Shown here one piece after another: positions 1 through 64,000 of a stretch of DNA of 64,000 bases. The notes beneath the pieces are model-generated. The model did not search any database and was not told where the DNA came from. It saw nothing but the letters and a program-made list of their open reading frames with translations. Origin of the DNA: a virus; IMG/VR virus record IMGVR_UViG_3300025693_000002; one strand, given 5' to 3'. Numbering within the stretch: position 1 is the stretch's first letter; each line of letters starts with the position of its first letter. The position numbers were made by a program, and so were the translations under genes.

Positions 1-107
1 AATCCGCTTTCCCAAAGCCAAGCTACGATAGATTTATATTACTCAAAAACAAAACAAGTATTTACTATGCAGGGGAGCAGGCTGTTCCCAACCCACTCCC
101 CTACTCT

Positions 108-860
108 TCACTTCCGGTAAGCCATCAAGACTTCACGAACGACCGGATCACGAGTGATATCCTCGTCGGTGAACTCCACCCGGCCAAACTGCTTGGACTT
201 GTCGAATCGGCGCAGCGCATCCACCAAGCCGCTCTCGCCGTTCAGATCGTGCTGATCCGGGTCGCCGTTGACGACTACGCGGGTGCCTTCGCCAATCCGA
301 GTCAGGAACATCTTCATTTGGCCTGTGGTGGTGTTCTGCGCTTCGTCCAGAATTACGAAGGCGTTACGGAAGGTCACGCCACGCATCATCATCAGCGGTC
401 GCGCGACGATCTTGCCGAACTTGAGATAGGTGGCGACCTTCTTCGGCCCCAGCTTACCTTCCAACACATCCAGGAACGGCTCCAGCCAGGGCTGATACTT
501 CTCGTACTCGTCGCCCGGGAGAAAGCCCATTTCTTCGTCACAACCAACCATAGGGCGAGCAATAACGATGCGCTCGATGGCGCCGGCTTCCAGCAGTTCA
601 GCTGCGTAGGATGTTGCAACAAAAGTCTTGCCTGTGCCGGCCGGCCCGTTCACGAAGACAATGCGCTTCGTGTTCATCTGGCTGATCATCTGGCCCTGAG
701 TCTGGCCCCGAGCCTCCAGCTTGCCGAACCGAATCTTGTTCATTTCTCGCTCGACATGAGCCTCGAAATCGTTGTGAGCCGCAGACTGAGCCTCGAAATC
801 GTTGGAACGTCTGCTGTTGCGCCGTTGACTCTTGCTTGCCTTGCCTTGCTTACCCTTCAT
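108..860 (-). CDS. phoH: PhoH-like P-loop ATPase
   Basis: Walker A GPAGTGKT, Walker B-like FVILDEAQN and PhoH-type block VVNGDPDQHDL. ORF-track 108..905 trimmed to ATG 860: GAGG lies 5 nt upstream and this start clears the stop of the upstream gene at 871. Confidence 0.85.
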   Translation of the reverse strand: MKGKQGKASKSQRRNSRRSNDFEAQSAAHNDFEAHVEREMNKIRFGKLEARGQTQGQMISQMNTKRIVFVNGPAGTGKTFVATSYAAELLEAGAIERIVIARPMVGCDEEMGFLPGDEYEKYQPWLEPFLDVLEGKLGPKKVATYLKFGKIVARPLMMMRGVTFRNAFVILDEAQNTTTGQMKMFLTRIGEGTRVVVNGDPDQHDLNGESGLVDALRRFDKSKQFGRVEFTDEDITRDPVVREVLMAYRK

Positions 861-870
861 AAAACCTCGC

Positions 871-2160
871 TTACTCACCCGGCGCACGGTGAAAGTACAC
901 GCCACCTACTACTGCCTGATCCGTCACCTGAACGTATTCCATGTTTACGGACTTCGTTTCGGTGTTGACGTGACAGACGTTGAAACCCATCGACCAGAAC
1001 TCGCCTTCGGTGTACGAAGCGCGCAGACGGTGGCCGCAACCAAGCTGCATCCAGGGGTAGGAGCCGCGGAGCGCATGCTTGCAGTGATCGACCTTCCAAG
1101 AGTGGTGATGCCCGTTCCAGCCAGGCAGACCCCACGACTTTGCATGCGGGTGGTGATGCACCAGAACCGCCTCGTCGTAGATCACATAGGACTTGAGAAC
1201 TTCTTTGGCTTGATCCTGCTTTGACCAGGCAGCGAGGTCGGCCCGGGCGATGTAGTTGACCTCGAACTGATCCAGGCCCAGCAGCTTCGGTACAGTCAGG
1301 CCCAGCAGATCACCCAGAATGGCTTTCATGGCCGGCGTTGCATCAGCCAAGTGTCGCAGCAGGCGGAACTCGTGGTTGCCTTCAACGAAGTCGATCTGAG
1401 CGTTGGGGCAGGCTTCTCGCAGCGGACGCAGAATGTGGTCGTGAACGAAGCGGATTCGGCCTACCACGTCCCACTCTCGCGGATCGATGGTGTACTTGCC
1501 GAACTCTGGCAGGTCGAAGATATCTCCACCCAGGTTGATCACGTCCGGCTGGATCATGCGGCAGCTCTCGATCAGCACTCGCAGGTAGAACCGATCGATC
1601 TCCTCGTCGTGAAGATCGGAACAGCCTACGATAACCTTCATCTTCTTGCCGGAATCTCGAATGTACCGGGTGTCCAGCTCGCGACGGTCGTTGAACGATC
1701 GGTAGTGATCCGCTGATACATGCTTGGCTAACTGACGCTCAATCGCATGTTGGTTGCGATTCATTTCCAAGCCAGCTTGGCGCCTGAACTCAAGAAAGGT
1801 GCCGAAGTGACGATTCCAGGTCGAGTCTGACAAACCAGTCTCGTCGCGGAACCGCTGACGGGTGATCTGCTTGCTGGGATCGGCATGCCAGATGGCCTGC
1901 ATTTTTGAAATAAGCTCTTGCGGTGTCATATCCGCATACTGGTTCTGCATCTCCGGCAGCGTCGAACGCTCTTGCGGAGCCAGTGTGCGATCAATCAAAG
2001 CGGGCAGTTTCTCTCCGGCTGACAGTCGCTTGCGGTGAAGTGATGCGCGGTTTTTGATCGTCTGATACGCCAAGCCGGTGTGAACAGCCAGGTCGTTCAG
2101 GGTTGGAAAGGTCGCGCTGTTATTCCACAGCGACGCAAACTGCTGGTCAGTGAGTGCCAT
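871..2160 (-). CDS. calcineurin-like metallophosphoesterase with N-terminal HTH-like region
   Basis: Ordered MPE motifs GCSDLHD, GGDIFD and GNHEF. The N-terminal ~60 aa looks like a DNA-binding helix-turn-helix. Confidence 0.65.
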   Translation of the reverse strand: MALTDQQFASLWNNSATFPTLNDLAVHTGLAYQTIKNRASLHRKRLSAGEKLPALIDRTLAPQERSTLPEMQNQYADMTPQELISKMQAIWHADPSKQITRQRFRDETGLSDSTWNRHFGTFLEFRRQAGLEMNRNQHAIERQLAKHVSADHYRSFNDRRELDTRYIRDSGKKMKVIVGCSDLHDEEIDRFYLRVLIESCRMIQPDVINLGGDIFDLPEFGKYTIDPREWDVVGRIRFVHDHILRPLREACPNAQIDFVEGNHEFRLLRHLADATPAMKAILGDLLGLTVPKLLGLDQFEVNYIARADLAAWSKQDQAKEVLKSYVIYDEAVLVHHHPHAKSWGLPGWNGHHHSWKVDHCKHALRGSYPWMQLGCGHRLRASYTEGEFWSMGFNVCHVNTETKSVNMEYVQVTDQAVVGGVYFHRAPGE

Positions 2161-2632
2161 TCAGAAGCTCTACCAGTTTGTTGTGCTCGATCATCAAGGC
2201 GTTGTAGCGCTCAATTACATCGAGGTTGTGGTCGTTGAAGTCTGTTGCGGAATAACCGGAAGGGGTTCGGCCTTCTTCAACAGTTGAGGGGGAATCTGAG
2301 GACAGCTCGGGGCGACGTGCGGCGTTGAACATGCTGATAACGCCAGTGCTAGGCCCGCAATACAAATCTTTGTCAGGCTCGACATAGACTTTTACCTGCT
2401 CGCGGATGGTTTGAATTTTCGTCGAGGATTCATTTAGCTGCTTGGCGAGGTCTTCTTGAGCGAAGATGGCGGCCTTGAGTTGCAGTTCAACCTGAAACTG
2501 CTTTTCTACGGCCGCCTGCAGCCTCTCGACTTCGTACTTGTCCTTAGCGCCCTGGAAGCCCAGGTAAAACGCTCCACCCAAGGCTGCGATCAGTCCTGCG
2601 GACTTGAGTAGAAGAAGGACTTTTTCAATCAT
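2147..2632 (-). CDS. Rz: i-spanin (Rz-like)
   Basis: N-terminal TM helix (LLLLKSAGLIAALGGAFYLGF), long coiled coil and Pro-rich C-terminus. ATGA overlap with the holin stop. Contains an embedded +1-frame lipoprotein ORF. Confidence 0.8.
   Translation of the reverse strand: MIEKVLLLLKSAGLIAALGGAFYLGFQGAKDKYEVERLQAAVEKQFQVELQLKAAIFAQEDLAKQLNESSTKIQTIREQVKVYVEPDKDLYCGPSTGVISMFNAARRPELSSDSPSTVEEGRTPSGYSATDFNDHNLDVIERYNALMIEHNKLVELLNGTH
2215..2385 (-). CDS. Rz1: o-spanin (Rz1-like) embedded in Rz
   Basis: Hand translation of the +1 frame gives MSSLTKICIAGLALALSAC-STPHVAPSCPQIPPQLLKKAEPLPVIPQQTSTTTTSM. Lipobox LSAC, Pro-rich 56-aa product, entirely inside the i-spanin gene. It falls below the 60-aa ORF-track cutoff. 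Confidence 0.8.
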   Translation of the reverse strand: MSSLTKICIAGLALALSACSTPHVAPSCPQIPPQLLKKAEPLPVIPQQTSTTTTSM

Positions 2633-2958
2633 CAGTTAGGCCACTTCTCAGCGGCCGGCGCTGGACTGTCTCTGTTCAAAGCGCTGTCAAACGCATAACC
2701 AATGGTGAAAACCGTAATCAACCCTTGAATGCTGTCTGGTATCTGCCCAGCGACGAACATGGTTATAACGGTGCCGAGCACCGCGAGGGTGGCTTGCGCC
2801 GTGTTTCGCCAGGTTCCATTGGCAAACAGATACTCGGTCAAGGTGTTGTGAGTCTCGCCGCGTAACCACTTCTTGACGTAGTGACAAGTCATGCCCAGCA
2901 AGGCGAAGAAGACGGTGATCGCGAGATTTACCCAGTTCAGTGATTGCAGCGCTTCCAT
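2632..2958 (-). CDS. holin (three predicted TM helices)
   Basis: 108 aa starting at MEALQSLNW, with three hydrophobic helices and a charged C-terminus. Sits between endolysin and spanins. ORF-track start 3063 trimmed to ATG 2958 (GAGG 6 nt upstream; no overlap with endolysin). Confidence 0.75.
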   Translation of the reverse strand: MEALQSLNWVNLAITVFFALLGMTCHYVKKWLRGETHNTLTEYLFANGTWRNTAQATLAVLGTVITMFVAGQIPDSIQGLITVFTIGYAFDSALNRDSPAPAAEKWPN

Positions 2959-2966
2959 ATCAACCT

Positions 2967-3428
2967 CTATGCATTGACGTAAACGGTCTTGCCGTTTTGC
3001 TTGATTGCTTTCAAGAACTGCTTGCGCAGACCTTTGCTCCCTGGCAGGCCGATGTGAACCCACCGACCAAACTCATGAATTACTTGGTCAACGGGCAGGT
3101 CAGTCATCCGTTCTTTGATAAAGGCAAAGAGGTCGTCCACAGAAACGCCGGAGGCGTTGATATCCGCAGCGAGACCGCTCATGTGAACCGACGTACTGGA
3201 GCCGCCAACCTTGCGGTTCAGGGCTGGCGATCGGTAGCCGGAGCTGATGTTGATCGAGACCTTTCGTCCGTAGTGTTCGCACAGCCGATCACGCAGGGTC
3301 TGCAGCCACTCTGCGAGCTTGCGAACATTAGGCATAAGGGTTTGAGGAACGCTGTTGCGCAGACCGTTTCTCTCGGCGGTTTCAGAGCGTTCAAATTCGG
3401 AAAGGGAGAAATTGGTGGTCAGTTTCAC
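2967..3428 (-). CDS. endolysin, peptidase M15 (VanY / L-Ala-D-Glu peptidase-like)
   Basis: SGYRSPALN, SVHMSGLAADI and WVHIG zinc-ligand pattern of the M15 family. Start set to GTG 3428, which forms a GTGA overlap with the stop of the upstream gene. Confidence 0.8.
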   Translation of the reverse strand: MKLTTNFSLSEFERSETAERNGLRNSVPQTLMPNVRKLAEWLQTLRDRLCEHYGRKVSINISSGYRSPALNRKVGGSSTSVHMSGLAADINASGVSVDDLFAFIKERMTDLPVDQVIHEFGRWVHIGLPGSKGLRKQFLKAIKQNGKTVYVNA

Positions 3429-3883
3429 TGCCCGCCCTCCATCGCTTGAGCAGTGACCTGGCGATCCACTGGTGACTTTTGAACAATTGCCGGCAGCTGA
3501 GCGCCAGAGCCGAGCCAACCAACGAAGCCGATTGTTGCGAGCGCCTTGATGATGTTCGACCAGACGGTGCGGTTTACCGTCCGGTAGGTGCTGACAATCT
3601 CGTTGAGCTGGCGGTGCTGTTGGACATGATCATCGCGACTCATGCCCAGGTTTTCCCGGATAGAAAGATCAATTCGCTCCCGCAGCCGCATCTCCATTTT
3701 CTGCATGTTGCTATTCAGCTCTGCAGAAATTTTGCTCGCCATCAGCTCAGCCGATGACTCGGAGATTTGGCGCATTTCGGATCGAAGAGCTTCGGTTTGC
3801 ATGCCGACGGCTCGCGACGCTGCTGCTTCGGCAATGACTTGCATCACTTGGATGTCCCTCTCATTCAAGGGTGTAGCGGTCAT
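3425..3883 (-). CDS. hypothetical protein with C-terminal TM helix, first gene of the lysis cassette
   Basis: Helical N-terminal part plus hydrophobic WSNIIKALATIGFVGWLGSG. Translationally coupled to the endolysin. Preceded by palindrome motif 3938..3953. Function (antiholin or lysis regulator) is only guessed. Confidence 0.5.
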   Translation of the reverse strand: MTATPLNERDIQVMQVIAEAAASRAVGMQTEALRSEMRQISESSAELMASKISAELNSNMQKMEMRLRERIDLSIRENLGMSRDDHVQQHRQLNEIVSTYRTVNRTVWSNIIKALATIGFVGWLGSGAQLPAIVQKSPVDRQVTAQAMEGGQ

Positions 3884-3937
3884 AGCTCTTCGGCACTCTC
3901 TTGCGAAGTTGGCTTAATAGGGCTTTATTTTATCATT

Positions 3938-3953
3938 AACTAACCAGTTAGTG
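3938..3953. promoter_or_regulatory. ACTAAC/GTTAGT palindrome motif
   Basis: AACTAAC-CA-GTTAGTG, 55-70 nt upstream of the lysis cassette. Followed by AT-rich TAATGAT on the sense strand. Confidence 0.5.
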
Positions 3954-4119
3954 ATATTGCCTAGCGAGAATTTCCCCTGATTCGATTGATCTGCTTCGAC
4001 GGGTTCAAAATTGATACGCAGGGACGCGAGATATCGCGCTGGTGCAACGCTCGCTTGTTTTCGCTACCCGAATCAATGTGAAAGCGAAAAGAGCAGCAGC
4101 GAGCGTTTAAGCGGCTGGC

Positions 4120-5064
4120 TTAGACGTAGCCGTTCACCGTCCAATCAACGATTCGCTCAGCGATGGCGGCGGGGTTTCTCACCGCCTGGTTCAAGAAAAC
4201 CCTCAGCTGGTCTCCGTCCCCGAATGTACTCAGCTGCACCTTGACGATCTGGTGTTTTGCGAAAAACTCGATCCGGCGCTTGAACGTGTAGTCTACATCG
4301 CCCAGAGGGAATGACCCGACGAAGGCGGTGCCCATCTTGTCATTGATGCCATGCTTCATCAGAACTCGGGTGAAGTTCTCGTAACTGCAATCCTGACGGT
4401 AACGACCATCTTCTCCGAGCGACCCTATTGCGTACTGCGTGTAGTGACCAACACTGTCAAAATAGCCTTCCGGGACTCTCGCTGTGATGACGGACGGATT
4501 GTTTACCGTTCGACCAACCGCTGTCGCGAGCAGTTCTTGAACCTTCATTCCGACATGCTTTGCTCTTGCTTGAACCAAACCTTTGGGCAGGTCGAAACTG
4601 ATTTCTCGCGCAAGCCCCTGGATGCCGTTAAACGGTTTCAGGTTCGACAAGTCCATCGGACCGGCCGGTCTGATTCTCGGGTAGGGCGTGTTCGTCTTGA
4701 AAGTTGGCGTCTTGCCGTGCTTTAGCAAATCCATTACCGCGTGGCGAATCTGAATCATCGACCAACCATCGATCAGATCGTGTCGAGTGAAAAGCTCAAA
4801 CCCATCCTCAGCCTGCACCGCTTTTACGCAGGTAGGGGCGGAAACGTGCTGCTCTGCCCTGCCCTGACCTGTATGTACGCGGTCAGCCAGGACGATCTCC
4901 CCGTTTTCGATCCTTCCGCGCATCAGAGGGGCGTGATGACTGACCTCTTGGACTGCATCGACGAACTCTGCCCAGCTCACCGGAAACTTGAAGTTCAAAC
5001 TGGTGCCGAACGTCATGTCGGCGCCTTTGACTGAAAACGCCTTTTGTATCGGGTGTAACTTCAT
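4120..5064 (-). CDS. HxxxDG-motif acyltransferase-like protein (condensation / WS-DGAT / CAT superfamily-like)
   Basis: TRHDLIDGWS motif about 95 aa from the N-terminus in a soluble 314-aa protein. ATGA overlap with the upstream desaturase. ORF-track start 5112 trimmed to ATG 5064. Confidence 0.5.
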   Translation of the reverse strand: MKLHPIQKAFSVKGADMTFGTSLNFKFPVSWAEFVDAVQEVSHHAPLMRGRIENGEIVLADRVHTGQGRAEQHVSAPTCVKAVQAEDGFELFTRHDLIDGWSMIQIRHAVMDLLKHGKTPTFKTNTPYPRIRPAGPMDLSNLKPFNGIQGLAREISFDLPKGLVQARAKHVGMKVQELLATAVGRTVNNPSVITARVPEGYFDSVGHYTQYAIGSLGEDGRYRQDCSYENFTRVLMKHGINDKMGTAFVGSFPLGDVDYTFKRRIEFFAKHQIVKVQLSTFGDGDQLRVFLNQAVRNPAAIAERIVDWTVNGYV

Positions 5065-5819
5065 CGCTTGATTAGCCTTACGAACCAGGAAGCCGGGTCG
5101 AACTCCCACCACTGATGCGCGAAGTTCCAGCCATTCGGCTTTTTATGGTGATTGTTGTGATAACCCTCGCCACCGAAAAGAACGCCAAGCAGCCAGACGT
5201 TGCGCGATTTGTCGCCAACATCGTAGGTCTGATAGCCGAATTTAGGGTTGTGAGGAATGATGACCAGAATGTACTTGCGCAACAGCTGCATCACAGAGAC
5301 TGGGATTGCCCACAGGTAGATCAGCGCCTCTGGCGATATCGCCAGCAGAGTTAGCGCAGTCAGAATTGGGTAGGCGATATACAGCTCATGCACCCGCTTC
5401 ATAGTTGGCGTGAGAAAGAACCGCTTCTTGGCGCTGACAGTCAGCTTAACGCCAGCCAATTTTGTCGCTGGAAACACCACGTCTTTGTAATGGGTGTGCG
5501 GGTCTTGATCGGTGTCAGAGTGAAGGTGATGCTGCAGGTGAATGGCTGCGAACGCCCCTGGATGACCAGACAACGAAGCGCAGCCTGCAAACAGCATGAC
5601 TTCTTCCCAGAACCGATTGGTCTGGAAGGACTTATGGCAGAAGTAGCGATGCCAGCCTACTGTCAGGCCGACGATCCAGTAGAACTGGAAGGCGAGGAAC
5701 CCACCGACGATCCATCCGATGCTCGGCGGGAACAAGAACGCCCCCACCAAGCCGACCAGTGCTGCCGTTTGAATCATCCGCGAGTTGCGAAAGTGAGACG
5801 CTTCAAATGGCTTCTTCAT
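5061..5819 (-). CDS. membrane fatty-acid desaturase (Delta9 / stearoyl-CoA desaturase family), copy 2
   Basis: His boxes HRYFCH, HLQHHLHSDTDQDPH and GEGYHNNHH, with hydrophobic segments between them. ATGA overlaps on both sides. Start trimmed to ATG 5819. Confidence 0.85.
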   Translation of the reverse strand: MKKPFEASHFRNSRMIQTAALVGLVGAFLFPPSIGWIVGGFLAFQFYWIVGLTVGWHRYFCHKSFQTNRFWEEVMLFAGCASLSGHPGAFAAIHLQHHLHSDTDQDPHTHYKDVVFPATKLAGVKLTVSAKKRFFLTPTMKRVHELYIAYPILTALTLLAISPEALIYLWAIPVSVMQLLRKYILVIIPHNPKFGYQTYDVGDKSRNVWLLGVLFGGEGYHNNHHKKPNGWNFAHQWWEFDPASWFVRLIKR

Positions 5820-6604
5820 TGGCGAATCGCCCGGATGAACCACCACGTCGGGTCGATCTCCCACCAACGCTCACCCATCTTGGCTCTGAACGGGTAGGCA
5901 TGATGGTTGTTATGCCACCCTTCCCCGCCCGAGATCAGCGAAGCGAACCACCAGTTGTTACTCGTATCCGGGATTTCATGGTTGCGATAGCCAAGTTTTC
6001 GCAGATGCCCCGTCCACAAGATGAACCGCAAAGTGATCTGGCTTAGTCCCGCGGGGACTAAGTAGAACCAGAAAAGCGCTGCAAGCGGGTTAATTGCAAA
6101 AAGAACGCCGATTGAAACTACAACAACCGCGTGCGCAATCACGAAGCCCCAGTACCAACGCAGCGTGATTCGGTGCAGAGAGTCTTTGGTCGCAACACGC
6201 AGGAACTTGGCCGTTACCCTGGTCGTATGATCAATCGCAGAGCCACCCCCGATAGCGAATCGGGCGTAAGGGTCGTCTGGCTTATCTGATCGCAGGTGGT
6301 GTCGAACATGCGCCTCTGCCCAGATGCAAGGAGGTCCAACTAGGCTGACCATGCACAAGTGCGCCATCACCCATTGCCAGAATCGATTGCACTTGAATGC
6401 ACCGTGCGAGAAGTAACGGTGGGCGCCGGCGCTGATTCCGACGATGTTGAACACCTGCCAGATCACAAGGGCGTGAATCCAGTAGGCGCCTGCCCAGTAC
6501 AGATGTGGGGCAAAAAACATGAGACTTACCCCGATCAAGGCGCAGGCCATGACCAGGGAGTTAGCCGCGACCATCGTCGGGTTGGTTGCTTTCAGTAGGG
6601 CCAT
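5816..6604 (-). CDS. membrane fatty-acid desaturase (Delta9 / stearoyl-CoA desaturase family), copy 1
   Basis: His boxes HRYFSH, HVRHHLRSDKPDDP and GEGWHNNHH. Multiple TM helices. Confidence 0.85.
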   Translation of the reverse strand: MALLKATNPTMVAANSLVMACALIGVSLMFFAPHLYWAGAYWIHALVIWQVFNIVGISAGAHRYFSHGAFKCNRFWQWVMAHLCMVSLVGPPCIWAEAHVRHHLRSDKPDDPYARFAIGGGSAIDHTTRVTAKFLRVATKDSLHRITLRWYWGFVIAHAVVVVSIGVLFAINPLAALFWFYLVPAGLSQITLRFILWTGHLRKLGYRNHEIPDTSNNWWFASLISGGEGWHNNHHAYPFRAKMGERWWEIDPTWWFIRAIRQ

Positions 6605-6606
6605 TG

Positions 6607-7266
6607 TTAGCTCCAGTAGGCGTCACTGAGGATCGGGATAGTCTTATACTTGGCTTCTGGCACGTTCTCGTCTCGTACCGCGCTGATAAATTCTTCTGGC
6701 GTCACCTGGTAGACGTACATCAGAAAAGCGTCGCCAGTGCCGTTATTGGTGAACGTGTAGTCTTTGGCTTGGCCTAACTTCAAATACTTGAACAAGTCGA
6801 AGGTGTTCTCATCGACCGTCACCTGGCCCTCCAGCACAAACACGTTTCGCTCCAGCGCGCGGTTCGGTATGGTCACAGACTGGCCCGGGGCAAGCGGGAA
6901 GTTCTGCTGCAGATAGATGCCCGAAGCTGGGTCGCGCAGAGTTACGCACCAGAATTCGTTGTACTCATCCAGGCCAGTGAAGCTGGCCCCACCCTGAGTG
7001 GCCCATCGGCCGGCGACCATTTCGTCTCCACGATATCGGTCAAACGGAGTGCTGTTGCGCGGTTTGACCGTGAAGCTGCCTCGAACGAAAGCGTTCGCTC
7101 GATAGGTGTTTACCCCAAGAGTTTCTTCTGGAGCCGGCAGCCTGCAGACCTCGGGCAGCGTCGCGTCAACGATGACGTACTGGTTCTGCCCGAGAGTCAG
7201 ACGAGAGATAACGAACTTGTTAGCCGCAAGTTTTACCGTCCAGGGGTTTGTGATGTGTTCACGCAT
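6607..7266 (-). CDS. hypothetical protein (beta-rich, possibly cupin-like)
   Basis: 219-aa ORF with a 2-nt gap to the desaturase start and a 1-nt overlap upstream. No diagnostic motif. Confidence 0.5.
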   Translation of the reverse strand: MREHITNPWTVKLAANKFVISRLTLGQNQYVIVDATLPEVCRLPAPEETLGVNTYRANAFVRGSFTVKPRNSTPFDRYRGDEMVAGRWATQGGASFTGLDEYNEFWCVTLRDPASGIYLQQNFPLAPGQSVTIPNRALERNVFVLEGQVTVDENTFDLFKYLKLGQAKDYTFTNNGTGDAFLMYVYQVTPEEFISAVRDENVPEAKYKTIPILSDAYWS

Positions 7267-7808
7267 TACTCAAGCTCCACTACAATGTTTGCCCCAGAAA
7301 CGAGAAGGCTGTAGATTCCACTAACCGTTGTTGTTGAAACGCTGTAAAAGTGAGATTTTGACGGAGTAAAAGCGGCAGCCGACCAAGCCCCTAAAGTATG
7401 TTGAACTCCGTTTATTCTCACCTTTGTGTACGGAGGATCGCCGTTTTCGTAAACGTAAGCCAGGACGATAGTCAGCTCGTTTACTGAGTTTGAACGACCT
7501 CTGAACTGTTCAATCGTGTGCCCGTCTTTTGCCACTTTGTTGTCTATAGAACCTATGTTTATGGTTCTCTCCCAAGGCGCAACGTCGCCCCTTGTGTATC
7601 CGCGCCAAATCGGATTACTACCGCCTTGACCAGAAACGATGTTATGAACAACGCCAGATGATTTACCTCGCAACGCAGCGAGAGAGATTGGCCCGGAAGC
7701 TATCCCGGCCAAAGATCGGACCATCGGGTCGTTGAGCGAAATAGCGCCTGTCACGCCAAGCTCGATGCGAACATCGTTGAGCGAAATAGCGCCTGTTGGG
7801 GTGGCCAT
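7266..7808 (-). CDS. hypothetical protein with duplicated GAISLND N-terminal motif
   Basis: 180-aa ORF, tightly coupled to its neighbours. Near-identical ~22-nt direct repeat at about 7731 and 7776 encodes TGAISLND twice. Confidence 0.5.
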   Translation of the reverse strand: MATPTGAISLNDVRIELGVTGAISLNDPMVRSLAGIASGPISLAALRGKSSGVVHNIVSGQGGSNPIWRGYTRGDVAPWERTINIGSIDNKVAKDGHTIEQFRGRSNSVNELTIVLAYVYENGDPPYTKVRINGVQHTLGAWSAAAFTPSKSHFYSVSTTTVSGIYSLLVSGANIVVELE

Positions 7809-8029
7809 TAAATTACCTCCCCTTCGACAACCGCTATCGCCGCGCTTTGATTAAGGGCGCCATTCAGGCGGGCGTGAGCGAAGCCTGCGAGGAACGCTTT
7901 GGCCAGGTCTGGAAACTCAGCTATGTTCTCCGGCAGATCGCACTTCAGCGTGGTGATCTGGTCTTCACCGAACGTCACAACAAACCGACCGTCCTCCAGG
8001 ACGGTCAGCACTTCTTTAATCAGAGCCAT
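7808..8029 (-). CDS. hypothetical protein
   Basis: 73-aa ORF exactly filling the gap between neighbours (1-nt overlaps). Confidence 0.45.
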   Translation of the reverse strand: MALIKEVLTVLEDGRFVVTFGEDQITTLKCDLPENIAEFPDLAKAFLAGFAHARLNGALNQSAAIAVVEGEVI

Positions 8030-9453
8030 TAAGCAATACCTCGATTTTCCAGAGCCTCGACCTTGCTCGACAGCTCCTTGACAGCCTCAACCAAAAGCCC
8101 GACCAAGTTGCCGTAAGCAACACTCAAGTAACCCTCTTTCTCGTCTCCGGTAACCGCCTCCGGGATTGCGGCTTTAACTTCCTGAGCGATCAAGCCCGTT
8201 TGGCGAGCGCCAGATTTGATACGAGTAAACTTCACGCCGCGCATCTTCTTAACTGTCGCCAGCGCATTCTCAATAACCTCGATATCGGTCTTGAGGCGTC
8301 TGTCGGATGTAATGCCAACGTCATCCTGTGCGTATAGCGCTCCACCAACGCCTACCCCGCCTGCAATCTTCAAAGCGCCGGTAGTCGGGCTTGTGGATGC
8401 AGTCGTGCTGGAAACAATCAGGTCGCCAGAAACCGTGCCGCCGGCCAGAGGTAGGTAATCGTGAGCGTGAGATTCGGCGGCAGCCCCGATCTCGGCGAGG
8501 GTCCAGGAGACGTTGCTGGTGCCATTGAACGATTTGCCAGTGGAACCAATAGTCAGGGTACGGGCATTCGCCAAAGCAGTAGCTGAACCGGCATTGCCTG
8601 TGGTGTCCTGATTGAACGTGGGCCAGGTTTGCCCGGCGGCAAAAGTAATTGCGCCAGTCATAGTTCCACCTGCCAACGGCAGCTTGGTTGCATCCTCCAC
8701 CGTAATGTTCGCACTGCCGTCAAAGCCCACGCCGTTAATGGTGCGGGCAGTGGCCAGCTTGGTCGCTGTCGCTGCGTTTCCTGTGGTGTCCTGATTGAAT
8801 GTCGGCCAGGTCTGTCCAGCGGCAAAAGTAATTGCACCAGTCATGGTGCCACCGGCCAGGGGCAGCTTGGTTGCATCTGCTACGGTAATGTTCGCTGTAC
8901 CGTTAAAGCTCACACCATTGATGGTACGGGCCGTCTGCAACCGAGTTGCTGTAGCTGCGTTTCCAGTAGTGCTCTGATTGAACGTGGGCCAGGTTTGCCC
9001 GGCTGCAAAAGTAATTGCGCCGGTCATGGTGCCACCAGCGAGGGGTAGTGCCCCCACGTCTGCAGCAGTAAACGTAATGTTGGCATTGGTGCCAGTGGAG
9101 GAGGCAATGGTGCGGGTGTTACCAGTACCAGTGACACTGAGGTTCGTTGCTACGTTTACCTGCGCACCCGCCTGGATACCGTCCAGTTTGGTCTTCTCAG
9201 CTGAACCAGCCCACCACGCGGCAATCGCCTGACGGACTCGCTGAGCCGTCCACTTACGGGACGTAGTGGCAGTGCCCGCCTCGGCTTCGGCCTGAGTAAC
9301 CTCAGAGGCAGTCCACTCCCGAGCATCAGTGAAGCGGGCGTCAGTGAGAAGCGCCCGCTCGTCGAGTGAGTCCTCCACGTTCTTGCCTGCTACCGTCAGG
9401 CTTCTGGTTACCGTCAGGTCACCGTAAACTCGGGTCGATCCAAGATCAGCCAT
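8029..9453 (-). CDS. tail fibre with C-terminal intramolecular chaperone (peptidase S74-like) domain
   Basis: C-terminus SDRRLKTDIEVIENALATVKKMRGVKFTRI...GLIAQEVKAAIPEAV...YGNLVGLLVEAVKEL matches S74 autoproteolytic chaperone domains. N-terminal TDAREWTASEVTQAEAEAGT..RKWTAQRVRQAI adaptor motif. Three 61-aa tandem repeats. Confidence 0.85.
   Translation of the reverse strand: MADLGSTRVYGDLTVTRSLTVAGKNVEDSLDERALLTDARFTDAREWTASEVTQAEAEAGTATTSRKWTAQRVRQAIAAWWAGSAEKTKLDGIQAGAQVNVATNLSVTGTGNTRTIASSTGTNANITFTAADVGALPLAGGTMTGAITFAAGQTWPTFNQSTTGNAATATRLQTARTINGVSFNGTANITVADATKLPLAGGTMTGAITFAAGQTWPTFNQDTTGNAATATKLATARTINGVGFDGSANITVEDATKLPLAGGTMTGAITFAAGQTWPTFNQDTTGNAGSATALANARTLTIGSTGKSFNGTSNVSWTLAEIGAAAESHAHDYLPLAGGTVSGDLIVSSTTASTSPTTGALKIAGGVGVGGALYAQDDVGITSDRRLKTDIEVIENALATVKKMRGVKFTRIKSGARQTGLIAQEVKAAIPEAVTGDEKEGYLSVAYGNLVGLLVEAVKELSSKVEALENRGIA
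8500..9050. repeat. three tandem 183-bp (61-aa) repeats inside the S74 fibre gene
   Basis: LPLAGGTMTGAITFAAGQTWPTFNQ.TTGNA..AT.L..ART..G..F.G..N occurs three times. Antisense ORFs at 8612, 8795 and 8978 are spaced exactly 183 nt apart. Confidence 0.9.
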
Positions 9454-9827
9454 TAGACCGCCTCCCCTTGTTCAGCGATAGGGTCTTCCACGATAACCTC
9501 TTCAGGCTCGGGGTTATCCCGTTTTTCAGCCGCTTGCAGGTAGGCAGAGAAGATAGCTGCGTACAGAGCGCCAAAAGTCACTTGCTGTCCCAGTGGCTCC
9601 CGGGTGATTGGGTCGATCACGTCAATGACCTCGCCCATATCCTTCTGGTCAAGGGTCAGCTCAAGGATGCCTTCGTCCTGTGCCAAATGGCTCTCGCCGA
9701 GCACCACGACTTTTTCTTCAACGAACTTGACCCGGATGGCATCGCTCAGAGGGTGCTCGATGACGATGCGCTTGGCACGGACCCAAGACTCTCCTGCTAC
9801 CTCAGTTTGGCGGTAGTTGTTACTCAT
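9453..9827 (-). CDS. hypothetical protein
   Basis: 124-aa acidic ORF between two fibre genes, tightly coupled. Confidence 0.5.
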   Translation of the reverse strand: MSNNYRQTEVAGESWVRAKRIVIEHPLSDAIRVKFVEEKVVVLGESHLAQDEGILELTLDQKDMGEVIDVIDPITREPLGQQVTFGALYAAIFSAYLQAAEKRDNPEPEEVIVEDPIAEQGEAV

Positions 9828-12517
9828 GCTATTACCTCTTTGAATTGGCCTTGGATGAAGGTCCGACCTTCACTAATTGAGACCTTGTTCGGGCCTGTAC
9901 GCTGATACTCGATGGCGATTTCCTCGGGGGTGAGGGCGCGGTTGAAGATTTTGAGGTTGGCCATATCCCCGAAAAAGGGGGAAGCTCCCCCAGCGTAACG
10001 TCCGCCAATAGTCATGTGGGGGTAAGTGGGGCTACCCACTTGTAACCCGCCGGATTCTAGGGATAGGTACGCTTCTGTACCGTCTATATAAACCCGCCGA
10101 CTGGATGAAGCATGTACATACGCGACCATGTGCCAAGTCCCAGTCTGCAAAGTACGGCTGGTAACTGTTCGCCAGGCCCAGGGCGCAGATGCGTACTTAA
10201 CCATTGAGGTAAGCCCGCTGTTGTTGATGGCTATCTCAAAAGTGTTCTCGATAGTCAGCAAGTTCTGATCTGAGGAGGAACTGGCCGGCAAGGGTTTTAC
10301 CCAAAACGTAAATGTAGCCTCGGGAAACTGCCATGTACCTCCGCTTAGCGGAGCAGAGGTTACCCGGATGAATTGCCCATCCCCACTAAAACCAAACGCA
10401 CCCTTACCATCAAACCCACCAGCAACCGGCACAGCTCCATTCGCTACGCCGTGGTGCCCATTACCGGAGTAGTCATCCGCATTGGCAGTCAACGGGTAGT
10501 AAGCCACCAAACCATCTGTGATGCCGACTTCGGAGTATGCCCCCGAAGCCACTGTAGAAATAACTTGCCCAGGCATGGCCCCTGCTTTAGCTCTGAATAA
10601 CGCCTCATTGCGAGAGTCGAAACCAGCCAACAACTCAGCAATAGAAGGCTCAGTGCCATCGCAAATATCCATGCGCGGGTAGCACCACTGCTGGCGTGTG
10701 TTCACGTCCGTGGAGTAGTACAGATAGCTCCTGTGTCTTGCAGCAGTCGTCCCCTCAGCGAACACGCAGTCGCCCCCTGTGTTACCAAGAACATTCGCTA
10801 TCCGGCCTGCTGCAACTGTGTAAACTCCAGAGTCCGGATGCACTGCGCCCGCGCCGCTGCCTATGGGCCAAATATGCCCAACCACCAAAATCCACTCGGA
10901 ATCAAGCCCGCCGCGGTAATCAAAGTACGGGTTTCCGTTAGTCGCCCCGTTTGACCGGTTTAGGACGGCTGGCGACCCATAACAGCCAAAGTAGAACGTA
11001 CCATTCCCCGTGACCGTTCTCCGCACCCATGTTGAAAGGCGGTAAAACTTGGTTGGATCGACAGGAAACCAGTCACTATTCCACCCACCATCCGGCCCGC
11101 TCACTGCATCCGGTCTTGCCTCCCAGACGACAGTAGGCTTACCCCAAGGATCAGTGTCTATAACGCGGTAGTCCTCCCCCGCGCTACCAATTTTGCGAAA
11201 CATACCAACATCACCAATCTGCCCGTCTTCCCATTGGGTGTAATCCAACAAGAGCGATTGCTTAATGCCTGTGTCGTTGATCATGGCAGCGTAAAAGTTG
11301 CCTTGGTCGTCAATGGACCCACGGCAGTGGTACAGGTTTTTTATATCGGCAGCTGAGAGTTCGCCGGCATAAAGCGATACTTCACCAACAACGCCAGCCC
11401 AATAGCCACCCGCCCAGTCCCCGATTCTGTTAATCGGGTTAACGGTAAGATCAAGGGATGTCGCTACAGTTGAAAGGAAGTTTCCGTCAACATAAAAACT
11501 TGCATTACCGTTGCCGTGTATCACCGTTACATAAAGATGAGCCTTGCCGTCATCAGGAGAGATATACCCTGATTCCCTGAAAGACCCATCAAAAAGACCA
11601 AATACATTTGACCCACTGCTGAATATCGCCGGGTGAATGTTCGCGCTACACCCTAAAACCGTTCTCCAGTTTGCAGCGGCTATCGCGTCATCACGCTTAT
11701 ACCAGAAGGCAAGCGTTGCTTTTGGTGCGGAGAACGGCTCAATATCCATCCGCTTGCCGGCAGAGCTGAACACGGCACAGTTGCGTCCATCTACGGTCGT
11801 AAAGCCAACATCGCCAACTGGAGTGCCTGAGATATACCGGGCCGCATCATAAAGGTCATTGTTGAATTTGTGGTTAACGGCCAAACCCTTCGCCAAATCC
11901 CTCACTTCATGCTCAGAGAGGGCGTGGTCGTAGACGCGAACGTCGTCAACAATGGCAGCCGGAATATAATACGCAGTATTATAACCAGTTGACCATTTAA
12001 ACAGTTGCAGCTTGTCCGGTACGCACTTCATTGCGTAAGTAATTTCAAATTCTTTAATACCATCAACCCAAAGACTCAGGTTATTATTCGATGCGTCATA
12101 ACGGACAATCAGGTGCGCCCACCTGTCCTTTATATTCGATGTTCCATAATAGGAATGGTATGTCCTACTTGTGCCGGTTCCGGTATTGCAGCTGATTCTA
12201 TAGTCGGTTGCTGAAATATACCGGACAGTTATACCTGCTCCTGTATTTGTGGCATGGTTGTGATTTGTTACAAGCCCATTCGCGGACGCCATTGCATCAG
12301 TGACGTATGCCCAACATGCCATAGTGAAGCTTGACGAAAGGTAGATGTCTTCGATCGTTCCAAAATAGTCTGATCCTGTATTGAGTGCGAGTCTCTTATA
12401 AGCTCCACCCAGTTTACCAACTTCCGGCACCAACTGTCCGCTATTGTTAAAATAGGTTAGCTTAGGTCCAATAATATTTGTCAAATCTTCCAGCCTGTAA
12501 TGTGCAATCAAAGCCAT
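9824..12517 (-). CDS. LamG / concanavalin-A-like lectin-domain tail protein
   Basis: Two LamG-type segments: N-terminal ALIAHYRLEDL... and C-terminal LVAYYPLTANADDYSGNGHHG...LKIFNRALTPEEI. Start trimmed to ATG 12517 (AGGAG 8 nt upstream). Confidence 0.7.
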   Translation of the reverse strand: MALIAHYRLEDLTNIIGPKLTYFNNSGQLVPEVGKLGGAYKRLALNTGSDYFGTIEDIYLSSSFTMACWAYVTDAMASANGLVTNHNHATNTGAGITVRYISATDYRISCNTGTGTSRTYHSYYGTSNIKDRWAHLIVRYDASNNNLSLWVDGIKEFEITYAMKCVPDKLQLFKWSTGYNTAYYIPAAIVDDVRVYDHALSEHEVRDLAKGLAVNHKFNNDLYDAARYISGTPVGDVGFTTVDGRNCAVFSSAGKRMDIEPFSAPKATLAFWYKRDDAIAAANWRTVLGCSANIHPAIFSSGSNVFGLFDGSFRESGYISPDDGKAHLYVTVIHGNGNASFYVDGNFLSTVATSLDLTVNPINRIGDWAGGYWAGVVGEVSLYAGELSAADIKNLYHCRGSIDDQGNFYAAMINDTGIKQSLLLDYTQWEDGQIGDVGMFRKIGSAGEDYRVIDTDPWGKPTVVWEARPDAVSGPDGGWNSDWFPVDPTKFYRLSTWVRRTVTGNGTFYFGCYGSPAVLNRSNGATNGNPYFDYRGGLDSEWILVVGHIWPIGSGAGAVHPDSGVYTVAAGRIANVLGNTGGDCVFAEGTTAARHRSYLYYSTDVNTRQQWCYPRMDICDGTEPSIAELLAGFDSRNEALFRAKAGAMPGQVISTVASGAYSEVGITDGLVAYYPLTANADDYSGNGHHGVANGAVPVAGGFDGKGAFGFSGDGQFIRVTSAPLSGGTWQFPEATFTFWVKPLPASSSSDQNLLTIENTFEIAINNSGLTSMVKYASAPWAWRTVTSRTLQTGTWHMVAYVHASSSRRVYIDGTEAYLSLESGGLQVGSPTYPHMTIGGRYAGGASPFFGDMANLKIFNRALTPEEIAIEYQRTGPNKVSISEGRTFIQGQFKEVIA

Positions 12518-12521
12518 GTCA

Positions 12522-15500
12522 TTACTCCTGGAACACAAAGTCTATGGACTTGGTGGTGGCGTTGTACTGAATAGACGCCTTTACGTCGCTCAGACCGGTG
12601 CCGCCCATCTTGAAAGCCCCCGAGTCTCGCACACGCACGTCTCCGGTAACGTCCAGCCGATGAGTAGGGCTGTCATTGCCGAAGCCTGTGTTGCCGCGCA
12701 GGGAAGCGTCTCCACCAACTTGCAGAGCGTTAGTGCCGTCATCGGTAGTACCTACCAGCACCTTGGCAGTCGAAACAAGCGAGGCGATTCCTGCCACGAT
12801 AGCTTGACGGACCCGCTGCGCGGTCCACTTCCTGGAAGTAGTAGAGGTTCCAGCTTCCGCTTCGGCCTGCGTTACTACGCTAGCGGTCCATTCCCGCGCG
12901 TCGGTGAGGCGAGAATCTGTGTTGTCCACCTTCTCGGCGAGCGCAGTATCCAATCCTGTGACTGTGCTAATCGGCAGAGTGGGGATGCGGGCAGCGCTGA
13001 TGGTGCCTGTCGCAATGTTGCTTGCGTTCAAGCCAGTCAAGGCCGCGCCATCACCCGAGAACTTGGGAGCGACCAGAACGCCGGTTGAGCCGGTAAAGGT
13101 TACGTTCGCGTGGCTGTAAAGCACGCCACTGGCGTTGATAACCATCGGGTACGTCCCACTGAAGGAAGTGCCGATACTGGCCAGCTTGGTGGCAGTTGCA
13201 GCGTTGCCTGTGGTGTCCTGGTTTAAGATGGGAATACGCGCAGCATCAATAGTGCCTGTTGTAATTTTGGACGCATCCAGGCTTGGGATATCAGAAGCAG
13301 CCAGCGCTGCGCCGCCGGTCACAATACCCTTGGCGTTGACAGTGACTTTCCCGTACTCACCCGCAGATACGCCAGACGCTGCCAGCGTAAGCACTCCTGA
13401 GGCGTTCCCTGAGCCGTCAAACGACGTAGACCAAGTGCCGTCCCCTGTCATCGAGATCGTGCGAGCTGTGGTCAACTTGGCGGCAGAGCCGGTGGTGTTC
13501 TGGTTCAGCGTTGGAATGCGCGCTGCTGCGAACGTGCCGGTGGTGATCTTGGAAGCGTCGAGACTTGGAATGTCGGCAGCGACGAGAGCCGCCCCTCCCG
13601 TTACGACACCCTTGCTGTTTACTGTGACCTTGGCGTAGGTGCCTGCAGTGACGCCTGAGTTTGCCAATGTCAGAGCAAAGGAAGCGTTTGCGGAGCCGTC
13701 AACAACGGCCGATCCTGTCGCATCGCCGGTAAAGCTGAGAGTTCTAGGGGTGCCCCAGCTAACTGTAGTGATGCCGAAAGAGCCGTCAAAGCTCCTACCA
13801 TTGATCGTAACCGGCGTTGCCAGGCGACTTGCGGTCGCCGCATTGCCGTCAGTGTCGATATTGGAGGTTGCGTTTGGGATGAAACTGGTGAGGCCGGAGA
13901 AGCCACTGAGGTCTGTCACAAGCTCAGTTGTCCAACCCTTCGTGTAAGCCGTAGAGACACCGGAAAACGTCAGCAGCGCCCTTGAGATCGCGACTTGAGG
14001 GTAGTTCCAAACAGTCGTTTCGTCGCCCAGGACAATACAGTTTTTCCCGTTTGCATCGATGCCAAGACGAACCTTAATGTCCATCGAGCCAAACGCAACC
14101 TTGGTTGGGGTGAGCCAGCCAGAGCCGTAGCGGTAGCCGGCCACCAGAATCTTCTCAACCTTGGCCGGGTTGTAGTTGTAGGCGTCGATTTCAAACTGGT
14201 GCATTACCGCGGTGTTCGCACTAGGAGCGCTGAAAACGATGGCGCCAGTGACGTTGCTGTCAGCCTTGAAAAGAGCAACGCCATGTACGTTGAAGTCGAG
14301 AACTGATGGCGAGCCTGGGCTTGCGCCAGACCGGAGGGTGTCGCCGTTTTCCAGAGCAACCGGAACGGTTATCTCGCCGCCAGTAATTTTCGAGGCGTCC
14401 AGGTTCGGAATATCGGACTCAGACAGAGCGAGTCCACCAATCACGATACCTTTCGCGTCAACCTGAACCTTCGCGTACTGACCTGCAGTCACGCCCGAAT
14501 TCTTCAACGTAAAGGCAATTGCGGCGTTAGCGGTGCCGTTGAAACTCGCGGAACCTGTGCCGTCGCCAGTGATCGAGATCGTTCTGGATGTAGCCAGCTT
14601 TGTCGCTGCAGCAGCTGTGCCGGTTGTCGAGACGGCCCCAACGTCAGCAGCCGTCAGCGTAATCGCGCCCCCAGACTTGCCGTTGACGCTGGTGATCGAC
14701 TCGGTGTTGTCGATCTTGTAGAACTCGGTCAAGTTCTTGGAGTACATCAGCGTGTCGCCGACCGCGTAGTCGATACCGGATACAGTGCCGCCTACAGTAA
14801 CCTTCCAGAAACCACTTGCAGATGGCACAGGCGGGTACGCGCCACCCGAGAGATCAACGCCGCCGTACTCAACCAGGCCACCAACCACGCTCGCTGCTGC
14901 CTGCATTACCTCTGCATGCGCGTCTTCAATTTCGGAGTGCATGGTGGTGACTTGCGAGTGCATGGTGGTGACTTGCGAGTGCTTAGTGTCAACTGACGCT
15001 TTCGAGCTGGCTGCGGAGGACGCCGAGCTGGCTGCTTCGCCAGCTTTGGTTGTAGCGGTAGAAGCCGAGCTGGACGCGGAGGACGCGGAACTCGCAGCGG
15101 CTGACGCCGAGCTGGCTGCTTCACTCGCTTTGGTCGAGGCGGTGGCGGCTGACGCAGCTGCTTCACTCGCTTTGGTCGTTACCAGTGACTCGGAACCTGC
15201 CGCTGCCGACGCGCTTGCAGCCGCTTTCAAGGCATGATGCTTGGCGGAATACTTGCCCGTCTCAACTGCAGTGTTTTCCGGGTTGTCAGCCCACTTGCTC
15301 GCTTTCAGCTCTGACGCTGAGGCGTTGGTTGCGGAAGTAGACGCCTCACTTGCTTTGGTTGTTGCCGTAGCGGCAGAAGTGGACGCCTCACTTGCTTTGG
15401 TTGTTGCTGTAGCGGCAGAAGTGGACGCCTCACTTGCTTTGGTTGTTGCCGTCGTGCGCGCCGTCTCAGCGGCAGTCTTGGCGGTCTCAGCGGCAGTCTT

Positions 15501-16724
15501 GGCGGTCTCAGCGGCAGTCTTGGCGGTCTCAGCGGCGGTCTTAGCGGCCTGAGTGGACTCTTCCAGGGAAATGACATTGGTGTGCCGAGTTACAACGTCG
15601 GCTTGCTTCGACGTTACATCGACCTGAATTGACGCCACATCAGCTTGCGACGCTGCCACCAGGCTCTGCTTTTCTGCCACATCAGCTTGCGACGCTGCCG
15701 CCTTGATTGCGTGGTGCTTGGCGGAATACTTGCCCGCCTCAACTGCAGTGTTTTCCGGGTTGTCAGCCCACTTCTGAGCTTTCGCGGACGATGCGCTCGC
15801 TTCACTCGCTTTGGTTGTGGCAGTAGTCGCGGACGCGGCGGCGTTGGTAGCCGACGTTGCGGCATTGGTAGCGCTGGTTGCTGCGGCGCTTTCACTCGAC
15901 GCGGCGCTGGTTGCAGACGATTCCGCGCTGGTCTTAGCAGCCTGGGCTGCTGACTCCAGGGAAACGACATTGCTTTGACGACTTGTCACATCGGCCAAGG
16001 CTGCGTCGGCGGCAACCCGGGAGGTTTCTGCGGCCAACGCATGATGCTTAGCTGAATATTTGCCAGTAGTTACGACGCCGGTAGTCTTCTCGGCCCAATC
16101 GCCAGCTAGGTTTGCTTTAGTGGTCGCAGTAGCAGCGCTAGTTGCGGCAGAGTTTTTGGCCGCTTCCGCCGCCGTCTTGGCCGCTTCCGCCGCCGTCTTA
16201 TAACCCAGAATCTGATCGGCCCATACCTGCTGATCCCCCAGCGCATCCCATTGGGCTTGGGCTTGTGCTTGAAGAGACTCGGTATTCGCTCGCAGCTCGT
16301 CTGTCAGGCTGATCAGGTGATCCGGGCTGTAGATCAGCGTGGTGACGCCGTAGCGATCAGTCAGCGGGAACTTGCCATCGCTCGCCTCACCGCCGTTGCG
16401 AGGGCCATTGATCCACTGGACAAACTCGTCCAGGGACCGTTGACGGTCGGTCATGAACTCGTCGATTTGGAGCATGAGTTCAAAGTTGCTGGCGTTGGTC
16501 AGGTTACGGATAACCGCAAACGCCACGTTCGTCAGGGAAGTGCCTGTGTACACCTCTCCGATGGTGAGCTGAGTGTCCGAGTCTACCCGTGCAATCTCAA
16601 AGAGTCGGCCGTTGACCAGAAGGATGTTACCTACTCGGACTTCGGTCTTAAAAAGAGTGCCGACGCCGGTAACTACGGCGCTGTTGTTAGCGAGACTGAT
16701 TGTCCCGACTCGATACCATGACAT
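12522..16724 (-). CDS. long tail fibre (1400 aa) with Ala/Thr/Ser-rich repeats
   Basis: Recurrent KWADNPENTAVE.GKYSAKHHA fibre motif, repeated TARTI...DGSGNA...GVTAG.Y.KVTV..KG.V.GG units, and a C-terminal TDAREWTASVVTQAEAEAGT..RKWTAQRVRQAI motif shared with ORF 8029..9453. Confidence 0.85.
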   Translation of the reverse strand: MSWYRVGTISLANNSAVVTGVGTLFKTEVRVGNILLVNGRLFEIARVDSDTQLTIGEVYTGTSLTNVAFAVIRNLTNASNFELMLQIDEFMTDRQRSLDEFVQWINGPRNGGEASDGKFPLTDRYGVTTLIYSPDHLISLTDELRANTESLQAQAQAQWDALGDQQVWADQILGYKTAAEAAKTAAEAAKNSAATSAATATTKANLAGDWAEKTTGVVTTGKYSAKHHALAAETSRVAADAALADVTSRQSNVVSLESAAQAAKTSAESSATSAASSESAAATSATNAATSATNAAASATTATTKASEASASSAKAQKWADNPENTAVEAGKYSAKHHAIKAAASQADVAEKQSLVAASQADVASIQVDVTSKQADVVTRHTNVISLEESTQAAKTAAETAKTAAETAKTAAETAKTAAETARTTATTKASEASTSAATATTKASEASTSAATATTKASEASTSATNASASELKASKWADNPENTAVETGKYSAKHHALKAAASASAAAGSESLVTTKASEAAASAATASTKASEAASSASAAASSASSASSSASTATTKAGEAASSASSAASSKASVDTKHSQVTTMHSQVTTMHSEIEDAHAEVMQAAASVVGGLVEYGGVDLSGGAYPPVPSASGFWKVTVGGTVSGIDYAVGDTLMYSKNLTEFYKIDNTESITSVNGKSGGAITLTAADVGAVSTTGTAAAATKLATSRTISITGDGTGSASFNGTANAAIAFTLKNSGVTAGQYAKVQVDAKGIVIGGLALSESDIPNLDASKITGGEITVPVALENGDTLRSGASPGSPSVLDFNVHGVALFKADSNVTGAIVFSAPSANTAVMHQFEIDAYNYNPAKVEKILVAGYRYGSGWLTPTKVAFGSMDIKVRLGIDANGKNCIVLGDETTVWNYPQVAISRALLTFSGVSTAYTKGWTTELVTDLSGFSGLTSFIPNATSNIDTDGNAATASRLATPVTINGRSFDGSFGITTVSWGTPRTLSFTGDATGSAVVDGSANASFALTLANSGVTAGTYAKVTVNSKGVVTGGAALVAADIPSLDASKITTGTFAAARIPTLNQNTTGSAAKLTTARTISMTGDGTWSTSFDGSGNASGVLTLAASGVSAGEYGKVTVNAKGIVTGGAALAASDIPSLDASKITTGTIDAARIPILNQDTTGNAATATKLASIGTSFSGTYPMVINASGVLYSHANVTFTGSTGVLVAPKFSGDGAALTGLNASNIATGTISAARIPTLPISTVTGLDTALAEKVDNTDSRLTDAREWTASVVTQAEAEAGTSTTSRKWTAQRVRQAIVAGIASLVSTAKVLVGTTDDGTNALQVGGDASLRGNTGFGNDSPTHRLDVTGDVRVRDSGAFKMGGTGLSDVKASIQYNATTKSIDFVFQE
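14900..16230. repeat. low-complexity tandem repeats inside the long fibre gene
   Basis: 21-bp x4 at 15460..15543 (TAAETAK), 42-bp x3 at about 15331..15456 (TTKASEASTSAATA), 21-bp x2 at about 14930..14975 (HSQVTTM), and Ala/Ser/Thr-rich runs. Confidence 0.85.
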
Positions 16725-16759
16725 TGCACGACCCCGAAAAATGACCAGGCATTATTATA

Positions 16760-16779
16760 ACTAACTAACGGGTTAGTGA
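16760..16779. promoter_or_regulatory. ACTAAC/GTTAGT palindrome motif
   Basis: ACTAAC-GG-GTTAGTGA. On the sense strand it is followed by TATAAT. Lies 40-55 nt upstream of the long fibre gene. Confidence 0.55.
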
Positions 16780-16809
16780 GCCACAATGCCTAGCCATTTT
16801 TCGATCAGC

Positions 16810-17166
16810 TTAAATCGCTTTTGGCCAAGCTGCGCTTTCGAGATCGCGAAGGGTTACTGTGTCTTTTTCCTTCAATTGTCTTGCAACAAGGAAGGCTTGC
16901 GATATTACTTTCCCAGCCTCAACCGCGGCCGCATTGATAAGCTCCTCAAACTCTGCGTTCGAGAATGTGCGCTCAGAGTTATCTGCCATTCTCCAGGTTA
17001 CAGAATCGCCGGAGGACAGAGCGAGTCGCATCCGGCGTTCGCTTTCGGCGTCGAACTGAACCGCTAAGATACCCACCTTCACGACGCTCTCGACCTTCTG
17101 ACGGTAGCTATCGATATCGGCTTTAGAGACGATTACGCTTTGTTTGGGATCATGCACCAGCTTCAT
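16810..17166 (-). CDS. hypothetical protein
   Basis: 118-aa ORF in the tail module. Confidence 0.5.
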   Translation of the reverse strand: MKLVHDPKQSVIVSKADIDSYRQKVESVVKVGILAVQFDAESERRMRLALSSGDSVTWRMADNSERTFSNAEFEELINAAAVEAGKVISQAFLVARQLKEKDTVTLRDLESAAWPKAI

Positions 17167-17548
17167 TGAACACCTCGACTTTGATTCGACAGGGCTTGTA
17201 GTGACCGTTAAACATCATCAGCTCAGTGACTCCTGGCTCCAGCGAAGACCAAGAAAGCTCGCCATCGTCGATCACGCAAATGCCGTTCGGGTGGTGCAGC
17301 TCGGTTCCTTCGGGAATGCCCGAGACGATCAATTCTTCACCTGGCTTCAATCGGTACACGCCTGATGGTGCGATCTCCGGTCTCGGCTTGACCTCTCCGT
17401 CAATGATCAGGCAGTTCATAGCTGAAATCTCGCCTTCGATTGCAGCCTCCCCCTCCCCTACGTTTATCTCCAGGACGCGCTGATCGTCGGACGTGACAGT
17501 CATGCGGATAACGCCTGTCATCAAGTCGTAAATACTGTAGGTCTTCAT
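17150..17548 (-). CDS. hypothetical protein
   Basis: 132-aa ORF in the tail module. Confidence 0.5.
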   Translation of the reverse strand: MKTYSIYDLMTGVIRMTVTSDDQRVLEINVGEGEAAIEGEISAMNCLIIDGEVKPRPEIAPSGVYRLKPGEELIVSGIPEGTELHHPNGICVIDDGELSWSSLEPGVTELMMFNGHYKPCRIKVEVFNEAGA

Positions 17549-18207
17549 CTCAACCTCTCTGAAATCAATGCCTTCATCTCGTAGTCATACGGATACGTTG
17601 TTGGGCTGTCCGGGGCCAAGTATTTGACCGGCTCCACGGCGCAGTGCTGTCTGTTGGCGAACCAGCCGGCGGTGTTGGTGAATACGGTATATGTGACTTG
17701 ATATGTGACCGCACTCGTTCCGGGGTTCATATCCAGGATTCGCATCATGAATGGGATCGTGTGACCGTAATGCTCCATATCCGAGTCTTGATCGACGTAC
17801 TCCGACATGCCTGTGATGGTGATCGTTTCAGAACCCAGAGAAACGCCATTTCTCGTTACCGAAAGAGGCAGGCCAACCAACGGGTTTACCTGGCCTTCCG
17901 CCCATGCCCGGAACGGTATCTGAATTTCCAAATACGAACCTGGGAAGAGTGGAGGTGGTACTTGAAACGAATGGACGTAAGTCTTTAGGGTTCCGCCGCT
18001 GATAGATTGTGTAGAGGTCGGGGTTGAGTTGATATCCACCCCCAAGAATGTGTCTCTGGACACCGCTCCATTGCGCACGTTGATGGTATCGACAACTTCA
18101 ACAGCCTCAGCCGAAAAAACACCTGAGAAGGTGCCTCCAGCAGCGTCCATTCGACCCCTGAAAACTGCGTCAGAGTTAAACTCCGCCCACCCAGACGGTA
18201 GCGTCAT
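17545..18207 (-). CDS. receptor-binding-like tail protein, paralog 3
   Basis: N-terminus MTLPSGWAEFNSDAVFRGRMDAAGGTFSGVFSAEAVEVVDTINV is shared with ORFs 18204..18653 and 18650..19315. ATGA coupling. Confidence 0.55.
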   Translation of the reverse strand: MTLPSGWAEFNSDAVFRGRMDAAGGTFSGVFSAEAVEVVDTINVRNGAVSRDTFLGVDINSTPTSTQSISGGTLKTYVHSFQVPPPLFPGSYLEIQIPFRAWAEGQVNPLVGLPLSVTRNGVSLGSETITITGMSEYVDQDSDMEHYGHTIPFMMRILDMNPGTSAVTYQVTYTVFTNTAGWFANRQHCAVEPVKYLAPDSPTTYPYDYEMKALISERLR

Positions 18208-18653
18208 GCTCCTGTCTCCCTGATATACCGAACAAGGATATAACCCGAATCAGACCAGCCAGTTGAATTGGCCATGAGGTCAATCGTGTGACTGCCAGCG
18301 TCAACATCAACAAGCGCGACAAGAGGTCTGAATTGAACCAGCCCGGTTACTCCAGATCGGATCGGGATGGTTACGCCGTCAAGACGAAGACCGTTGCACA
18401 GACTCCCGTATGCAACGATCTCGACCTTCTTCCAGGAATCCGGCATCACGAAATTAAAACTAAGTGCGGGCTGTCCCGAAGTAACGGATTTGCCAGAGTG
18501 AGCCGCCCTCTCTTGGAATGTGATCTGGTTTGTCTTGATGTTGATCGTGTCTACCGCGTCGATAGCTTCGACGGTGAAACGGCCTTTGAATACGCCCGTT
18601 GCGGCAACCAGGTCTCCTCTAAACATGACGGAACCAAACTCGACGAAACTCAT
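18204..18653 (-). CDS. receptor-binding-like tail protein, paralog 2
   Basis: N-terminus VEFGSVMFRGDLVAATGVFKGRFTVEAIDAVDTINI aligns with paralogs 1 and 3. ATGA coupling on both sides. Confidence 0.55.
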   Translation of the reverse strand: MSFVEFGSVMFRGDLVAATGVFKGRFTVEAIDAVDTINIKTNQITFQERAAHSGKSVTSGQPALSFNFVMPDSWKKVEIVAYGSLCNGLRLDGVTIPIRSGVTGLVQFRPLVALVDVDAGSHTIDLMANSTGWSDSGYILVRYIRETGA

Positions 18654-19315
18654 TTTCGGATGTACTCCGCCAGCAGGGTCACGTTATTGAAGGTCGAAGA
18701 GAACGACCCTGGCGACTTCAAGCACTCGTAATCGACGTGAATCGCCACGGTGTACACGCCCGGGGTTTCAACCTCAAACAAGTAGTCTCTCGCCACTCTT
18801 GGGTGGGAGTTCACGATGTTGTTGAAAAGCGACCACATTACAAAAAACTCAACGTCCGAGGCGATCTGGTTTCCATTTGGGTCGAGCAGAACCAGAGCCA
18901 GTCTCTCCATCAATCTGGTGTTCCCAGCTGTATTTAGAACTCGATCCATGTGCGCTGAGCACCGAATCTTCCCTCCCGTTGCGTCAGAGACGTTTACCGC
19001 TACCGACGCGACGTAAGGGATGTTGTCTACGATGTACCTGTAGCCCGTGTTCGTCAGCGTCCCTGAGTTGACGTTCACATTTCTCGAAGCGACCGTCGCC
19101 AGAGACGTGATTGCTACCGCGCCTTTGACGAAGTTGATACCGCTAACCGCGTTGACGGCGCCGGCAGTCAATTTTCCAGAGAACGTCCCCTCCATCGCCT
19201 GAATCTCACCAGCGAACTTGGCGTTGTTGAACTCTGCTTGATAGGCGTCTGAAACCATCACCCCGTCGCCACGGTCGTACTCAAGGGTGATGGTTCCTAC
19301 TTTTTTATGCACCAC
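18650..19315 (-). CDS. receptor-binding-like module, paralog 1; probably the -1 frameshift extension of J
   Basis: No ATG and no spaced SD; only GTG 19315. The frame is exactly -1 relative to J at the A_AAA_AAG site. Contains AEFNNAKFAGEIQAMEGTFSGKLTAGAVNAVSGINF. Confidence 0.6.
   Translation of the reverse strand: MVHKKVGTITLEYDRGDGVMVSDAYQAEFNNAKFAGEIQAMEGTFSGKLTAGAVNAVSGINFVKGAVAITSLATVASRNVNVNSGTLTNTGYRYIVDNIPYVASVAVNVSDATGGKIRCSAHMDRVLNTAGNTRLMERLALVLLDPNGNQIASDVEFFVMWSLFNNIVNSHPRVARDYLFEVETPGVYTVAIHVDYECLKSPGSFSSTFNNVTLLAEYIRK
19253..19306 (-). promoter_or_regulatory. candidate -1 programmed ribosomal frameshift signal (A_AAA_AAG plus 11-bp stem-loop)
   Basis: Heptamer 19306..19300 lies in the J frame directly before TAG 19299..19297. 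A perfect stem 19295..19285 / 19263..19253 starts 4 nt downstream. GGGGUGG lies 5 nt upstream. Confidence 0.6.
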
Positions 19316-22300
19316 CCCGATACGCCGGCCACATAGTTGTCACTCTGGATATCACCAACCACCGCGTTACGCAGGACGACATTTCCGCTGTTGGCGTCCA
19401 CAGTGAAAACCGGAACGACGGTTGTCGCGCCAGGCTTAATCACGTTGAATTTGTCAGCGACAATGTTGAACGCGCTGGTGGAGCCACTGCCTGTTGCTGG
19501 GGTGGATAGCAAGTCAAAACCGACGATATGCCCGTTGGTGTTGATCTTGACCGCGTACTGCGCTTTCAAACCGTCAATTGAGGTTGCCGCCTGAGTGATT
19601 GAGGTTTCTGCGTTGCCCACTCGGGTAGTCAGGGTGTTGACGGACGAAGTGATCGCGCTATCACCGTTGGCTCGGGCGGTTTGCTCGCTGGTAATTGCAG
19701 ACTCTGCATCCTCGACTCTGCTCACCAAAGTGGACAGCTGATTGCTTAACGCAGTGTCGGCGTTTGCGCGCGTGGTTTGCTCAGTCGTGATGGCAGACTC
19801 TGCGCTGCCAACCCTGCTTGTTAGGGCGTTCAGCTGATTTGTCAGAGCGGTGTCAGCGTTGGCCCGGGTGGTTTGCTCAGTCGTGATGGCAGACTCTGCA
19901 GTGCCTACCCGAGTTGTCAGCGTGTTCAGCTGATTTGTCAGAGCGGTATCGGCATTCGCACGGGTGGTCGCCTCGGACGTGATCGCCGCGTCAGCGTCGT
20001 CAACCCGACTAACCAGTTCGGTAATGTCCGTCGCCATTGCCGCATCAGCGTTGGCCCGAGTAGTAGCTTCTGAGGTAATTGACGATTCTGCAGCGCCTAC
20101 CCGAGTTGTCAGTGCGTTCAGCTGAGTTGTCAAAGCTGAGTCGGCATTCGCCCGAGTAGTAGCTTCTGAGGTAATTGAAGACTCTGCGGTGCCTACCCGA
20201 GTTGTCAGCGCACTAAGTTGGGTGCTCAAAGCTGAGTCAGCGTTGGCCCGAGTAGTAGCTTCTGAGGTAATTGACGACTCTGCGTCATCAACTCGGCTGG
20301 TCAGTGTATTCAGTTGGGTACTCAACGCTGAGTCGGCATTCGCTCGCGTAGTAGCTTCTGAGGTAATTGACGACTCTGCGTCATCAACTCGGCTGGTCAG
20401 TGTATTCAGTTGGCTAGTCAGAGCGCTGTCAGCGTCCGCCCGGGCCGACTGCTCCTGCAGAATGGCCGCCTCAACATCATCAGTGACCTTCGCTGAAAGC
20501 TGGTTGATTTGCGCTGTCAGCGCGCTATCAGCGTCTGCGCGGGCGATCTGCTCTTGAGCGATACTCGCTTCGATATCGTCAGTAACCTTTGCAGACAGAG
20601 CGTTGAGCTGGGTCGTCAAAGCACTGTCAGCGTCTGCGCGGGCGATCTGTTCTTGCGCGATCTGGGCTTGGATATCCTCACCAACCTGCGCTTGAAGAGC
20701 GCTGATCTGCTGGGCCAAGGCCGAGTCAGCAGTTGCGCGAACCTGCGCCTCGTCGTAAACGCTGGACTGAATTTCATCACCCACCCGGGCTTCCAGCTCA
20801 GTGATCAGAACTGCCGCAGCCTCGTCGGCGTCAACGAGCGTCCCGATCTGCTGATTGACGTATGCCTCAAGATTGTTGAACGCCTCTTTGCGCTCAAAAA
20901 CCTCTGTCTTGGCAATGTCATTTGCGGTCTGAATGTCGGCAGTGAGGCGACTGACAACCTGAGAAACGGTCTCGACATTCTCGAAGGTGTCCTGCCACTC
21001 GTTCTCCAGGTTGGAGAACCGATCAAGCACGTCTTCACCAAGATCGGTCTCTTTAATCCCATCAGGGATCAGATCGATCAGCTCGATTGGATCAGGCTCA
21101 GCAGTCTTAACCGAGATACCGGCCGCGCTCGGGGCGAAATCAGACACCATGTCGTTAGACAGGATGTTCACTGCCCTAACCCAATAGGTGTACCAGGTAT
21201 TCGCTTTAAGGCTGACGTGTGGATAGTGGTTGTTACCTGTGATCGCGAGAAGGCTTGCGACTGAGAAGTCCTGGCTCTGACCCTCGGCGCCCCATACCTC
21301 GTATCGATACAGGTTCTTGTTCGCAGCCCACTCGTCGATGTTGCCCCACTTGATCTCAATCAGATTGGCGCCGGCTTCTGCAGTAACGCTGGAAGGCGGT
21401 GCAGGCGCATTCGGAGCGCCGGAGGCGACGACATACTCATGAGTCGTGACAGACGCAAGCGACGGCTTGTTTCCTCGGATATCAACGGGGACGAGCTTGA
21501 CCCTGATGGTCCCTTGAGGGACCGTCACGGAAAACGCGGAAGCGTTTGCTCCACGCAGCTCCCAGCTGGAGTCATCAATCGAAACGTGAACCTCGGAGTA
21601 AAGGTATTCGCCGCTCGTATGCTGCCAGGAGAAAGACACTTCCGATCGGTATACAGCGCCCTCAAGGTAACGTCGCTCGTTAAAGCCGTTGAACGCTACA
21701 TTGCCTAAAACATTGTTAGAAATAGGTGGCGTCGGCTTGTAGCCGATAACAGCGTCGCTGTATGCCTCGTCGCTGTACTCGATGGCAGAAATCTTCCGCC
21801 ACAAATCGTCTGTACCGGAAATGTTGATTACAGTGAAATTCTGGATCGAGGTGTTTTTCAGGCCAAACGCCCAAACCGTTTCCTCGCGCGGAGCGCTGCT
21901 TAGCGGCGAGGCTAAATGAAGGTCGAAAACATCGCCTTCGGCTTCGACGAGAACATCGCGAGTCTCGATAACGTCTGTATCGACCAGCTGGATAGTGTCT
22001 CCAGGCATGATGCCTGTTGCGCCGTCCAGAATCAGACCATGCCGACCGTAACTATCGATAATCGGCTCTTCGATTCGGAAATCTCTGCCGGTGCTGACAT
22101 GACGCAGACGACGGAATCGGTCGAAGTTTTCCACATTGAAGCCGAAGCTCGGGAATACCGTGTTGCCAAGAATTGACTCAGCCTCGCCCATCCACTGAAC
22201 AACGGTGTCATGACGAACCATCGCCACAAACTGTTGACCTGGATTCACAGGCACCGATCGGTCCAGCTTTAGCAGCGTGTTGGTGGAGCCGGGTGCGAGC

Positions 22301-24255
22301 AGACCGCCAAAACCCCAGTCAGGCATGTCGTGCTGCAGAGCGATCACGTCGCCAATGGTGCAAGCAATAGCCTCAAGGGGCGCTTCAAAGCTAACCGTTT
22401 TCAGCAGTCGGTTGACGTTCAGAGCGAGCGTACCTTCGCGTGTCGCTTGCTCGACGTTATCGACCCCGTACATCGTCATTTCAGAAATGCGCTGCTCGTC
22501 GCCACGCTCACGCGCTTTCTTGTCGTCAACAATGACGGTCTTCTTCTTGCCCAGGTCGTCGCGGTCGAAGTAGCTGACGTGAACCTCGTTGGCTCGGTCT
22601 TCGGCATCCATCCAGTCGATGCCCATTGAGCCTTTCTTGATGTTGCCAACCGAGAAAAGCTGAACCGGCCGTTTGATGCCGATTGTCGCTACCTGCATGC
22701 GAGTGCCAGAGCGAACCGGGTATGCCCGCCCTACCTTAAAAATCGGCAGCAGCGCGTCCCAGACGTTCGTTTTCTGGTCAATGACGCCGTTGAACTTGAG
22801 GTTGTTCTCGACGCAGAAAGCTGCCCACTGGCGGAAGTAGCTGAGCTGGATTCGGCTCATCTTCATCTTTCCGCCGTAGCGACTGTTTGTCAGCGCATCA
22901 AGCGCGATCCATGCCGGGTTGTCGCTCCACTCTTCCTTGAAGTCCCCGGTCAGCGCGTCCCAAACCTTAACCTTGCGACCTTTCACTCTGCTCAATACGG
23001 TGGGAATGCCGTTGAGCTGGTCGTTCATCTTGATCCGCAGACCCAGGAGCGCCGTGTAGCGATAGGAAATATCGTCCAGCAGAATCTCGTTTACGTCGGT
23101 CAGGGTAATCGAGTTGGAAACATCATCCCTTTCGTCTTCCTGCGTATGAGTGAAGCGCATGGTGTAGCGCTTGGACTTATCCAGGTCGCGAGAGTAGTAA
23201 GACCGGCGTAAAGGCGCTGTCGATTTTTTGTAAATCGAGATCGTCCGCTGCTCGGTAATAAGGGTGGTGCCGTTCAGCTGCTCGGTAACGAGGTCTGGAA
23301 GGAGCGGAAGCCACCCTTCAGTTCCTTCCTCCTGAATTTCGGCGATGAAGGCAGTTCCGAAAGGCTTGATGCCGTCTTCATCGTCAAGGCGGTGCAGGCC
23401 GCGAGGCAGCGTTATATCGATTCTTACTCGATCAACAGGGTCTGTCAGGGTGTGATATGTGTAAACCGTCTTCTTGAGAGCCGCGCCTTTGTTCACAGGG
23501 CGGACGATATCGCTGAAATACGGGATTACGTCCTGATCACGGTCGCCAAATCGCTTGAAAACTTGGACTTCACTGTAGTTCTCGATAGGCTGGCCGTTGA
23601 TGTGGATATCTTCGATACCCTCGATCGGCCCCTCGCCCAAGTTGATCAGTGCATTCAAATACTGGTCGTCACCGTCGTTTTCGGTGTACAGCTGCAGGTA
23701 GTTACCCGCCTGCCAGGCTTCGCCATAAACAACCTGAACCGGGATATCTACGGTTGACTGGTTCTTTGGGCCGTCGATGCCGTAGGAAACACTGTTGCCC
23801 ATGCTGTTGTTGGGCATTTCAGGCGTTGGAGGTGGGAGCAGCGCGTTAATCAGAAGCGTTCCCGCGACTGTAACGCCTACAGTCACGGCCGTTGCGGCTG
23901 CGCCCGCCAGCCCAAAGTAGCTTGTGGCTAACCAGGGGGCAAAGATAGCCAAGGCTACCAGTGCAACGATTCGCATGATCTGCTTACCACCGCCGTCACC
24001 CCCGCCAAGCATGATTGGGGCAACAACAACACAGTCGTCAGCGTTCAGGTAGGTTTTCGACCATTCAGATCGATGAACCATGCGCCCAGAGACTGACACA
24101 GCCCACTCACCCTGGAGCGGCCCGAGATACTTGGCCAGGCTTCGTTTTGGATTGTACTTCTTGTGAACAAGGTTCCGGGACTCCGCCGGCGTCAGCGGGT
24201 TCGCGATAAAAACAAACGGAACTTTATTCTTCTTCAGAATCGACACTTCCGACAT
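19297..24255 (-). CDS. tail tip host-specificity protein (lambda J-like) fused to an N-terminal gpI-like tail assembly domain
   Basis: gpI-like segment: ...VVAPIMLGGGDGGGKQIM + TM helices + IPVQVVYGE. J-like blocks: LINLGEGPIEGI, NPAWIALDALTNSRYGG and the C-terminal KAQYAVKINTNGHIVGF...FNIVADKF. About 13 tandem 32-aa repeats. Start trimmed from 24351 to ATG 24255. Confidence 0.85.
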   Translation of the reverse strand: MSEVSILKKNKVPFVFIANPLTPAESRNLVHKKYNPKRSLAKYLGPLQGEWAVSVSGRMVHRSEWSKTYLNADDCVVVAPIMLGGGDGGGKQIMRIVALVALAIFAPWLATSYFGLAGAAATAVTVGVTVAGTLLINALLPPPTPEMPNNSMGNSVSYGIDGPKNQSTVDIPVQVVYGEAWQAGNYLQLYTENDGDDQYLNALINLGEGPIEGIEDIHINGQPIENYSEVQVFKRFGDRDQDVIPYFSDIVRPVNKGAALKKTVYTYHTLTDPVDRVRIDITLPRGLHRLDDEDGIKPFGTAFIAEIQEEGTEGWLPLLPDLVTEQLNGTTLITEQRTISIYKKSTAPLRRSYYSRDLDKSKRYTMRFTHTQEDERDDVSNSITLTDVNEILLDDISYRYTALLGLRIKMNDQLNGIPTVLSRVKGRKVKVWDALTGDFKEEWSDNPAWIALDALTNSRYGGKMKMSRIQLSYFRQWAAFCVENNLKFNGVIDQKTNVWDALLPIFKVGRAYPVRSGTRMQVATIGIKRPVQLFSVGNIKKGSMGIDWMDAEDRANEVHVSYFDRDDLGKKKTVIVDDKKARERGDEQRISEMTMYGVDNVEQATREGTLALNVNRLLKTVSFEAPLEAIACTIGDVIALQHDMPDWGFGGLLAPGSTNTLLKLDRSVPVNPGQQFVAMVRHDTVVQWMGEAESILGNTVFPSFGFNVENFDRFRRLRHVSTGRDFRIEEPIIDSYGRHGLILDGATGIMPGDTIQLVDTDVIETRDVLVEAEGDVFDLHLASPLSSAPREETVWAFGLKNTSIQNFTVINISGTDDLWRKISAIEYSDEAYSDAVIGYKPTPPISNNVLGNVAFNGFNERRYLEGAVYRSEVSFSWQHTSGEYLYSEVHVSIDDSSWELRGANASAFSVTVPQGTIRVKLVPVDIRGNKPSLASVTTHEYVVASGAPNAPAPPSSVTAEAGANLIEIKWGNIDEWAANKNLYRYEVWGAEGQSQDFSVASLLAITGNNHYPHVSLKANTWYTYWVRAVNILSNDMVSDFAPSAAGISVKTAEPDPIELIDLIPDGIKETDLGEDVLDRFSNLENEWQDTFENVETVSQVVSRLTADIQTANDIAKTEVFERKEAFNNLEAYVNQQIGTLVDADEAAAVLITELEARVGDEIQSSVYDEAQVRATADSALAQQISALQAQVGEDIQAQIAQEQIARADADSALTTQLNALSAKVTDDIEASIAQEQIARADADSALTAQINQLSAKVTDDVEAAILQEQSARADADSALTSQLNTLTSRVDDAESSITSEATTRANADSALSTQLNTLTSRVDDAESSITSEATTRANADSALSTQLSALTTRVGTAESSITSEATTRANADSALTTQLNALTTRVGAAESSITSEATTRANADAAMATDITELVSRVDDADAAITSEATTRANADTALTNQLNTLTTRVGTAESAITTEQTTRANADTALTNQLNALTSRVGSAESAITTEQTTRANADTALSNQLSTLVSRVEDAESAITSEQTARANGDSAITSSVNTLTTRVGNAETSITQAATSIDGLKAQYAVKINTNGHIVGFDLLSTPATGSGSTSAFNIVADKFNVIKPGATTVVPVFTVDANSGNVVLRNAVVGDIQSDNYVAGVSGWCIKK
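19590..20780. repeat. about 13 tandem 96-bp (32-aa) repeats in the C-terminal third of J
   Basis: The unit TQLNTLTSRVDDAESSITSEATTRANADSALS occurs with variants. An identical 56-nt segment recurs at 20261 and 20357. Confidence 0.9.
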
Positions 24256-24622
24256 ACCTGTAGAAACCCTCAATGCGTTTTTGCCAAGCGTCAATTCGTT
24301 CAACGACCGGAGTTGTTGTGCCTTCCCAGGCGTGGATGAACTCGTACTCATTGATGACGAAGCCGATGTGGCACAAATGGCCCATAATGCGAATAAGCGC
24401 TACTGCGCCTGGCTGGCACTCGCAGCGCTCCCACTCGTCCATCTGGGTCGCCATCAGTGCGTGATTTACAGCCAGGTTTTCAGAAAACTGTCTAGGCGGA
24501 AGCTCGATGCCATTGCGACGATGCATTTCGACCACAACCCCATAACAGTCGAGGCCGCCGTCACTTAGCGACCTGCCGCCGTATTTGAAAGGGGCTTGAA
24601 GAATGTCGAGGTAGTCCATCAA
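24224..24622 (-). CDS. NlpC/P60-type tail assembly protein (gpK-like, C40 peptidase half only)
   Basis: GGLDCYGVV...HIGFVI...IHAW Cys-His pattern. Positioned between the L-like and I/J-like genes. Confidence 0.75.
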   Translation of the reverse strand: MMDYLDILQAPFKYGGRSLSDGGLDCYGVVVEMHRRNGIELPPRQFSENLAVNHALMATQMDEWERCECQPGAVALIRIMGHLCHIGFVINEYEFIHAWEGTTTPVVERIDAWQKRIEGFYRYVGSVDSEEE

Positions 24623-25248
24623 CCCCTCACGATGATCGCTGGATACCCGCCATAATTCTTTGAGTTGCCTTTGGCTCTGCAGCCGCTGGGGCCGTTCAGA
24701 GTGAGGTCGCAGTAATCTTCCGGCCCTGAATACGAGCAGGTGTCAGGGTCTTTGTATCGAAAAGAGCATTGGTCTGAGTTCTGCCGGCGCGATGGGAACG
24801 TCTGTCTAAGAGGGTTCTCGGCGCCGAGAGTCCAGGAAACCGCGTAGTCCTTAACCCCTGACTTGGTGATCTCGAAAAACTCAACAAGCTCTGGGTCTAA
24901 GTCTGTTTCTTCGGCTGTTTTCGCTCGAACGACCTTCAGTTCTACCTCGGAGCCAACTGCGCCGGCGTACCGCTGCATGTAGGACTGAACAATCTTGGTT
25001 TGGTCTTGGATCGTGACAGTCAGAGTAGGCAGCTCGTTGGCTGCCTGCTCCAGCTGGATCGAAAAAGGGAAAGGCTCGTAAGGCTCGCCCTCGATAGTGG
25101 TCAGCTCGGTGTTGCGAACCACCCTGACAATATCGACGATGCCACCTGTTTCCGGGTCGCGAATGTAGACTTTTAGAGCGACCAGCCACGCCTCATCAGA
25201 TTGAAGACTGTTCTTCTCGATGATCGAGGCGATGGAAAGGTTCTTCAT
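24619..25248 (-). CDS. minor tail protein L-like
   Basis: Lambda order M-L-K. C-terminal Cys cluster CSFRYKDPDTCSYSG...CDLTLNGPSGCRAKGN. Confidence 0.8.
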   Translation of the reverse strand: MKNLSIASIIEKNSLQSDEAWLVALKVYIRDPETGGIVDIVRVVRNTELTTIEGEPYEPFPFSIQLEQAANELPTLTVTIQDQTKIVQSYMQRYAGAVGSEVELKVVRAKTAEETDLDPELVEFFEITKSGVKDYAVSWTLGAENPLRQTFPSRRQNSDQCSFRYKDPDTCSYSGPEDYCDLTLNGPSGCRAKGNSKNYGGYPAIIVRG

Positions 25249-25260
25249 GGCTTTGGCAAC

Positions 25261-25280
25261 CTAACTAACGAGATAGTTAT
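25261..25280. promoter_or_regulatory. TAACTAAC-N4-TAGTTA palindrome motif
   Basis: CTAACTAACGAGATAGTTAT between the M-like and L-like genes. Confidence 0.45.
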
Positions 25281-25288
25281 TTTACCGC

Positions 25289-25654
25289 CTAAACCTCCTG
25301 CAATTCAATGCTGGTGAGCGTATACAGGCGCGTTGGCCCCATTCCTTCGTACTTGGCCTTGAGTTGCTTATCGAAGCGCACGACAAACACCTCTCCGGTT
25401 GCCGGGTTAGTCCAGTCAAACTTGGTGTAAGTGCCGACCTGATCGTAGAACGCCTCAAGCAGATTGAACTCTGCTTGAGTGATCTCGGTAAACCCGGTCG
25501 TAAATTTTCGACGTGGACGGCGGGTGTGTCGCGGGCGGGTGTGGGTATAACCACCCTCAACCTCGCCTTTGACTGCTTTGTCTTCGTACTCGATGGTTAG
25601 GTACTTAGAATCCTGGATGGCTGCAAGCGCAACAGGGAAAACTGGATTGGCCAT
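25289..25654 (-). CDS. minor tail protein M-like
   Basis: 121 aa, immediately after the tape measure gene and before the L-like gene. Confidence 0.7.
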   Translation of the reverse strand: MANPVFPVALAAIQDSKYLTIEYEDKAVKGEVEGGYTHTRPRHTRRPRRKFTTGFTEITQAEFNLLEAFYDQVGTYTKFDWTNPATGEVFVVRFDKQLKAKYEGMGPTRLYTLTSIELQEV

Positions 25655-25658
25655 TCTA

Positions 25659-28600
25659 TTAAGCTCCTCTTACCGCTTCGCGAAGCGGGCCTGGTTTGGA
25701 GACCGCGCTCAACACTACGTCGATGATGTACTGCTTGCCGTCAAACTTCGCCTCTCCCTGCTGCTTGCCGTCTACCTGCTGCCCAGATTGGTTGATGACG
25801 TTCACCTGAACAGCCGGAGCCATTTGCTTCTGCTCGCCGCCAGCGCCTGTGAGCTGGCCATTCAGCGTAACTGGAATCGTCCGGCCGTCCGGCAGCGGGA
25901 CATAGGCTTCTGGCATCGACCCTTCGCCAAACACTGCGACCTGCGGGCTGTTTGCGATTCCGCCGTTGGCGTACTGCTTGAGCTGAGCAACGCCCCACTC
26001 GGTCATGATCCCGCCGTTTGCGAATCCGTATGCCCCCGCGTACCCGCTGGTGCTGTAGCCGGCATTGCCTGCTGCTGAGCTGACGTTCTGCTGGCCTCCA
26101 CCAAAGCCGGAAAATCCAGCTGAAAACGCGCCGATCGCTGTCTCGGCAATGCCGGCGGCCATCTTGGCCATCTGAATTTTCAGAATCTCTTTCAGGACGT
26201 GGGCAACGAAGTCCGAGATTTCCAACTTACCCGTGACCATGCCGTCAACCAGCGTGTCAACGAAGCTGTCCATCGAGGACTTCCACAGCTGCTTGTACGA
26301 CTCGGAGGCATCCTTGTTTGCTCTGATCCACTCCTGGAGACCACTCTCCTGCTGACGCTTGTATCTCGCATCAAGCGCCTCTTTGTAAGCAATATACGCT
26401 GCGTAGTCGTCACCGCCCTTGGCAAGCAGTTCTTCGTTTTTGGCGTAATACTCTTCCAACCATGCGATCTGGCGGTCGTACTCGGTCTTTGCCAGTTCAG
26501 ACTGGGTTTTCAGAGAGTCCTGAATCTGCCGGGTTTGCTCGTTCAAGCGCTTGCTGGTATCGCTAACAGCTAGTTCATCGAGACGAGCGTTGGTGTCGGC
26601 AAAGTTCTTGATGGTCTGCTCGATCTTGCCGGCCAGCTCGGTGTCGCCCAGGCTCAATGCAGTCGCCATGTGCTTCTGCAGTGTCTCGGTCAGCTTCTCC
26701 AGCTCGTCGCGATACCGCTGAGCGTCGGCAGAAGCGTTCAGCCAGGGGTTTTCGTTCTCGACCTTGTTCAGCTTGGCGCCGACCTGAGTCTCGATCTCCC
26801 CTACCCGCTCAATCGCTTCCTTGTAGCCGTTCGCAGCTTCCTTGAGGTTCTTGATCTTCTGATCAGCCTCGTAAGCTGCGGCCGCCAGCTGGGTTCCCTG
26901 CGCAACCAGCGCGTCGAAGTTGGCCGGCTTGGTATCCAGATTCTCGACGGTGGCGAACAGCTGCGCCAGGTACGGGTTGGTTTCGTCGATGTTCGCTCGC
27001 AGTCGCGCAACCTTGACGTTCAGACTGTCAACAAACTTGCTGAGCGGGTCGAACGAAGGTTTACCCTCCCCTCCTGGATTGACAAGCGTATCGTCAAGGG
27101 TCAGGCGCTTCTGGTTGTCCAGACTTTCTCTGGCTCTGTTAAGACCGTCCGTAAATGCAGCAATAAGCCGATCTTGCTTCTCAACCTCTTGGCGAAGATT
27201 CAGATTGGCGTCATTGCCCATCAGGTCAAAAACGCGCTGCGCTCGTGCCTTGGCCAGCTCCGCCTTCTCCAAAGCGGCCTCGTATGACTCAATCTGCTCC
27301 TCTATCAGAACCATGCCGATCTGACCAAGGCCGGCGTTGAACTGCTCCTGGTTGATCTCGCCCGAATCCCGCTGCTCGTAAAGCCGGCGCTTATTCAGGT
27401 TGTAATTGTTGCTGATCTGAGCGAACGCTTTTTCCTGGGCTAGAATTTCAGCCTGAGCGAACCGCTCGCCATTGATTTTTGCAATATTTTCTCTTGCAGT
27501 GATGAGATCGGCTTCAATCTTTTCGATGTTGGCGATAGCCCTGAGCTTCGCCTCTTCCGACCGACTCTGTTGAGCCTCGTTGAATCCGGTCGATGTGTCG
27601 AACAGCCCATCAAACCTTTTCTTGAAATCATCCTGAGCGCGCTCGTAAGCGCGCTCCAGAACGCCAAGCTCGTCAATATTGGTCAGAGCGCCATTGAGGT
27701 CAAGAACCGCCTTTTCAGCTTCCTTTAGGGACTCCTTGTAGCTCTGCCACGCAGCGACCCCAGCAATTGCAGCTGTCGCGGCCAGACCGATTGGGCCGGC
27801 TATGACGCCTGCAGCTGCGCCCAGACCAGACAGGCTGACTCGGGCAACTCCTGCAGCTGCGCCTGTCGATGTAATGGATCGGCTCGCGACTGCCAAAGGG
27901 TTGTTCAGCCCAAGAGCGCTATCGCTAAGAGCCTTCATCCCCTGACCCATAGTCAGGCTTCTCGCTCCCGCGCTACCCAAGGCTGTGGTCATGACCGCAA
28001 GTCCACCACTTACCGCGCCAATAGCTCCGCGCGCAATGCTCAAGAGCTTCATGGCGCCGTAGAGATACAGAATCGCCTTACCCCACTCGTAGATTTCCTT
28101 GCGGTTTTCCGCAATCCACTTCACGCCAGTCGCGGCAACCTTCACCAACTCGGCCAGCGCAAGGCCAAGATCGCGAGCGCTGGCCAGCACTTCCGGTCGG
28201 TTTAGAATTTCGGTGATTTCGTTCAGTTCGTGGGTGAGGGTTTTGAAGTACCCACCCTCCGCATAGCCGTCAGCTTCAAGACCGCCAATTGCCAGGGCGA
28301 TTCGACGAGCGCCGGTTTCAAACTGAGCTACAGCCCCGCCCCAGGTGTCCATCATCGCCGCAGCTCGACCGCGGAAACTCCGCTCAAGCTCTTCCATCAT
28401 CGCCTGAACTGCAGGTTTTGCTGAAACGCGACCCAAACTGATCTGTTTTACGAGGTCAGAATATGTAGTGCTCAAAGCATCTGCCATCGCGTTAATTGCG
28501 GTTGGCACGCTCTCGCCGAGCTGCTGTCTGAGTTCTTCCATACTGACAACGCCCTTGCCGCTCATCTGTTGCAAGGCTACAGCTGCGCGCTCAAGGTTTT

Positions 28601-29105
28601 GGTCGGTGCCGCCGAACGCCGCTACAGAGTCCAAAAGCGTGTTTAAACTATTTTGAGCTGGATTCATTCCAGCTACCCGGAGCTTAACGAAGGCGTTGGT
28701 GATTGAGTTCAGGTTGAATGGCGCGGAGGCCGCTCTGTTGAGAAGGGCTTGAACGTCTTGAATCGCTTCGGCGGTTGCCGCAGCCCCGTCTCTCTGACTA
28801 GAGAAGTTGCGCATCAGCTGAATGGATCGCTCCATGTCGCTGTTTACGCGAACAATCGACTTCTGCCACCCAATAGTTACGTCGGATACGGTCTGAATCG
28901 CAGATCGAATCAGACCCAGCGTGATTACCGTATCGCGAAACGCCCGGCCCCAGCTGCGCTGCCCAGCCTCTGCTTTGCGAACAACCTTGTCGGCTTCTTC
29001 TGCGCCTCGAATGAAGCGGCGAAGTTCGCCGTCCGCCTTCTTGATGTTGAAAGAAAACTCGTCGCCGTCAACCGAAAGCTCAACAACCAACCGACCCAGA
29101 CTCAT
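25659..29105 (-). CDS. tape measure protein
   Basis: 1148 aa, helical, with Gly/Ala-rich hydrophobic stretches. Follows the G/T chaperone pair. Confidence 0.9.
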   Translation of the reverse strand: MSLGRLVVELSVDGDEFSFNIKKADGELRRFIRGAEEADKVVRKAEAGQRSWGRAFRDTVITLGLIRSAIQTVSDVTIGWQKSIVRVNSDMERSIQLMRNFSSQRDGAAATAEAIQDVQALLNRAASAPFNLNSITNAFVKLRVAGMNPAQNSLNTLLDSVAAFGGTDQNLERAAVALQQMSGKGVVSMEELRQQLGESVPTAINAMADALSTTYSDLVKQISLGRVSAKPAVQAMMEELERSFRGRAAAMMDTWGGAVAQFETGARRIALAIGGLEADGYAEGGYFKTLTHELNEITEILNRPEVLASARDLGLALAELVKVAATGVKWIAENRKEIYEWGKAILYLYGAMKLLSIARGAIGAVSGGLAVMTTALGSAGARSLTMGQGMKALSDSALGLNNPLAVASRSITSTGAAAGVARVSLSGLGAAAGVIAGPIGLAATAAIAGVAAWQSYKESLKEAEKAVLDLNGALTNIDELGVLERAYERAQDDFKKRFDGLFDTSTGFNEAQQSRSEEAKLRAIANIEKIEADLITARENIAKINGERFAQAEILAQEKAFAQISNNYNLNKRRLYEQRDSGEINQEQFNAGLGQIGMVLIEEQIESYEAALEKAELAKARAQRVFDLMGNDANLNLRQEVEKQDRLIAAFTDGLNRARESLDNQKRLTLDDTLVNPGGEGKPSFDPLSKFVDSLNVKVARLRANIDETNPYLAQLFATVENLDTKPANFDALVAQGTQLAAAAYEADQKIKNLKEAANGYKEAIERVGEIETQVGAKLNKVENENPWLNASADAQRYRDELEKLTETLQKHMATALSLGDTELAGKIEQTIKNFADTNARLDELAVSDTSKRLNEQTRQIQDSLKTQSELAKTEYDRQIAWLEEYYAKNEELLAKGGDDYAAYIAYKEALDARYKRQQESGLQEWIRANKDASESYKQLWKSSMDSFVDTLVDGMVTGKLEISDFVAHVLKEILKIQMAKMAAGIAETAIGAFSAGFSGFGGGQQNVSSAAGNAGYSTSGYAGAYGFANGGIMTEWGVAQLKQYANGGIANSPQVAVFGEGSMPEAYVPLPDGRTIPVTLNGQLTGAGGEQKQMAPAVQVNVINQSGQQVDGKQQGEAKFDGKQYIIDVVLSAVSKPGPLREAVRGA

Positions 29106-29112
29106 TCACACC

Positions 29113-29364
29113 TCATTCAATCAGCTTCAAAAACTTCGCTCTCGCGCCTGGCTCGGGTGCTACACGAATGTTCCGCCGAAGCCTCGACGTTTCGCCTATT
29201 TCCAGCGTCAGTCGGCTGATGTAGTCATTCACGTTGTTCAGCTTTGCTTGGCTGTCCGGTGGTGAAGTGACGAGATTTGCCTGGACCGCGCGGAGTTCCG
29301 ATTCAGCTCGGATGCGTTCAATTTGGCGGTTCATCGACCAGAACCGCCGAGCTGGCATCTGCAA
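29113..29364 (-). CDS. tail assembly chaperone frameshift extension (gpT-like)
   Basis: Frame is -1 relative to ORF 29442..29780 and stays open from 29484 downward with no stop. No SD before ATG 29364. Confidence 0.55.
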   Translation of the reverse strand: MQMPARRFWSMNRQIERIRAESELRAVQANLVTSPPDSQAKLNNVNDYISRLTLEIGETSRLRRNIRVAPEPGARAKFLKLIE

Positions 29365-29441
29365 AACGTGGGTGTCAGTCCACCCGTAGAACCAGCAAAA
29401 TCGGGAGAAGAGAAAGGCGAAGTCGATAGCCTCGACGGCTT

Positions 29442-29780
29442 CTACTCCCCCGCTTTGGTTTCCTTCACGCCTTCGTCGGCTTGGCTAGCCGCCTCAGCAA
29501 CAAGCGCTTCCGGGTCTTGATTGGCGAACTGCAGCAGCGCAACCATTTGGCGCAGTGACATAGAGCGGATAACCGAAACTTCGCAGTCCGGGATTACCGC
29601 TTGTACAGTCGCAACCATCGAATTCAGGAAGTCTTCTTCGGTGCTGGTGCTTGCGCGCTTGGCGATATTGATCGACTCGATCATCTGCCCAACGCTGCGG
29701 TCATTTACGGCATAGCGTTTGCCGCGCAGATTCACGAAGCGCTCGATAGTGGTCAGCTCGTCAAGGTTCAGAAGTTCCAT
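29442..29780 (-). CDS. tail assembly chaperone (gpG-like)
   Basis: 112-aa acidic protein between the major tail and tape measure genes. Confidence 0.7.
   Translation of the reverse strand: MELLNLDELTTIERFVNLRGKRYAVNDRSVGQMIESINIAKRASTSTEEDFLNSMVATVQAVIPDCEVSVIRSMSLRQMVALLQFANQDPEALVAEAASQADEGVKETKAGE
29445..29484 (-). promoter_or_regulatory. G/T frameshift window (no canonical heptamer; G GGG GAG run)
   Basis: The -1 frame is open only from 29484 and the G stop is at 29444..29442. The only homopolymeric run is GGGGG at 29451..29447. Confidence 0.35.
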
Positions 29781-29794
29781 TTTGTTCTCCAGTC

Positions 29795-29815
29795 AGCGGC
29801 TCTCTGGGAGCCGCT
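29795..29815 (-). terminator. strong hairpin after the major tail gene (no U run)
   Basis: AGCGGCTC-CCAGA-GAGCCGCT. May act as an attenuator or mRNA stabiliser. Confidence 0.35.
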
Positions 29816-29837
29816 TATCTAAGTAGTTAGTGAGGTG

Positions 29838-30377
29838 TTAGGGGTTGGTGACAGTCTTGTCGCCGTACAGGAACAGAACGCCATCGGCGTCCGGGTAGCC
29901 TTTGAAGTCGCAGTTGAAAACCCGCTCCTGATCGTACTTGTACGCGAAGTTCATCGCGCCGGCAGTAGCGGCCAGGGGGATAGTCAGGTCTTCGCTTACG
30001 TCGGAATCAGGACGATCGATCGGGTGCAGAACCAGCTCGGCTGCGATATCCAGCAGAGAGGTGCCCACGCCAGTTTTGACCACGACCTTCTTCTTCGGGT
30101 TTTGCGGGTCAGTGTTGTCGGTGATCAACTCTGCCGCCGGCATTACTGCGGCCATACGCTCCAGAGTCGTTTCGGCCAACGGAGCCTTAACGACAATGTT
30201 GCGACCCATGATGCGCTCGTTGACGATAGTGTCGCCAAATTGGTCAACCTTGGTTTCGTGGGTTGAGGTGGTGACCTCGACCTCGACGCCACCCATAGTC
30301 AAACCAAGATCGGCGCCACCCAGGCTGATCTTGCAAGTACCCATCTTGATATTTTCGGTGGATTGGTTTGCTGCCAT
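29838..30377 (-). CDS. major tail (tube) protein
   Basis: 179 aa, position upstream of G/T, followed by a strong hairpin at 29795..29815. Confidence 0.65.
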   Translation of the reverse strand: MAANQSTENIKMGTCKISLGGADLGLTMGGVEVEVTTSTHETKVDQFGDTIVNERIMGRNIVVKAPLAETTLERMAAVMPAAELITDNTDPQNPKKKVVVKTGVGTSLLDIAAELVLHPIDRPDSDVSEDLTIPLAATAGAMNFAYKYDQERVFNCDFKGYPDADGVLFLYGDKTVTNP

Positions 30378-30380
30378 TAC

Positions 30381-30764
30381 TTACTCCCAGTTGTCAGCTA
30401 CGAATTGGTAGTTGACGGAAGCCTCAAACTGGCCGCCGTCTGAACGCGGATAAACGAGAGGGTCGTGCTTGGGTTGAATGAACTTGAACCGTACCCCACC
30501 GATCTCCACACCTTTCAATCGCAACACACGTTTGATTGCGACGGCTTGATCGCCAGCCTCGTCGCCAGTGTCGGCGCGGCAAACGACCTGAAAGGAGCCT
30601 TTTCTCATGCCGGTATACGGGTCTTCATCGATAGTAGTCCGAACCAACACGACAGAGCCGACTTCCACCTCTGCCGGCATGTAACCTCTGAAAAGCGTCT
30701 TTCCTCTCACACCAAGACCGTTTGACTCCAGGTGCAAAAGAATGGCTTGAAGCAGAATTTTCAT
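30381..30764 (-). CDS. tail terminator / tail completion protein (by position)
   Basis: 127 aa, directly upstream of the major tail gene. Confidence 0.4.
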   Translation of the reverse strand: MKILLQAILLHLESNGLGVRGKTLFRGYMPAEVEVGSVVLVRTTIDEDPYTGMRKGSFQVVCRADTGDEAGDQAVAIKRVLRLKGVEIGGVRFKFIQPKHDPLVYPRSDGGQFEASVNYQFVADNWE

Positions 30765-31204
30765 CGCAGTAGCGCCTTATGAATAACTTCGCGCGCCGCC
30801 TCGCGAATCTGATCCGCGTTGTCTTCGATTGCGCGCTCAAGGTATTTTGCACCTACGCCCACGTCGACCATCGCGTCCTTCTTCTGAGATTTCGGCCCGA
30901 GGTTGTATATGCCTTCATGCATTTCCATCGCGTAGTCAAAGCCGTCTCTGGAGTCCAGGTCGAGCCTTTCCAGATCGACATACACGTCAACCGTCTTGCG
31001 ATTGAAGCCGTCGCGATGCGCGTTATCCTCAGAGACGATGGCGTTTTCAAGGTCGTAGGTATCAACCGGGGCGCGGAGCTTGGCTTGGCCGGCGATAAAC
31101 TTGCCCGCATCACGCAGAAAAGCGAGGGACGCCTTGTCCACTCGCTCTTGAGTCCTGCTGAGGTTTGCCAGCAGCCCTGCGCCGCCTTTGATCTTTACGC
31201 CCAC
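30761..31204 (-). CDS. HK97 gp10-like head-tail connector protein
   Basis: 147 aa; the AKLRAPVDTYDLENAI region resembles the gp10 family. Confidence 0.5.
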   Translation of the reverse strand: MGVKIKGGAGLLANLSRTQERVDKASLAFLRDAGKFIAGQAKLRAPVDTYDLENAIVSEDNAHRDGFNRKTVDVYVDLERLDLDSRDGFDYAMEMHEGIYNLGPKSQKKDAMVDVGVGAKYLERAIEDNADQIREAAREVIHKALLR

Positions 31205-31542
31205 TACAACTCCACTTGGTAGTGATCCAGAACGCCGTCCATCGCGAAGACCTTGCGAACCCCGGTGATCTTGAATCGGTCGCCTGCGATCTCCAGCAGG
31301 TCATCTTCCTTCGGAACAACGCGCGGGTGCATCAACACTCGTCCCTTCTCCAGCTGCTCGTCCGCATAGCTCTTGGTGCCTGAGCGGTCAGCCCGAACAG
31401 AGGTTGGGTCTACGTTGGTCGCCAGGCGGACGATACTGATCCCAACGTCGATGGCCGGGAGCCAGGTTCTATTACCTGACTCGTCGTACTCACCCGAAGC
31501 TCGAATCAACTTGGCCTTGCTTACTGGAATAAAAACTGTCAT
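31204..31542 (-). CDS. head-tail adaptor / head closure protein (by position)
   Basis: 112 aa in the connector block. Confidence 0.35.
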   Translation of the reverse strand: MTVFIPVSKAKLIRASGEYDESGNRTWLPAIDVGISIVRLATNVDPTSVRADRSGTKSYADEQLEKGRVLMHPRVVPKEDDLLEIAGDRFKITGVRKVFAMDGVLDHYQVEL

Positions 31543-31560
31543 GCCTAATTATACCACGGA

Positions 31561-31582
31561 ACTAACTAACGGAATAGTTAGG
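31561..31582. promoter_or_regulatory. TAACTAAC-N4-TAGTTA palindrome motif
   Basis: ACTAACTAACGGAATAGTTAGG, overlapping the stop of ORF 31562..32272. Confidence 0.45.
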
Positions 31583-32272
31583 CTGCAGAAGCGACTTGGA
31601 GTTGTGGTGAAAAATGGAAGGTTGGATAGCGTCGAAATTATCGAGCTTGATCACCGTTCCGTTTTTGCTTCCACCGCTTGCAACCCCTTCCTCGATCCCA
31701 GAACTAACAAGCGCGTAAACCAGAGACGTATTGAACAGCTGCCGATACGCCCAATTCACTTCGCGGAACACATGAACTTCCGATTTGATATGGCGATCCG
31801 CTTTGTCCAGGTGCGAGAAGGTCAGATCAGTGGACAACTGCTCAGTTGTCGCAAAGAACCGGCCCTGTACCAGTTGATTGCGCACGAACGTGTCGGTTTT
31901 CCGCACGTCTGCTGCTGCTTGCTTCTCGAATACACTCATAAGCTGGGTCGAGAAGCCCGCTGTGAGCGATTCTGACACCGCCACCACTCGATCATCGACA
32001 GAGACTTCGGGAACAGTCGAAGCGCGCTCTCGCGCGATTACAGACGTATAGGCGAGGTCTTGGGAGACGATATCGGCGATGTTGTCCAGGAAGCGGTCTT
32101 TGATCGCGTCCAGGTTGCTCTTGATGCTCAAGAACGACTTGGTGCCTGCAGACAGGCCGGCCATGATATCTGCGGCCGACCCGCGCAGTGCGGTGGTGAA
32201 GTATTGATAGTTCTCGACGGCTCGCTGAACCATCGCGGCTACTTGGGCGTTATCTTGAGATTCGTACTGCAT
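31562..32272 (-). CDS. hypothetical structural protein
   Basis: 236-aa ORF in the head-to-connector block. Confidence 0.5.
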   Translation of the reverse strand: MQYESQDNAQVAAMVQRAVENYQYFTTALRGSAADIMAGLSAGTKSFLSIKSNLDAIKDRFLDNIADIVSQDLAYTSVIARERASTVPEVSVDDRVVAVSESLTAGFSTQLMSVFEKQAAADVRKTDTFVRNQLVQGRFFATTEQLSTDLTFSHLDKADRHIKSEVHVFREVNWAYRQLFNTSLVYALVSSGIEEGVASGGSKNGTVIKLDNFDAIQPSIFHHNSKSLLQPNYSVS

Positions 32273-33032
32273 AAGAAATCAATCCCCATAGCGCCTGAGC
32301 GGTCTTCCGAGAAACCGGAAGGTCGAGGGGCTTGGTTGTACGGTAGAAGTGAGTGGATTCGCCGGCACTGTGCGACAGCAGACCCATCATGCGGTGACGT
32401 TCAATCGGGTTGCCACCCAACAGACTTTCAGCCTCGATCAGCTGAGCCTGCATGAGCTGCGACTGAACGCGGTTGTTCAGACTGGCAATATCGTCTTCGG
32501 TCAGATCAAGGGTTGTCTTGATTTCAGCGATGCGCTCCAGAGGCAGCAGCGGCTCGCGGTATCGAGTTGGCCCAGAGAGATTGACCGACAGTCGGCCGAT
32601 GTTGTGATACGCGCTGATCAGTGCGGCAATCTGCTCTTCCCGGGAGGCGTTCATGAACACCGGGAGGTCAGCTCGATTCATGGCTTCCAGCAGCAGATCG
32701 CGAATCGGGGCAAACGAGTTGACCGCCACGCGCAGCAGACTGTCTGAGCTGATCACCATTTCTTCGTGAACGGTGGTCACGACGGCGCCGATGGCGTCTT
32801 TGAAGGTGAAGGTGAAATCAGCGAACGAGCGGATCGCTTCGATGGTTGTTGCGCTGCCAGGAACAACAATGCCGGTGGCCAGCACTTCGGAGAATGGGAG
32901 GGATTGTGACCAGACTTCAACACCGTCAACCACCACGACCGCATCGACAGTATCAGCGGCTACAGGGTAGCCGCTAACACCAGCTTCAACGGGGAAGGTG
33001 ATAGAGGTGCCGGACTTTACGACACTCACCAT
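32250..33032 (-). CDS. hypothetical structural protein
   Basis: 260-aa ORF in the head-to-connector block. Confidence 0.5.
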   Translation of the reverse strand: MVSVVKSGTSITFPVEAGVSGYPVAADTVDAVVVVDGVEVWSQSLPFSEVLATGIVVPGSATTIEAIRSFADFTFTFKDAIGAVVTTVHEEMVISSDSLLRVAVNSFAPIRDLLLEAMNRADLPVFMNASREEQIAALISAYHNIGRLSVNLSGPTRYREPLLPLERIAEIKTTLDLTEDDIASLNNRVQSQLMQAQLIEAESLLGGNPIERHRMMGLLSHSAGESTHFYRTTKPLDLPVSRKTAQALWGLISYAVRISR

Positions 33033-33037
33033 CAGCC

Positions 33038-33526
33038 TTACTCCTGTTCAGCAGCCGCTTTCAGAGCCATCAGCTCAGTGATGATTTCGGCAATGGCGCG
33101 GCCTTTGATGCCGTAGGGTTCGGCAAAGCTACGCAGACCGGCGATGCCCTGGCTATCGGCCAGCGATTCCAGTTGCTCCTGAGTGAAGTCAAACACCAGC
33201 GAAGCCGGGCCGGAGACCGGGGCTTGCTCAGTTTCGACCTTCTCTTCGACAACCGGGACTGCTTGAGCTTGTTCGCTGTTCGGCTGGGTCGCGCCAGATA
33301 CGCCCTTGCCTGCCTTGATCAGATCGTCAACCCCATGACCTTTCACGTCGATCATGCGCTGGGTGGCGGACGGGTTCACGCCTTCCAGGGTTTCGCACTT
33401 GATGATGCAGCCAAGGCGCTCAGCTTCGGCGATACTGATGTTCTCAGATACGCCGTCAACGAACTGAACAGAGCCAAGCAGACCAGTCAGATTGGCAAAG
33501 CCGGGATCAGTAATTCGTACTTGCAT
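33038..33526 (-). CDS. hypothetical head-associated protein (possible decoration protein, SAP/Rho-N-like C-terminus)
   Basis: 162 aa, directly after the major capsid terminator hairpin. C-terminal LRSFAEPYGIKGRAIAEIITEL motif. Confidence 0.4.
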   Translation of the reverse strand: MQVRITDPGFANLTGLLGSVQFVDGVSENISIAEAERLGCIIKCETLEGVNPSATQRMIDVKGHGVDDLIKAGKGVSGATQPNSEQAQAVPVVEEKVETEQAPVSGPASLVFDFTQEQLESLADSQGIAGLRSFAEPYGIKGRAIAEIITELMALKAAAEQE

Positions 33527-33540
33527 TCTTTTCTCCTGAC

Positions 33541-33570
33541 AAAAAGGGGCGCGGTCGCCCGCACCCCTTT
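33541..33570 (-). terminator. intrinsic terminator after the major capsid gene
   Basis: Minus strand GGGGTGCGG-GCGA-CCGCGCCCC-TTTTT. Confidence 0.75.
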
Positions 33571-33576
33571 ATAACA

Positions 33577-33595
33577 CACTAACCGCTTAGTGAGG
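33577..33595. promoter_or_regulatory. ACTAAC/TTAGTG palindrome motif
   Basis: CACTAA-CCGC-TTAGTGAGG between the capsid stop and its terminator. Confidence 0.45.
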
Positions 33596-33598
33596 CGA

Positions 33599-34504
33599 TT
33601 AGACGTTGGTGACACCGCGAGTCGCGGCCAGCGACTTGGTGGCTTTCAGAGCGGCACCGCAGTACCACTTCAGACGGGTGCGGGTCGCGTCCTTGTTCTG
33701 GACGGTGCCGATATCTTCAACACGGATACCCGCGCTGGAGCCACCGAACAGACCGTGCAGACCGTCCACTTCGTTCAGGCGCATTGCGTAGATGGAAGTG
33801 GTGTCGGTAGCCGAACCCTGAGCAACGCCCTTCGGAATGAAGTCGTTGATGATGATCGGAATACCGTCGTGGGCCGGAACCGCCAGGCCGAAGTTGTCGA
33901 TCTGCAGCATGCCACCAGTGTTACCACCAGCTGCGCGCCACAGGGTTTTCAGTGCGCGGAAGGTGCCAGAACGCATCATCAGAGCGTCGGGGCGACCGTT
34001 TACCATGTCGATCAGCTCGTCGATCATGGACAGGGACAGCGCGGAGCCGTTGGCGCCGGCCTCGAAGAAGTTGCCGGTGTCGCTGACCAGCTTGCCAATA
34101 CCGTCGAAAGACTTCGGATTGACGGTGCTGTCACCCTGAACCAGAGCGCGACGGAAAGCGGTGGACATACCCTTCGCCTTGAGAGCGATCTGGGTAGCCA
34201 GCTGGTCGTGCTTGTCGGACATGGTTTCGTCGAGGAACTTGTCCACGTCTACGTCACCAGCGATGATGCGCAGCTTGGTGGTCACTTCTTCGACTTCGGA
34301 TGCTTCTTCCGGGATGACTTCGTTCACATCCAGGAACACGCCTTCGCTGTTGGTCTTCTCACGGATGTAGACCAGCGCCTTGCCGTCGGTTCGTTGGAAC
34401 GGCAGCAGAGCCAGCAGATCGTCCTTATGGACGATTTCTTCAATCACGCCGCGAATCATGTCCTCTTGGGACAGAGTTTCGGCTACTTCACGCATCAATG
34501 GCAT
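33599..34504 (-). CDS. major capsid protein
   Basis: 301 aa after the scaffold gene. SD AAGGAG sits in the loop of motif 34509..34527. Followed by an intrinsic terminator. Confidence 0.75.
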   Translation of the reverse strand: MPLMREVAETLSQEDMIRGVIEEIVHKDDLLALLPFQRTDGKALVYIREKTNSEGVFLDVNEVIPEEASEVEEVTTKLRIIAGDVDVDKFLDETMSDKHDQLATQIALKAKGMSTAFRRALVQGDSTVNPKSFDGIGKLVSDTGNFFEAGANGSALSLSMIDELIDMVNGRPDALMMRSGTFRALKTLWRAAGGNTGGMLQIDNFGLAVPAHDGIPIIINDFIPKGVAQGSATDTTSIYAMRLNEVDGLHGLFGGSSAGIRVEDIGTVQNKDATRTRLKWYCGAALKATKSLAATRGVTNV

Positions 34505-34508
34505 ATTT

Positions 34509-34527
34509 CACTAACTCCTTAGTTAGT
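34509..34527. promoter_or_regulatory. palindrome motif enclosing the capsid SD
   Basis: Sense strand ACTAACT-AAGG-AGTTAGT-GAAAT-ATG: the SD AAGGAG lies in the loop and 3-prime arm. Confidence 0.5.
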
Positions 34528-34568
34528 TTGAACTTGGGATAACCAGCAAGCCCCGGCCCGTAGACCCC

Positions 34569-35459
34569 TTACTGATTCTGAGACATTTTGGTCAGCGCAT
34601 GACTGATGCGACCTACCCCGGATGCCACCTGCTTGGCCGGCTCAGGCTTCTTGCCTGTATCCACGTTGCTCGATGCGGCGCCTGGCTTGCCTTGAGCGCG
34701 CAGAAGCGCAGCAGAGTCAGGGTGAGAGGCGTACAGAACGCCAATTGCGTCGTCGAACTTGCGGAATTTGCCTTCGGCATCAACCAGCGGAGTTCGATCT
34801 GCCGCACCACGCGGTTTGTCGTACACGACGACAGTGCCGTCAACCAGGTCAACGTAGTCGCCAAACTCCTTGCGAGCGATGCTGGCAGGGATCAGGCTCT
34901 TTTCACGGATGTAGGCGCTTTCTGCAAACGCGCGACCGACGGTCATTTCGTTGACAGCGCCGTCCTTCTCTGCCAGGGCGGCACGCAGCGAAGCGATTTC
35001 GTCCATCAGGCTTTGCTTTTCGCGCTGACTTTCGGTCTTTACTTGCTCCAGAATGCGGTCGTATTCTCCGCGCTTTTCCATCGCAATGCGGTCAGCTTCT
35101 TTCCGCTCAGCGATCAGCGCAGCAACGTCTTCCGGCTTCATATCGCCCAGCACGCCAGTGATCTTGGACAGTTGATCTTCCAAGTCCTTAGTGCGCTGCT
35201 TGAACTTCATGGTGTCACGAAGCAACTGGTGCTCGGTGTCACTCATGCCGGGTTTCGCATCCTTGTCTGCGGGCTTGCCGTCGCCCTCAGCGCCTTCACC
35301 TTTGTCGGCAGTTCCTGCCGGCTTATCAGTGGTTTCTGGCTTTTCTGAGGCTGGGTCGGCCGCGGCGGGGGTTTGACCTGGCAGGTCATTACCATTGCCG
35401 TCGTTCGCTTCCATTACGACATTCGCTCGCTTGAGGAGCCATACGAGGTGTTGGGGCAT
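34569..35459 (-). CDS. scaffolding protein
   Basis: Acidic, Pro/Ala-rich N-terminus plus a long coiled coil, between portal and capsid. TAATG coupling to the portal stop; an alternative start is ATG 35414. Confidence 0.65.
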   Translation of the reverse strand: MPQHLVWLLKRANVVMEANDGNGNDLPGQTPAAADPASEKPETTDKPAGTADKGEGAEGDGKPADKDAKPGMSDTEHQLLRDTMKFKQRTKDLEDQLSKITGVLGDMKPEDVAALIAERKEADRIAMEKRGEYDRILEQVKTESQREKQSLMDEIASLRAALAEKDGAVNEMTVGRAFAESAYIREKSLIPASIARKEFGDYVDLVDGTVVVYDKPRGAADRTPLVDAEGKFRKFDDAIGVLYASHPDSAALLRAQGKPGAASSNVDTGKKPEPAKQVASGVGRISHALTKMSQNQ

Positions 35460-37120
35460 TAGTCTTTACTCTCCTGGTCTGTCTCTCGACCTTTGGTTTT
35501 GCCTGTCTCTCGGCTAAGGGTTGCGGTCTTCTTTTCAGCAGCCTGACTGCGATTGCGTTTGGCTTCTTCGAGAACCCGCTTGGACTCGTTGGTGCCTGGC
35601 TCGGTATCGTCAGCGTTCTCTTGCGACTCTTCCGACCAGTCCTTGAGTTGCTTGCGCATTTTCTCGATCAGCTCTGAACCCAAATCTGGGAACAGCTTCT
35701 CGACTACTCGACCCATCTGCTCTTCCATCAACATCGCCGGCACGCCCATCAGGCGCAGCTTCATGGCAATATCGAGTTCGTCGTAGAGGGAGCGCACGTC
35801 GAAGTTGTCCTCTACCGGGTAGGACACCAACTCGCTCTCTGGCTCGTCGATTTCCGCCCAGGCACAAACAACCTTGACGATTCGGTTTTCGACAATCTCC
35901 AAAGACTCTGCTTTTGATGCCAGCAGAGCGACGACGCGCTCAAAGTCCTTGCTTTTGGCAACGCCCGAACTGTTGTCGATGCCCTTGGAGTTGTCTTGCT
36001 TGGTTCGCTCGCCGGCCAAGCCGACAGAGTGATAAATCTCGTTGATCAGCTGCTGGATGGCGCTGATGATCAGCGTGGCTTGGCGCGGGTCTGGACTGAG
36101 GTAAGCCGGGGCAATGCCGGACTCGCCGTCGTACAGGAACACTCGCTTGGTGCCCATTTCCAGCAGCTTGTTGTACGCATCGTCGCCCGGGAGGACGTTC
36201 TGAGCCGGCATCGCCAGCTGGGAGAACGTCTGATCCTGAATGATCGCGTCCAGGTTCGATGCATAGTTGGCGACCGCACGGTCGAGGTAAGCGGTATCTG
36301 CGATCATTGCGGGGCAATCCCACTGGTCGCTCGCAGACGAGTTGTTCGCGGGAATCACCGGAACCAGGCCGAGGTCGTGGCGACCCTGGCTGTCCAGAAC
36401 CCACTGACCGCCGCCTTTCATGCGGTTGTTCTTCTCAAAGCCGAACAGGAACCACTCTTCTCGCGTCCACAGACGGAACCGGGAGTACAGGTCGCCTGTT
36501 GAGTCGAGCGGGTCTTTGTCGTCGCGGCAATGCTCCTCGATCATGACCCACAGCAGCTCGCCGTATTCGTCAACGGCCCAGTCGCGAACCTGTTGAGGCG
36601 GCACGAGGTAGGCGTAAAGATCGACACCTACGTTGTCCTGCTTGGACTCGTCGCCTTCAACGCTGGTAACGCGGTTGTCGATGACGATCCAGGGACGGCC
36701 AAAGATCGATGACTTGAGGGAAACGGTGCGCATGAACTCGTTGATATCCATGCCGTTAGAGTTGACCTTCGCCCAGAAGTCTTTGACTTCCTGCGGAGCG
36801 TCCTCAGTCTTGCGGCGGATTTCAGCGCGGAAAAGGTACTTGTTGATCAGGTCAACAACTTCGCGAGTGTGATTGAAACGGTATGCTCGCTTTACGCGGT
36901 CGCTATACTCGCCATCACCCTCTTTGATGTAGCGGAAGATGTTGCTCTTGAACCAAGCACGGCCCCCTCGATAGCTTTGATCCAGGAAGTTCCAGTGCGG
37001 AACCAGCTCGTCGTAGAGCGGGTGCTTGCGTTCGACGATTTTGGTCACAGCATTGCTTTTCACGAGCGCACCTAATCTTGAAGAGCCTATATAATAACTA
37101 ACCGCATAGTTAGTTGGCAA
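35459..37120 (-). CDS. portal protein
   Basis: ~550 aa directly after terL. The ORF-track start is TTG 37120 and runs through promoter-like motif 37095..37115, so the real start may be GTG 37063. Confidence 0.7.
   Translation of the reverse strand: MPTNYAVSYYIGSSRLGALVKSNAVTKIVERKHPLYDELVPHWNFLDQSYRGGRAWFKSNIFRYIKEGDGEYSDRVKRAYRFNHTREVVDLINKYLFRAEIRRKTEDAPQEVKDFWAKVNSNGMDINEFMRTVSLKSSIFGRPWIVIDNRVTSVEGDESKQDNVGVDLYAYLVPPQQVRDWAVDEYGELLWVMIEEHCRDDKDPLDSTGDLYSRFRLWTREEWFLFGFEKNNRMKGGGQWVLDSQGRHDLGLVPVIPANNSSASDQWDCPAMIADTAYLDRAVANYASNLDAIIQDQTFSQLAMPAQNVLPGDDAYNKLLEMGTKRVFLYDGESGIAPAYLSPDPRQATLIISAIQQLINEIYHSVGLAGERTKQDNSKGIDNSSGVAKSKDFERVVALLASKAESLEIVENRIVKVVCAWAEIDEPESELVSYPVEDNFDVRSLYDELDIAMKLRLMGVPAMLMEEQMGRVVEKLFPDLGSELIEKMRKQLKDWSEESQENADDTEPGTNESKRVLEEAKRNRSQAAEKKTATLSRETGKTKGRETDQESKD
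37095..37115. promoter_or_regulatory. TAACTAAC-N4-TAGTTAGTT palindrome motif
   Basis: On the sense strand it is followed by TTATTATATAGG. Lies between terL and the portal gene. Confidence 0.5.
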
Positions 37121-38404
37121 CTACAAAGAACGACCCGCAATAACAATTTGGCGAGTTGGGAACTCAAGTTCGATGGGATAACCCAGAGCATCGGTGATGT
37201 GTTCCATGCCGGCCGCTTTATCGATATCGCGAGAACCTGATTTGTAGAGCGTCTGTTCCAGCGACTCGATCACGTTGCGGCAACCACTGCCAACATACAA
37301 ACGACTGGCGCCATCGGCGCTGCGCAGCAGACGGTTTACAGAGTTCACACGGTCGGCAACGAACGGGTGCTTCTTGCGGAACTTGATGCGCTTAAAGCCC
37401 TTCTGGCGGAAGATATCCAAGTCAGACTCACCCCGAGCATGCTGTCTCGCGCCGCCTGCAGGGTCAGGGTAGATGGTGATTTGACCCATTTGGCGCCAAT
37501 ACCGGCGCTCCAACTCCTCACACATTTCTTCGGTGTTGGAGTTATGCAGGAAAATCTCGTCAACGATCCACAATTGCCCGTTAGTTTGCGGCTGAATAAT
37601 CGCCGCCGACATTGGGTCGATGTTGAAGTCCACCCCTACCCAAATTGGCAGTGATGGGTTGAACTTGATATCGGACTTCACATGGAAGTTGCGGTCGAAC
37701 GGGTAATACACCCGACCACTCATTGTCTCGAAACTGGCCTCGAACTCCTGACGGAAAGTTCTGGGGTCCATATCACGACGAGCGTCGGCAATCTCTTCTT
37801 CCGGGATGAACGGCGAAGTGATGGTTGGGAACTGGTAACTCGACCAGGCGGTGCGAGTGCTGTCCTGGCCCAACGCATAGACTTCGTACAGCTGGTTGTA
37901 GGCTTTCGGGGTGCCGATAAACAGCGCTTCGCCGCGGTCTTTTGCCAACGTCGGACGAATAATCGTCGTCCAGGTCTCAACCCGCATATCCTGGAACTCG
38001 TCCATGACCACGAAGTTAAGACCAACACCCCGCAGGGTATCCGGGTTATCTGCGCCCTTACACTCGATGACAGTGCCGTTGATCAGCGTGACCGACATTT
38101 CCGTTTCGTGCATACGCACGATCCAGTCACGCGGAATCGACTCTTTGAGGTCGTTCCACATGATCTGCTTCGCCATACGGTAGGTCGGCGCGATGTACCA
38201 GATTTTCTGGTTCGGCACCTTAGCCCGAGTGATGATCTCGGTCTTGGACAGGTTGGTCTTGCCCCAGCGTCGGCCGGCGACTACGACCCTGAAACGAGTG
38301 GTATCGAGGTAAACCTCGGCCTGTTTCGGGTGAAGACTGAGGTTGGTGGCGAATTGACTGAGCTTAGGGCGCTTGGCTTTCGCCTTAGCAAAGTTCACCC
38401 CCAT
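37121..38404 (-). CDS. terL: terminase large subunit
   Basis: Walker A VVVAGRRWGKT and Walker B LNFVVMDEF, with a C-terminal nuclease-like half. ATGA-type coupling with terS. Confidence 0.85.
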   Translation of the reverse strand: MGVNFAKAKAKRPKLSQFATNLSLHPKQAEVYLDTTRFRVVVAGRRWGKTNLSKTEIITRAKVPNQKIWYIAPTYRMAKQIMWNDLKESIPRDWIVRMHETEMSVTLINGTVIECKGADNPDTLRGVGLNFVVMDEFQDMRVETWTTIIRPTLAKDRGEALFIGTPKAYNQLYEVYALGQDSTRTAWSSYQFPTITSPFIPEEEIADARRDMDPRTFRQEFEASFETMSGRVYYPFDRNFHVKSDIKFNPSLPIWVGVDFNIDPMSAAIIQPQTNGQLWIVDEIFLHNSNTEEMCEELERRYWRQMGQITIYPDPAGGARQHARGESDLDIFRQKGFKRIKFRKKHPFVADRVNSVNRLLRSADGASRLYVGSGCRNVIESLEQTLYKSGSRDIDKAAGMEHITDALGYPIELEFPTRQIVIAGRSL

Positions 38405-39093
38405 CAGGTGTCGCCCTCTACACCCTCTTCGATGATATCGTCCAGCTGAGCCAGTTCTTCTTCGGTCAGGCCGATATCGTCCTCGTCAACCATTTCCCCG
38501 TTCGCTTCTGCCAACTCACGACGCTGCTTCTCACGAAGCTCGGCCACGTCGTTCTCGGTCATGATGCTGACTCGCAGTTCTGGCAGGTCGTCCTCGTCAC
38601 CGATCTCCTGATCGAAACCGAGGATCAGGGCGCCAGTGTTGTAGTTCTGGGAAATGATCTTGGACGCTTCGTTGAGCGCCTTGAGGTCGCCCAGCTTCTC
38701 ACCAACCGGCACCCCGTCGCGGACTGCCTGAGCAACGTCCGTGTACGCCTTCTTGTTGAAAAGATCGATCGCCTTGAGGGCGTTCATCTTGAAGGTATGG
38801 GCAAAGGCGGCAAGCTCTTCTGCCTGGCCGGCTGCGGTGCGCTCGATGGACTTCTGGACGGCTGCGGCAACCTTTTTGGCGTTGGAGCCACGCTCAACAC
38901 CGTCGCGCTTGAACCGGCGACTCAAAGCGGTAACAGAAACGCCGACTTGAGTGGAGATTTCACCAAGAGAGTAGTCACCGGACTGCCACATGGTTTTAGC
39001 ACGGGCGTATTCCCGGGGTGTCAGTCGCTTCTGAGCTGATACCGGGGTGTCCTGCGTGTTTTCAACAACTTCTGAGGAAGAGGCTTCTGTCAT
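38404..39093 (-). CDS. terS: terminase small subunit
   Basis: N-terminal HTH (YSLGEISTQVGVSVTALSRRFKRDG) and acidic C-terminus, located upstream of terL. ATG 39093 is preferred to TTG 39096. Confidence 0.7.
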   Translation of the reverse strand: MTEASSSEVVENTQDTPVSAQKRLTPREYARAKTMWQSGDYSLGEISTQVGVSVTALSRRFKRDGVERGSNAKKVAAAVQKSIERTAAGQAEELAAFAHTFKMNALKAIDLFNKKAYTDVAQAVRDGVPVGEKLGDLKALNEASKIISQNYNTGALILGFDQEIGDEDDLPELRVSIMTENDVAELREKQRRELAEANGEMVDEDDIGLTEEELAQLDDIIEEGVEGDT

Positions 39094-39129
39094 CAAAAAA
39101 ACGCGACTCCGCTGGGGAGCTAGAGTCGC
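39094..39129 (-). terminator. terminator-like hairpin plus U7 abutting the terS start codon
   Basis: Minus strand GCGACTC-(13 nt)-GAGTCGC-GTTTTTTTG-ATG. Confidence 0.5.
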
Positions 39130-39200
39130 TGCACCTACAAGGAAATAGGAAAATGTTGAGAACCGGACAACATTGTTTCACGCCGCCGCTTCCGGTGTCA

Positions 39201-39220
39201 ATAACTAAACCGTTAGTGAT
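39201..39220. promoter_or_regulatory. palindrome motif (late leader, proximal)
   Basis: ATAACTAAACCGTTAGTGAT, about 110 nt upstream of terS. Confidence 0.5.
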
Positions 39221-39322
39221 CTTCCGGGGTGTGGAATCCGGGGTGTCTGTAACCGTCTGCTGTGTAAGAAAATTTTTTTCGATGCCGGGTTGCGCTAAGT
39301 ATATTTATTATCTAAATTATAA

Positions 39323-39339
39323 TACTAACTTGTTAGTTA
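39323..39339. promoter_or_regulatory. palindrome motif (late leader, distal)
   Basis: Sense strand TAACTAAC-AA-GTTAGTA followed directly by TTATAAT. Confidence 0.55.
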
Positions 39340-39343
39340 ATAA

Positions 39344-39388
39344 CTCTCCCCTCTCTACCCCCTATAGTCCCCCTTCTCTCCCCTCTCT
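39344..39388. repeat. two 13-mers CTCTCCCCTCTCT (32 bp apart) in a polypyrimidine tract upstream of the late promoter motif
   Basis: Copies at 39344..39356 and 39376..39388. They read as purine-rich AGAGAGGGGAGAG on the late-operon sense strand. Confidence 0.8.
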
Positions 39389-39498
39389 TTACAACCCGGA
39401 ACAAAAAATTTCTCGCCGCGCCGCCGCAAAAAATCGCTCAACCCAGTCCGGGAAGCAGCGCTTGCTGATCGATCTGAGATTCAAACGAAAAACGCAGC

Positions 39499-39519
39499 GG
39501 GAAGCTGTCAGATTTCGCG
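39499..39519. repeat. 21-bp repeat GGGAAGCTGTCAGATTTCGCG (copy 1)
   Basis: Identical to 47132..47152. Both copies lie about 70-80 nt past the stop of a minus-strand gene. Confidence 0.85.
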
Positions 39520-39596
39520 TATACGCAACGATCTGTTTTTCTGCATGCGATGACTGCAGTAAACCCGGTTCGTCGCGTATACGCGATTTTAGAGCG

Positions 39597-39935
39597 TCAG
39601 TCCTGAGCTACCAGCTCGACAATATCGTCGTCGCCAATCAGCTCGTCGTAGGTTGCCGGCGCCTTGCGAGGGGCTAGAATCCGGGTGGCGAGTGGTGTCG
39701 GGGCGATCACCTGCTTCATTCGACCGTCGCGCAGCTCCTTGCCTTCCCGTGTAATCCACCCCTGATTGACCAGGATGCGGATCGAGCACATCAGCGATTC
39801 CCTGGATGTTTCGTAGGACAGGCGGCCCAGAATCTGCTGGTAGTCGCACCAGCCGACCCGGTTGCCCTTCACGTCCAGGTTTCCAGTCATGACCACGCGC
39901 ATCAGTTCGCGCTGTTTTGTTGTCAGTGGCTTCAT
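39597..39935 (-). CDS. winged-helix DNA-binding protein (candidate regulator)
   Basis: 112 aa. CDYQQILGRLSYETSRESLMCSIRILVNQGWITREGKE resembles a MarR/wHTH recognition helix plus wing. Confidence 0.45.
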   Translation of the reverse strand: MKPLTTKQRELMRVVMTGNLDVKGNRVGWCDYQQILGRLSYETSRESLMCSIRILVNQGWITREGKELRDGRMKQVIAPTPLATRILAPRKAPATYDELIGDDDIVELVAQD

Positions 39936-40816
39936 AGCAAATCCAGTCTCAGAGGTTGGTTCGGCAGCTGCAGGTCAAACGCAGAAAGAGGCAGACGATC
40001 CGGTATCTCGCGGCCCAGGTCTGGGTTCTCCCAAATCCCGTAAACCGGGCTGGCAAACACCAGCTGCTGAAACTCGCGGATCAGCTGCTCTGCTGGCATG
40101 GCGTCTACTCGCCCGGTGCCGGCGTGAAGATTCGAGCCTGTCTTTTCGCGGCTCGAATGTCGGTAGTAAAACTCGCGGATGTCTTTTAGCATTTTTGATT
40201 TATGGCTCTTGCTGAAGCCATTTAGCTCTTCCAGGACAGCCTGGTGATCCGCGGGGTGAGCCTTGAACCGCTGACGCATGAATTTCAGGCCCATTTCGTA
40301 GGCCGCCGCCGACTTCAAATGCGCATGCTTGAACCCTGATTTCACGTCGAACGGGTTGAACTTGGACATAGAGGACTGAATCTCGACAAACCGGAAGCCT
40401 TCCATGCGCATCGCCAGGTTCACCATTCGATAACTGACGCCGACGCCGCGGTACATGGTGTCGGTTACGATGCGTGACGCGCGGCGAAAGTTTGCATTCA
40501 AGAAGGTTGCACGATGGACGTTGGTAAAGTGCGAGTCCTGGCCAGGCTTGAGCTTCGGAAACACTTGATGACGAGGGCCGAGCAGCAGCGACACCGAACT
40601 CAGTACGACGACGCCCACCAGTTCACCTCGCCCAGTCACGCAGCGCCAGTAGTGAGGCCCGGCCGGGAGACTTTCAGCCTTGTAGTGCAGATCGTGCAGC
40701 GCATCCCAGTCGGCCTTGGTGCCGCGCTCCACCCACATATCGTCCATCAGGGCGAAACGAGGTTCACAGACCCGGCGCTCCACCAAAATGTCGTCGGTGT
40801 CGATCAGCGCGGTCAT
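39932..40816 (-). CDS. GNAT-fold acyltransferase-like protein
   Basis: ELVGVVVLS...RASRIVTDTMYRGVGVSYRMVNLAMRMEGFRFVE resembles GNAT beta4-alphaA (R/Q-x-x-G-x-G/A). Followed by a ~130-aa C-terminal extension. Confidence 0.45.
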   Translation of the reverse strand: MTALIDTDDILVERRVCEPRFALMDDMWVERGTKADWDALHDLHYKAESLPAGPHYWRCVTGRGELVGVVVLSSVSLLLGPRHQVFPKLKPGQDSHFTNVHRATFLNANFRRASRIVTDTMYRGVGVSYRMVNLAMRMEGFRFVEIQSSMSKFNPFDVKSGFKHAHLKSAAAYEMGLKFMRQRFKAHPADHQAVLEELNGFSKSHKSKMLKDIREFYYRHSSREKTGSNLHAGTGRVDAMPAEQLIREFQQLVFASPVYGIWENPDLGREIPDRLPLSAFDLQLPNQPLRLDLL

Positions 40817-41136
40817 ACTGCCTCCGGGTCTGGCCGCTGCAGCTCCAGCTTGTCAGCGAACGCGCGCAGGCTGGCGACCACTTCGTTGATACTCAGCACG
40901 TCCTGGTTGAAGCCGCCAAATACCTGCTCGGGATGTTCGCCAATCACGATGGTCATCATGCGATCCGGGGCAATACAGACCTCGTTTGCCATTTCGGCGA
41001 GTGCCATTGCGTCGCGGGTGTACTCTTTGAAGAGCGGGCATTGCGTCGCGGAGTAAGCCGGCGGAGCAGTCTCGCCAGGTTCCCGACGTACAAGCGTTTT
41101 CTTTGCAAAATCAACATGCAAAATATCAGCGGTCAT
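40813..41136 (-). CDS. hypothetical protein
   Basis: 107 aa from ATG 41136 (MTADILHVDF...). The ORF-track N-terminus overlaps the ATPase gene and is Arg/Ser-rich, so it was trimmed. Confidence 0.45.
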   Translation of the reverse strand: MTADILHVDFAKKTLVRREPGETAPPAYSATQCPLFKEYTRDAMALAEMANEVCIAPDRMMTIVIGEHPEQVFGGFNQDVLSINEVVASLRAFADKLELQRPDPEAV

Positions 41137-41806
41137 CTTTGCTTTCCTCGATGCGGACTTTTTCCTTGAAGCGCTTCTCGACGTAGAGCGTCGGGGCCAG
41201 CTCTTCCAGCATGTCCGAGTGTGTGGTGGCGACAATCAGGGTGGCGCCGCAGAGCTTGGCGAACTTACGCACGTTGAACGCGACAACCCTGGCGGTGGTT
41301 CTATCCAGCACGGCGCCAAACTCGTCCGCTACCCAGACCTTGCAGCCCGACTCCATCAGCTTCGCGACCTTGAATCGGTAGCGCTGACCATCAGACAGCT
41401 CGCTTGGCTTGCGAATGAACAAGTAGGCGTCGTTCAGGCCGGCGAGGTTCAAGATGCGAATCGCTTCGTCAGTGGTTTTGCCAACCTGATCGATCAGCGG
41501 CACATCCTGCAGCTCGATCTTGTCGATATCTGCCACGTCTTGAGTTAGCGCGATTTGCGCGGCAAGCTCCTTGAGCAGCAGTGACTTGCCGGAGCCGGAC
41601 TGGCCGGTGATGTACACCACGTCGCCCTGTCGAACCTCTATTCTCAGGTTGTCGTAGACCGTGAAGTCTTTCTCTTCCAGGCCCAAACCAAATGCTTCCG
41701 CACACTCAAGCACCCGCTGGGAGCGGGTGACAGTTGAGCGGAATGACTTATTGATCGTGTAGACCGTCACTCTGCTTCCTCCACAAACGGGGCAATGAAC
41801 GCGCAC
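41126..41806 (-). CDS. ABC-type ATPase (stand-alone nucleotide-binding domain)
   Basis: Walker A GQSGSGKS, signature LSDGQ, Walker B VWVADEF and H-loop TTHS. An alternative start, GTG 41770, forms a GTGA overlap with the ParB-like stop. Confidence 0.8.
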   Translation of the reverse strand: MRVHCPVCGGSRVTVYTINKSFRSTVTRSQRVLECAEAFGLGLEEKDFTVYDNLRIEVRQGDVVYITGQSGSGKSLLLKELAAQIALTQDVADIDKIELQDVPLIDQVGKTTDEAIRILNLAGLNDAYLFIRKPSELSDGQRYRFKVAKLMESGCKVWVADEFGAVLDRTTARVVAFNVRKFAKLCGATLIVATTHSDMLEELAPTLYVEKRFKEKVRIEESKDDR

Positions 41807-42450
41807 AGAGCGTTGGCGCCAACTTGGTTGGACTCACTCTCGATCATCGATAGGAAACGACGCAGGTCGCGCGCCTGACTGCTGGATACCGAGTTGAAAC
41901 CAAACACCTTTGACAGCGGCACCTGATCAGAGTCGGCGTTATCGATCTCCAGCGCAGTGCGTTCGGTCTGCTCCAGAACCTCGCTGGAAATGTCGTCAGA
42001 CAGTGCGCCCAGATCGATAAGACCCAGATCGTCGATGGCGAAGTTCAGATCGCGCGCATCGAAGTACATATCCATGTTCATGTTCAGATCGACAACCAGC
42101 GAGCGCAGCTCCTGTGACAGCAGATCGGTGTCATAGCCGCCTTCCTGCACCTTGTTGTCTACCAGACGCAGCTTGCGGGCCTGCTCTTTCGTGATGCCAT
42201 TGAGGACGGTGACAGGTACATGCTCACGACCGAGCGACAGCGCGGCCAGGCGCCGGCCGTGACCAGCGATGATGGTGCCATCAGGTTCAACGACGATCCG
42301 GGTTGTCCAGCCATGCTCTTTGATCGACTCGGCGATCTTCTTGACCTGCGCCTTATCGTGCTTTTTGGCGTTCAGCTCGTAGGGAATGAGTCGGGAAATC
42401 TCCCACCGCTCATCAACGGCGTCGATCTTGGTGTTACTCGTAGTAGTCAT
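41767..42450 (-). CDS. ParB/Sulfiredoxin-fold (ParB-like nuclease domain) protein 2
   Basis: IIAGHGRRLAA motif within an N-terminal ParB-N-like domain. Confidence 0.7.
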   Translation of the reverse strand: MTTTSNTKIDAVDERWEISRLIPYELNAKKHDKAQVKKIAESIKEHGWTTRIVVEPDGTIIAGHGRRLAALSLGREHVPVTVLNGITKEQARKLRLVDNKVQEGGYDTDLLSQELRSLVVDLNMNMDMYFDARDLNFAIDDLGLIDLGALSDDISSEVLEQTERTALEIDNADSDQVPLSKVFGFNSVSSSQARDLRRFLSMIESESNQVGANALCAFIAPFVEEAE

Positions 42451-42598
42451 GATCTTCGTCCATATTCATATCGAGGAAATCCTCGGCCAGCCGTTCAAAC
42501 GACAGGTCGCGGTCGGGATTGAGCGACCGGACTCGCTCTTGCTGGGATTTGTCGTTGCGAACCCGCTCGGCCGCTTCTTCAACAATGTTGCGCCGCAT
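42434..42598 (-). CDS. small hypothetical protein (54 aa)
   Basis: Hand translation gives MRRNIVEEAAERVRNDKSQQERVRSLNPDRDLSFERLAEDFLDMNMDEDHDYYE. Fills the gap between the two ParB-like genes. Below the ORF-track cutoff. Confidence 0.4.
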   Translation of the reverse strand: MRRNIVEEAAERVRNDKSQQERVRSLNPDRDLSFERLAEDFLDMNMDEDHDYYE

Positions 42599-42619
42599 AA
42601 CTCACCGCTTAGTTAGTTG
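42599..42619. promoter_or_regulatory. degenerate palindrome motif
   Basis: AACTCACCGCTTAGTTAGTTG at the end of the ParB-like gene. Confidence 0.3.
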
Positions 42620-43333
42620 AGAAAGCAGATATACCAGTGCGTCACCGTCATTGGTCATATCGTCAGATTCTGTAAAGCCCTGCTCTGCCCGGGTGGCTTT
42701 CATCAGCTCGGCGATGTTCGCGCTGTCTTCAATGGACACTCTGAACCGAATGATCTGGTGAGTGCGGGCCGGCGTTGCCAGATCAATCTTGGCTTCTTCG
42801 GGCTTGTCTTCCAGAGCGGCGTCGATATCGACCGAAAGATCATCGGAGGTCAGGTGCGAGAAGTAGCTGGCCAGCTCTTCCTCGTCGATAGGCATGGTCG
42901 CCAGCAGTTCGTCGGCGCTGCCCAGGTCGGGGTCTTGCAACAGTTCAGTGAACTTGAAGATATCGTCAGAGCCGTAGCGGTAGTTATCCAGCAGCGTCTC
43001 TTTCTTGGCTTGGGCATCTGAGATTTCGCCGCGGTTGATAATCGGCACCAACTCCATGCGCAAGTTGATCGCAGCCAAAGTGCGATGTTGGCCGCCAATA
43101 ATTTCCAAACTTCCATCAGCCAAAGTGCGAACAACAACCGGGCGTTTGATGCCGTCCTTCTTGATTGACGCTTCCAACTTCATCTGATTGATCGGGTCAA
43201 CCGAGTTGGGATTCCAGGGGTTCGCTTTGAGGGTGCGAGGGTCGGCGTATTCCACCGCCATTTCGTACTCGATGCCTTCTACTTTGTCGAAACTTTCGAG
43301 GTCATCGAACAGATTATCCAAGTCTTCGCTCAT
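42602..43333 (-). CDS. ParB/Sulfiredoxin-fold (ParB-like nuclease domain) protein 1
   Basis: NPNSVD...IIGGQHRTLAA motif. Confidence 0.7.
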   Translation of the reverse strand: MSEDLDNLFDDLESFDKVEGIEYEMAVEYADPRTLKANPWNPNSVDPINQMKLEASIKKDGIKRPVVVRTLADGSLEIIGGQHRTLAAINLRMELVPIINRGEISDAQAKKETLLDNYRYGSDDIFKFTELLQDPDLGSADELLATMPIDEEELASYFSHLTSDDLSVDIDAALEDKPEEAKIDLATPARTHQIIRFRVSIEDSANIAELMKATRAEQGFTESDDMTNDGDALVYLLSQLTKR

Positions 43334-43352
43334 AAATACCTATCCGAAATAG

Positions 43353-43370
43353 TAACTAACCACATAGTTA
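43353..43370. promoter_or_regulatory. TAACTAAC-N4-TAGTTA palindrome motif in the divergent intergenic region
   Basis: TAACTAACCACATAGTTA between the ParB-like gene (minus) and the helicase gene (plus). Confidence 0.5.
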
Positions 43371-43411
43371 TTGTGTAAGATAACTGTTAATGAACCTCAG
43401 TGGAATAGAAC

Positions 43412-45103
43412 ATGGCCAAAACTATCAAGATCGTCTTCAACCCGGTAAAAGCGGCGCTTGTAGACCCTGATCGAGACGCCAGGTTGCTCGTCAATGAGTG
43501 GCTGTCTTACAAGATCGAGACGGGCCAAAAAGGCATGGGTATCGCACACGGCTCCATGTTCGATATGACGACCAATCGATTCCCTGCCGGCTTCGTGCGC
43601 ATGGTCACGAAAAAGCTGGAGACTGCAGGTTATCGCGTGTTGGCGGTCGGCAAGCCGGCTCCAGACCCGAAAGGGTATGAATCTCCCGTTGTTGACGGGA
43701 ACGCCCCTGACGCGCGTTACGACTATCAAGAAGAAACGATGCGCAGACTGGTCGTACTCAAGCGCATGATCGCTCAGATCGCAACCGGGGGCGGTAAGAG
43801 TCGGGTGTTCAAGCTCTGCTCTGAACGCTTGAAGCTGCCCACGCTGTTTCTGACTACCCGCAAGTCGCTGATGTACCAGATGGCCGAGAGTTACAGCAGC
43901 GTCCACTCAGAACGACCGATCGGTATTATTGGCGACGGTCACTGGAACCCGCAGCCTGATGGTATCAACTTCGCCATCGTTGACACCCTGACCTCCCGGA
44001 TCGAGGAAATGTCCTTCGAGTCTGAGCTGAACAAGGCGCTCGACAAGCACGTCGAGAAGGTCGAAGCCCAGATTCTCAAAGCCCTTGAGAAGAAAAAGCT
44101 CCCTTCCTCTCCTCAGCTGCTGCGTTCGGCGCCGGCCGACGTGAAAGCAAAGGTCAAGGTCGTGCGCAGTCAGGTCGAACTGGCAATGAAGATCGACGAG
44201 AAGGCGCTGGTAGCGAAGATTCAGGCGAAGGTAGACCGTCAGACCGCGATCCGCGCCGAGACGGTCAAGTTCCTGGAGAACATTCAGTTCCTGTGCCTGG
44301 AAGAAGCGCACGAGGTCAGCGGTAACGGGTTTTTCGACCTCTGCAACGCGATGAAGAACGCACACTATCGCCTGGCTCTGACCGCGACACCGAACATGAA
44401 GGATTCCGAAGAGGCGAACATGCGACTCGTCGCTGTGACCGGGCCAATCGGTATCAAGGTCAGCGAGAAGCTGCTGATTGATCGCGGCATTCTGGCAAAG
44501 CCCTACTTCAAGATCGTTCAGACCACCCCAGGCAAAGGCGTGACTCGCGGAACAGCCTGGTCAACTGCGTATGAGCGCGGGATCGTCAACAACGCTTCGC
44601 GGAACATGCAGATCGTTAGCATGGTGCAGGAAGGCCGGCGCTGGGGTCTGACGGCGATGATTCTGGTGCAGCGCACAAAGCACGGCGAACTGCTCAAGAA
44701 CATGCTGGAGACGGTCGGTATTCGCGCTGAGTTCATCAAGGGTGAAGATGATCAGACGGCAAGACAAGCGGCGCTGAATCGACTCGCTGCAGGCGAAATT
44801 GACGCTCTGATCGGCACCACGATTCTCGACGTGGGCGTCGATGTGCCGTCTGTGGGTATGATCATTCTGGCTGGCGGCGGGAAAGCTGAGGTTGCTCAAC
44901 GTCAGCGCATCGGTCGTGGACTGCGGGCCAAGAAATTCGGACCTAACGTGTGTTTCGTCTACGACTTCTTGGATAACTGGAACAACCACACCTCTGCTCA
45001 CTCGCGCGAACGTCTGCGGATTATCGAGTCCACCCCTGGATTCGCTGAAAACATCGTCACGGCCTTTGACTTCGCCGCGTTGGGATTTGAAAAAGCAGCC
45101 TGA
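43412..45103 (+). CDS. superfamily-2 DNA helicase (DEAD/DEAH box, res-subunit-like)
   Basis: Motif I ATGGGKS, motif II LEEAHE, motif III LTATP and motif VI QRIGRGLR. Confidence 0.85.
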   Translation: MAKTIKIVFNPVKAALVDPDRDARLLVNEWLSYKIETGQKGMGIAHGSMFDMTTNRFPAGFVRMVTKKLETAGYRVLAVGKPAPDPKGYESPVVDGNAPDARYDYQEETMRRLVVLKRMIAQIATGGGKSRVFKLCSERLKLPTLFLTTRKSLMYQMAESYSSVHSERPIGIIGDGHWNPQPDGINFAIVDTLTSRIEEMSFESELNKALDKHVEKVEAQILKALEKKKLPSSPQLLRSAPADVKAKVKVVRSQVELAMKIDEKALVAKIQAKVDRQTAIRAETVKFLENIQFLCLEEAHEVSGNGFFDLCNAMKNAHYRLALTATPNMKDSEEANMRLVAVTGPIGIKVSEKLLIDRGILAKPYFKIVQTTPGKGVTRGTAWSTAYERGIVNNASRNMQIVSMVQEGRRWGLTAMILVQRTKHGELLKNMLETVGIRAEFIKGEDDQTARQAALNRLAAGEIDALIGTTILDVGVDVPSVGMIILAGGGKAEVAQRQRIGRGLRAKKFGPNVCFVYDFLDNWNNHTSAHSRERLRIIESTPGFAENIVTAFDFAALGFEKAA

Positions 45104-45106
45104 AAA

Positions 45107-45130
45107 CACCCCGCCAAGTGCGGGGTTTTG
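45107..45130 (+). terminator. intrinsic terminator after the helicase gene
   Basis: ACCCCGC-CAAGT-GCGGGGT followed by TTTTGG. Confidence 0.75.
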
Positions 45131-45199
45131 GTTACCTCAGAAAAAATCATCAAAAGCAGTTGCACCCCAGCGCTTGTATGTGTAAATTTTCTTCGTGTT

Positions 45200-45215
45200 C
45201 AGTAATCAGTTAGTG
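45200..45215. promoter_or_regulatory. degenerate palindrome motif
   Basis: AGTAATCAGTTAGTGA, 15-30 nt upstream of ORF 45230. Confidence 0.3.
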
Positions 45216-45229
45216 AACGGGGGAGAATC

Positions 45230-45766
45230 ATGAAAAAGTTCTATGTGGGTTGCGGCTCCACCAATACCCCTGCCCCTATTCTCAAGCTGATGACTCTGTT
45301 GGCTCAGGTGATGGCTCAACGCGGTGTGACTCTTTACACCTCCGAGCAGCCAGGAGCTGACAAAGCGTTTGTGCGAGGGTCGCAAGGCTTGTTCTTCACG
45401 TTCATTCCCGACAACGATGCAGGCGAATCAATGTGCGGGATCACCTCCGATCTGACCCCGGGCGGTGCTGCCGTGACCCTCGCACGGAGATTGAATCCGA
45501 CTTTTGTCGCAATGACGCTCCAAGAAAAACGCTGGGAGATTGCTGCGAACAACATCCTGCTTGGTTTGAGCGGCGTTGGTCAGGCAAAACTGCTGATTAC
45601 CTGGACGCCGGATGGCGCTACGCGGCCGAGCGAGTTCACTGAGAACACCGGCAACGTGGCTCGATATTTGCGAATTGCGCACAAATACGGAATCCCGGTT
45701 CTAAATCTTGCGCGCAGAGAGCATCGAGACAAAGTGAAGCCTTGGCTGGCCGATCTTTCTCACTAA
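45230..45766 (+). CDS. SLOG/DprA-like Rossmann-fold protein
   Basis: GCGSTNTP...LAQVMAQRGVTLYTSEQPGADKAF resembles the GSR..P / G.GAD.AF pattern of DprA/SLOG families. Confidence 0.4.
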   Translation: MKKFYVGCGSTNTPAPILKLMTLLAQVMAQRGVTLYTSEQPGADKAFVRGSQGLFFTFIPDNDAGESMCGITSDLTPGGAAVTLARRLNPTFVAMTLQEKRWEIAANNILLGLSGVGQAKLLITWTPDGATRPSEFTENTGNVARYLRIAHKYGIPVLNLARREHRDKVKPWLADLSH

Positions 45767-45777
45767 TCACTTAGTAA
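45761..45777. promoter_or_regulatory. palindrome motif
   Basis: CACTAA-TCAC-TTAGTAA, overlapping the stop of ORF 45230..45766. Confidence 0.35.
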
Positions 45778-45793
45778 CCTAAAGGAAATGCAA

Positions 45794-46231
45794 ATGTTTG
45801 GCAAACTGTTTGGCAAGAAAGCTCGTGAAGCCCGCGCTGCAATGGCAAAAATTGAAAACCGCGACCTGATGGAAGCTGCTGTTTACGGCGTCTTCTACGT
45901 TGCCGCGGCTGACGGCGAAATCGAGCCGCAAGAAGTTGACAAGATCGACCGTCTGCTGCGCAACGCACCTCAGCTGCAAGGTTTTGGCGGCGAGCTGGGC
46001 AACGTCATCGACCGCGCCAAGGCCGACTTCACCGAAGGCGGTGCTCGCATCATTCGCATGAACGCCGAGCGTGAGCTGACTGATCTGTCGAACAGCCCGG
46101 AACAGGCTGAAATCGTCCTGAACTTCATGCTGACCGTTGCCGAAGCGGATGGCGAAATCGAGCCGGAAGAAGTCACCGTGCTGGAGCGCGCCGCCAGCAA
46201 GATGAATCTGCGCTTGAAGGACTACCTGTAA
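45794..46231 (+). CDS. TerB-domain protein
   Basis: Two AADGEIEP.E blocks (AAADGEIEPQEVDKIDRLL and AEADGEIEPEEVTVLERAA). ATG 45794 is preferred to 45788 because of AGGA spacing. Confidence 0.7.
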   Translation: MFGKLFGKKAREARAAMAKIENRDLMEAAVYGVFYVAAADGEIEPQEVDKIDRLLRNAPQLQGFGGELGNVIDRAKADFTEGGARIIRMNAERELTDLSNSPEQAEIVLNFMLTVAEADGEIEPEEVTVLERAASKMNLRLKDYL

Positions 46232-46407
46232 TGATTGGCCGGATCATTTCGCAATTCCGCTTTGCGCTGGTGATCCTGCTGGCTATTGGGGTCGTCGTGA
46301 TCGACTCCATTAGCCGGACAATCTCCATGCTGGCCGACTTGGCTCTGATTGGCATGATGCTGGCTTTGGTCTGGCCTCTGCTGCAATCCAAGTCTGACGA
46401 AAACTGA
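46231..46407 (+). CDS. small membrane protein (58 aa, 2 TM)
   Basis: Hand translation gives MIGRIISQFRFALVILLAIGVVVIDSISRTISMLADLALIGMMLALVWPLLQSKSDEN. TAATG coupling to the TerB gene. Below the ORF-track cutoff. Confidence 0.5.
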   Translation: MIGRIISQFRFALVILLAIGVVVIDSISRTISMLADLALIGMMLALVWPLLQSKSDEN

Positions 46408-46420
46408 TCGCATCGAGGCG

Positions 46421-46756
46421 ATGATGACTGAACACAGCACCCCGGAACTTGACCTGTCGGTTGAAGCCCCTGCACTGCCGCTGAGTAACGCGATTGCGAC
46501 GCTGGTCGCGACCATCACCAATTACGAAAGCAACGCGATTGTTTTTGCCCGAGAAGGGCGCGAAGAGGACGCGCTTGACTCTCTGCGTTATGCAGAAGAC
46601 CTGCGTCTGGCTCTGACCATTTCGTATCAGTTCCAAAGTCAGGTTTGCGTCACCCCGAGCGCCCTGGAGCAGACCATTGCCTCGATCAACGACGGTGTTG
46701 ACAAGGCTCTTGAGCAAGTTCGCGCAATTGCTGCGCAAACCCCTGCGGTTCACTAA
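46421..46756 (+). CDS. hypothetical protein
   Basis: 111-aa ORF, the last CDS of the plus-strand block. Confidence 0.5.
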   Translation: MMTEHSTPELDLSVEAPALPLSNAIATLVATITNYESNAIVFAREGREEDALDSLRYAEDLRLALTISYQFQSQVCVTPSALEQTIASINDGVDKALEQVRAIAAQTPAVH

Positions 46757-46779
46757 CCCGAACCGGCCCTAACCAGACC

Positions 46780-47088
46780 TGAATGTTTACAGGTATCACC
46801 CGGAAACGGGAGTGGGCAAAGGCGCTTAAAGCGGCGCTACTGCCTCAGCAGTACAGAGCGTTTAAGCCAGGTTAAGTCGCTGGTCGATTGAACGCTCTCT
46901 AATGCTGAGGGGCTACGGTGGTGACATGGCGTACCTGATTGCTGGCGTCTCGTCTCGTCTTTGGGTATGGCCCGCCTTCTACCGTAGCAAGTTGCACCAA
47001 AAGGCGGGCGTCCTCCAAAACCGCACGGTCTAGCGGTAAACGAGACTGAATAGACCACGCAGCCCACTGTTATCAGTGGGCTTTTTTA
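46780..47088 (+). ncRNA. candidate structured ncRNA or 3-prime-UTR element with pseudoknot, ending in an intrinsic terminator
   Basis: Nested perfect helices 46843-50/46903-10, 46855-62/46891-98 and 46867-70/46880-83. An H-type pseudoknot is formed by 46912-19/46981-88 and 46970-78/47001-09. Further helix 47027-32/47051-56. Terminator 47061-69/47074-82 plus a T run. No credible ORF. Confidence 0.5.
47061..47088 (+). terminator. intrinsic terminator ending the plus-strand block
   Basis: AGCCCACTG-TTAT-CAGTGGGCT followed by TTTTTT. Confidence 0.85.
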
Positions 47089-47131
47089 TGCGTGTGAGAA
47101 AGTGCGCGAGAACTGCAGCAGAAACAACGCT

Positions 47132-47152
47132 GGGAAGCTGTCAGATTTCGCG
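47132..47152. repeat. 21-bp repeat GGGAAGCTGTCAGATTTCGCG (copy 2)
   Basis: Identical to 39499..39519. Confidence 0.85.
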
Positions 47153-47200
47153 CTGCTGACGACTTCACATTAAAGCGTAGTCATCACAGCGCGAAGCGCT

Positions 47201-47221
47201 AAAACGCGCTCATACGAGCGC
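47201..47221 (-). terminator. intrinsic terminator after the HslV-like gene
   Basis: Minus strand GCGCTC-GTAT-GAGCGC-GTTTT. Overlaps the stop codon. Confidence 0.55.
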
Positions 47222-47706
47222 TATGCGAGCGGGTCGAAAAACGCCCAGGCGTGGGTGTCGAACGCAGTCAGATCACCGCCAGAGAACACATCCATGTCGC
47301 AAGCGGTCAGCACAGCGTCGATAGCGTCTTGACCGATGCGCATCGAGGTCAGCGCATACTCAGTGCCACTGCCTTGCGCAACTGGAATCTCAACCGGCAT
47401 CGGAACCAGGTGGTCTTCCAGAGCGAACACTCGGCCGTCCTCCAGGATCAACAGACCAGAGAAGGACTCCGGCTCCAGCACGCCTGGACACCCGTCCAGG
47501 ATATTTTCGGAGTCTTCCATCGCCTTGACCGCCATAACCAGCGCTTGATACGACCCGGCGCCGGCCATCACCGCTCGATACTCCACACCGTTCGCGGCGA
47601 CAGTCAGCTCAAAGATTTTCTTCGACGACTTGGCGACAATCAGGTTTCCAGCGGTGGCCCGGCCGTCAGCGACCAGATTTTTCCCATCAAAAGCGATTGT
47701 GGTCAC
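47221..47706 (-). CDS. HslV-like proteasome-type Ntn peptidase (T1 family)
   Basis: N-terminus MTTIAFDGKNLVADGRATAGNLIVAKSSKKIFEL parallels HslV (TTIV...GDGQ.T.G..V.K...KKV). Also VMAGAGS and AQGSGTEYA (GSGG-like) motifs. Confidence 0.7.
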   Translation of the reverse strand: MTTIAFDGKNLVADGRATAGNLIVAKSSKKIFELTVAANGVEYRAVMAGAGSYQALVMAVKAMEDSENILDGCPGVLEPESFSGLLILEDGRVFALEDHLVPMPVEIPVAQGSGTEYALTSMRIGQDAIDAVLTACDMDVFSGGDLTAFDTHAWAFFDPLA

Positions 47707-48140
47707 ACTCTTACTCCCGCACGTTTCAGACGTTCCAACAGAACTGTTGCGTATCCATTCATAGCCATGATCTGAGTGCTCAGCAGATGCTGATCAGTCG
47801 GGTCAACTTTGGAGAAGCCGTCGGATTCGACGAAGCGATTGAGCTTGGTCAGTTTGTCCGTCAGCTGAACGTATTCACCAATCACGCGCTGAACGTGAGC
47901 TGGCAGACCTTCTACGTCGCCAATGGGCAGGTATGCGGCGTCGAACTGAGCTTTCGGACTCCAGCTGATATACCCGGCGTGACGCTCGTCGTTGGGCTGA
48001 CCACCGTCGGTATATTCAACCAGGTAGCCCTCGTCTTCACCCTGCTCATTTACAGGCAGCTGCCAACCGCGATAGTCGTTGTACTGACCGCGAGTCATCG
48101 GGTAGGCGATAACCGTTTTGGTGCCGATGTAGTGAGTCAT
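47703..48140 (-). CDS. conserved phage hypothetical protein
   Basis: 145 aa from MTHYIGTKTVIAYPMTRGQYNDYRGW. The ORF-track N-terminus was trimmed (1-nt overlap with the upstream stop). Confidence 0.5.
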   Translation of the reverse strand: MTHYIGTKTVIAYPMTRGQYNDYRGWQLPVNEQGEDEGYLVEYTDGGQPNDERHAGYISWSPKAQFDAAYLPIGDVEGLPAHVQRVIGEYVQLTDKLTKLNRFVESDGFSKVDPTDQHLLSTQIMAMNGYATVLLERLKRAGVRV

Positions 48141-48382
48141 CAGAAGCCCTCCGGTTGAGCGACAGCGCGCACCCAGCAGGAGATACCCTTCTGCAGATCG
48201 GTTCGGCCTTCGTTGAGCCAACGCATATCGACTTGGTGACCGCCCGTTTGCAAGTTGGTCACAGCCAGGTAGTCGTACATTTCGCCCAGCTTTTCGCCCA
48301 GCTCTTTGATCTTGTTGATGCAGTCGATTTCGTCCTGCGTCAGATCGCGGTAGTTCTTGATCAGCTTGTGCTGATTATCCAT
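48140..48382 (-). CDS. hypothetical protein
   Basis: 80-aa ORF, the first gene of a leftward unit. Confidence 0.5.
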   Translation of the reverse strand: MDNQHKLIKNYRDLTQDEIDCINKIKELGEKLGEMYDYLAVTNLQTGGHQVDMRWLNEGRTDLQKGISCWVRAVAQPEGF

Positions 48383-48395
48383 TGGCGATACCTAT

Positions 48396-48420
48396 TTAAC
48401 TAAGTGGTGAGTTATTATAT
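48396..48420. promoter_or_regulatory. palindrome motif plus TTATTATAT
   Basis: TTAACTAAGTGGTGAGTTATTATAT, 34 nt upstream of the glutaredoxin-like gene. Almost identical to the portal copy. Confidence 0.5.
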
Positions 48421-48453
48421 CGTTTTTCGGTTATACGCCACCAGGAGCCAACA

Positions 48454-48708
48454 TTGTTCACTGTTTATTCGATGCCAAACTGCCCGCACTGCGTCGGGGC
48501 AAAAGAACTGCTGAAAGCGCGCGGTTATGAGTTCAAGGAGAAGGTTGCTGGTGAGGATTTCACCAAAGACCAGCTGGAAGCGATCCTGGGTAAGCCGGTG
48601 CGTACCCTGCCGCAGATCGTCTTTGAAGCGAATGGCGTTCAACGCCACATTGGCGGGTTTGTTGACCTGCAAGCCCGACTGAAAGCGCCGGAATCACTGG
48701 CCGAGTAA
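48454..48708 (+). CDS. glutaredoxin-like protein
   Basis: CPHC active site at residues 10-13, with TLPQIVF and GGFVDL glutaredoxin-fold motifs. TTG start with AGGAG 7 nt upstream. Confidence 0.8.
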   Translation: MFTVYSMPNCPHCVGAKELLKARGYEFKEKVAGEDFTKDQLEAILGKPVRTLPQIVFEANGVQRHIGGFVDLQARLKAPESLAE

Positions 48709-48792
48709 AATTCTTGGTTGGGTTGCTTTGCAGTTAGTGATGAGTGGGCCTATAACAACGGTGAGAACCGAAACTATAAAGAGGCCCATCTC

Positions 48793-49014
48793 ATGCACTT
48801 TCTCATTAACCAGACACCTTCTGGTCACAAGCTGATCGATTACGGGGACGACATGAGCGTCTTGCACGCCGCCATGTCAAAAGAGCGAGGAAAGTCGGCA
48901 AATATAACACCGACAATCCTCAATCAACGAGTCGTTCGTGAAACCTATCTCTGCGACGAGTACGGGCGCCCCATCGAAGAAGATAGCTTCCTCATTGCGC
49001 TCGACGACCTCTGA
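48793..49014 (+). CDS. hypothetical protein
   Basis: 73 aa from ATG 48793 (AAAGAGG upstream). The 3-prime end overlaps the convergent gene by 23 nt. Confidence 0.4.
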   Translation: MHFLINQTPSGHKLIDYGDDMSVLHAAMSKERGKSANITPTILNQRVVRETYLCDEYGRPIEEDSFLIALDDL

Positions 49015-49660
49015 TACCCCGCTCCGCTCCCCGAGCATGTTCGGCTTTCGCACGAAGTTTCATACCCTCACGGACGAGGTTCGCGAATGCCGGACTGCTC
49101 ATGATCTTCTTCACTGCGTCCATTCGACCACTCGACCTCGCTTCCTCCCCTGTCACCTCGCGGAACGGGTCTTGATCGCCTGATTTGATTCGTTCGATGA
49201 AGGTCAGCGCTGTCAGCAAGCTCACGAAAGCCTTAGTCGTTTTCTCTTGATTGCCAAAGCTGGTGTCCGAACCGATGTGAATCTGCTTCTGCTTGCGGCC
49301 CAGAGGGTCGTAAACCACAGCGCGCAGCGTGGGAGTGGCGTTGACTACATACCAGCGCAGCCGCAGATCGTCAAAGAACGCAGAAGGGGTAGTTCCTTTG
49401 ATCTTCTTCGAGGTCTTGAGGTGGGCGCCTGACTTGATCAGCGCCTCTACCGCTTCTTCCAGCGCCTCTTGAGTGCCGCCGCACACCCCGTCAGCGAAGT
49501 TTCCGTCAGCGACAACCTCGTCGTAGCGGGTCACACGCAGCTGCCAGGACTGGTTGCGGTTGTTCCGTGCGATGCCACGCGGAACGATGTAGTGCTCGCC
49601 TTCCAGCTCGATGATCCGGGCCGGCAGATTGGCTTCTTTGTGTTCGTAGAAAATGGTCAT
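48992..49660 (-). CDS. hypothetical protein (possible DNA-binding)
   Basis: 222-aa ORF with a sigma70-like promoter at 49718..49747 and the CCAGCTAAAC leader motif. Confidence 0.5.
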   Translation of the reverse strand: MTIFYEHKEANLPARIIELEGEHYIVPRGIARNNRNQSWQLRVTRYDEVVADGNFADGVCGGTQEALEEAVEALIKSGAHLKTSKKIKGTTPSAFFDDLRLRWYVVNATPTLRAVVYDPLGRKQKQIHIGSDTSFGNQEKTTKAFVSLLTALTFIERIKSGDQDPFREVTGEEARSSGRMDAVKKIMSSPAFANLVREGMKLRAKAEHARGAERGIRGRRAQ

Positions 49661-49717
49661 ATCAGGGGTTTCTCGTTATAGGTGTTTAGCTGGTTTGTGT
49701 ATGTAAACGATCGGGGG

Positions 49718-49747
49718 TATTATACGCTTGCAAGCGTTTTAAATCAA
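49718..49747 (-). promoter_or_regulatory. sigma70-like promoter
   Basis: TTGATT-18-TATAAT on the minus strand. Overlaps the 14-bp palindrome ACGCTTGCAAGCGT (49724..49737). Confidence 0.45.
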
Positions 49748-49768
49748 AAACAACATGAACAGCACAAG

Positions 49769-50173
49769 TTACTTTTCCCGTTTATTTACGCTTAGTAATT
49801 TTACGTCGAAGGCGTCTTCTGGCACCTCGACACCCCACCACTCCAGAGCTTTGTCGCGAAACAGCTGCCAGTCCTCGATAGTCGCCTCTCCATGAGTGCA
49901 GAGACGGCACTGACTGGCGCCATTGAGCTGTTCCGTGACGGTGGTATGCAGGTCTACACCCTTTACTCCAAAACGACCCACTGTTGAGCCGTCAGAAGCG
50001 TGAATCCACACAGCGTTGCGGTTGTCCGCAAGCTGCAGTTCGTATTCCAGGTGAGCCAGCTTGCAGTGGTCGCACTCTTTCTTGAGGTAGCCACCCATTT
50101 CGTAGCCCAGTCGAACGGACCTGGTATTTGCTGCGGTGGCGTACACGCAGGTGCATTTGCTTTTGTCGGTCAT
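49769..50173 (-). CDS. hypothetical Cys-rich protein
   Basis: 134 aa with CTC...CDHC...CRLC cysteine pairs. Confidence 0.5.
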   Translation of the reverse strand: MTDKSKCTCVYATAANTRSVRLGYEMGGYLKKECDHCKLAHLEYELQLADNRNAVWIHASDGSTVGRFGVKGVDLHTTVTEQLNGASQCRLCTHGEATIEDWQLFRDKALEWWGVEVPEDAFDVKLLSVNKREK

Positions 50174-50451
50174 TTGAATGCGTCCTGCACCGAAGCGTGG
50201 ATGATCAGTGCGTTCTTGTATGCGCTTTCGGCGGCCCGGAGTCGAACCTGCTCGTCCGTCAGGTCGAGCTTGTTGATTTCGGTCATGGCCACCATCAGGT
50301 CAGTCATGATCTGTTGCCGTTCGCGCTTGAATCGCTTCTCTCGGTCACTGGCGAGCTGTCGCTTGATCGCAGCTTCCATCCCGTCCTCCTCTTCCTGTCT
50401 GTGTCGATCCAGCGCTTTACTCAAAGCTCCAAACATCGCGTGTACTCCCAT
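50170..50451 (-). CDS. hypothetical coiled-coil protein
   Basis: 93-aa ORF, ATGA-type coupling. Confidence 0.5.
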   Translation of the reverse strand: MGVHAMFGALSKALDRHRQEEEDGMEAAIKRQLASDREKRFKRERQQIMTDLMVAMTEINKLDLTDEQVRLRAAESAYKNALIIHASVQDAFK

Positions 50452-50624
50452 TGTTGATAGACCCGGAACCCGGTATTCCCGTAGTCCCCAGGCTGTGTAA
50501 GGGAAGAGGCACTAATCCCCTCCTCCCGGCTGTGTAAGGGCGTCTTTCCCCGGTACGGCTTTTAGGATTCTGTAGGGTGAGACTATAAAAATTAGTTCTA
50601 ATACTTTGACACTTAGAACAACTT

Positions 50625-50691
50625 GCGAAAGTTTGAAAGTTTCAAACTTCAAACTTCAAACTTCAAACTTTCGCAACTTTCAAACTTCAAC
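50625..50691. repeat. heptamer tandem repeat (TTCAAAC x4 plus 2 degenerate) inside a 13-bp inverted repeat
   Basis: GCGAAAGTTTGAA (50625..50637) pairs with TTCAAACTTTCGC (50662..50674). Perfect heptamers span 50641..50668. Confidence 0.85.
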
Positions 50692-50878
50692 TTAATATCA
50701 AGTCATTAATACACTTATTATAAAGCGCGTTATTAATAACTTTGAGCGCGCGCATCTTTACAACTTCAAAAACAATGCGCGCAACTTCATTGCTAACTTT
50801 AATAACAGTAACTTTGTTTACTGTTATTAAATACTCAACTTCACTTACTTGTTTAAAGTTTATATGTGCAACTTGCAT
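50687..50878 (-). CDS. hypothetical small protein in the AT-rich island
   Basis: 63 aa, AAGGTG 9 nt upstream of the ATG. Very AT-rich, so it could be spurious. Confidence 0.35.
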   Translation of the reverse strand: MQVAHINFKQVSEVEYLITVNKVTVIKVSNEVARIVFEVVKMRALKVINNALYNKCINDLILS

Positions 50879-50900
50879 AATATAAACACCTTAAAAGAGA

Positions 50901-50941
50901 AAAGAAAAAAGCGCTTAGTTATTAACTAAGCGCTTAGTTAA
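50901..50941 (-). terminator. intrinsic terminator with an alternative overlapping palindrome
   Basis: Minus strand AAGCGCTTAGTTA-A-TAACTAAGCGCTT-TTTTCTTTTC (50935..50901). The 20-bp perfect palindrome TTAACTAAGCGCTTAGTTAA (50922..50941) shares the central arm. Confidence 0.7.
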
Positions 50942-50943
50942 TC

Positions 50944-51495
50944 TTACTTGTAAATATCGAGCAGCGCTTTTAATACTGCACTGTCATAATTAAAAGTTAC
51001 TTTCTTTTCGTCTTTGTTGTAATTAGCAGCGTTATAGAAGACTGCGCAAGTTTTAAAGTATCCTGCTTGCGTGTCTGTTTTGTGCTGCATCTCACGTTGA
51101 ATTTGCGCGATTGTGAGCGACGCTTCACGCTTTGCAGCGATGCGCTGCAGCAGCGCGTCAAGCGCGTTGTCTTTGACGCGCTGCGAGTGCGCGATTGCTT
51201 CGAGAATCGCGATCGAGCGCTTTTTCAGTTCGCGCGATTGCGATGCTAGCGCGTTCGCATCTACTTTATACTTCGTCAGCAGTGCGAGCGCTTTGTCGCT
51301 CATGCTGCTAAGCGCTTCGTTGTAACGCTCATGAGTGCGAGCGCGCATGAATTGCTTTTCATGCTCTGCGCGCTCTTCGTCGTTTTGTGCAACTTCGATG
51401 CGCGCTTGCGCTTGCTCTTTAACGTCGCGTTCGTTTGTTGCTGCTGCTGCGAATGCGTTTTTCAGGGCTTCGATTGCTTTGTTAGTAGTAGTCAT
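50944..51495 (-). CDS. hypothetical helical protein (atypical composition)
   Basis: 183 aa with lower GC and different codon usage from neighbouring genes. ATCAGCTAAAC leader motif upstream and a strong terminator downstream. Confidence 0.6.
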   Translation of the reverse strand: MTTTNKAIEALKNAFAAAATNERDVKEQAQARIEVAQNDEERAEHEKQFMRARTHERYNEALSSMSDKALALLTKYKVDANALASQSRELKKRSIAILEAIAHSQRVKDNALDALLQRIAAKREASLTIAQIQREMQHKTDTQAGYFKTCAVFYNAANYNKDEKKVTFNYDSAVLKALLDIYK

Positions 51496-51539
51496 TTTTC
51501 GTTCTCACTTTGTTTAGCTGATTAGTTTTAGTTTTTACT

Positions 51540-51800
51540 GCTTTGCTGCTCTCACGACGTAGCATTATTTCAGCGCGTCTCGCGAGGTCAGACTTGATCA
51601 AGTTTTTAAAGAGCGTGTCGTTGTTCGACGTGACTATAGTCTCAAATGCTGCGATTCATTGCAAGCGTTATTTTGAAATTTTTTTAGGTTTTTTCGTCTT
51701 TTTTTCTGATCAAAAAATGATCAAAAATAATTCAAAAAAATTTCATTTCAGCGCTTGCGTTCTTCATTGCAAGCGCTATAATGAACACATAAACAGCAGA
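51540..51800. other. extremely AT-rich non-coding segment (candidate DNA unwinding element)
   Basis: Runs of A/T (ttttgaaatttttttaggttttttcgtctttttttctgatcaaaaaatgatcaaaaataattcaaaaaaatttc) directly abut the GC-rich iteron block. Confidence 0.4.
51755..51782 (+). promoter_or_regulatory. sigma70-like promoter firing into the GC-rich iteron block
   Basis: TTGCGT-16-TATAAT on the plus strand. Embedded in the inverted repeat AGCGCTTGC/GCAAGCGCT. Confidence 0.4.
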
Positions 51801-51994
51801 CAGCGAGACACTGAAATGAACGACACTAGCTAGCACGAACCTCGCGACGCGCGACGTGACATCGCGCGACTCCCGCCGAGACAGTCAATCCGGCGGCGAG
51901 ACCCTGGAACCAGCCCGGACGCTGCCGCCCCGACGCGAAAGACGGCGCCCCTGGCACCCCGACGGTGCGCAAGCGCGGCAGAGTGGTTTTTTGG

Positions 51995-52137
51995 CGGTGC
52001 GGAACCGGGTTCCATCTGGCGGAACCCAGGCCCGAAAAACCGCCGCGGCGCGCAGTTCCGCCTGGCGGAAAAACCGTCCATCTGGCGGAACCCGCCTGGC
52101 AAAACCCTTGACCGCCTGGCGGAACGGGTTTCCGCCT
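51995..52137. repeat. iteron-like CTGGCGGAA repeats, including the 15-bp palindrome TTCCGCCTGGCGGAA
   Basis: Copies at 52016, 52062, 52082 and 52117, with degenerate copies at 51997 and 52096. Inverted half-sites at 52056 and 52130. The perfect palindrome spans 52056..52070. Confidence 0.8.
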
Positions 52138-52283
52138 ATAGGGCCGGCGGCCCGATTGGGCCACGGCCCCCTGCCGCGGCGCGGGTGAGCGGAAAACCGG
52201 GCGCCAGTCCTATATGGCGCGCCATAGGCGGTCCCAGTCCTAAATCGGCCCCTATGGCGATCCCAAACTTCCCACGGCTGATA

Positions 52284-52317
52284 TAAACGGCAAAACAGCG
52301 AACACATGGCTCGCTGT
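52284..52317 (-). terminator. intrinsic terminator after ORF 52333..52569
   Basis: Minus strand ACAGCGA-GCCATGTGT-TCGCTGT-TTTGCCGTTT. Confidence 0.6.
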
Positions 52318-52332
52318 CTTGAGTGCGGCGGA

Positions 52333-52569
52333 TTAGAACTCGATGGGATGGTTGAGCATGTCTTGCGGCACTTCGTCGAAGTGGTTCTCGTACAGCTCGG
52401 CATAAGCAAGCTGTTCTGGCGACAGAGTAAGACTGTTCTGGCACTTTGCTTCGTACAAGACGGCAAACAAACTGGCATCGACGGTTTTGCGCTCAGTGGT
52501 GGTCACTTCAACGGTGAACTCGTCGGTGGCTTCATTGTAGTCAACGGCAATAATCTGGTTCTTTTGCAT
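52333..52569 (-). CDS. hypothetical protein
   Basis: 78 aa from ATG 52569. The upstream part of the ORF-track call covers promoter and leader elements. Confidence 0.45.
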   Translation of the reverse strand: MQKNQIIAVDYNEATDEFTVEVTTTERKTVDASLFAVLYEAKCQNSLTLSPEQLAYAELYENHFDEVPQDMLNHPIEF

Positions 52570-52733
52570 TTTCTGGTTCTCATTTAGCTGATGGCTGCAG
52601 TCTAGCGCTGCAGTAAGAGCATTATATAGCGCTGAGACTGGCAAATCTTGCGCTGGTGAGCTTTTCTTGATGTTTCCCAAGGGGATGTACTGGGTACAGC
52701 GCCACGGCTCTTATAGCGCTTTATACGAGTGCG

Positions 52734-52763
52734 CCCGTGGCCGGAATTTGGTGGACTGGACTC
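52734..52763. repeat. 30-bp repeat CCCGTGGCCGGAATTTGGTGGACTGGACTC (copy A)
   Basis: 28/30 identical to 55210..55239. A partial third copy GCCGGAATCTCAAGGACTGGACT lies at 52781..52803. Confidence 0.85.
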
Positions 52764-52801
52764 CGGCACACATGCGTGTAGCCGGAATCTCAAGGACTGG
52801 A

Positions 52802-53050
52802 CTATGCAGCCAGCTGATCGTCGAGGTAAGCGTTGATCTGGCCTTTTACAAAGGCGGTGGCAGCTGCCGGGTCAAGAAACTTTTCCTGGTGAACGATTTG
52901 ACGGTCACACACTTGATACTGGGTCACAAGGGTGCCTCCCAGCTCAAGGTGATCAACCAGGAAGCGATCCCCCATAAAATCGATCACGGTGTCAGCGTCA
53001 CTGGTCAGATCAGCGACTTCTTGTGCGGTGAGATAGACAAACTGGCTCAT
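52802..53050 (-). CDS. hypothetical protein
   Basis: 82 aa, GGGGGTG SD upstream. Confidence 0.5.
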   Translation of the reverse strand: MSQFVYLTAQEVADLTSDADTVIDFMGDRFLVDHLELGGTLVTQYQVCDRQIVHQEKFLDPAAATAFVKGQINAYLDDQLAA

Positions 53051-53051
53051 A

Positions 53052-53336
53052 TCACCCCCGAATCAGTGCAAAGCGTTCTTTGGTACGCGACACCGGCTCT
53101 TGCTTGAAGGTGTCAGCCTGGTAAGTGCCGTTTTCGACTTCTTTGAGGTAGTTTTCCCACTCTTCTTGCTTGAGGTTGTGAACCTTGTGGTGAACCCCCA
53201 GCTGTATCTTCTCCCGCACATTGCACGACGACAAACTGGCGTAGCGCACGACTTCGCGGCCGGACTCTTCAAATTGCTTGGTAGCAGTAGCCAGCAGATC
53301 ACGCAGCTCGGCTTTATTCATGGTGCAGATTCCCAT
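53052..53336 (-). CDS. hypothetical protein
   Basis: 94 aa, with the conserved leader (hairpin plus ATCAGCTAAAC) upstream. Confidence 0.5.
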   Translation of the reverse strand: MGICTMNKAELRDLLATATKQFEESGREVVRYASLSSCNVREKIQLGVHHKVHNLKQEEWENYLKEVENGTYQADTFKQEPVSRTKERFALIRG

Positions 53337-53496
53337 AATTCAGTTCCCATTTCTGTTTAGCTGATTGATGCCGCAGCGTCTAATGCGCTGCTGTGTGTAG
53401 TGTATCAAGTCAGTAACGGCATAGTTAGCTGGGATAGTGGCGTTTCACAATTGCCGTGGTCACAGATCAGCCGCGGCACATGACTGAGCAAGACAA

Positions 53497-53513
53497 ACCC
53501 GGTTATCCCGGGT
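53497..53513 (-). terminator. conserved hairpin ACCCGG-TTATC-CCGGGT after ORF 53526..53864
   Basis: The same element recurs at 54000..54014. The U-rich tail is weak. Confidence 0.35.
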
Positions 53514-53525
53514 CTGCTCTCTGGT

Positions 53526-53864
53526 TTAGGCGGCGAGCTGCTGCTGAATCTTTTCAAGGTGCTCAATGGCATGAGCGTGGCTGCGATGCTCTGCGTGGCT
53601 GCGCAGCAGCAAACTGGCTGCAGCAAACTCCCAGACAACAACGGGCCAGATCAGACCTCCCGTAAAACGACTGTCACGCAGAATCAGGTAAATACTGCCG
53701 TTGAACTCATGCCGGCTCAGACAATCGCTGTCGTTGGCGAGCATGTTGAACATCTGCTCTTCGCGGCTCTCTACGAGGTCTTCCCATTCACGCTCTTCTT
53801 GGCGGTCAAGCGCGTCGAGGTAAGCCAGGTCTTCGTCGGTAGGGATTTCGATTTGGTAGGACAT
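53526..53864 (-). CDS. hypothetical acidic protein
   Basis: 112 aa from ATG 53864 (GGGAGAG SD), with the conserved leader upstream. Confidence 0.5.
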   Translation of the reverse strand: MSYQIEIPTDEDLAYLDALDRQEEREWEDLVESREEQMFNMLANDSDCLSRHEFNGSIYLILRDSRFTGGLIWPVVVWEFAAASLLLRSHAEHRSHAHAIEHLEKIQQQLAA

Positions 53865-53999
53865 GGGACTCTCCCGGTTAGCTGATATACACGGCAGCTG
53901 TCTTGCTGCTCTGCGTGTATTGTCTCGCGCTAAACGTGGGGAGTCGGGCTTGGGACGTGGCAATCGTATATTTGCCGCGGCACGTTTTTGAGGCCAAGA

Positions 54000-54014
54000 C
54001 CCGGTTATCCCGGG
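54000..54014 (-). terminator. conserved hairpin CCCGG-TTATC-CCGGG after ORF 54029..54370
   Basis: Second copy of the 53497 element. Confidence 0.35.
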
Positions 54015-54028
54015 CCTGGTGTTACTGG

Positions 54029-54370
54029 TTACAAACCGTGCTGCTCACGCGCCTCTTCTTCGAGACTTTCGTGGTCGATCTTGACGATTTCAACCAAGCA
54101 ATCGAGCGCTTGAAACGGCGTCAAGAACTCAAGCGCGGTGTGCATGTGAACGTACTCACCGTCTGTCCCTGTGAACCAGAAAGCGAAGTAAGTGCCGTCG
54201 TATTCAACAACAAAGCCGTCATCGCCTTTGTCGCCAACTTTCATGACAATCTGGTTTTGCATTTCTGCGAGCCAAAACGCATAACGCGAGGCGGACAGCA
54301 TGTCGCAGTGGAAGTCTTTTACGGCCAGCGCAACAGCAATGTTTTTGGGGTTAGATTTGGCGTTTAGCAT
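54029..54370 (-). CDS. hypothetical protein
   Basis: 113 aa from ATG 54370, with the leader hairpin upstream. Confidence 0.5.
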   Translation of the reverse strand: MLNAKSNPKNIAVALAVKDFHCDMLSASRYAFWLAEMQNQIVMKVGDKGDDGFVVEYDGTYFAFWFTGTDGEYVHMHTALEFLTPFQALDCLVEIVKIDHESLEEEAREQHGL

Positions 54371-54741
54371 GATGTTCTCTCGGTTGTGTGCGCCGTCTCG
54401 TGCAGCGCATCTATGTATAGTGTGACTGAGCAAACACGGCATGTATCACGCGGGGCGTGGGAGCCGCTTAAATGCCGGAAACGTGATAGCCGTGGGATTA
54501 CCGGGTTATGGCGGAGCCACGGTTGAACCACGGCTAAGCCACACTCCGGGATTGCCACGGCAGGGTAATGGCTCAGCAGATCACGGTTGCGCCACGGTGG
54601 AGCCGCGGGACGTGATGGGAGACTGCGGGAACGTGGCAAATGGTTCTGCCTCAACCGCTCTGCTCGGGAAGGGCGCCATATAATAAAAGGCCGCCATAGG
54701 AATTTTCGAGCCACGGCTCTGCCAAGGTACACACGAGAACC

Positions 54742-54776
54742 AAAAAAAGACCCAATCAAGCAAGCTCAATTGGGTC
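54742..54776 (-). terminator. intrinsic terminator
   Basis: Minus strand GACCCAAT-(12 nt)-ATTGGGTC-TTTTTTT. Confidence 0.75.
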
Positions 54777-55045
54777 AAAGCCACTGTGAGAGTGACATCA
54801 GCTAAGTGACGGGTATTAACGCCCCGCGTCGGCGTGAATCCGGGTGTAACTGGTAAGCCTGGGATAAAACCTGGTTAAACAGTTTACGGGTTTTTCCTGG
54901 TTTCGTTTTTTTACTTTAAGTGCTTGCTAAGGCTCTTAGTCTAACCAATCTAACCTTCTCTACTCTATATCGGCTTTGTCCTATTCCCCGCTCTACTCTC
55001 CTTGACTTACCTAGTTCAGCGCTGTCTGTCTGCGCTCTCGATGAA
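54742..55045 (-). ncRNA. candidate ~300-nt non-coding transcript
   Basis: Bounded by a TATAGT -10 at 55055..55050, the early-leader-type hairpin at 55017..55037, and the intrinsic terminator at 54742..54776. The longest ORFs inside are 10 codons or fewer. Confidence 0.4.
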
Positions 55046-55049
55046 ATGA

Positions 55050-55055
55050 ACTATA
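55050..55055 (-). promoter_or_regulatory. -10 element TATAGT of the candidate ncRNA
   Basis: Same spacing to the leader hairpin as in the neighbouring early units. Confidence 0.3.
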
Positions 55056-55209
55056 CAGACTGACTACTGGTGAGTCTCGTAGAGGGTATGGGGAACAGTT
55101 GATTGCCGATGGCAGTAGTCTGGAGCCGCGGGAGAGGAACAATCCTATACTAGCCACGGCTAAACCTTGGCATAGGCACACACCACGGCAGGTAGGTAAT
55201 CAGGCGTCA

Positions 55210-55239
55210 CCCGTGGCCGGAATTTGCCGGACTGGACTC
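55210..55239. repeat. 30-bp repeat (copy C)
   Basis: CCCGTGGCCGGAATTTGCCGGACTGGACTC. Confidence 0.85.
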
Positions 55240-55384
55240 TTTGGAAAAGCCTGATATCGGAAGACCGTGGGTGTCTATAACCGTAAGAGAGAATGGGAGT
55301 GAGTGTGGGATGGTGTGTGGAATGGGAGCGTGGGTGTGTAAGAGAATTTCTGGGAGCGGTGAACGCACGATGATTTGAATACAA

Positions 55385-55575
55385 CCCCACCACAAATCCT
55401 TACTACGTTTCCTTACTCTCTTGCTTACCCCTTACCTACGTTCCCTAACCCACCACAAATCCTTACCCTCTTCTCTTACACGTTATCTACTCTCCCTATA
55501 CGCTACCCTTACCCTCTCCCTATGCCTTACCTTCTTCTCTCCTCTACCTATTCTTCACTCCCATACGTTCTATCC
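55385..55575. repeat. strand-asymmetric polypyrimidine tract with repeated CCTTAC and an 18-mer duplicated 63 bp apart
   Basis: CCCACCACAAATCCTTAC occurs at 55386..55403 and 55449..55466. CCTTAC occurs about 7 times. The left flank (55260..55365) is the G/T-rich partial complement (GTAAGAGA). Confidence 0.75.
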
Positions 55576-56112
55576 CTACTCCGGTATCCAGTTCTTTCTC
55601 AGAAGGTGGTTGATATCGATCACGTTGCTTTTGGTGTATTCTCCTTCGGAAATCCATACCGGGAGTGGATTTTCTTCATCGTCTTTTGGGTGTATCTGGC
55701 TCAAGAACATCAGATATTCTTCCGGGGTTTCGATTTCAATGTATTGAGCCAGAACTTCGTGGTATCCGAGTAATTCTCCTTCCTGTATGTCTTCTTTCCA
55801 TTGGGAGATTGGATAGACTTCATTGCCTTTGGGGTATTCACGAATCAAGTGATCCACGAACCGTTGGTGATTTGTGCGGAACGGGATCAGGGTTGTTGGG
55901 TTTGCAGCTGTTTCGAGAGGTATAAAGGATTCATCAGGTTCACCGCGTTTCAGCCAGAACCCCGGGGTTTCGTCTTTGACTGTTATAAATACGGGATAGG
56001 CTGTAGTTTCGCCTCCCGGCGTGTGTTCTTTGAGGAACCAGTATCCTTCGCCGAGGGTGTAGATTTTGTTTTCGAGGTCGAGTTCGACGAGGTCTCTTGC
56101 TTCTGTGCTCAT
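55576..56112 (-). CDS. hypothetical protein
   Basis: 178 aa, AAGGAG SD. Confidence 0.55.
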   Translation of the reverse strand: MSTEARDLVELDLENKIYTLGEGYWFLKEHTPGGETTAYPVFITVKDETPGFWLKRGEPDESFIPLETAANPTTLIPFRTNHQRFVDHLIREYPKGNEVYPISQWKEDIQEGELLGYHEVLAQYIEIETPEEYLMFLSQIHPKDDEENPLPVWISEGEYTKSNVIDINHLLRKNWIPE

Positions 56113-56196
56113 GGCTATCTCCTTGAGGTGGAGATAGCACAGAAGCTCAGATTTTGGCTGGAGTCAATCAAACTACACCCTTCCCAGGCATTTGCG

Positions 56197-56523
56197 TCAT
56201 GCGAAGGCTCCGAACGATGCCGGTCTTTCTGAGTTCAGGTATTTGATCTCATTGGTGATCCGGGTGATCTCTTGTTTGGCTGTTTCTGCTCTATCAGCCA
56301 TGACTCGATATTCTTCCTGGCATTCGTTGAGAACCTGTTTTGTGGCTTTGATCGCACCATATAGAGACGGAGCTTCTATGGTGCAGGCTTCTAGTCGTTT
56401 CAGGCATTCATCGATGTTTTGGGTTTCCAGGTACAGAACGCTTTGTTGGTCACTGCATTTTTTAAGGTAAGCGGTTGCGTCTTGTAGGCTTCTGGTTAGC
56501 TGCTTGATTCTTTCTTGGTTCAT
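56197..56523 (-). CDS. hypothetical coiled-coil protein ending in SFGAFA
   Basis: 108 aa, ATGA coupling upstream. Confidence 0.55.
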   Translation of the reverse strand: MNQERIKQLTRSLQDATAYLKKCSDQQSVLYLETQNIDECLKRLEACTIEAPSLYGAIKATKQVLNECQEEYRVMADRAETAKQEITRITNEIKYLNSERPASFGAFA

Positions 56524-56999
56524 GAGAAAGCTCCGAACGAGTCAGGTCGTTTTGCGGGCTTGGTTTTCGCAACCATAGGGTCTTTCATCTGCAGGATCGG
56601 CTGAGCTTCGAGTTTGGTTCTGACTTGTCCGTAGAGGGCGCTATCTACTCCCAGAAACGCACAGAAAGCGTGAACAGCGTCGGGTAGCGTCGGGTAAGAG
56701 CAGTGCTCTTCCGGTGCATCGAAGAGAAAGTCATCCAGGTCTGCGTACTTCAAGACCCAGAAGCCTTCTATGGCTGTCTCAACGGTGAAGACGCTCTTGT
56801 CTTCCATCTGAATAATGGCGATCAGGTTTGATTCGTCCGTCACTTCGCTGCGAAAGTGCGCGCTGCCGGGCGGGGTGAAGCGGTCGAAGATATCTTCAAC
56901 GACCTTCTCGTGGCCGTGCTCATTTCTGGTGATCAGCTGATCGAGCCAATAACAGCCGTCAGGCAGTCTTGGTAGGTAGTATCTAACGTCGGTAGTCAT
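56520..56999 (-). CDS. hypothetical protein ending in SFGAFS
   Basis: 159 aa, ATGA coupling on both sides. Confidence 0.55.
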   Translation of the reverse strand: MTTDVRYYLPRLPDGCYWLDQLITRNEHGHEKVVEDIFDRFTPPGSAHFRSEVTDESNLIAIIQMEDKSVFTVETAIEGFWVLKYADLDDFLFDAPEEHCSYPTLPDAVHAFCAFLGVDSALYGQVRTKLEAQPILQMKDPMVAKTKPAKRPDSFGAFS

Positions 57000-57451
57000 G
57001 AGAAGGCTCCAAACGATTCAGGTTTATTGGCTTGCTTGAGGGCGGCCGGGTCGTTGCTGGTGTAGTCGTAGTCCAGGTAAAGCCCTCTGAACGTATCGCC
57101 TTTTCTACGCATGAGCCTGAACAGGCTCTTGAGCGACCGGGTTTTGAACAGTGTGACGGCTTTTTCTCCACCCTTGATTCGGCGTATGAAGCTCCAATTG
57201 CCATCGCTGTCGCCAATCACCTCAACGGTGTAGGTGAAGTAGTTGCCGTAGCTGCGTATGTAGATCATGGACGCCTTGTCTTCGAGCATCCTGGGCGACC
57301 CGTCGTCGTATACGGGCCACAGCTCTCGCACTCCAACTTCGTCAGGACGAGGGTCGTCACCAAGCGTTAGATAGAGGCTCAGATAAAGGCGAAGCTCTTC
57401 GACGGCGCTTTCAGTTAGCTCAAGCCATCCGGGTTTTCTTAGTGGATTCAT
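56996..57451 (-). CDS. hypothetical protein ending in SFGAFS
   Basis: 151 aa from ATG 57451. The ORF-track N-terminus runs through palindrome motif 57501..57521. Confidence 0.5.
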   Translation of the reverse strand: MNPLRKPGWLELTESAVEELRLYLSLYLTLGDDPRPDEVGVRELWPVYDDGSPRMLEDKASMIYIRSYGNYFTYTVEVIGDSDGNWSFIRRIKGGEKAVTLFKTRSLKSLFRLMRRKGDTFRGLYLDYDYTSNDPAALKQANKPESFGAFS

Positions 57452-57500
57452 GATTGGTTCCGGGTATTGGGAGAAGCCAAGCTCCCAGTGTTTTATATAT

Positions 57501-57521
57501 CTACTAACTAACTTATTAGTA
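57501..57521. promoter_or_regulatory. palindrome motif
   Basis: Sense strand TACTAATAAGTTAGTTAGTAG followed by ATATATAAAAC, about 50 nt upstream of ATG 57451. Confidence 0.45.
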
Positions 57522-57879
57522 TTGTGACAGCTAGGTCTTGGGAAGTCATCACACCCGGATTTGGATGTGTAAATTGCCGACGCCCTAGAACGCTCTATAA
57601 GCGTCGGTAAACGCTGAGTGCTATCTGCGTATTCGTTTTGTGTTCCCGTTGCGTCAGCGAGCAAATTGAGCGCTTCCCGACGACGCAAAATAGCTTATCA
57701 GCGCTGAGCGAGCAGTTTGCTCCCGAGCATGAACATGGGATTAACATTTGTTGCGGTTTTGACGGGGGAAAGTCGAGTGATCATGCGGGTTACAGCCAAG
57801 AAACCGCTGACCTTTGTTATGTTCAAGGTCAACGGTTGTCGAGGGGTATTTCGAGGGTGAAAAGCTAGAGGTTATAACC

Positions 57880-58245
57880 TTAGAAGGTCATTTTTGAAAC
57901 TAATCGCTTGCAATCGGCAGCCAGGGCAGAAATCTTTCTCACTGTATTCTCATGCCCTTCTTCGGCATCACTGTAAAACGAGTAGCGAACCATATCAAAG
58001 CGGTCGTCAACGGTCAGTCTTTCGGTGTCGGCATCGATGGTAAACACTATCGTTTCAAACAGCAGAGGCAAGCCTGAGCCGAACTGGTGATTCAGTCCAA
58101 TGAAGACCGTCGAGACAAGGCAGTCGGAATCCGGGACAGTGGTCTGCTTGACCACTCGGTCTTCTGACGCCATGAAGATAGCCCACTCCATCAGGTCGTC
58201 GCACGGATAGGCGATCTTGTCTTTGAGGATGTATTTCAGGCTCAT
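57880..58245 (-). CDS. hypothetical protein
   Basis: 121 aa from ATG 58245 (GGAG 6 nt upstream). Confidence 0.5.
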   Translation of the reverse strand: MSLKYILKDKIAYPCDDLMEWAIFMASEDRVVKQTTVPDSDCLVSTVFIGLNHQFGSGLPLLFETIVFTIDADTERLTVDDRFDMVRYSFYSDAEEGHENTVRKISALAADCKRLVSKMTF

Positions 58246-58255
58246 GGCTGCTCCA

Positions 58256-58603
58256 TCACTGGCTGAACCGTTTAACGAGCTTGTCGTACACAGCTTGGCT
58301 CGTTGCGGGGCGATCACCGGCTAACCATTTAACCACCGGCTGTCGCATATCGTCGAGGTGATCCAGGTCTTCCCAGGCCCAGGCGTCAATCTCGTCATCG
58401 TCAGCCTCGAACGGATAGGCTCCGACCAGGCTGTACTTACCCTCGCATTCAGCGTCTGGAACCACAGCAAGCAGAAACTCAGCGTCGGCGATATGAGCGT
58501 ATCTCGGGCCTTCACCCATCATGAGAATTTCGGCAACCAGGAAGCACAAGTCTTGCTCGACTTTCGGCAGGTATTTGGCGTACTTGAATTGATCACTGGT
58601 CAT
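58256..58603 (-). CDS. hypothetical acidic protein
   Basis: 115-aa ORF. Confidence 0.5.
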   Translation of the reverse strand: MTSDQFKYAKYLPKVEQDLCFLVAEILMMGEGPRYAHIADAEFLLAVVPDAECEGKYSLVGAYPFEADDDEIDAWAWEDLDHLDDMRQPVVKWLAGDRPATSQAVYDKLVKRFSQ

Positions 58604-58604
58604 T

Positions 58605-58988
58605 TCAAACCCCTGCGGCTACTTCAATGCACGACTTTAAGGCTTCCGCCCAATCTTCAAAGCTCATACCGATTTCTTCGTGAGACACCGTACCGTCATC
58701 GCGAAACTCAAACCCGGCGTTGCGCATCACTTGAAACACCTCTTTGAGCTTGATAAGCCGGTCATCTTCGGCATTCGGGTCGAACCACTCGATCACTGTC
58801 CAGTCGTGGCTGACCTCAGAGTTGTCATCTGCGGTGCGCCAGGTGCAGTCGCTCTCGTCTACCGCAACCAGCTGATGCTCTTGAATGCCTTTGGTATGCC
58901 AGTGCTGCAGTCTGCACAACACTTTGGCACCGACTTGAGGCATGCGCTGATTGGCGTCAATCCAAGCGCCGATAATCAAATCGCTCAT
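58605..58988 (-). CDS. DUF551-like phage protein
   Basis: WIDANQRMPQVGAKVLC pattern typical of DUF551 N-termini. Confidence 0.45.
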   Translation of the reverse strand: MSDLIIGAWIDANQRMPQVGAKVLCRLQHWHTKGIQEHQLVAVDESDCTWRTADDNSEVSHDWTVIEWFDPNAEDDRLIKLKEVFQVMRNAGFEFRDDGTVSHEEIGMSFEDWAEALKSCIEVAAGV

Positions 58989-59446
58989 GACAGCACCACC
59001 AGAAGAGGCTGCGCAGCGTCAAAGCGAGCATGATCGAAGCCTTCTTCCCAGGGTAAATGCCCGTTGGCGTCTGACCACACCCACTGCACATACTGAGGCT
59101 TGTCCCAGCCAGCGTTCGCAGCGTAGACCTCGCCCTGAACCGCATACTTCGCAGCCTTTTCACGATCAGCGTTGATCACAGCCATCGGCAGGTTGAACCA
59201 GTCGTTGAGCGTACACGGCCCGGCGTCACGAACCTTCTGATTGACGATTTCGTCGTAGTATTGGTTGATCAGCGGCATGATCATCTGCGGCGGAAGCGAG
59301 AACACAATGACTTCCGGCAAGCCATGCTTGGCAAACCCAACGGTGTACACGAAACCCGGGCTGTCTTTGTCGCCACCGATCCCGAATACGCTCAGACCAC
59401 ATCGCTCGACGTTGGCGCGGATGACTTCTTGAGGGTTGTACGGCAT
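58985..59446 (-). CDS. DUF4262-like protein
   Basis: GFVYTVGFAKHGLPEVIVFSLP pattern. Confidence 0.45.
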   Translation of the reverse strand: MPYNPQEVIRANVERCGLSVFGIGGDKDSPGFVYTVGFAKHGLPEVIVFSLPPQMIMPLINQYYDEIVNQKVRDAGPCTLNDWFNLPMAVINADREKAAKYAVQGEVYAANAGWDKPQYVQWVWSDANGHLPWEEGFDHARFDAAQPLLVVLS

Positions 59447-59465
59447 GTGATTCTCTCTGTTGTGA

Positions 59466-59485
59466 TTAACTATGCGCTTAGTTTA
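59466..59485. promoter_or_regulatory. palindrome motif
   Basis: TTAACTATGCGCTTAGTTTA, 20-40 nt upstream of ORF 58985..59446. Confidence 0.4.
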
Positions 59486-59512
59486 CACAACAGAGAGTGG
59501 GGGTGGAGCTGG

Positions 59513-59806
59513 CTACTGCGAAGCCCGCTCGTTTGCCTCGATCAGCTGCTCGATCTTCATGGCGTCACTTTCAACCACGTCGAACCAGATGACCTGCTTG
59601 TCGTTGTTCAGGGAGAAGGATACCCGCCAGGCGTGAGGAAATGGGTTCACCGAGACAGTGAACCCCGATCGATCCCCCAGAGTGATCATTGGGCCGCCAA
59701 ACACACTCAGCAGCCAACTATCACCCAAAGGGCCGAATGCGATCTTCACCCCAGAGGTAGTGAAGAAGTGAACAATATCGGCGTCAATCCTTTGGTTGTC
59801 ATCCAT
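59513..59806 (-). CDS. hypothetical protein
   Basis: 97-aa ORF. Confidence 0.5.
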   Translation of the reverse strand: MDDNQRIDADIVHFFTTSGVKIAFGPLGDSWLLSVFGGPMITLGDRSGFTVSVNPFPHAWRVSFSLNNDKQVIWFDVVESDAMKIEQLIEANERASQ

Positions 59807-60242
59807 TTAGGTCTTCCGGGTCAATGATCTGATCGTGGCAGTCCTTGTTATGCTCTGGGTCGTATACGCCCAACCTCTGCATAACCTGCATCAACTGAGT
59901 CTTATGCCCCATTTTCTCAAGCAGAACAAGGCTCCCCACGCACTGCTGCTCATGGCCTGACTGGGTGTAGACCTCGTTGCCGTCTTCGTCCCAGCTGACA
60001 GTGCCGCCTTTGTTGCCGTACACAGTCTTATGGCACATGAAACTCGACGACTCGCCAGACAGCAGCTCCTCAACGATACCCGGCACTCGGCCGGGACTGA
60101 GTTGAATAGCCTGGCTCTTGTCCTTCAAGAACGGACAGTTTGCGCATGGCTTTTTCAGCGCGTAGGGATTCCATTTGCTCACATCATGCTCCCAGCGCCG
60201 CTCGATCACGCCAAGCGGCCCAATCTTGTTGAGGTCAACCAC
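59799..60242 (-). CDS. hypothetical Cys-rich protein
   Basis: 147 aa with CANCPF...CHK...C pattern. Confidence 0.5.
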   Translation of the reverse strand: MVDLNKIGPLGVIERRWEHDVSKWNPYALKKPCANCPFLKDKSQAIQLSPGRVPGIVEELLSGESSSFMCHKTVYGNKGGTVSWDEDGNEVYTQSGHEQQCVGSLVLLEKMGHKTQLMQVMQRLGVYDPEHNKDCHDQIIDPEDLNG

Positions 60243-60278
60243 CTCGTTGTCCGTGATTAGAGGTTAAAAAGACCACTC

Positions 60279-60788
60279 TCAGTCAAGAATGGTCAGGATG
60301 CTTTGAATTTCAGGGTGCTTGAACTGCTGGGTTTGAATGAACTGAAGCAGCTCCTCGTCAGTCGCTGGACGGCAGCCGTCAGTCGCCGAAGCGTCAATGA
60401 CGAAGTTCAACCGACCAAGCAGCCCGTCACGAACGGCGTGGAAGTGATCGTGAGCCAACTGATTCAGCCTACTATCCACGTCGTAGCTATTCTGACAGAG
60501 ACCGGACAGCGCCATCAGCCAGGCAGCGTAGGAGATAGCCTCAACGGTCGTTGTAACATGGCTTTGATTGCCGGCAACAATGCTTACTCGATCGGTCTCA
60601 GGGAAGACCATCGCAACACCGCCATTGGGGTATTTGCGATATTCCCAGGCACCGCCTTGATAATGGTCGGTGATCTTGCCAAGCATGTTGAAGGTTATGG
60701 TCTCAAGCCATACTGCAGACTCGCCGAATATCTTGCCGATCGGATTCTCTTGCTCCGGGATTACCTCGTAAGGCTTCTTGTCCTGCAT
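60279..60788 (-). CDS. KlcA/ArdB-like antirestriction protein
   Basis: The family pattern Y.GG.W.Y....NGG..M.P......I...GN......S.EA...A.L.AL..L......YH..R.......HPE......ILD is matched by HYQGGAWEYRKYPNGGVAMVFPETDRVSIVAGNQS...VEAISYAAWLMALSGL...HFHAVRDGL...HPEIQSILTILD. Confidence 0.6.
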   Translation of the reverse strand: MQDKKPYEVIPEQENPIGKIFGESAVWLETITFNMLGKITDHYQGGAWEYRKYPNGGVAMVFPETDRVSIVAGNQSHVTTTVEAISYAAWLMALSGLCQNSYDVDSRLNQLAHDHFHAVRDGLLGRLNFVIDASATDGCRPATDEELLQFIQTQQFKHPEIQSILTILD

Positions 60789-60867
60789 AACGCTCTCCTA
60801 AGCTGTGCGTCTTTCGATGCGTTGATTATCTCAAGCGCATCGAGGGGGAGATACAGCGGGAGGCGGC

Positions 60868-61251
60868 TTAGTCGCAGGAGCCAGTATTTACCCGATTGAT
60901 GTACTCAAGTGCCTCTGGTTTGCCAAACTTCTGCCGGGTGTAAACGTCAACCTGTGTACCGCCTTCAACGGGTCGGCCTTTAAACACATGGAAAACGCTG
61001 CTCATTGGATAGATGCCATAGGCAAGCGGGTACAGGTCAAGTTTGAAGGTCTTGTCTTCGTCGTAGTAGCGGCCTTGAGGCATGGTTGAGCCGCACCCAG
61101 GCATTGATTCAAGACTCTCAAGCACCTGCCGCGGCGACTGGTCGGCAATAAAATAGGAACCCAACATTGGTTCGCCATTACTGCCAGGGGGAGCGAGTGT
61201 ACAGCCAGTGGCGAAGGAGGCTACAGCCAACACAGCAAACAGCTTTTTCAT
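60868..61251 (-). CDS. lipoprotein
   Basis: Signal peptide MKKLFAVLAVASFATGC with lipobox ATGC. Confidence 0.75.
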   Translation of the reverse strand: MKKLFAVLAVASFATGCTLAPPGSNGEPMLGSYFIADQSPRQVLESLESMPGCGSTMPQGRYYDEDKTFKLDLYPLAYGIYPMSSVFHVFKGRPVEGGTQVDVYTRQKFGKPEALEYINRVNTGSCD

Positions 61252-61294
61252 GGTTCTCTTCCTTGTTGAGCGCTTCCCTGCGCCATTGTTTCAG

Positions 61295-61564
61295 TTACGA
61301 CAGCAGCTTTGTCAGGCGCGCTTCTTCGTCAGCCAGCAGTTCGCTGACGGCTTGAAGGTTGCGCGTGAAGTGAGTGACTTTGCCATTCGCCTTGTCGCAG
61401 AAGTTCGGATCACAACTGCCAGGCTCTTTGCAGGTGTCACACACTTTGGCGCAGGCATCATACAGCTGTTGCTGAGCCGCTTTCACCAAGCCTTTCAGCA
61501 TCTTGCGCTTGAACAGCACCGCAAGAATGATCGGCAGATTTGTCAGAATGCGGAAAGCTCTCAT
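61295..61564 (-). CDS. hypothetical Cys-rich protein
   Basis: 89-aa ORF. Confidence 0.45.
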   Translation of the reverse strand: MRAFRILTNLPIILAVLFKRKMLKGLVKAAQQQLYDACAKVCDTCKEPGSCDPNFCDKANGKVTHFTRNLQAVSELLADEEARLTKLLS

Positions 61565-61890
61565 GAGGCGACCACCGCTTCTAGCTGAACAGCGGCGCCG
61601 GCTGCAATCAGTTCGTCAGCCAACGGCTGCAGCTGCTCAACACTGGCGACGACACGAAGACCGACGGAGGTGCCGCTGTTGCTGCTGGCGTGGGTATAAC
61701 TGATAACGTCGAAGGATTCTTCCTCGTTGAGCGCCAGAGCGTTGTAGCCACCGCGAGGCTTGATCTTGTGAGTCACCAGCTTCAACTGCTCGAAAGTGCC
61801 TTTGGCTCGCAACAGAGCGACGGAGGTAGACGGCTTCTCTGCCTGTTCTGCCTGAGTAACAACGGTTTTACGACGGGGTTTTGTAGTCAT
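61561..61890 (-). CDS. hypothetical protein
   Basis: 109 aa from ATG 61890 (MTTKPRRKT...). Confidence 0.45.
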   Translation of the reverse strand: MTTKPRRKTVVTQAEQAEKPSTSVALLRAKGTFEQLKLVTHKIKPRGGYNALALNEEESFDVISYTHASSNSGTSVGLRVVASVEQLQPLADELIAAGAAVQLEAVVAS

Positions 61891-61897
61891 ATAGCAC

Positions 61898-62248
61898 CTA
61901 TGAAAATTGTCCAAAATGAGTGGCTGGATTGGCCGGAGTCTTGGGTTCTGACGCTTCCACTTCTGACGCCGACTCTGCAGTCCAATCCAAACCATGCTTG
62001 ATTGCGCAAGCCGGACAGAGTGATCTGTCCGACTCGTAGTGGTTGTTGGCCTTGTACAGCTTCACTGGTCGCTGCGCGCTGGTGCATTCACAGTCATCGC
62101 AGCGCAGCACCAGCTGATCCAGGATTTTCTGGGCGTTCGCCCTGGCCCGCTCTCGCTGGTTCTTCTTGGCCTTCTCGATGACCGAATCCAGTCGATACTT
62201 GGAGGCGGACGCACCCGGTGCGTAACCTCCTCTCTTATGCCTGCTCAT
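61898..62248 (-). CDS. hypothetical zinc-ribbon-like protein ending in HFGQFS
   Basis: 116 aa from ATG 62248 with CDDCEC...CPAC. TAATG coupling. Confidence 0.5.
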   Translation of the reverse strand: MSRHKRGGYAPGASASKYRLDSVIEKAKKNQRERARANAQKILDQLVLRCDDCECTSAQRPVKLYKANNHYESDRSLCPACAIKHGLDWTAESASEVEASEPKTPANPATHFGQFS

Positions 62249-62589
62249 TACGCCACCTTGAGCCTGCCGTCTTCGAGAAGTCCGGCAATGATGTACTGGA
62301 GCAGTTCGCTGGTGAACTGGGTTTCCTCGATCTTCACGGTGCAAGCCCGATTCGGGCAGCGAGCGAACGCTCGGGCATCGTTCAGTGCCTCGTTGAAGTC
62401 CTTAAAGAACACCGGGCACAAGACGCCATTTTCATCATGGCCAAGTCGAACATAGACCGGCTTCTTTGCCTCAAACCCAACGCGCACATAAAGCATTCCC
62501 TGGTCGAACTCGTCTTTCAGGTTGAAAACCTGAGCAATGAAGCTCACCGAATGATCGTGCTTGGAGGCACCTGATGATTTGTTTTTCAT
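62248..62589 (-). CDS. hypothetical protein
   Basis: 113-aa ORF downstream of motif 62631..62650. Confidence 0.5.
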   Translation of the reverse strand: MKNKSSGASKHDHSVSFIAQVFNLKDEFDQGMLYVRVGFEAKKPVYVRLGHDENGVLCPVFFKDFNEALNDARAFARCPNRACTVKIEETQFTSELLQYIIAGLLEDGRLKVA

Positions 62590-62630
62590 TTGTTCACCTG
62601 CTGATTTGTTTGTGTAAGATCAGCTTAAAT

Positions 62631-62650
62631 ATAACTAAGCGGTTAGTATA
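62631..62650. promoter_or_regulatory. palindrome motif flanked by TATA on both sides
   Basis: ATAACTAAGCGGTTAGTATA, 40-60 nt upstream of ORF 62248..62589. Confidence 0.45.
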
Positions 62651-62671
62651 TCGTCGGGGCAAGGCGAATAG

Positions 62672-62839
62672 TCAAGCCCATTTCCCATAGTTTGACCTGG
62701 CTTCGATTTCCTGGAAGGTCTTTACCGCGTCTTCAACTTCCTGCTTTTCTGCGGCCACCGCTTTAAGCAACCCAGCCAGTTCGGTAACAACAAAAGCCTT
62801 CAAGCGCTCTTGAAACGAAGGCAGCTCTTGCTCACTCAC
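62672..62839 (-). CDS. small hypothetical protein (55 aa)
   Basis: Hand translation from GTG 62839 (AAAGGAG 7 nt upstream) gives VSEQELPSFQERLKAFVVTELAGLLKAVAAEKQEVEDAVKTFQEIEARSNYGKWA. Below the ORF-track cutoff. Confidence 0.4.
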   Translation of the reverse strand: MSEQELPSFQERLKAFVVTELAGLLKAVAAEKQEVEDAVKTFQEIEARSNYGKWA

Positions 62840-62907
62840 GACAATCTCCTTTGGATCAAGCTCTCAGAACGCGCGGCATTGCGCGTTCTCTTTCAACGTG
62901 TGCGCTG

Positions 62908-63450
62908 TCAGCGCATCATCTGCAAAATGCTATCAGCGCGCGAATTACGCGCTTGCCGCTGCGCCCCCTCTGCTCGTTTCAGATACGCATCGATGTTGTC
63001 CAGCCAGGACAGATCAAGTCGATACTTCATCCGACTGCGAATTGCCCAAACTTCCAGGCTGCGCGCTGCGTATTCGTCAGCCAGCTCGATGGGCCAGCTG
63101 TTCACTTTCGCCAAGTGCTTGAGCGCCGGCATGAGGTAGCCCTGCTGCATAGCCAAGCCAATGTGCTTCACACGATGGCAAGACGGGCAGAGGGAAATCA
63201 GACCGTCGAGTCGCTGCACCCGGTTCTCGTCGTCGTAGTGCCAAATCTCATGACACTCAACGGGGTGTTTCTTCCCTACCCCGCCGCAAATCTCACAGCG
63301 GTTGCCAGCCAGCGCGTAGCAGGCTTTCTTGGTCGTCGTCCACTGAGCAGTCGTGAATCGGCTGCGCAGGTTGTCGTACCACTGCGATTCCGGCACCAAC
63401 TCGATAGTCAGCTTTGGCGGTTTGTATGGGTGAAACGGGTTGTGAGTCAT
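62908..63450 (-). CDS. HNH endonuclease
   Basis: CEICGG...HPVECHEIWHYDDE...CPSCHRVKH (HNH motif with Cys4 zinc site). Confidence 0.8.
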   Translation of the reverse strand: MTHNPFHPYKPPKLTIELVPESQWYDNLRSRFTTAQWTTTKKACYALAGNRCEICGGVGKKHPVECHEIWHYDDENRVQRLDGLISLCPSCHRVKHIGLAMQQGYLMPALKHLAKVNSWPIELADEYAARSLEVWAIRSRMKYRLDLSWLDNIDAYLKRAEGAQRQARNSRADSILQMMR

Positions 63451-63520
63451 GCGAAGGCTCCTGTGTAGTCAGTTTCGCCAGTTCAGACCTTGCTCCAGCC
63501 ATCTGGACGTGGAGCTTGCA

Positions 63521-63551
63521 GAAACAACAAAGCCTGCACGTCTGTGCAGGC
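63521..63551 (-). terminator. intrinsic terminator after ORF 63571..
   Basis: Minus strand GCCTGCAC-AGAC-GTGCAGGC-TTTGTTGTTTC. Confidence 0.65.
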
Positions 63552-63570
63552 TTAGTAAGTGGTTAGTGTA

Positions 63571-64000
63571 TCACTCGACCGCAAACATCGGCAGCAGAGT
63601 GCTATTGGGGTTGGCAACCAGCTTGCCCCCGTCATTGACAACCAGGTTCAGCACCTGAATCAGCTTCATCAGCTGAGTGCATTGGCTGTTGGAGGTGCCA
63701 ATGCTGTAGGGGCGAGCCAGATAGGCATCACGCAGCGTCCGGGAGGAAATCTCACCGTGCTTGACGAGGATATCCATCGCAATCGAGGTGTAGTTCGACA
63801 GTGACGCCCCATTCGCCAAGTGAGCGAAGAAGTTCACAGCCTTCTCCTGAATCTTCTTGGGCAAGCTGTCAATCTCGTTCAGCTTGGCTTCGATGCGAGC
63901 CTCAAAGTCGGCAGGGTCGAGAGCGGCGTCGTCCACGTCCAGCGCCAAGTAGTCGTTCAGCTTGGCACCCAGCGCAGTGCGCAGTGCTTCGGACTTCTTC
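63571..64000 (-). CDS. hypothetical protein, 5-prime end outside the window
   Basis: The frame stays open to the window edge (…KKSEALRTALGAKLNDYLALDVDD…). The ORF-track TTG 63948 is probably internal. Confidence 0.45.
   Translation of the reverse strand, partial: KKSEALRTALGAKLNDYLALDVDDAALDPADFEARIEAKLNEIDSLPKKIQEKAVNFFAHLANGASLSNYTSIAMDILVKHGEISSRTLRDAYLARPYSIGTSNSQCTQLMKLIQVLNLVVNDGGKLVANPNSTLLPMFAVE

Follow-up and report, generated by a model that had tools for sequence, protein, structure and literature searches.

Recoding in Known Systems

The heptamer A_AAA_AAG is the slippery sequence of Escherichia coli dnaX (tau/gamma), where it is decoded by tRNA-Lys, is followed a few nucleotides downstream by a stem-loop, and is preceded by a purine/G-rich element, the dnaX Shine-Dalgarno sequence lying 10 nt upstream of the heptamer. 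The same heptamer is found at the 3' end of a J-like gene in the viral DNA examined here (IMG/VR record IMGVR_UViG_3300025693_000002, a stretch of 64,000 nucleotides, hereafter the window). The dnaX shift leads to near-immediate termination and a shorter protein, whereas at J the frame-0 stop abuts the heptamer, and the shift would bypass this stop and add 216 amino acids. The OrfA-OrfB junctions of IS3-family elements (IS911, IS150) are closer in outcome, as an A_AAA_AAG-type heptamer in a short ORF overlap, with downstream structure, gives a fusion and a short product, as proposed for J. However, the IS3-family product is the transposase of a mobile element rather than a virion structural protein, and the two sites have no sequence relationship.

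Among phages, the frameshift of the lambda G/GT tail assembly chaperones resembles the J site in being a -1 event within the tail cluster that yields short and long forms in a set ratio and is conserved in position. In contrast to J, the G/GT chaperones are absent from virions, and the J site lies five genes downstream, in the tip fiber gene, with a different heptamer; the window has its own G/T pair (29780..29113, T in the -1 frame). Recoding also extends structural proteins, among them T7 capsid 10A/10B, the SPP1 tail tube proteins gp17.1/gp17.1*, the capsid and tail proteins of Listeria phage PSA, and the capsid of Lactobacillus phage A2. In these cases, as in the proposal for J, frameshifting produces a minority, C-terminally extended virion protein that is co-assembled with the short form, and the extension of SPP1 gp17.1* is a surface-exposed, adhesion-type domain. 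To our knowledge, these recoded proteins are all of the capsid or tail tube; none is a central tail fiber, and none gains a distal head of the receptor-binding type. Literature searches for frameshifting in J, the central tail fiber or Nickievirus returned only G/T-type and capsid/tail-tube cases, or nothing, and frameshifting of a central tail fiber (J) protein has not yet been reported.

The J Gene and Its Overlapping -1 ORF

The features of the locus are as follows.

19297..24351, minus strand: J-like gene, frame 0 (J-short, 1684 aa), from the ORF list, translation and PF09327
19297..19299, minus strand: frame-0 stop codon UAG, directly 3' of the heptamer in 19 of 19 loci
19300..19306, minus strand: slippery heptamer A_AAA_AAG, X_XXY_YYZ in phase with J, from the sequence
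19312..19318, minus strand: G-rich GGGGUGG (Ser-Gly-Trp codons), a possible Shine-Dalgarno-like stimulator of unproven role
19253..19295, minus strand: putative stimulatory hairpin, from fold energy and arm-codon constraint
18650..19300, minus strand: -1 frame extension of 216 codons (beta-hairpin, neck motif, jelly-roll head), from translation, alignment A1 and an AlphaFold2 model
18204..18653, minus strand: stand-alone paralog 1 (149 aa), beginning at the common neck motif, from the ORF list and comparison with that motif
17545..18207, minus strand: stand-alone paralog 2 (220 aa), beginning MTLPSGWAEFN..., from the ORF list and neck motif (E 1e-7)

By its size, position and Phage_Tail_Tip domain, the J product is a lambda-type host specificity, or central tail fiber, protein. 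The tape measure gene (TMP, 25659..29105) is followed by minor tail genes and then by J; Pfam PF09327 (Phage_Tail_Tip) matches J residues 1586-1684 (E 1.8e-8); J homologs carry FNIII-A_GpJ and Phage_Tail_Tip domains; and the homolog in phage nickie is annotated 'central tail fiber J'. The Phage_Tail_Tip domain forms the C-terminus of J-short, which terminates ...SDNYVAGVSGWCIKK. The gene ends UGC AUA AAA AAG UAG, so that the protein ends ...SGWCIKK. Frame 0 thus has no contiguous C-terminal receptor-binding domain, and a distal domain can be reached only through the -1 frame. The contiguous distal receptor-binding domain of a lambda-type J is attained only in the inferred long product, J-long.

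The -1 ORF (19315..18650, minus strand, 221 aa) overlaps the end of J. The extension starts at GUA 19300..19298 and stops at 18652..18650, which gives J-long a total of 1900 aa. The original prediction, made from the sequence alone, had placed the J end, the UAG, the heptamer and the frame of this ORF at these same positions, together with GGGGUGG 5 nt 5' of the heptamer and, 4 nt past it, an 11-bp stem with a 21-nt loop, and all of these assignments were borne out. Its estimate of about 217 added residues is corrected to 216 aa. An in-phase heptamer, a -1 ORF that overlaps J and, 4 nt past the heptamer, a hairpin together give this site the anatomy of a classical frameshift cassette.

Conservation of the Slippery Heptamer

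Nineteen distinct loci were compared, 15 of them close relatives and four distant (L022-L025), including cultured Pseudomonas Nickievirus phages and distant marine contigs. All 19 carry [A/C]UA AAA AA[G/A] UAG in identical phase, with the heptamer A_AAA_AAG in 18 and A_AAA_AAA (A7) in L015. AAAAAAG is rarer than expected in the window (5 occurrences vs. 10.3), and the heptamer, its phase and the stop recur at every locus, which makes a chance origin untenable. The codon ahead of the A-run is always a rare one, either ATA (5% of Ile codons) or CTA (3% of Leu codons), and the first Lys codon of the heptamer is always AAA (29% usage). The 15 close relatives average 65% nucleotide identity over 367 nt, as opposed to 90-96% at -15 to +45 around the heptamer. 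This nucleotide conservation is partly protein-driven, as the peptide KKVGTITLEYDRGDG is extremely conserved among homologs (alignment A1). At the four distant loci, the upstream gene is short (218-338 aa) and a different peptide follows KKV, yet A_AAA_AAG is again followed by UAG. More distant homologs of ~200 aa begin x-x-KKV, irrespective of the downstream sequence.

The A-run has equal length and phase in the isolates nickie, Nican01 and ZY21 and in NCBI, ENA, Logan and IMG/VR metagenome assemblies. Purifying selection acts on the downstream ORF, which is intact in every locus, and homologs of the extension ORF number 21 clusters at 90% identity and 23 representatives at 50%. The region had no megablast match in the phage collection, and tblastn had to be used instead. 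A protein scan of metagenome contigs guided by alignment A1 confirmed nothing, and the alignment of distant homologs (A2) was too diverse to seed a scan. Only one match came from a word-indexed homolog search with the C-terminal 100 aa of J. Viral-contig scans for P0036, P0041, P0034 and P0025 yielded no locus, which leaves the UAA-stop and KKA variants as predictions without DNA sequence.

The Downstream Hairpin

The 5' arm AACCAUCACCC (19295..19285) pairs with the 3' arm GGGUGAUGGUU (19263..19253) as a perfect 11-bp stem, separated from the heptamer by a 4-nt spacer and closing a 21-nt loop (19284..19264). RNAfold lengthens the stem to 14 bp, with a minimum free energy of -25.6 kcal/mol (z -3.34), and none of 200 shuffled sequences folded as well. 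When the same peptide is recoded synonymously, the folds are less stable than the natural hairpins. All 15 close relatives keep NCC AUC ACC as the 5' arm codons, whereas other invariant four-fold degenerate residues use three or four codons.

In each of these 15 sequences the 5' arm can pair strongly with only one of two mutually exclusive 3' arm sites, A or B. For 12 of them the partner is site A, in the RGDG codons (-18.6 to -24.6 kcal/mol, vs. -3.7 to -12.0 for site B), while the window, L004 and L018 use site B, in the GV[M/V]V codons (-17.7 to -22.2 kcal/mol, vs. -6.4 to -7.9 for site A). The site-B class is placed at two separate points in the tree, and the 3' arm has moved at least twice among close relatives. 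Two of the distant loci, L022 and L025, form stems of unrelated sequence at the equivalent position (L025, -26.3 kcal/mol, z -3.2). In most loci a hairpin is found 3-7 nt past the heptamer, rebuilt from differing sequences, although L023 has no convincing hairpin and that of L024 is weaker and farther from the heptamer. The single strong partner in each sequence, the relocated arm, the unrelated stems of L022 and L025, and the stability above that of recodings indicate that the RNA structure itself is under selection, not merely its sequence. No Rfam family matches the frameshift element. A role for the hairpin as an intrinsic terminator was ruled out, since the hairpin is not followed by a U-tract, either in the window or in its relatives.

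The Upstream G-Run and Start Candidates

The GGGGUGG that ends 5 nt 5' of the heptamer also generates an in-frame GUG of the -1 ORF. Of the 19 frameshift loci, 18 have GGG for its Gly residue, whereas GGG accounts for only 14.5% of Gly codons in the window and 16 uninterrupted relatives have GGA, GGC, GGT or GGG there; GGGGUGG is not kept in L023. The element may act as a dnaX-like Shine-Dalgarno stimulator, but this is not established, as its spacing of 5 nt is shorter than that of dnaX, and the frozen GGG codon could instead serve the GUG.

In-frame start candidates of the -1 ORF are GTG 19315, GTG 19312 and an internal ATG 19258 (codon 20), the last being the start chosen by the public gene caller for this contig (P0001, 202 aa). 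The original prediction was correct that no properly spaced Shine-Dalgarno is present but not that GTG 19315 is the only possible start in an ORF without ATG. No start candidate is preceded by a well-placed Shine-Dalgarno: pairing for GUG 19315 amounts to -2.6 kcal/mol, and a G-run directly abuts both GTG 19312 and ATG 19258 (0 spacing). ATG 19258 was rejected as the true start, since it falls within the stem (3' arm), is not spaced from its G-run and is replaced by Val, Ile, Lys or Leu in homologs. All 19 loci have a -1 frame GUG 9-15 nt ahead of the stop, partly as a consequence of the Gly-Trp codons; its presence means that initiation or termination-reinitiation there cannot be excluded. 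The Shine-Dalgarno of J's own ATG is weak too.

The Predicted Trans-Frame Protein

The slipped product would read ...GVSGWCIKK-VGTITLEYDRGDG..., and the junction stretch of the predicted J-long includes ...SGWCLKKVGSITLE. Slippage would restore the motif GW-x-[I/L]-x-K-x-G...EF..G, which is uninterrupted in single-ORF J-type fibers. A Phage_Tail_Tip domain, then ...SxNYxxGxxGW-x-[I/L]-x-K-x-G...EF..RG, then a distal head are common to J-long and to lambda gpJ (8xcj/8xck), JenK1 gp20, phiKO2 gp21, 9ze4 and 9l9p, all of which, unlike the window J, occupy a single reading frame. The alignment with JenK1 J runs through the junction (GWKLNKAGDAEL...RFTGEIQATSGTFKGTVEA), and those with the solved J-type chains 9ze4_N and 9l9p_S do so without a gap. 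P0040 and P0032 contain the extension module in frame, and all 16 metagenomic loci with DNY.xGVSGW continue past it in frame 0. Fusing the two frames raises the Pfam Phage_Tail_Tip score from 34.7 to 42.7 bits. Judged from these alignments, the predicted trans-frame chain is a canonical J-type protein.

The extension carries the neck motif AEFN..F.G...GTFSG.LTA. The AlphaFold2 model of the extension (pLDDT 67.6) contains a beta-sandwich at residues 68-220. The top Foldseek match of the model in the PDB is lambda gpJ/LamB (8xcj_F), a weak one (TM 0.34), followed by TNF-like lectins and C1q-type heads. As modeled, the added 216 aa would form a jelly-roll head of the receptor-binding type that looks C1q/TNF-like. 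Neither PHROGs nor Pfam gave a match for the extension or the paralogs. Beyond about extension residue 70, sequence identity falls from ~70% to ~30%. Public annotations and gene callers list the extension ORF separately, as a 'hypothetical protein' in the Nickievirus group.

Proposed Mechanism and Alternative Explanations

These data are best explained by programmed -1 ribosomal frameshifting where the central tail fiber (J) gene ends, an interpretation considered probable. The signal, its phase and conservation, the selection on RNA structure, and the trans-frame homology to uninterrupted fibers are observed directly. Slippage, its efficiency, and the incorporation of both J forms into the tail tip are inferred, as there are no protein data; no proteomic, ribosome-profiling or reporter evidence for the site was found in the searched literature, which does not mention it at all. 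A ribosome decoding ...AUA AAA AAG, with tRNA-Lys in the P and A sites and UAG as the next codon, would meet the stable hairpin 4 nt ahead. During translocation, or while awaiting release factor 1, a fraction would slip one base back (AAA-AAG to AAA-AAA) and continue GUA GGA ACC... to produce J-long, whose last 216 residues are predicted to form a short beta-hairpin, the neck motif and the jelly-roll head. The other ribosomes would terminate to give J-short, ending in the middle of a motif that ordinary J proteins have continuous, and the J-long:J-short ratio would be fixed by the RNA signal. The dnaX-like fusion of J to a distal receptor-binding-like domain put forward in the original prediction is therefore supported by genome comparison. 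Homologs without a slippery site would have counted against it, yet 19 of 19 keep the heptamer, phase and adjoining UAG. A stem, whose conservation it had proposed to check, is kept in most loci by arm relocation and unrelated stem sequences, and the homopolymer assembly error it had named as a refutation is excluded, because the same run occurs in independent isolates and metagenome assemblies.

The most serious alternative, itself unlikely, is that two separate proteins are made, the -1 ORF being initiated at GUG 19315/19312 or by reinitiation after the UAG with a back-up of 12-15 nt, and that the ~23-kDa protein attaches to the end of J non-covalently, the A-run and hairpin being by-products of overlapping coding or serving coupling. 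Every public annotation and gene caller treats the ORF as separate, the -1 frame GUG lies just upstream in 19 of 19 loci, and the lack of a usable Shine-Dalgarno at either GUG is tempered by the weak one at J's own ATG. Furthermore, the extension module is viable as a protein of its own, since both downstream paralogs share its neck motif and are clearly stand-alone. Separate synthesis nevertheless leaves unexplained the fixed rare ATA/CTA and AAA codons that create a perfect in-phase heptamer, the rebuilding of the hairpin by differing sequences 3-7 nt past it, and a frame-0 end in mid-motif where uninterrupted relatives are continuous. The conserved block of ~60 nt could also be viewed as mainly a recombination joint for swapping distal receptor-binding modules, with the slippery-looking run hitchhiking; the sharp drop in identity after about residue 70 and the recurrence of the junction under different upstream architectures (giant J; tip proteins of 218-338 aa) fit this idea. 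As it accounts for neither the -1 offset, the rare-codon heptamer nor the unrelated hairpins of L022 and L025, it is a very improbable sole explanation, though it can be an additional role of the block.

Transcriptional slippage, in which RNA polymerase adds one A within the A6 run and creates an mRNA subpopulation with J and the extension in frame, would have the same outcome, J-long, and one relative (L015) does have A7. However, productive bacterial transcriptional slippage generally requires runs of about 9 or more A/T, and it assigns no role to the in-phase X_XXY_YYZ, the adjoining stop or the downstream hairpin, so that only a slim chance is left to it. An artifact or a decayed gene, that is, a homopolymer error in the A-run or a mutation that inactivated a once continuous J, as in the frameshifted stf of laboratory lambda PaPa, is already effectively refuted: A6 runs are error-prone on some platforms and uninterrupted relatives exist, but the same run length and phase recur in 19 distinct loci from independent isolates and assemblies, with the downstream ORF intact and under purifying selection throughout.

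If J-long is real, the host-range determinant is wrongly annotated in the Nickievirus group and many of its metagenomic relatives, and recoding joins the ways in which phages build and tune the adsorption apparatus. The share of fibers, or of chains per fiber, with a distal head would then be fixed by an RNA signal, which could respond to the translation state of the host (tRNA-Lys modification, RF1 level). The site would also provide a compact, portable natural junction for host-range engineering in Pseudomonas syringae biocontrol phages, as well as a well-sampled natural experiment in which a frameshift hairpin is maintained by arm relocation within a nearly invariant peptide. A dnaX-type signal presupposes a host that reads both AAA and AAG with one tRNA-Lys(UUU); no tRNA genes were found in the window.

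Stand-Alone Paralogs

Both ORFs downstream of the extension bear the AEFN..F.G....G.FSG block, which the extension shares with paralog 2 at E 1e-7; the original prediction had identified this block in paralog 2, as well as the sequence of the slipped product, and was upheld on both. The paralogs begin exactly at the common neck motif AEFN..FRG...GTFSG.LTA..V..IN. A rather unlikely possibility, whose stoichiometry is without data, is that a long:short ratio of ~1:2 would place one extended chain in each J trimer, with the paralogs filling the other two head positions in trans, to give a C1q-like heterotrimeric receptor-binding head covalently tethered by a single chain. If true, this would explain why the split is kept rather than repaired by a 1-nt insertion, as well as the conservation of the extension and two paralogs as a trio, which is seen in every complete relative. 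The stop of the extension ORF and the start of paralog 1 overlap as ATGA, as do the stop of the ORF upstream of paralog 2 and the start of paralog 2. Equivalents of both paralogs are kept in nickie and L008.

Organization of the tail genes

The window, with a GC content of about 55%, resembles a section of a siphophage genome of ~108 kb; P0001, the protein called publicly for the -1 ORF described below, comes from a 108,044-bp JGI contig. Its tail genes are arranged in the following order:

29113..29780 (-), G/T-like chaperone pair, first in the tail gene order, upstream of the tape measure
25659..29105 (-), tape measure
Between the tape measure and the 1684-aa gene (-), three minor tail genes
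24351..19297 (-), 1684-aa gene
19315..18650 (-), -1 ORF
18204..18653 and 17545..18207 (-), two paralogs of the -1 ORF
After the paralogs (-), two small ORFs, one DUF4376
12522..16724 (-), 1400-aa fiber, Ala/Ser/Thr-rich repeats, 21- and 42-nt tandem repeats at 14935..16199
9824..12538 (-), 904-aa LamG-domain protein, three Laminin_G_3 (concanavalin-like) stretches

The 1684-aa protein is regarded as a J-type central fiber (J), since Pfam places a Phage_Tail_Tip domain (PF09327) at its C-terminus and the nickie phage counterpart bears the annotation 'central tail fiber J.' The 1400-aa fiber and the LamG protein, downstream of the J cassette, are candidates for further adhesins. Residues ~1200-1570 of J (window 19754..20739, -) form a long tandem array of 96-99-nt (32-33-aa) repeats (...SSITSEATTRANADSALSTQLNTLTSRVDDAE...) that are 73-84% identical, probably a coiled-coil shaft. 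J varies from about 1300 to 1684 aa among relatives, which suggests repeat expansion. In some relatives (L010 4622..5380; L018 4608..5357), the small ORFs that separate the paralogs from the DUF4376 gene include an inserted methyltransferase-domain gene, for which the window and nickie have no counterpart.

At the G/T-like pair, another frameshift site, unlike the one proposed for J, is probably used. The G-like ORF (29780..29442, -) belongs to PHROG 893; the T-like ORF, in the -1 frame of G, is open from about 29484 and matches PHROG 1131 at 29364..29113 (-). No canonical X_XXY_YYZ heptamer is present in the G/T overlap, where G ends ACC AAA GCG GGG GAG UAG, and the only slippery-looking candidate there is G_GGG_GAG, at about 29452..29446.

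A probable frameshift signal at the 3' end of J

Programmed -1 frameshifting at the 3' end of J is considered likely, although no protein data are available. The J ORF ends ...UCG GGG UGG UGC AUA AAA AAG UAG, in which AAAAAAG (19306..19300, -) stands in X_XXY_YYZ phase, and the 221 codons of ORF 19315..18650 (-) are in the -1 frame at this heptamer. Four nt past it begins a perfect stem between AACCAUCACCC (19295..19285) and GGGUGAUGGUU (19263..19253), with a 21-nt loop. The window hairpin has a predicted energy of -25.6 kcal/mol (RNAfold; z -3.34), and none of 200 dinucleotide shuffles folded as well. The coordinates that the original prediction gave for the heptamer, -1 ORF and stem were all correct on re-examination of the sequence. 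It was also right that the -1 ORF can start at GTG 19315, but not that other starts are absent, as the ORF also contains GTG 19312 and, further in, ATG 19258; likewise, J would indeed gain distal residues, but 216 rather than about 217, for a long form of 1900 aa. The internal ATG (19258, -) is the start used by the public gene call on the same contig (P0001, 202 aa). In relatives, the downstream ORF has been called from the overlap GUG or from internal Met codons (P0036, P0037, P0041). Such inconsistent start calls are interpreted as a symptom of unrecognized recoding.

Conservation of the signal in relatives

A tblastn search with the hypothetical fused C-terminus (J end plus extension, i.e., the -1 ORF product) matched the Pseudomonas syringae Nickievirus phages Nican01, nickie, ZY21, phiK7B1, and hairong at 38-52% identity, in two pieces across 'tail protein | hypothetical protein.' In all three Nickievirus records examined, J shares an overlap of identical length, 19 nt, with the gene after it, and the two are annotated separately; the junction DNA reads tcggggtggtgcCTAAAAAAGTAGG..ccatcaccc... 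A protein search returned 21 clusters of stand-alone calls of ~200 aa, nearly all starting M-x-x-KK[V/I]G[T/S]ITLEYDRGDG. The window and the DNA collected for these clusters gave 15 distinct junction sequences, with a mean nucleotide identity of 65% over 367 nt but 90-96% identity from -15 to +45 around the heptamer, and all 15 contain [A/C]TA AAA AA[G/A] TAG.

When 1.8 billion representatives were scanned in full with phmmer, further ~200-aa proteins came to light that are quite different past their first residues (e.g., MDHKKVDEDNPGIVPLNEDD..., MPKKVDPVRLSF...), yet start x-x-KKV. In nucleotides, KKV is AAA AAA GUA, which the heptamer supplies together with the UA that opens a UAG or UAA stop. 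DNA was obtained for four of these distant relatives (L022, L023 from a TARA ocean scaffold, L024, and L025), and A_AAA_AAG with its adjoining UAG is unchanged in each. The upstream gene in these loci encodes a short tip protein of 218-338 aa, ending ...NY.PG..GW.[I/L]KK*; because such a protein precedes it, the frameshift junction is interpreted as a portable module boundary. This Phage_Tail_Tip protein takes the place of the giant J (L022 1811..2590, L023 2282..3016, L024 2363..3019, L025 461..1477). Homologs without a slippery site would have refuted the original prediction; however, the in-phase heptamer followed by UAG occurs in 19/19 distinct loci. P0037, which apparently lacks the KKV start, was considered as a counter-example and rejected, being a short gene call with the full signal at its locus.

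The predicted fused chain resembles uninterrupted fibers

In E. coli phage JenK1, J is encoded in one frame, and it aligns with the fused chain across the junction (IQSNNYVAGSAGWKLNKAGDAEL...RFTGEIQATSGTFKGTVEA vs. IQSDNYVAGVSGWCIKK|VGTITLEY...KFAGEIQAMEGTFSGKLTA). P0040 (601 aa) and P0032 (554 aa) carry in frame, after ...SGSAGWKIDKAGQ..., a distal domain and the neck motif AEFN..F.G...GTFSG.LTA, which the extension shares with its paralogs. Two solved J-type chains (9ze4_N and 9l9p_S) align without gaps across the junction, albeit weakly (E 0.03 and 0.09). Joining the frames extends the Phage_Tail_Tip match from profile positions 6-117 to 6-126 and raises it from 34.7 to 42.7 bits (Pfam).

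As an unbiased contrast set, JGI metagenome contigs were scanned for DNA encoding DNY.x.GVSGW, with the downstream sequence left unspecified. All 16 loci continue in frame 0 (GW-x-[I/L]-x-[K/R]-x-G...EF...RG), none of these 16 has the heptamer, and the Gly codon preceding TGG varies among GGA, GGC, GGT, and GGG. The split is therefore inferred to be derived and to mark a single clade in a large family of fibers otherwise encoded without interruption. Judged from sequence, the frame-0 stop of the split clade falls midway through a family-wide motif.

Selection at the RNA level

In the structural genes of the window, ATA accounts for 5% of Ile codons, CTA for 3% of Leu, AAA for 29% of Lys, and GGG for 14.5% of Gly; yet only ATA or CTA precedes the A-run, and AAA invariably encodes the first Lys. 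The hairpin 5' arm codons, NCC AUC ACC, are identical in 15/15 sequences, and other invariant four-fold residues of the same alignment use 3-4 different codons each. In 12 sequences the 3' arm (site A) is formed by the Arg-Gly-Asp-Gly codons CGG GGU GAU GG, giving a 12-bp stem with a 7-nt loop. In the window and L004/L018, these codons are switched to the non-pairing synonyms CGU/AGA GGC GAC GGG, and the next codons, GGG GUG (A/G)UG GU, provide the partner (site B). Constrained folding gives each sequence exactly one strong arm option: -18.6 to -24.6 kcal/mol at site A vs. -3.7 to -12.0 at site B in the group of 12, and -6.4 to -7.9 at site A vs. -17.7 to -22.2 at site B in the window and L004/L018. 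As the site-B class occupies two separate places in a tree built from the flanks, beside L013 and beside L010, the 3' arm has moved at least twice. Compared with 500 synonymous recodings of the same peptide, every hairpin is more stable than predicted, and only a fraction of 0-0.06 of the recodings reach its stability.

The distant loci have both a different peptide and a different stem. L022 pairs GGACAAUC/GAUUGUCC 7 nt past the heptamer, L025 pairs CCUCCGUC/GACGGAGG inside a -26.3 kcal/mol fold (z -3.2), and the stem of L024 is weaker and more distant from the heptamer; no convincing stem was found downstream of the heptamer in L023. Thus, every locus has the heptamer and stop, whereas the hairpin is common without being obligatory.

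Alternative explanations

The 19 independent loci rule out a homopolymer error, which the original prediction named as a refutation; together with the intact and conserved downstream ORF, they also exclude an assembly error or a dead gene. Transcriptional slippage at the A6 run could make a fused product, but it is unlikely on a run of this length and leaves the heptamer phase, the stop, and the hairpin without a role. The one serious competing explanation is that the downstream ORF is translated separately, starting at GUG through weak initiation or through reinitiation past UAG: the GUG is present in all loci, and the existence of two stand-alone paralogs shows that this module is able to function unfused. 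On the other hand, the lack of a well-placed Shine-Dalgarno, the rare-codon heptamer, the re-invented hairpins, and the mid-motif stop would remain unexplained. Without protein data this rival cannot be excluded, and it may coexist with frameshifting.

Proposed mechanism and precedents

Tandem slippage on such heptamers is known at dnaX and IS3-family sites. At the J site, the slippage steps are inferred from this established knowledge and have not been shown. Lys-tRNAs would occupy AAA (P site) and AAG (A site) while the hairpin stands at the mRNA entrance, and both could re-pair one base back on A_AAA_AAA; the abutting UAG may offer a second chance, through P-site slippage as the A site awaits RF1. 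For the dnaX heptamer alone, about 14-16% was reported in vitro (preprint). GGGGUGG could pair with the anti-Shine-Dalgarno, but its role is undecided: the G-rich element lies 5 nt upstream, a shorter distance than in dnaX, and its G also creates the in-frame GUG of the -1 ORF. Some nucleotide-level role for GGG is inferred because the Gly codon is frozen as GGG.

Programmed -1 frameshifting, the A_AAA_AAG heptamer, and frameshift-extended virion proteins (T7 10B, SPP1 gp17.1*, Listeria PSA, A2) are already known, as is the tail chaperone G/GT. No report of frameshifting in a J-type or central tail fiber gene was found in the full-text literature, a search that is not absolute, as most subscription journals were outside its scope; the Nickievirus genome papers do not mention a frameshift, and two genes are annotated in every public record. 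The signal concerns a host-range determinant and is conserved across a sizeable phage clade.

Nature of the extension

PHROGs and Pfam contain no family for the extension or either paralog. An AlphaFold2 model of the extension (21-sequence alignment) has a modest pLDDT of 67.6, with an N-terminal beta-hairpin and a beta-sandwich at residues 68-220; the neck (residues 29-65) is unmodeled. Its best PDB match (Foldseek) is lambda gpJ(713-1132) with LamB (8xcj_F; E 2e-5, TM 0.34), followed by TNF-like lectins, a cyanophage fiber carbohydrate-binding domain, and C1q/TNF heads. Among the top BFVD matches are a Vibrio phage protein named 'Tip attachment protein J central straight fiber' and C1q-headed collagen-like proteins. 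Because the scores are weak, no more is proposed than that the extension is a jelly-roll head resembling those that trimeric fibers carry distally.

Both paralogs begin at the neck motif (AEFN..FRG...G.F.G..TA..V..IN) and diverge beyond it, and their start and stop codons overlap (ATGA; window 17545..18653, -). The trio of extension and two paralogs is kept in nickie and metagenomic relatives (L002 6781..7805, L008 3623..4692). A speculative reading, without data on stoichiometry, is that the long:short ratio puts just one extended chain into each J trimer and that the two paralogs complete a C1q-like heterotrimeric head; if true, it would account for the conservation of both the split and the paralog trio. 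Homologs share about 70% identity over the first 60 residues but only about 30% in the head, a drop that fits a host-range determinant.
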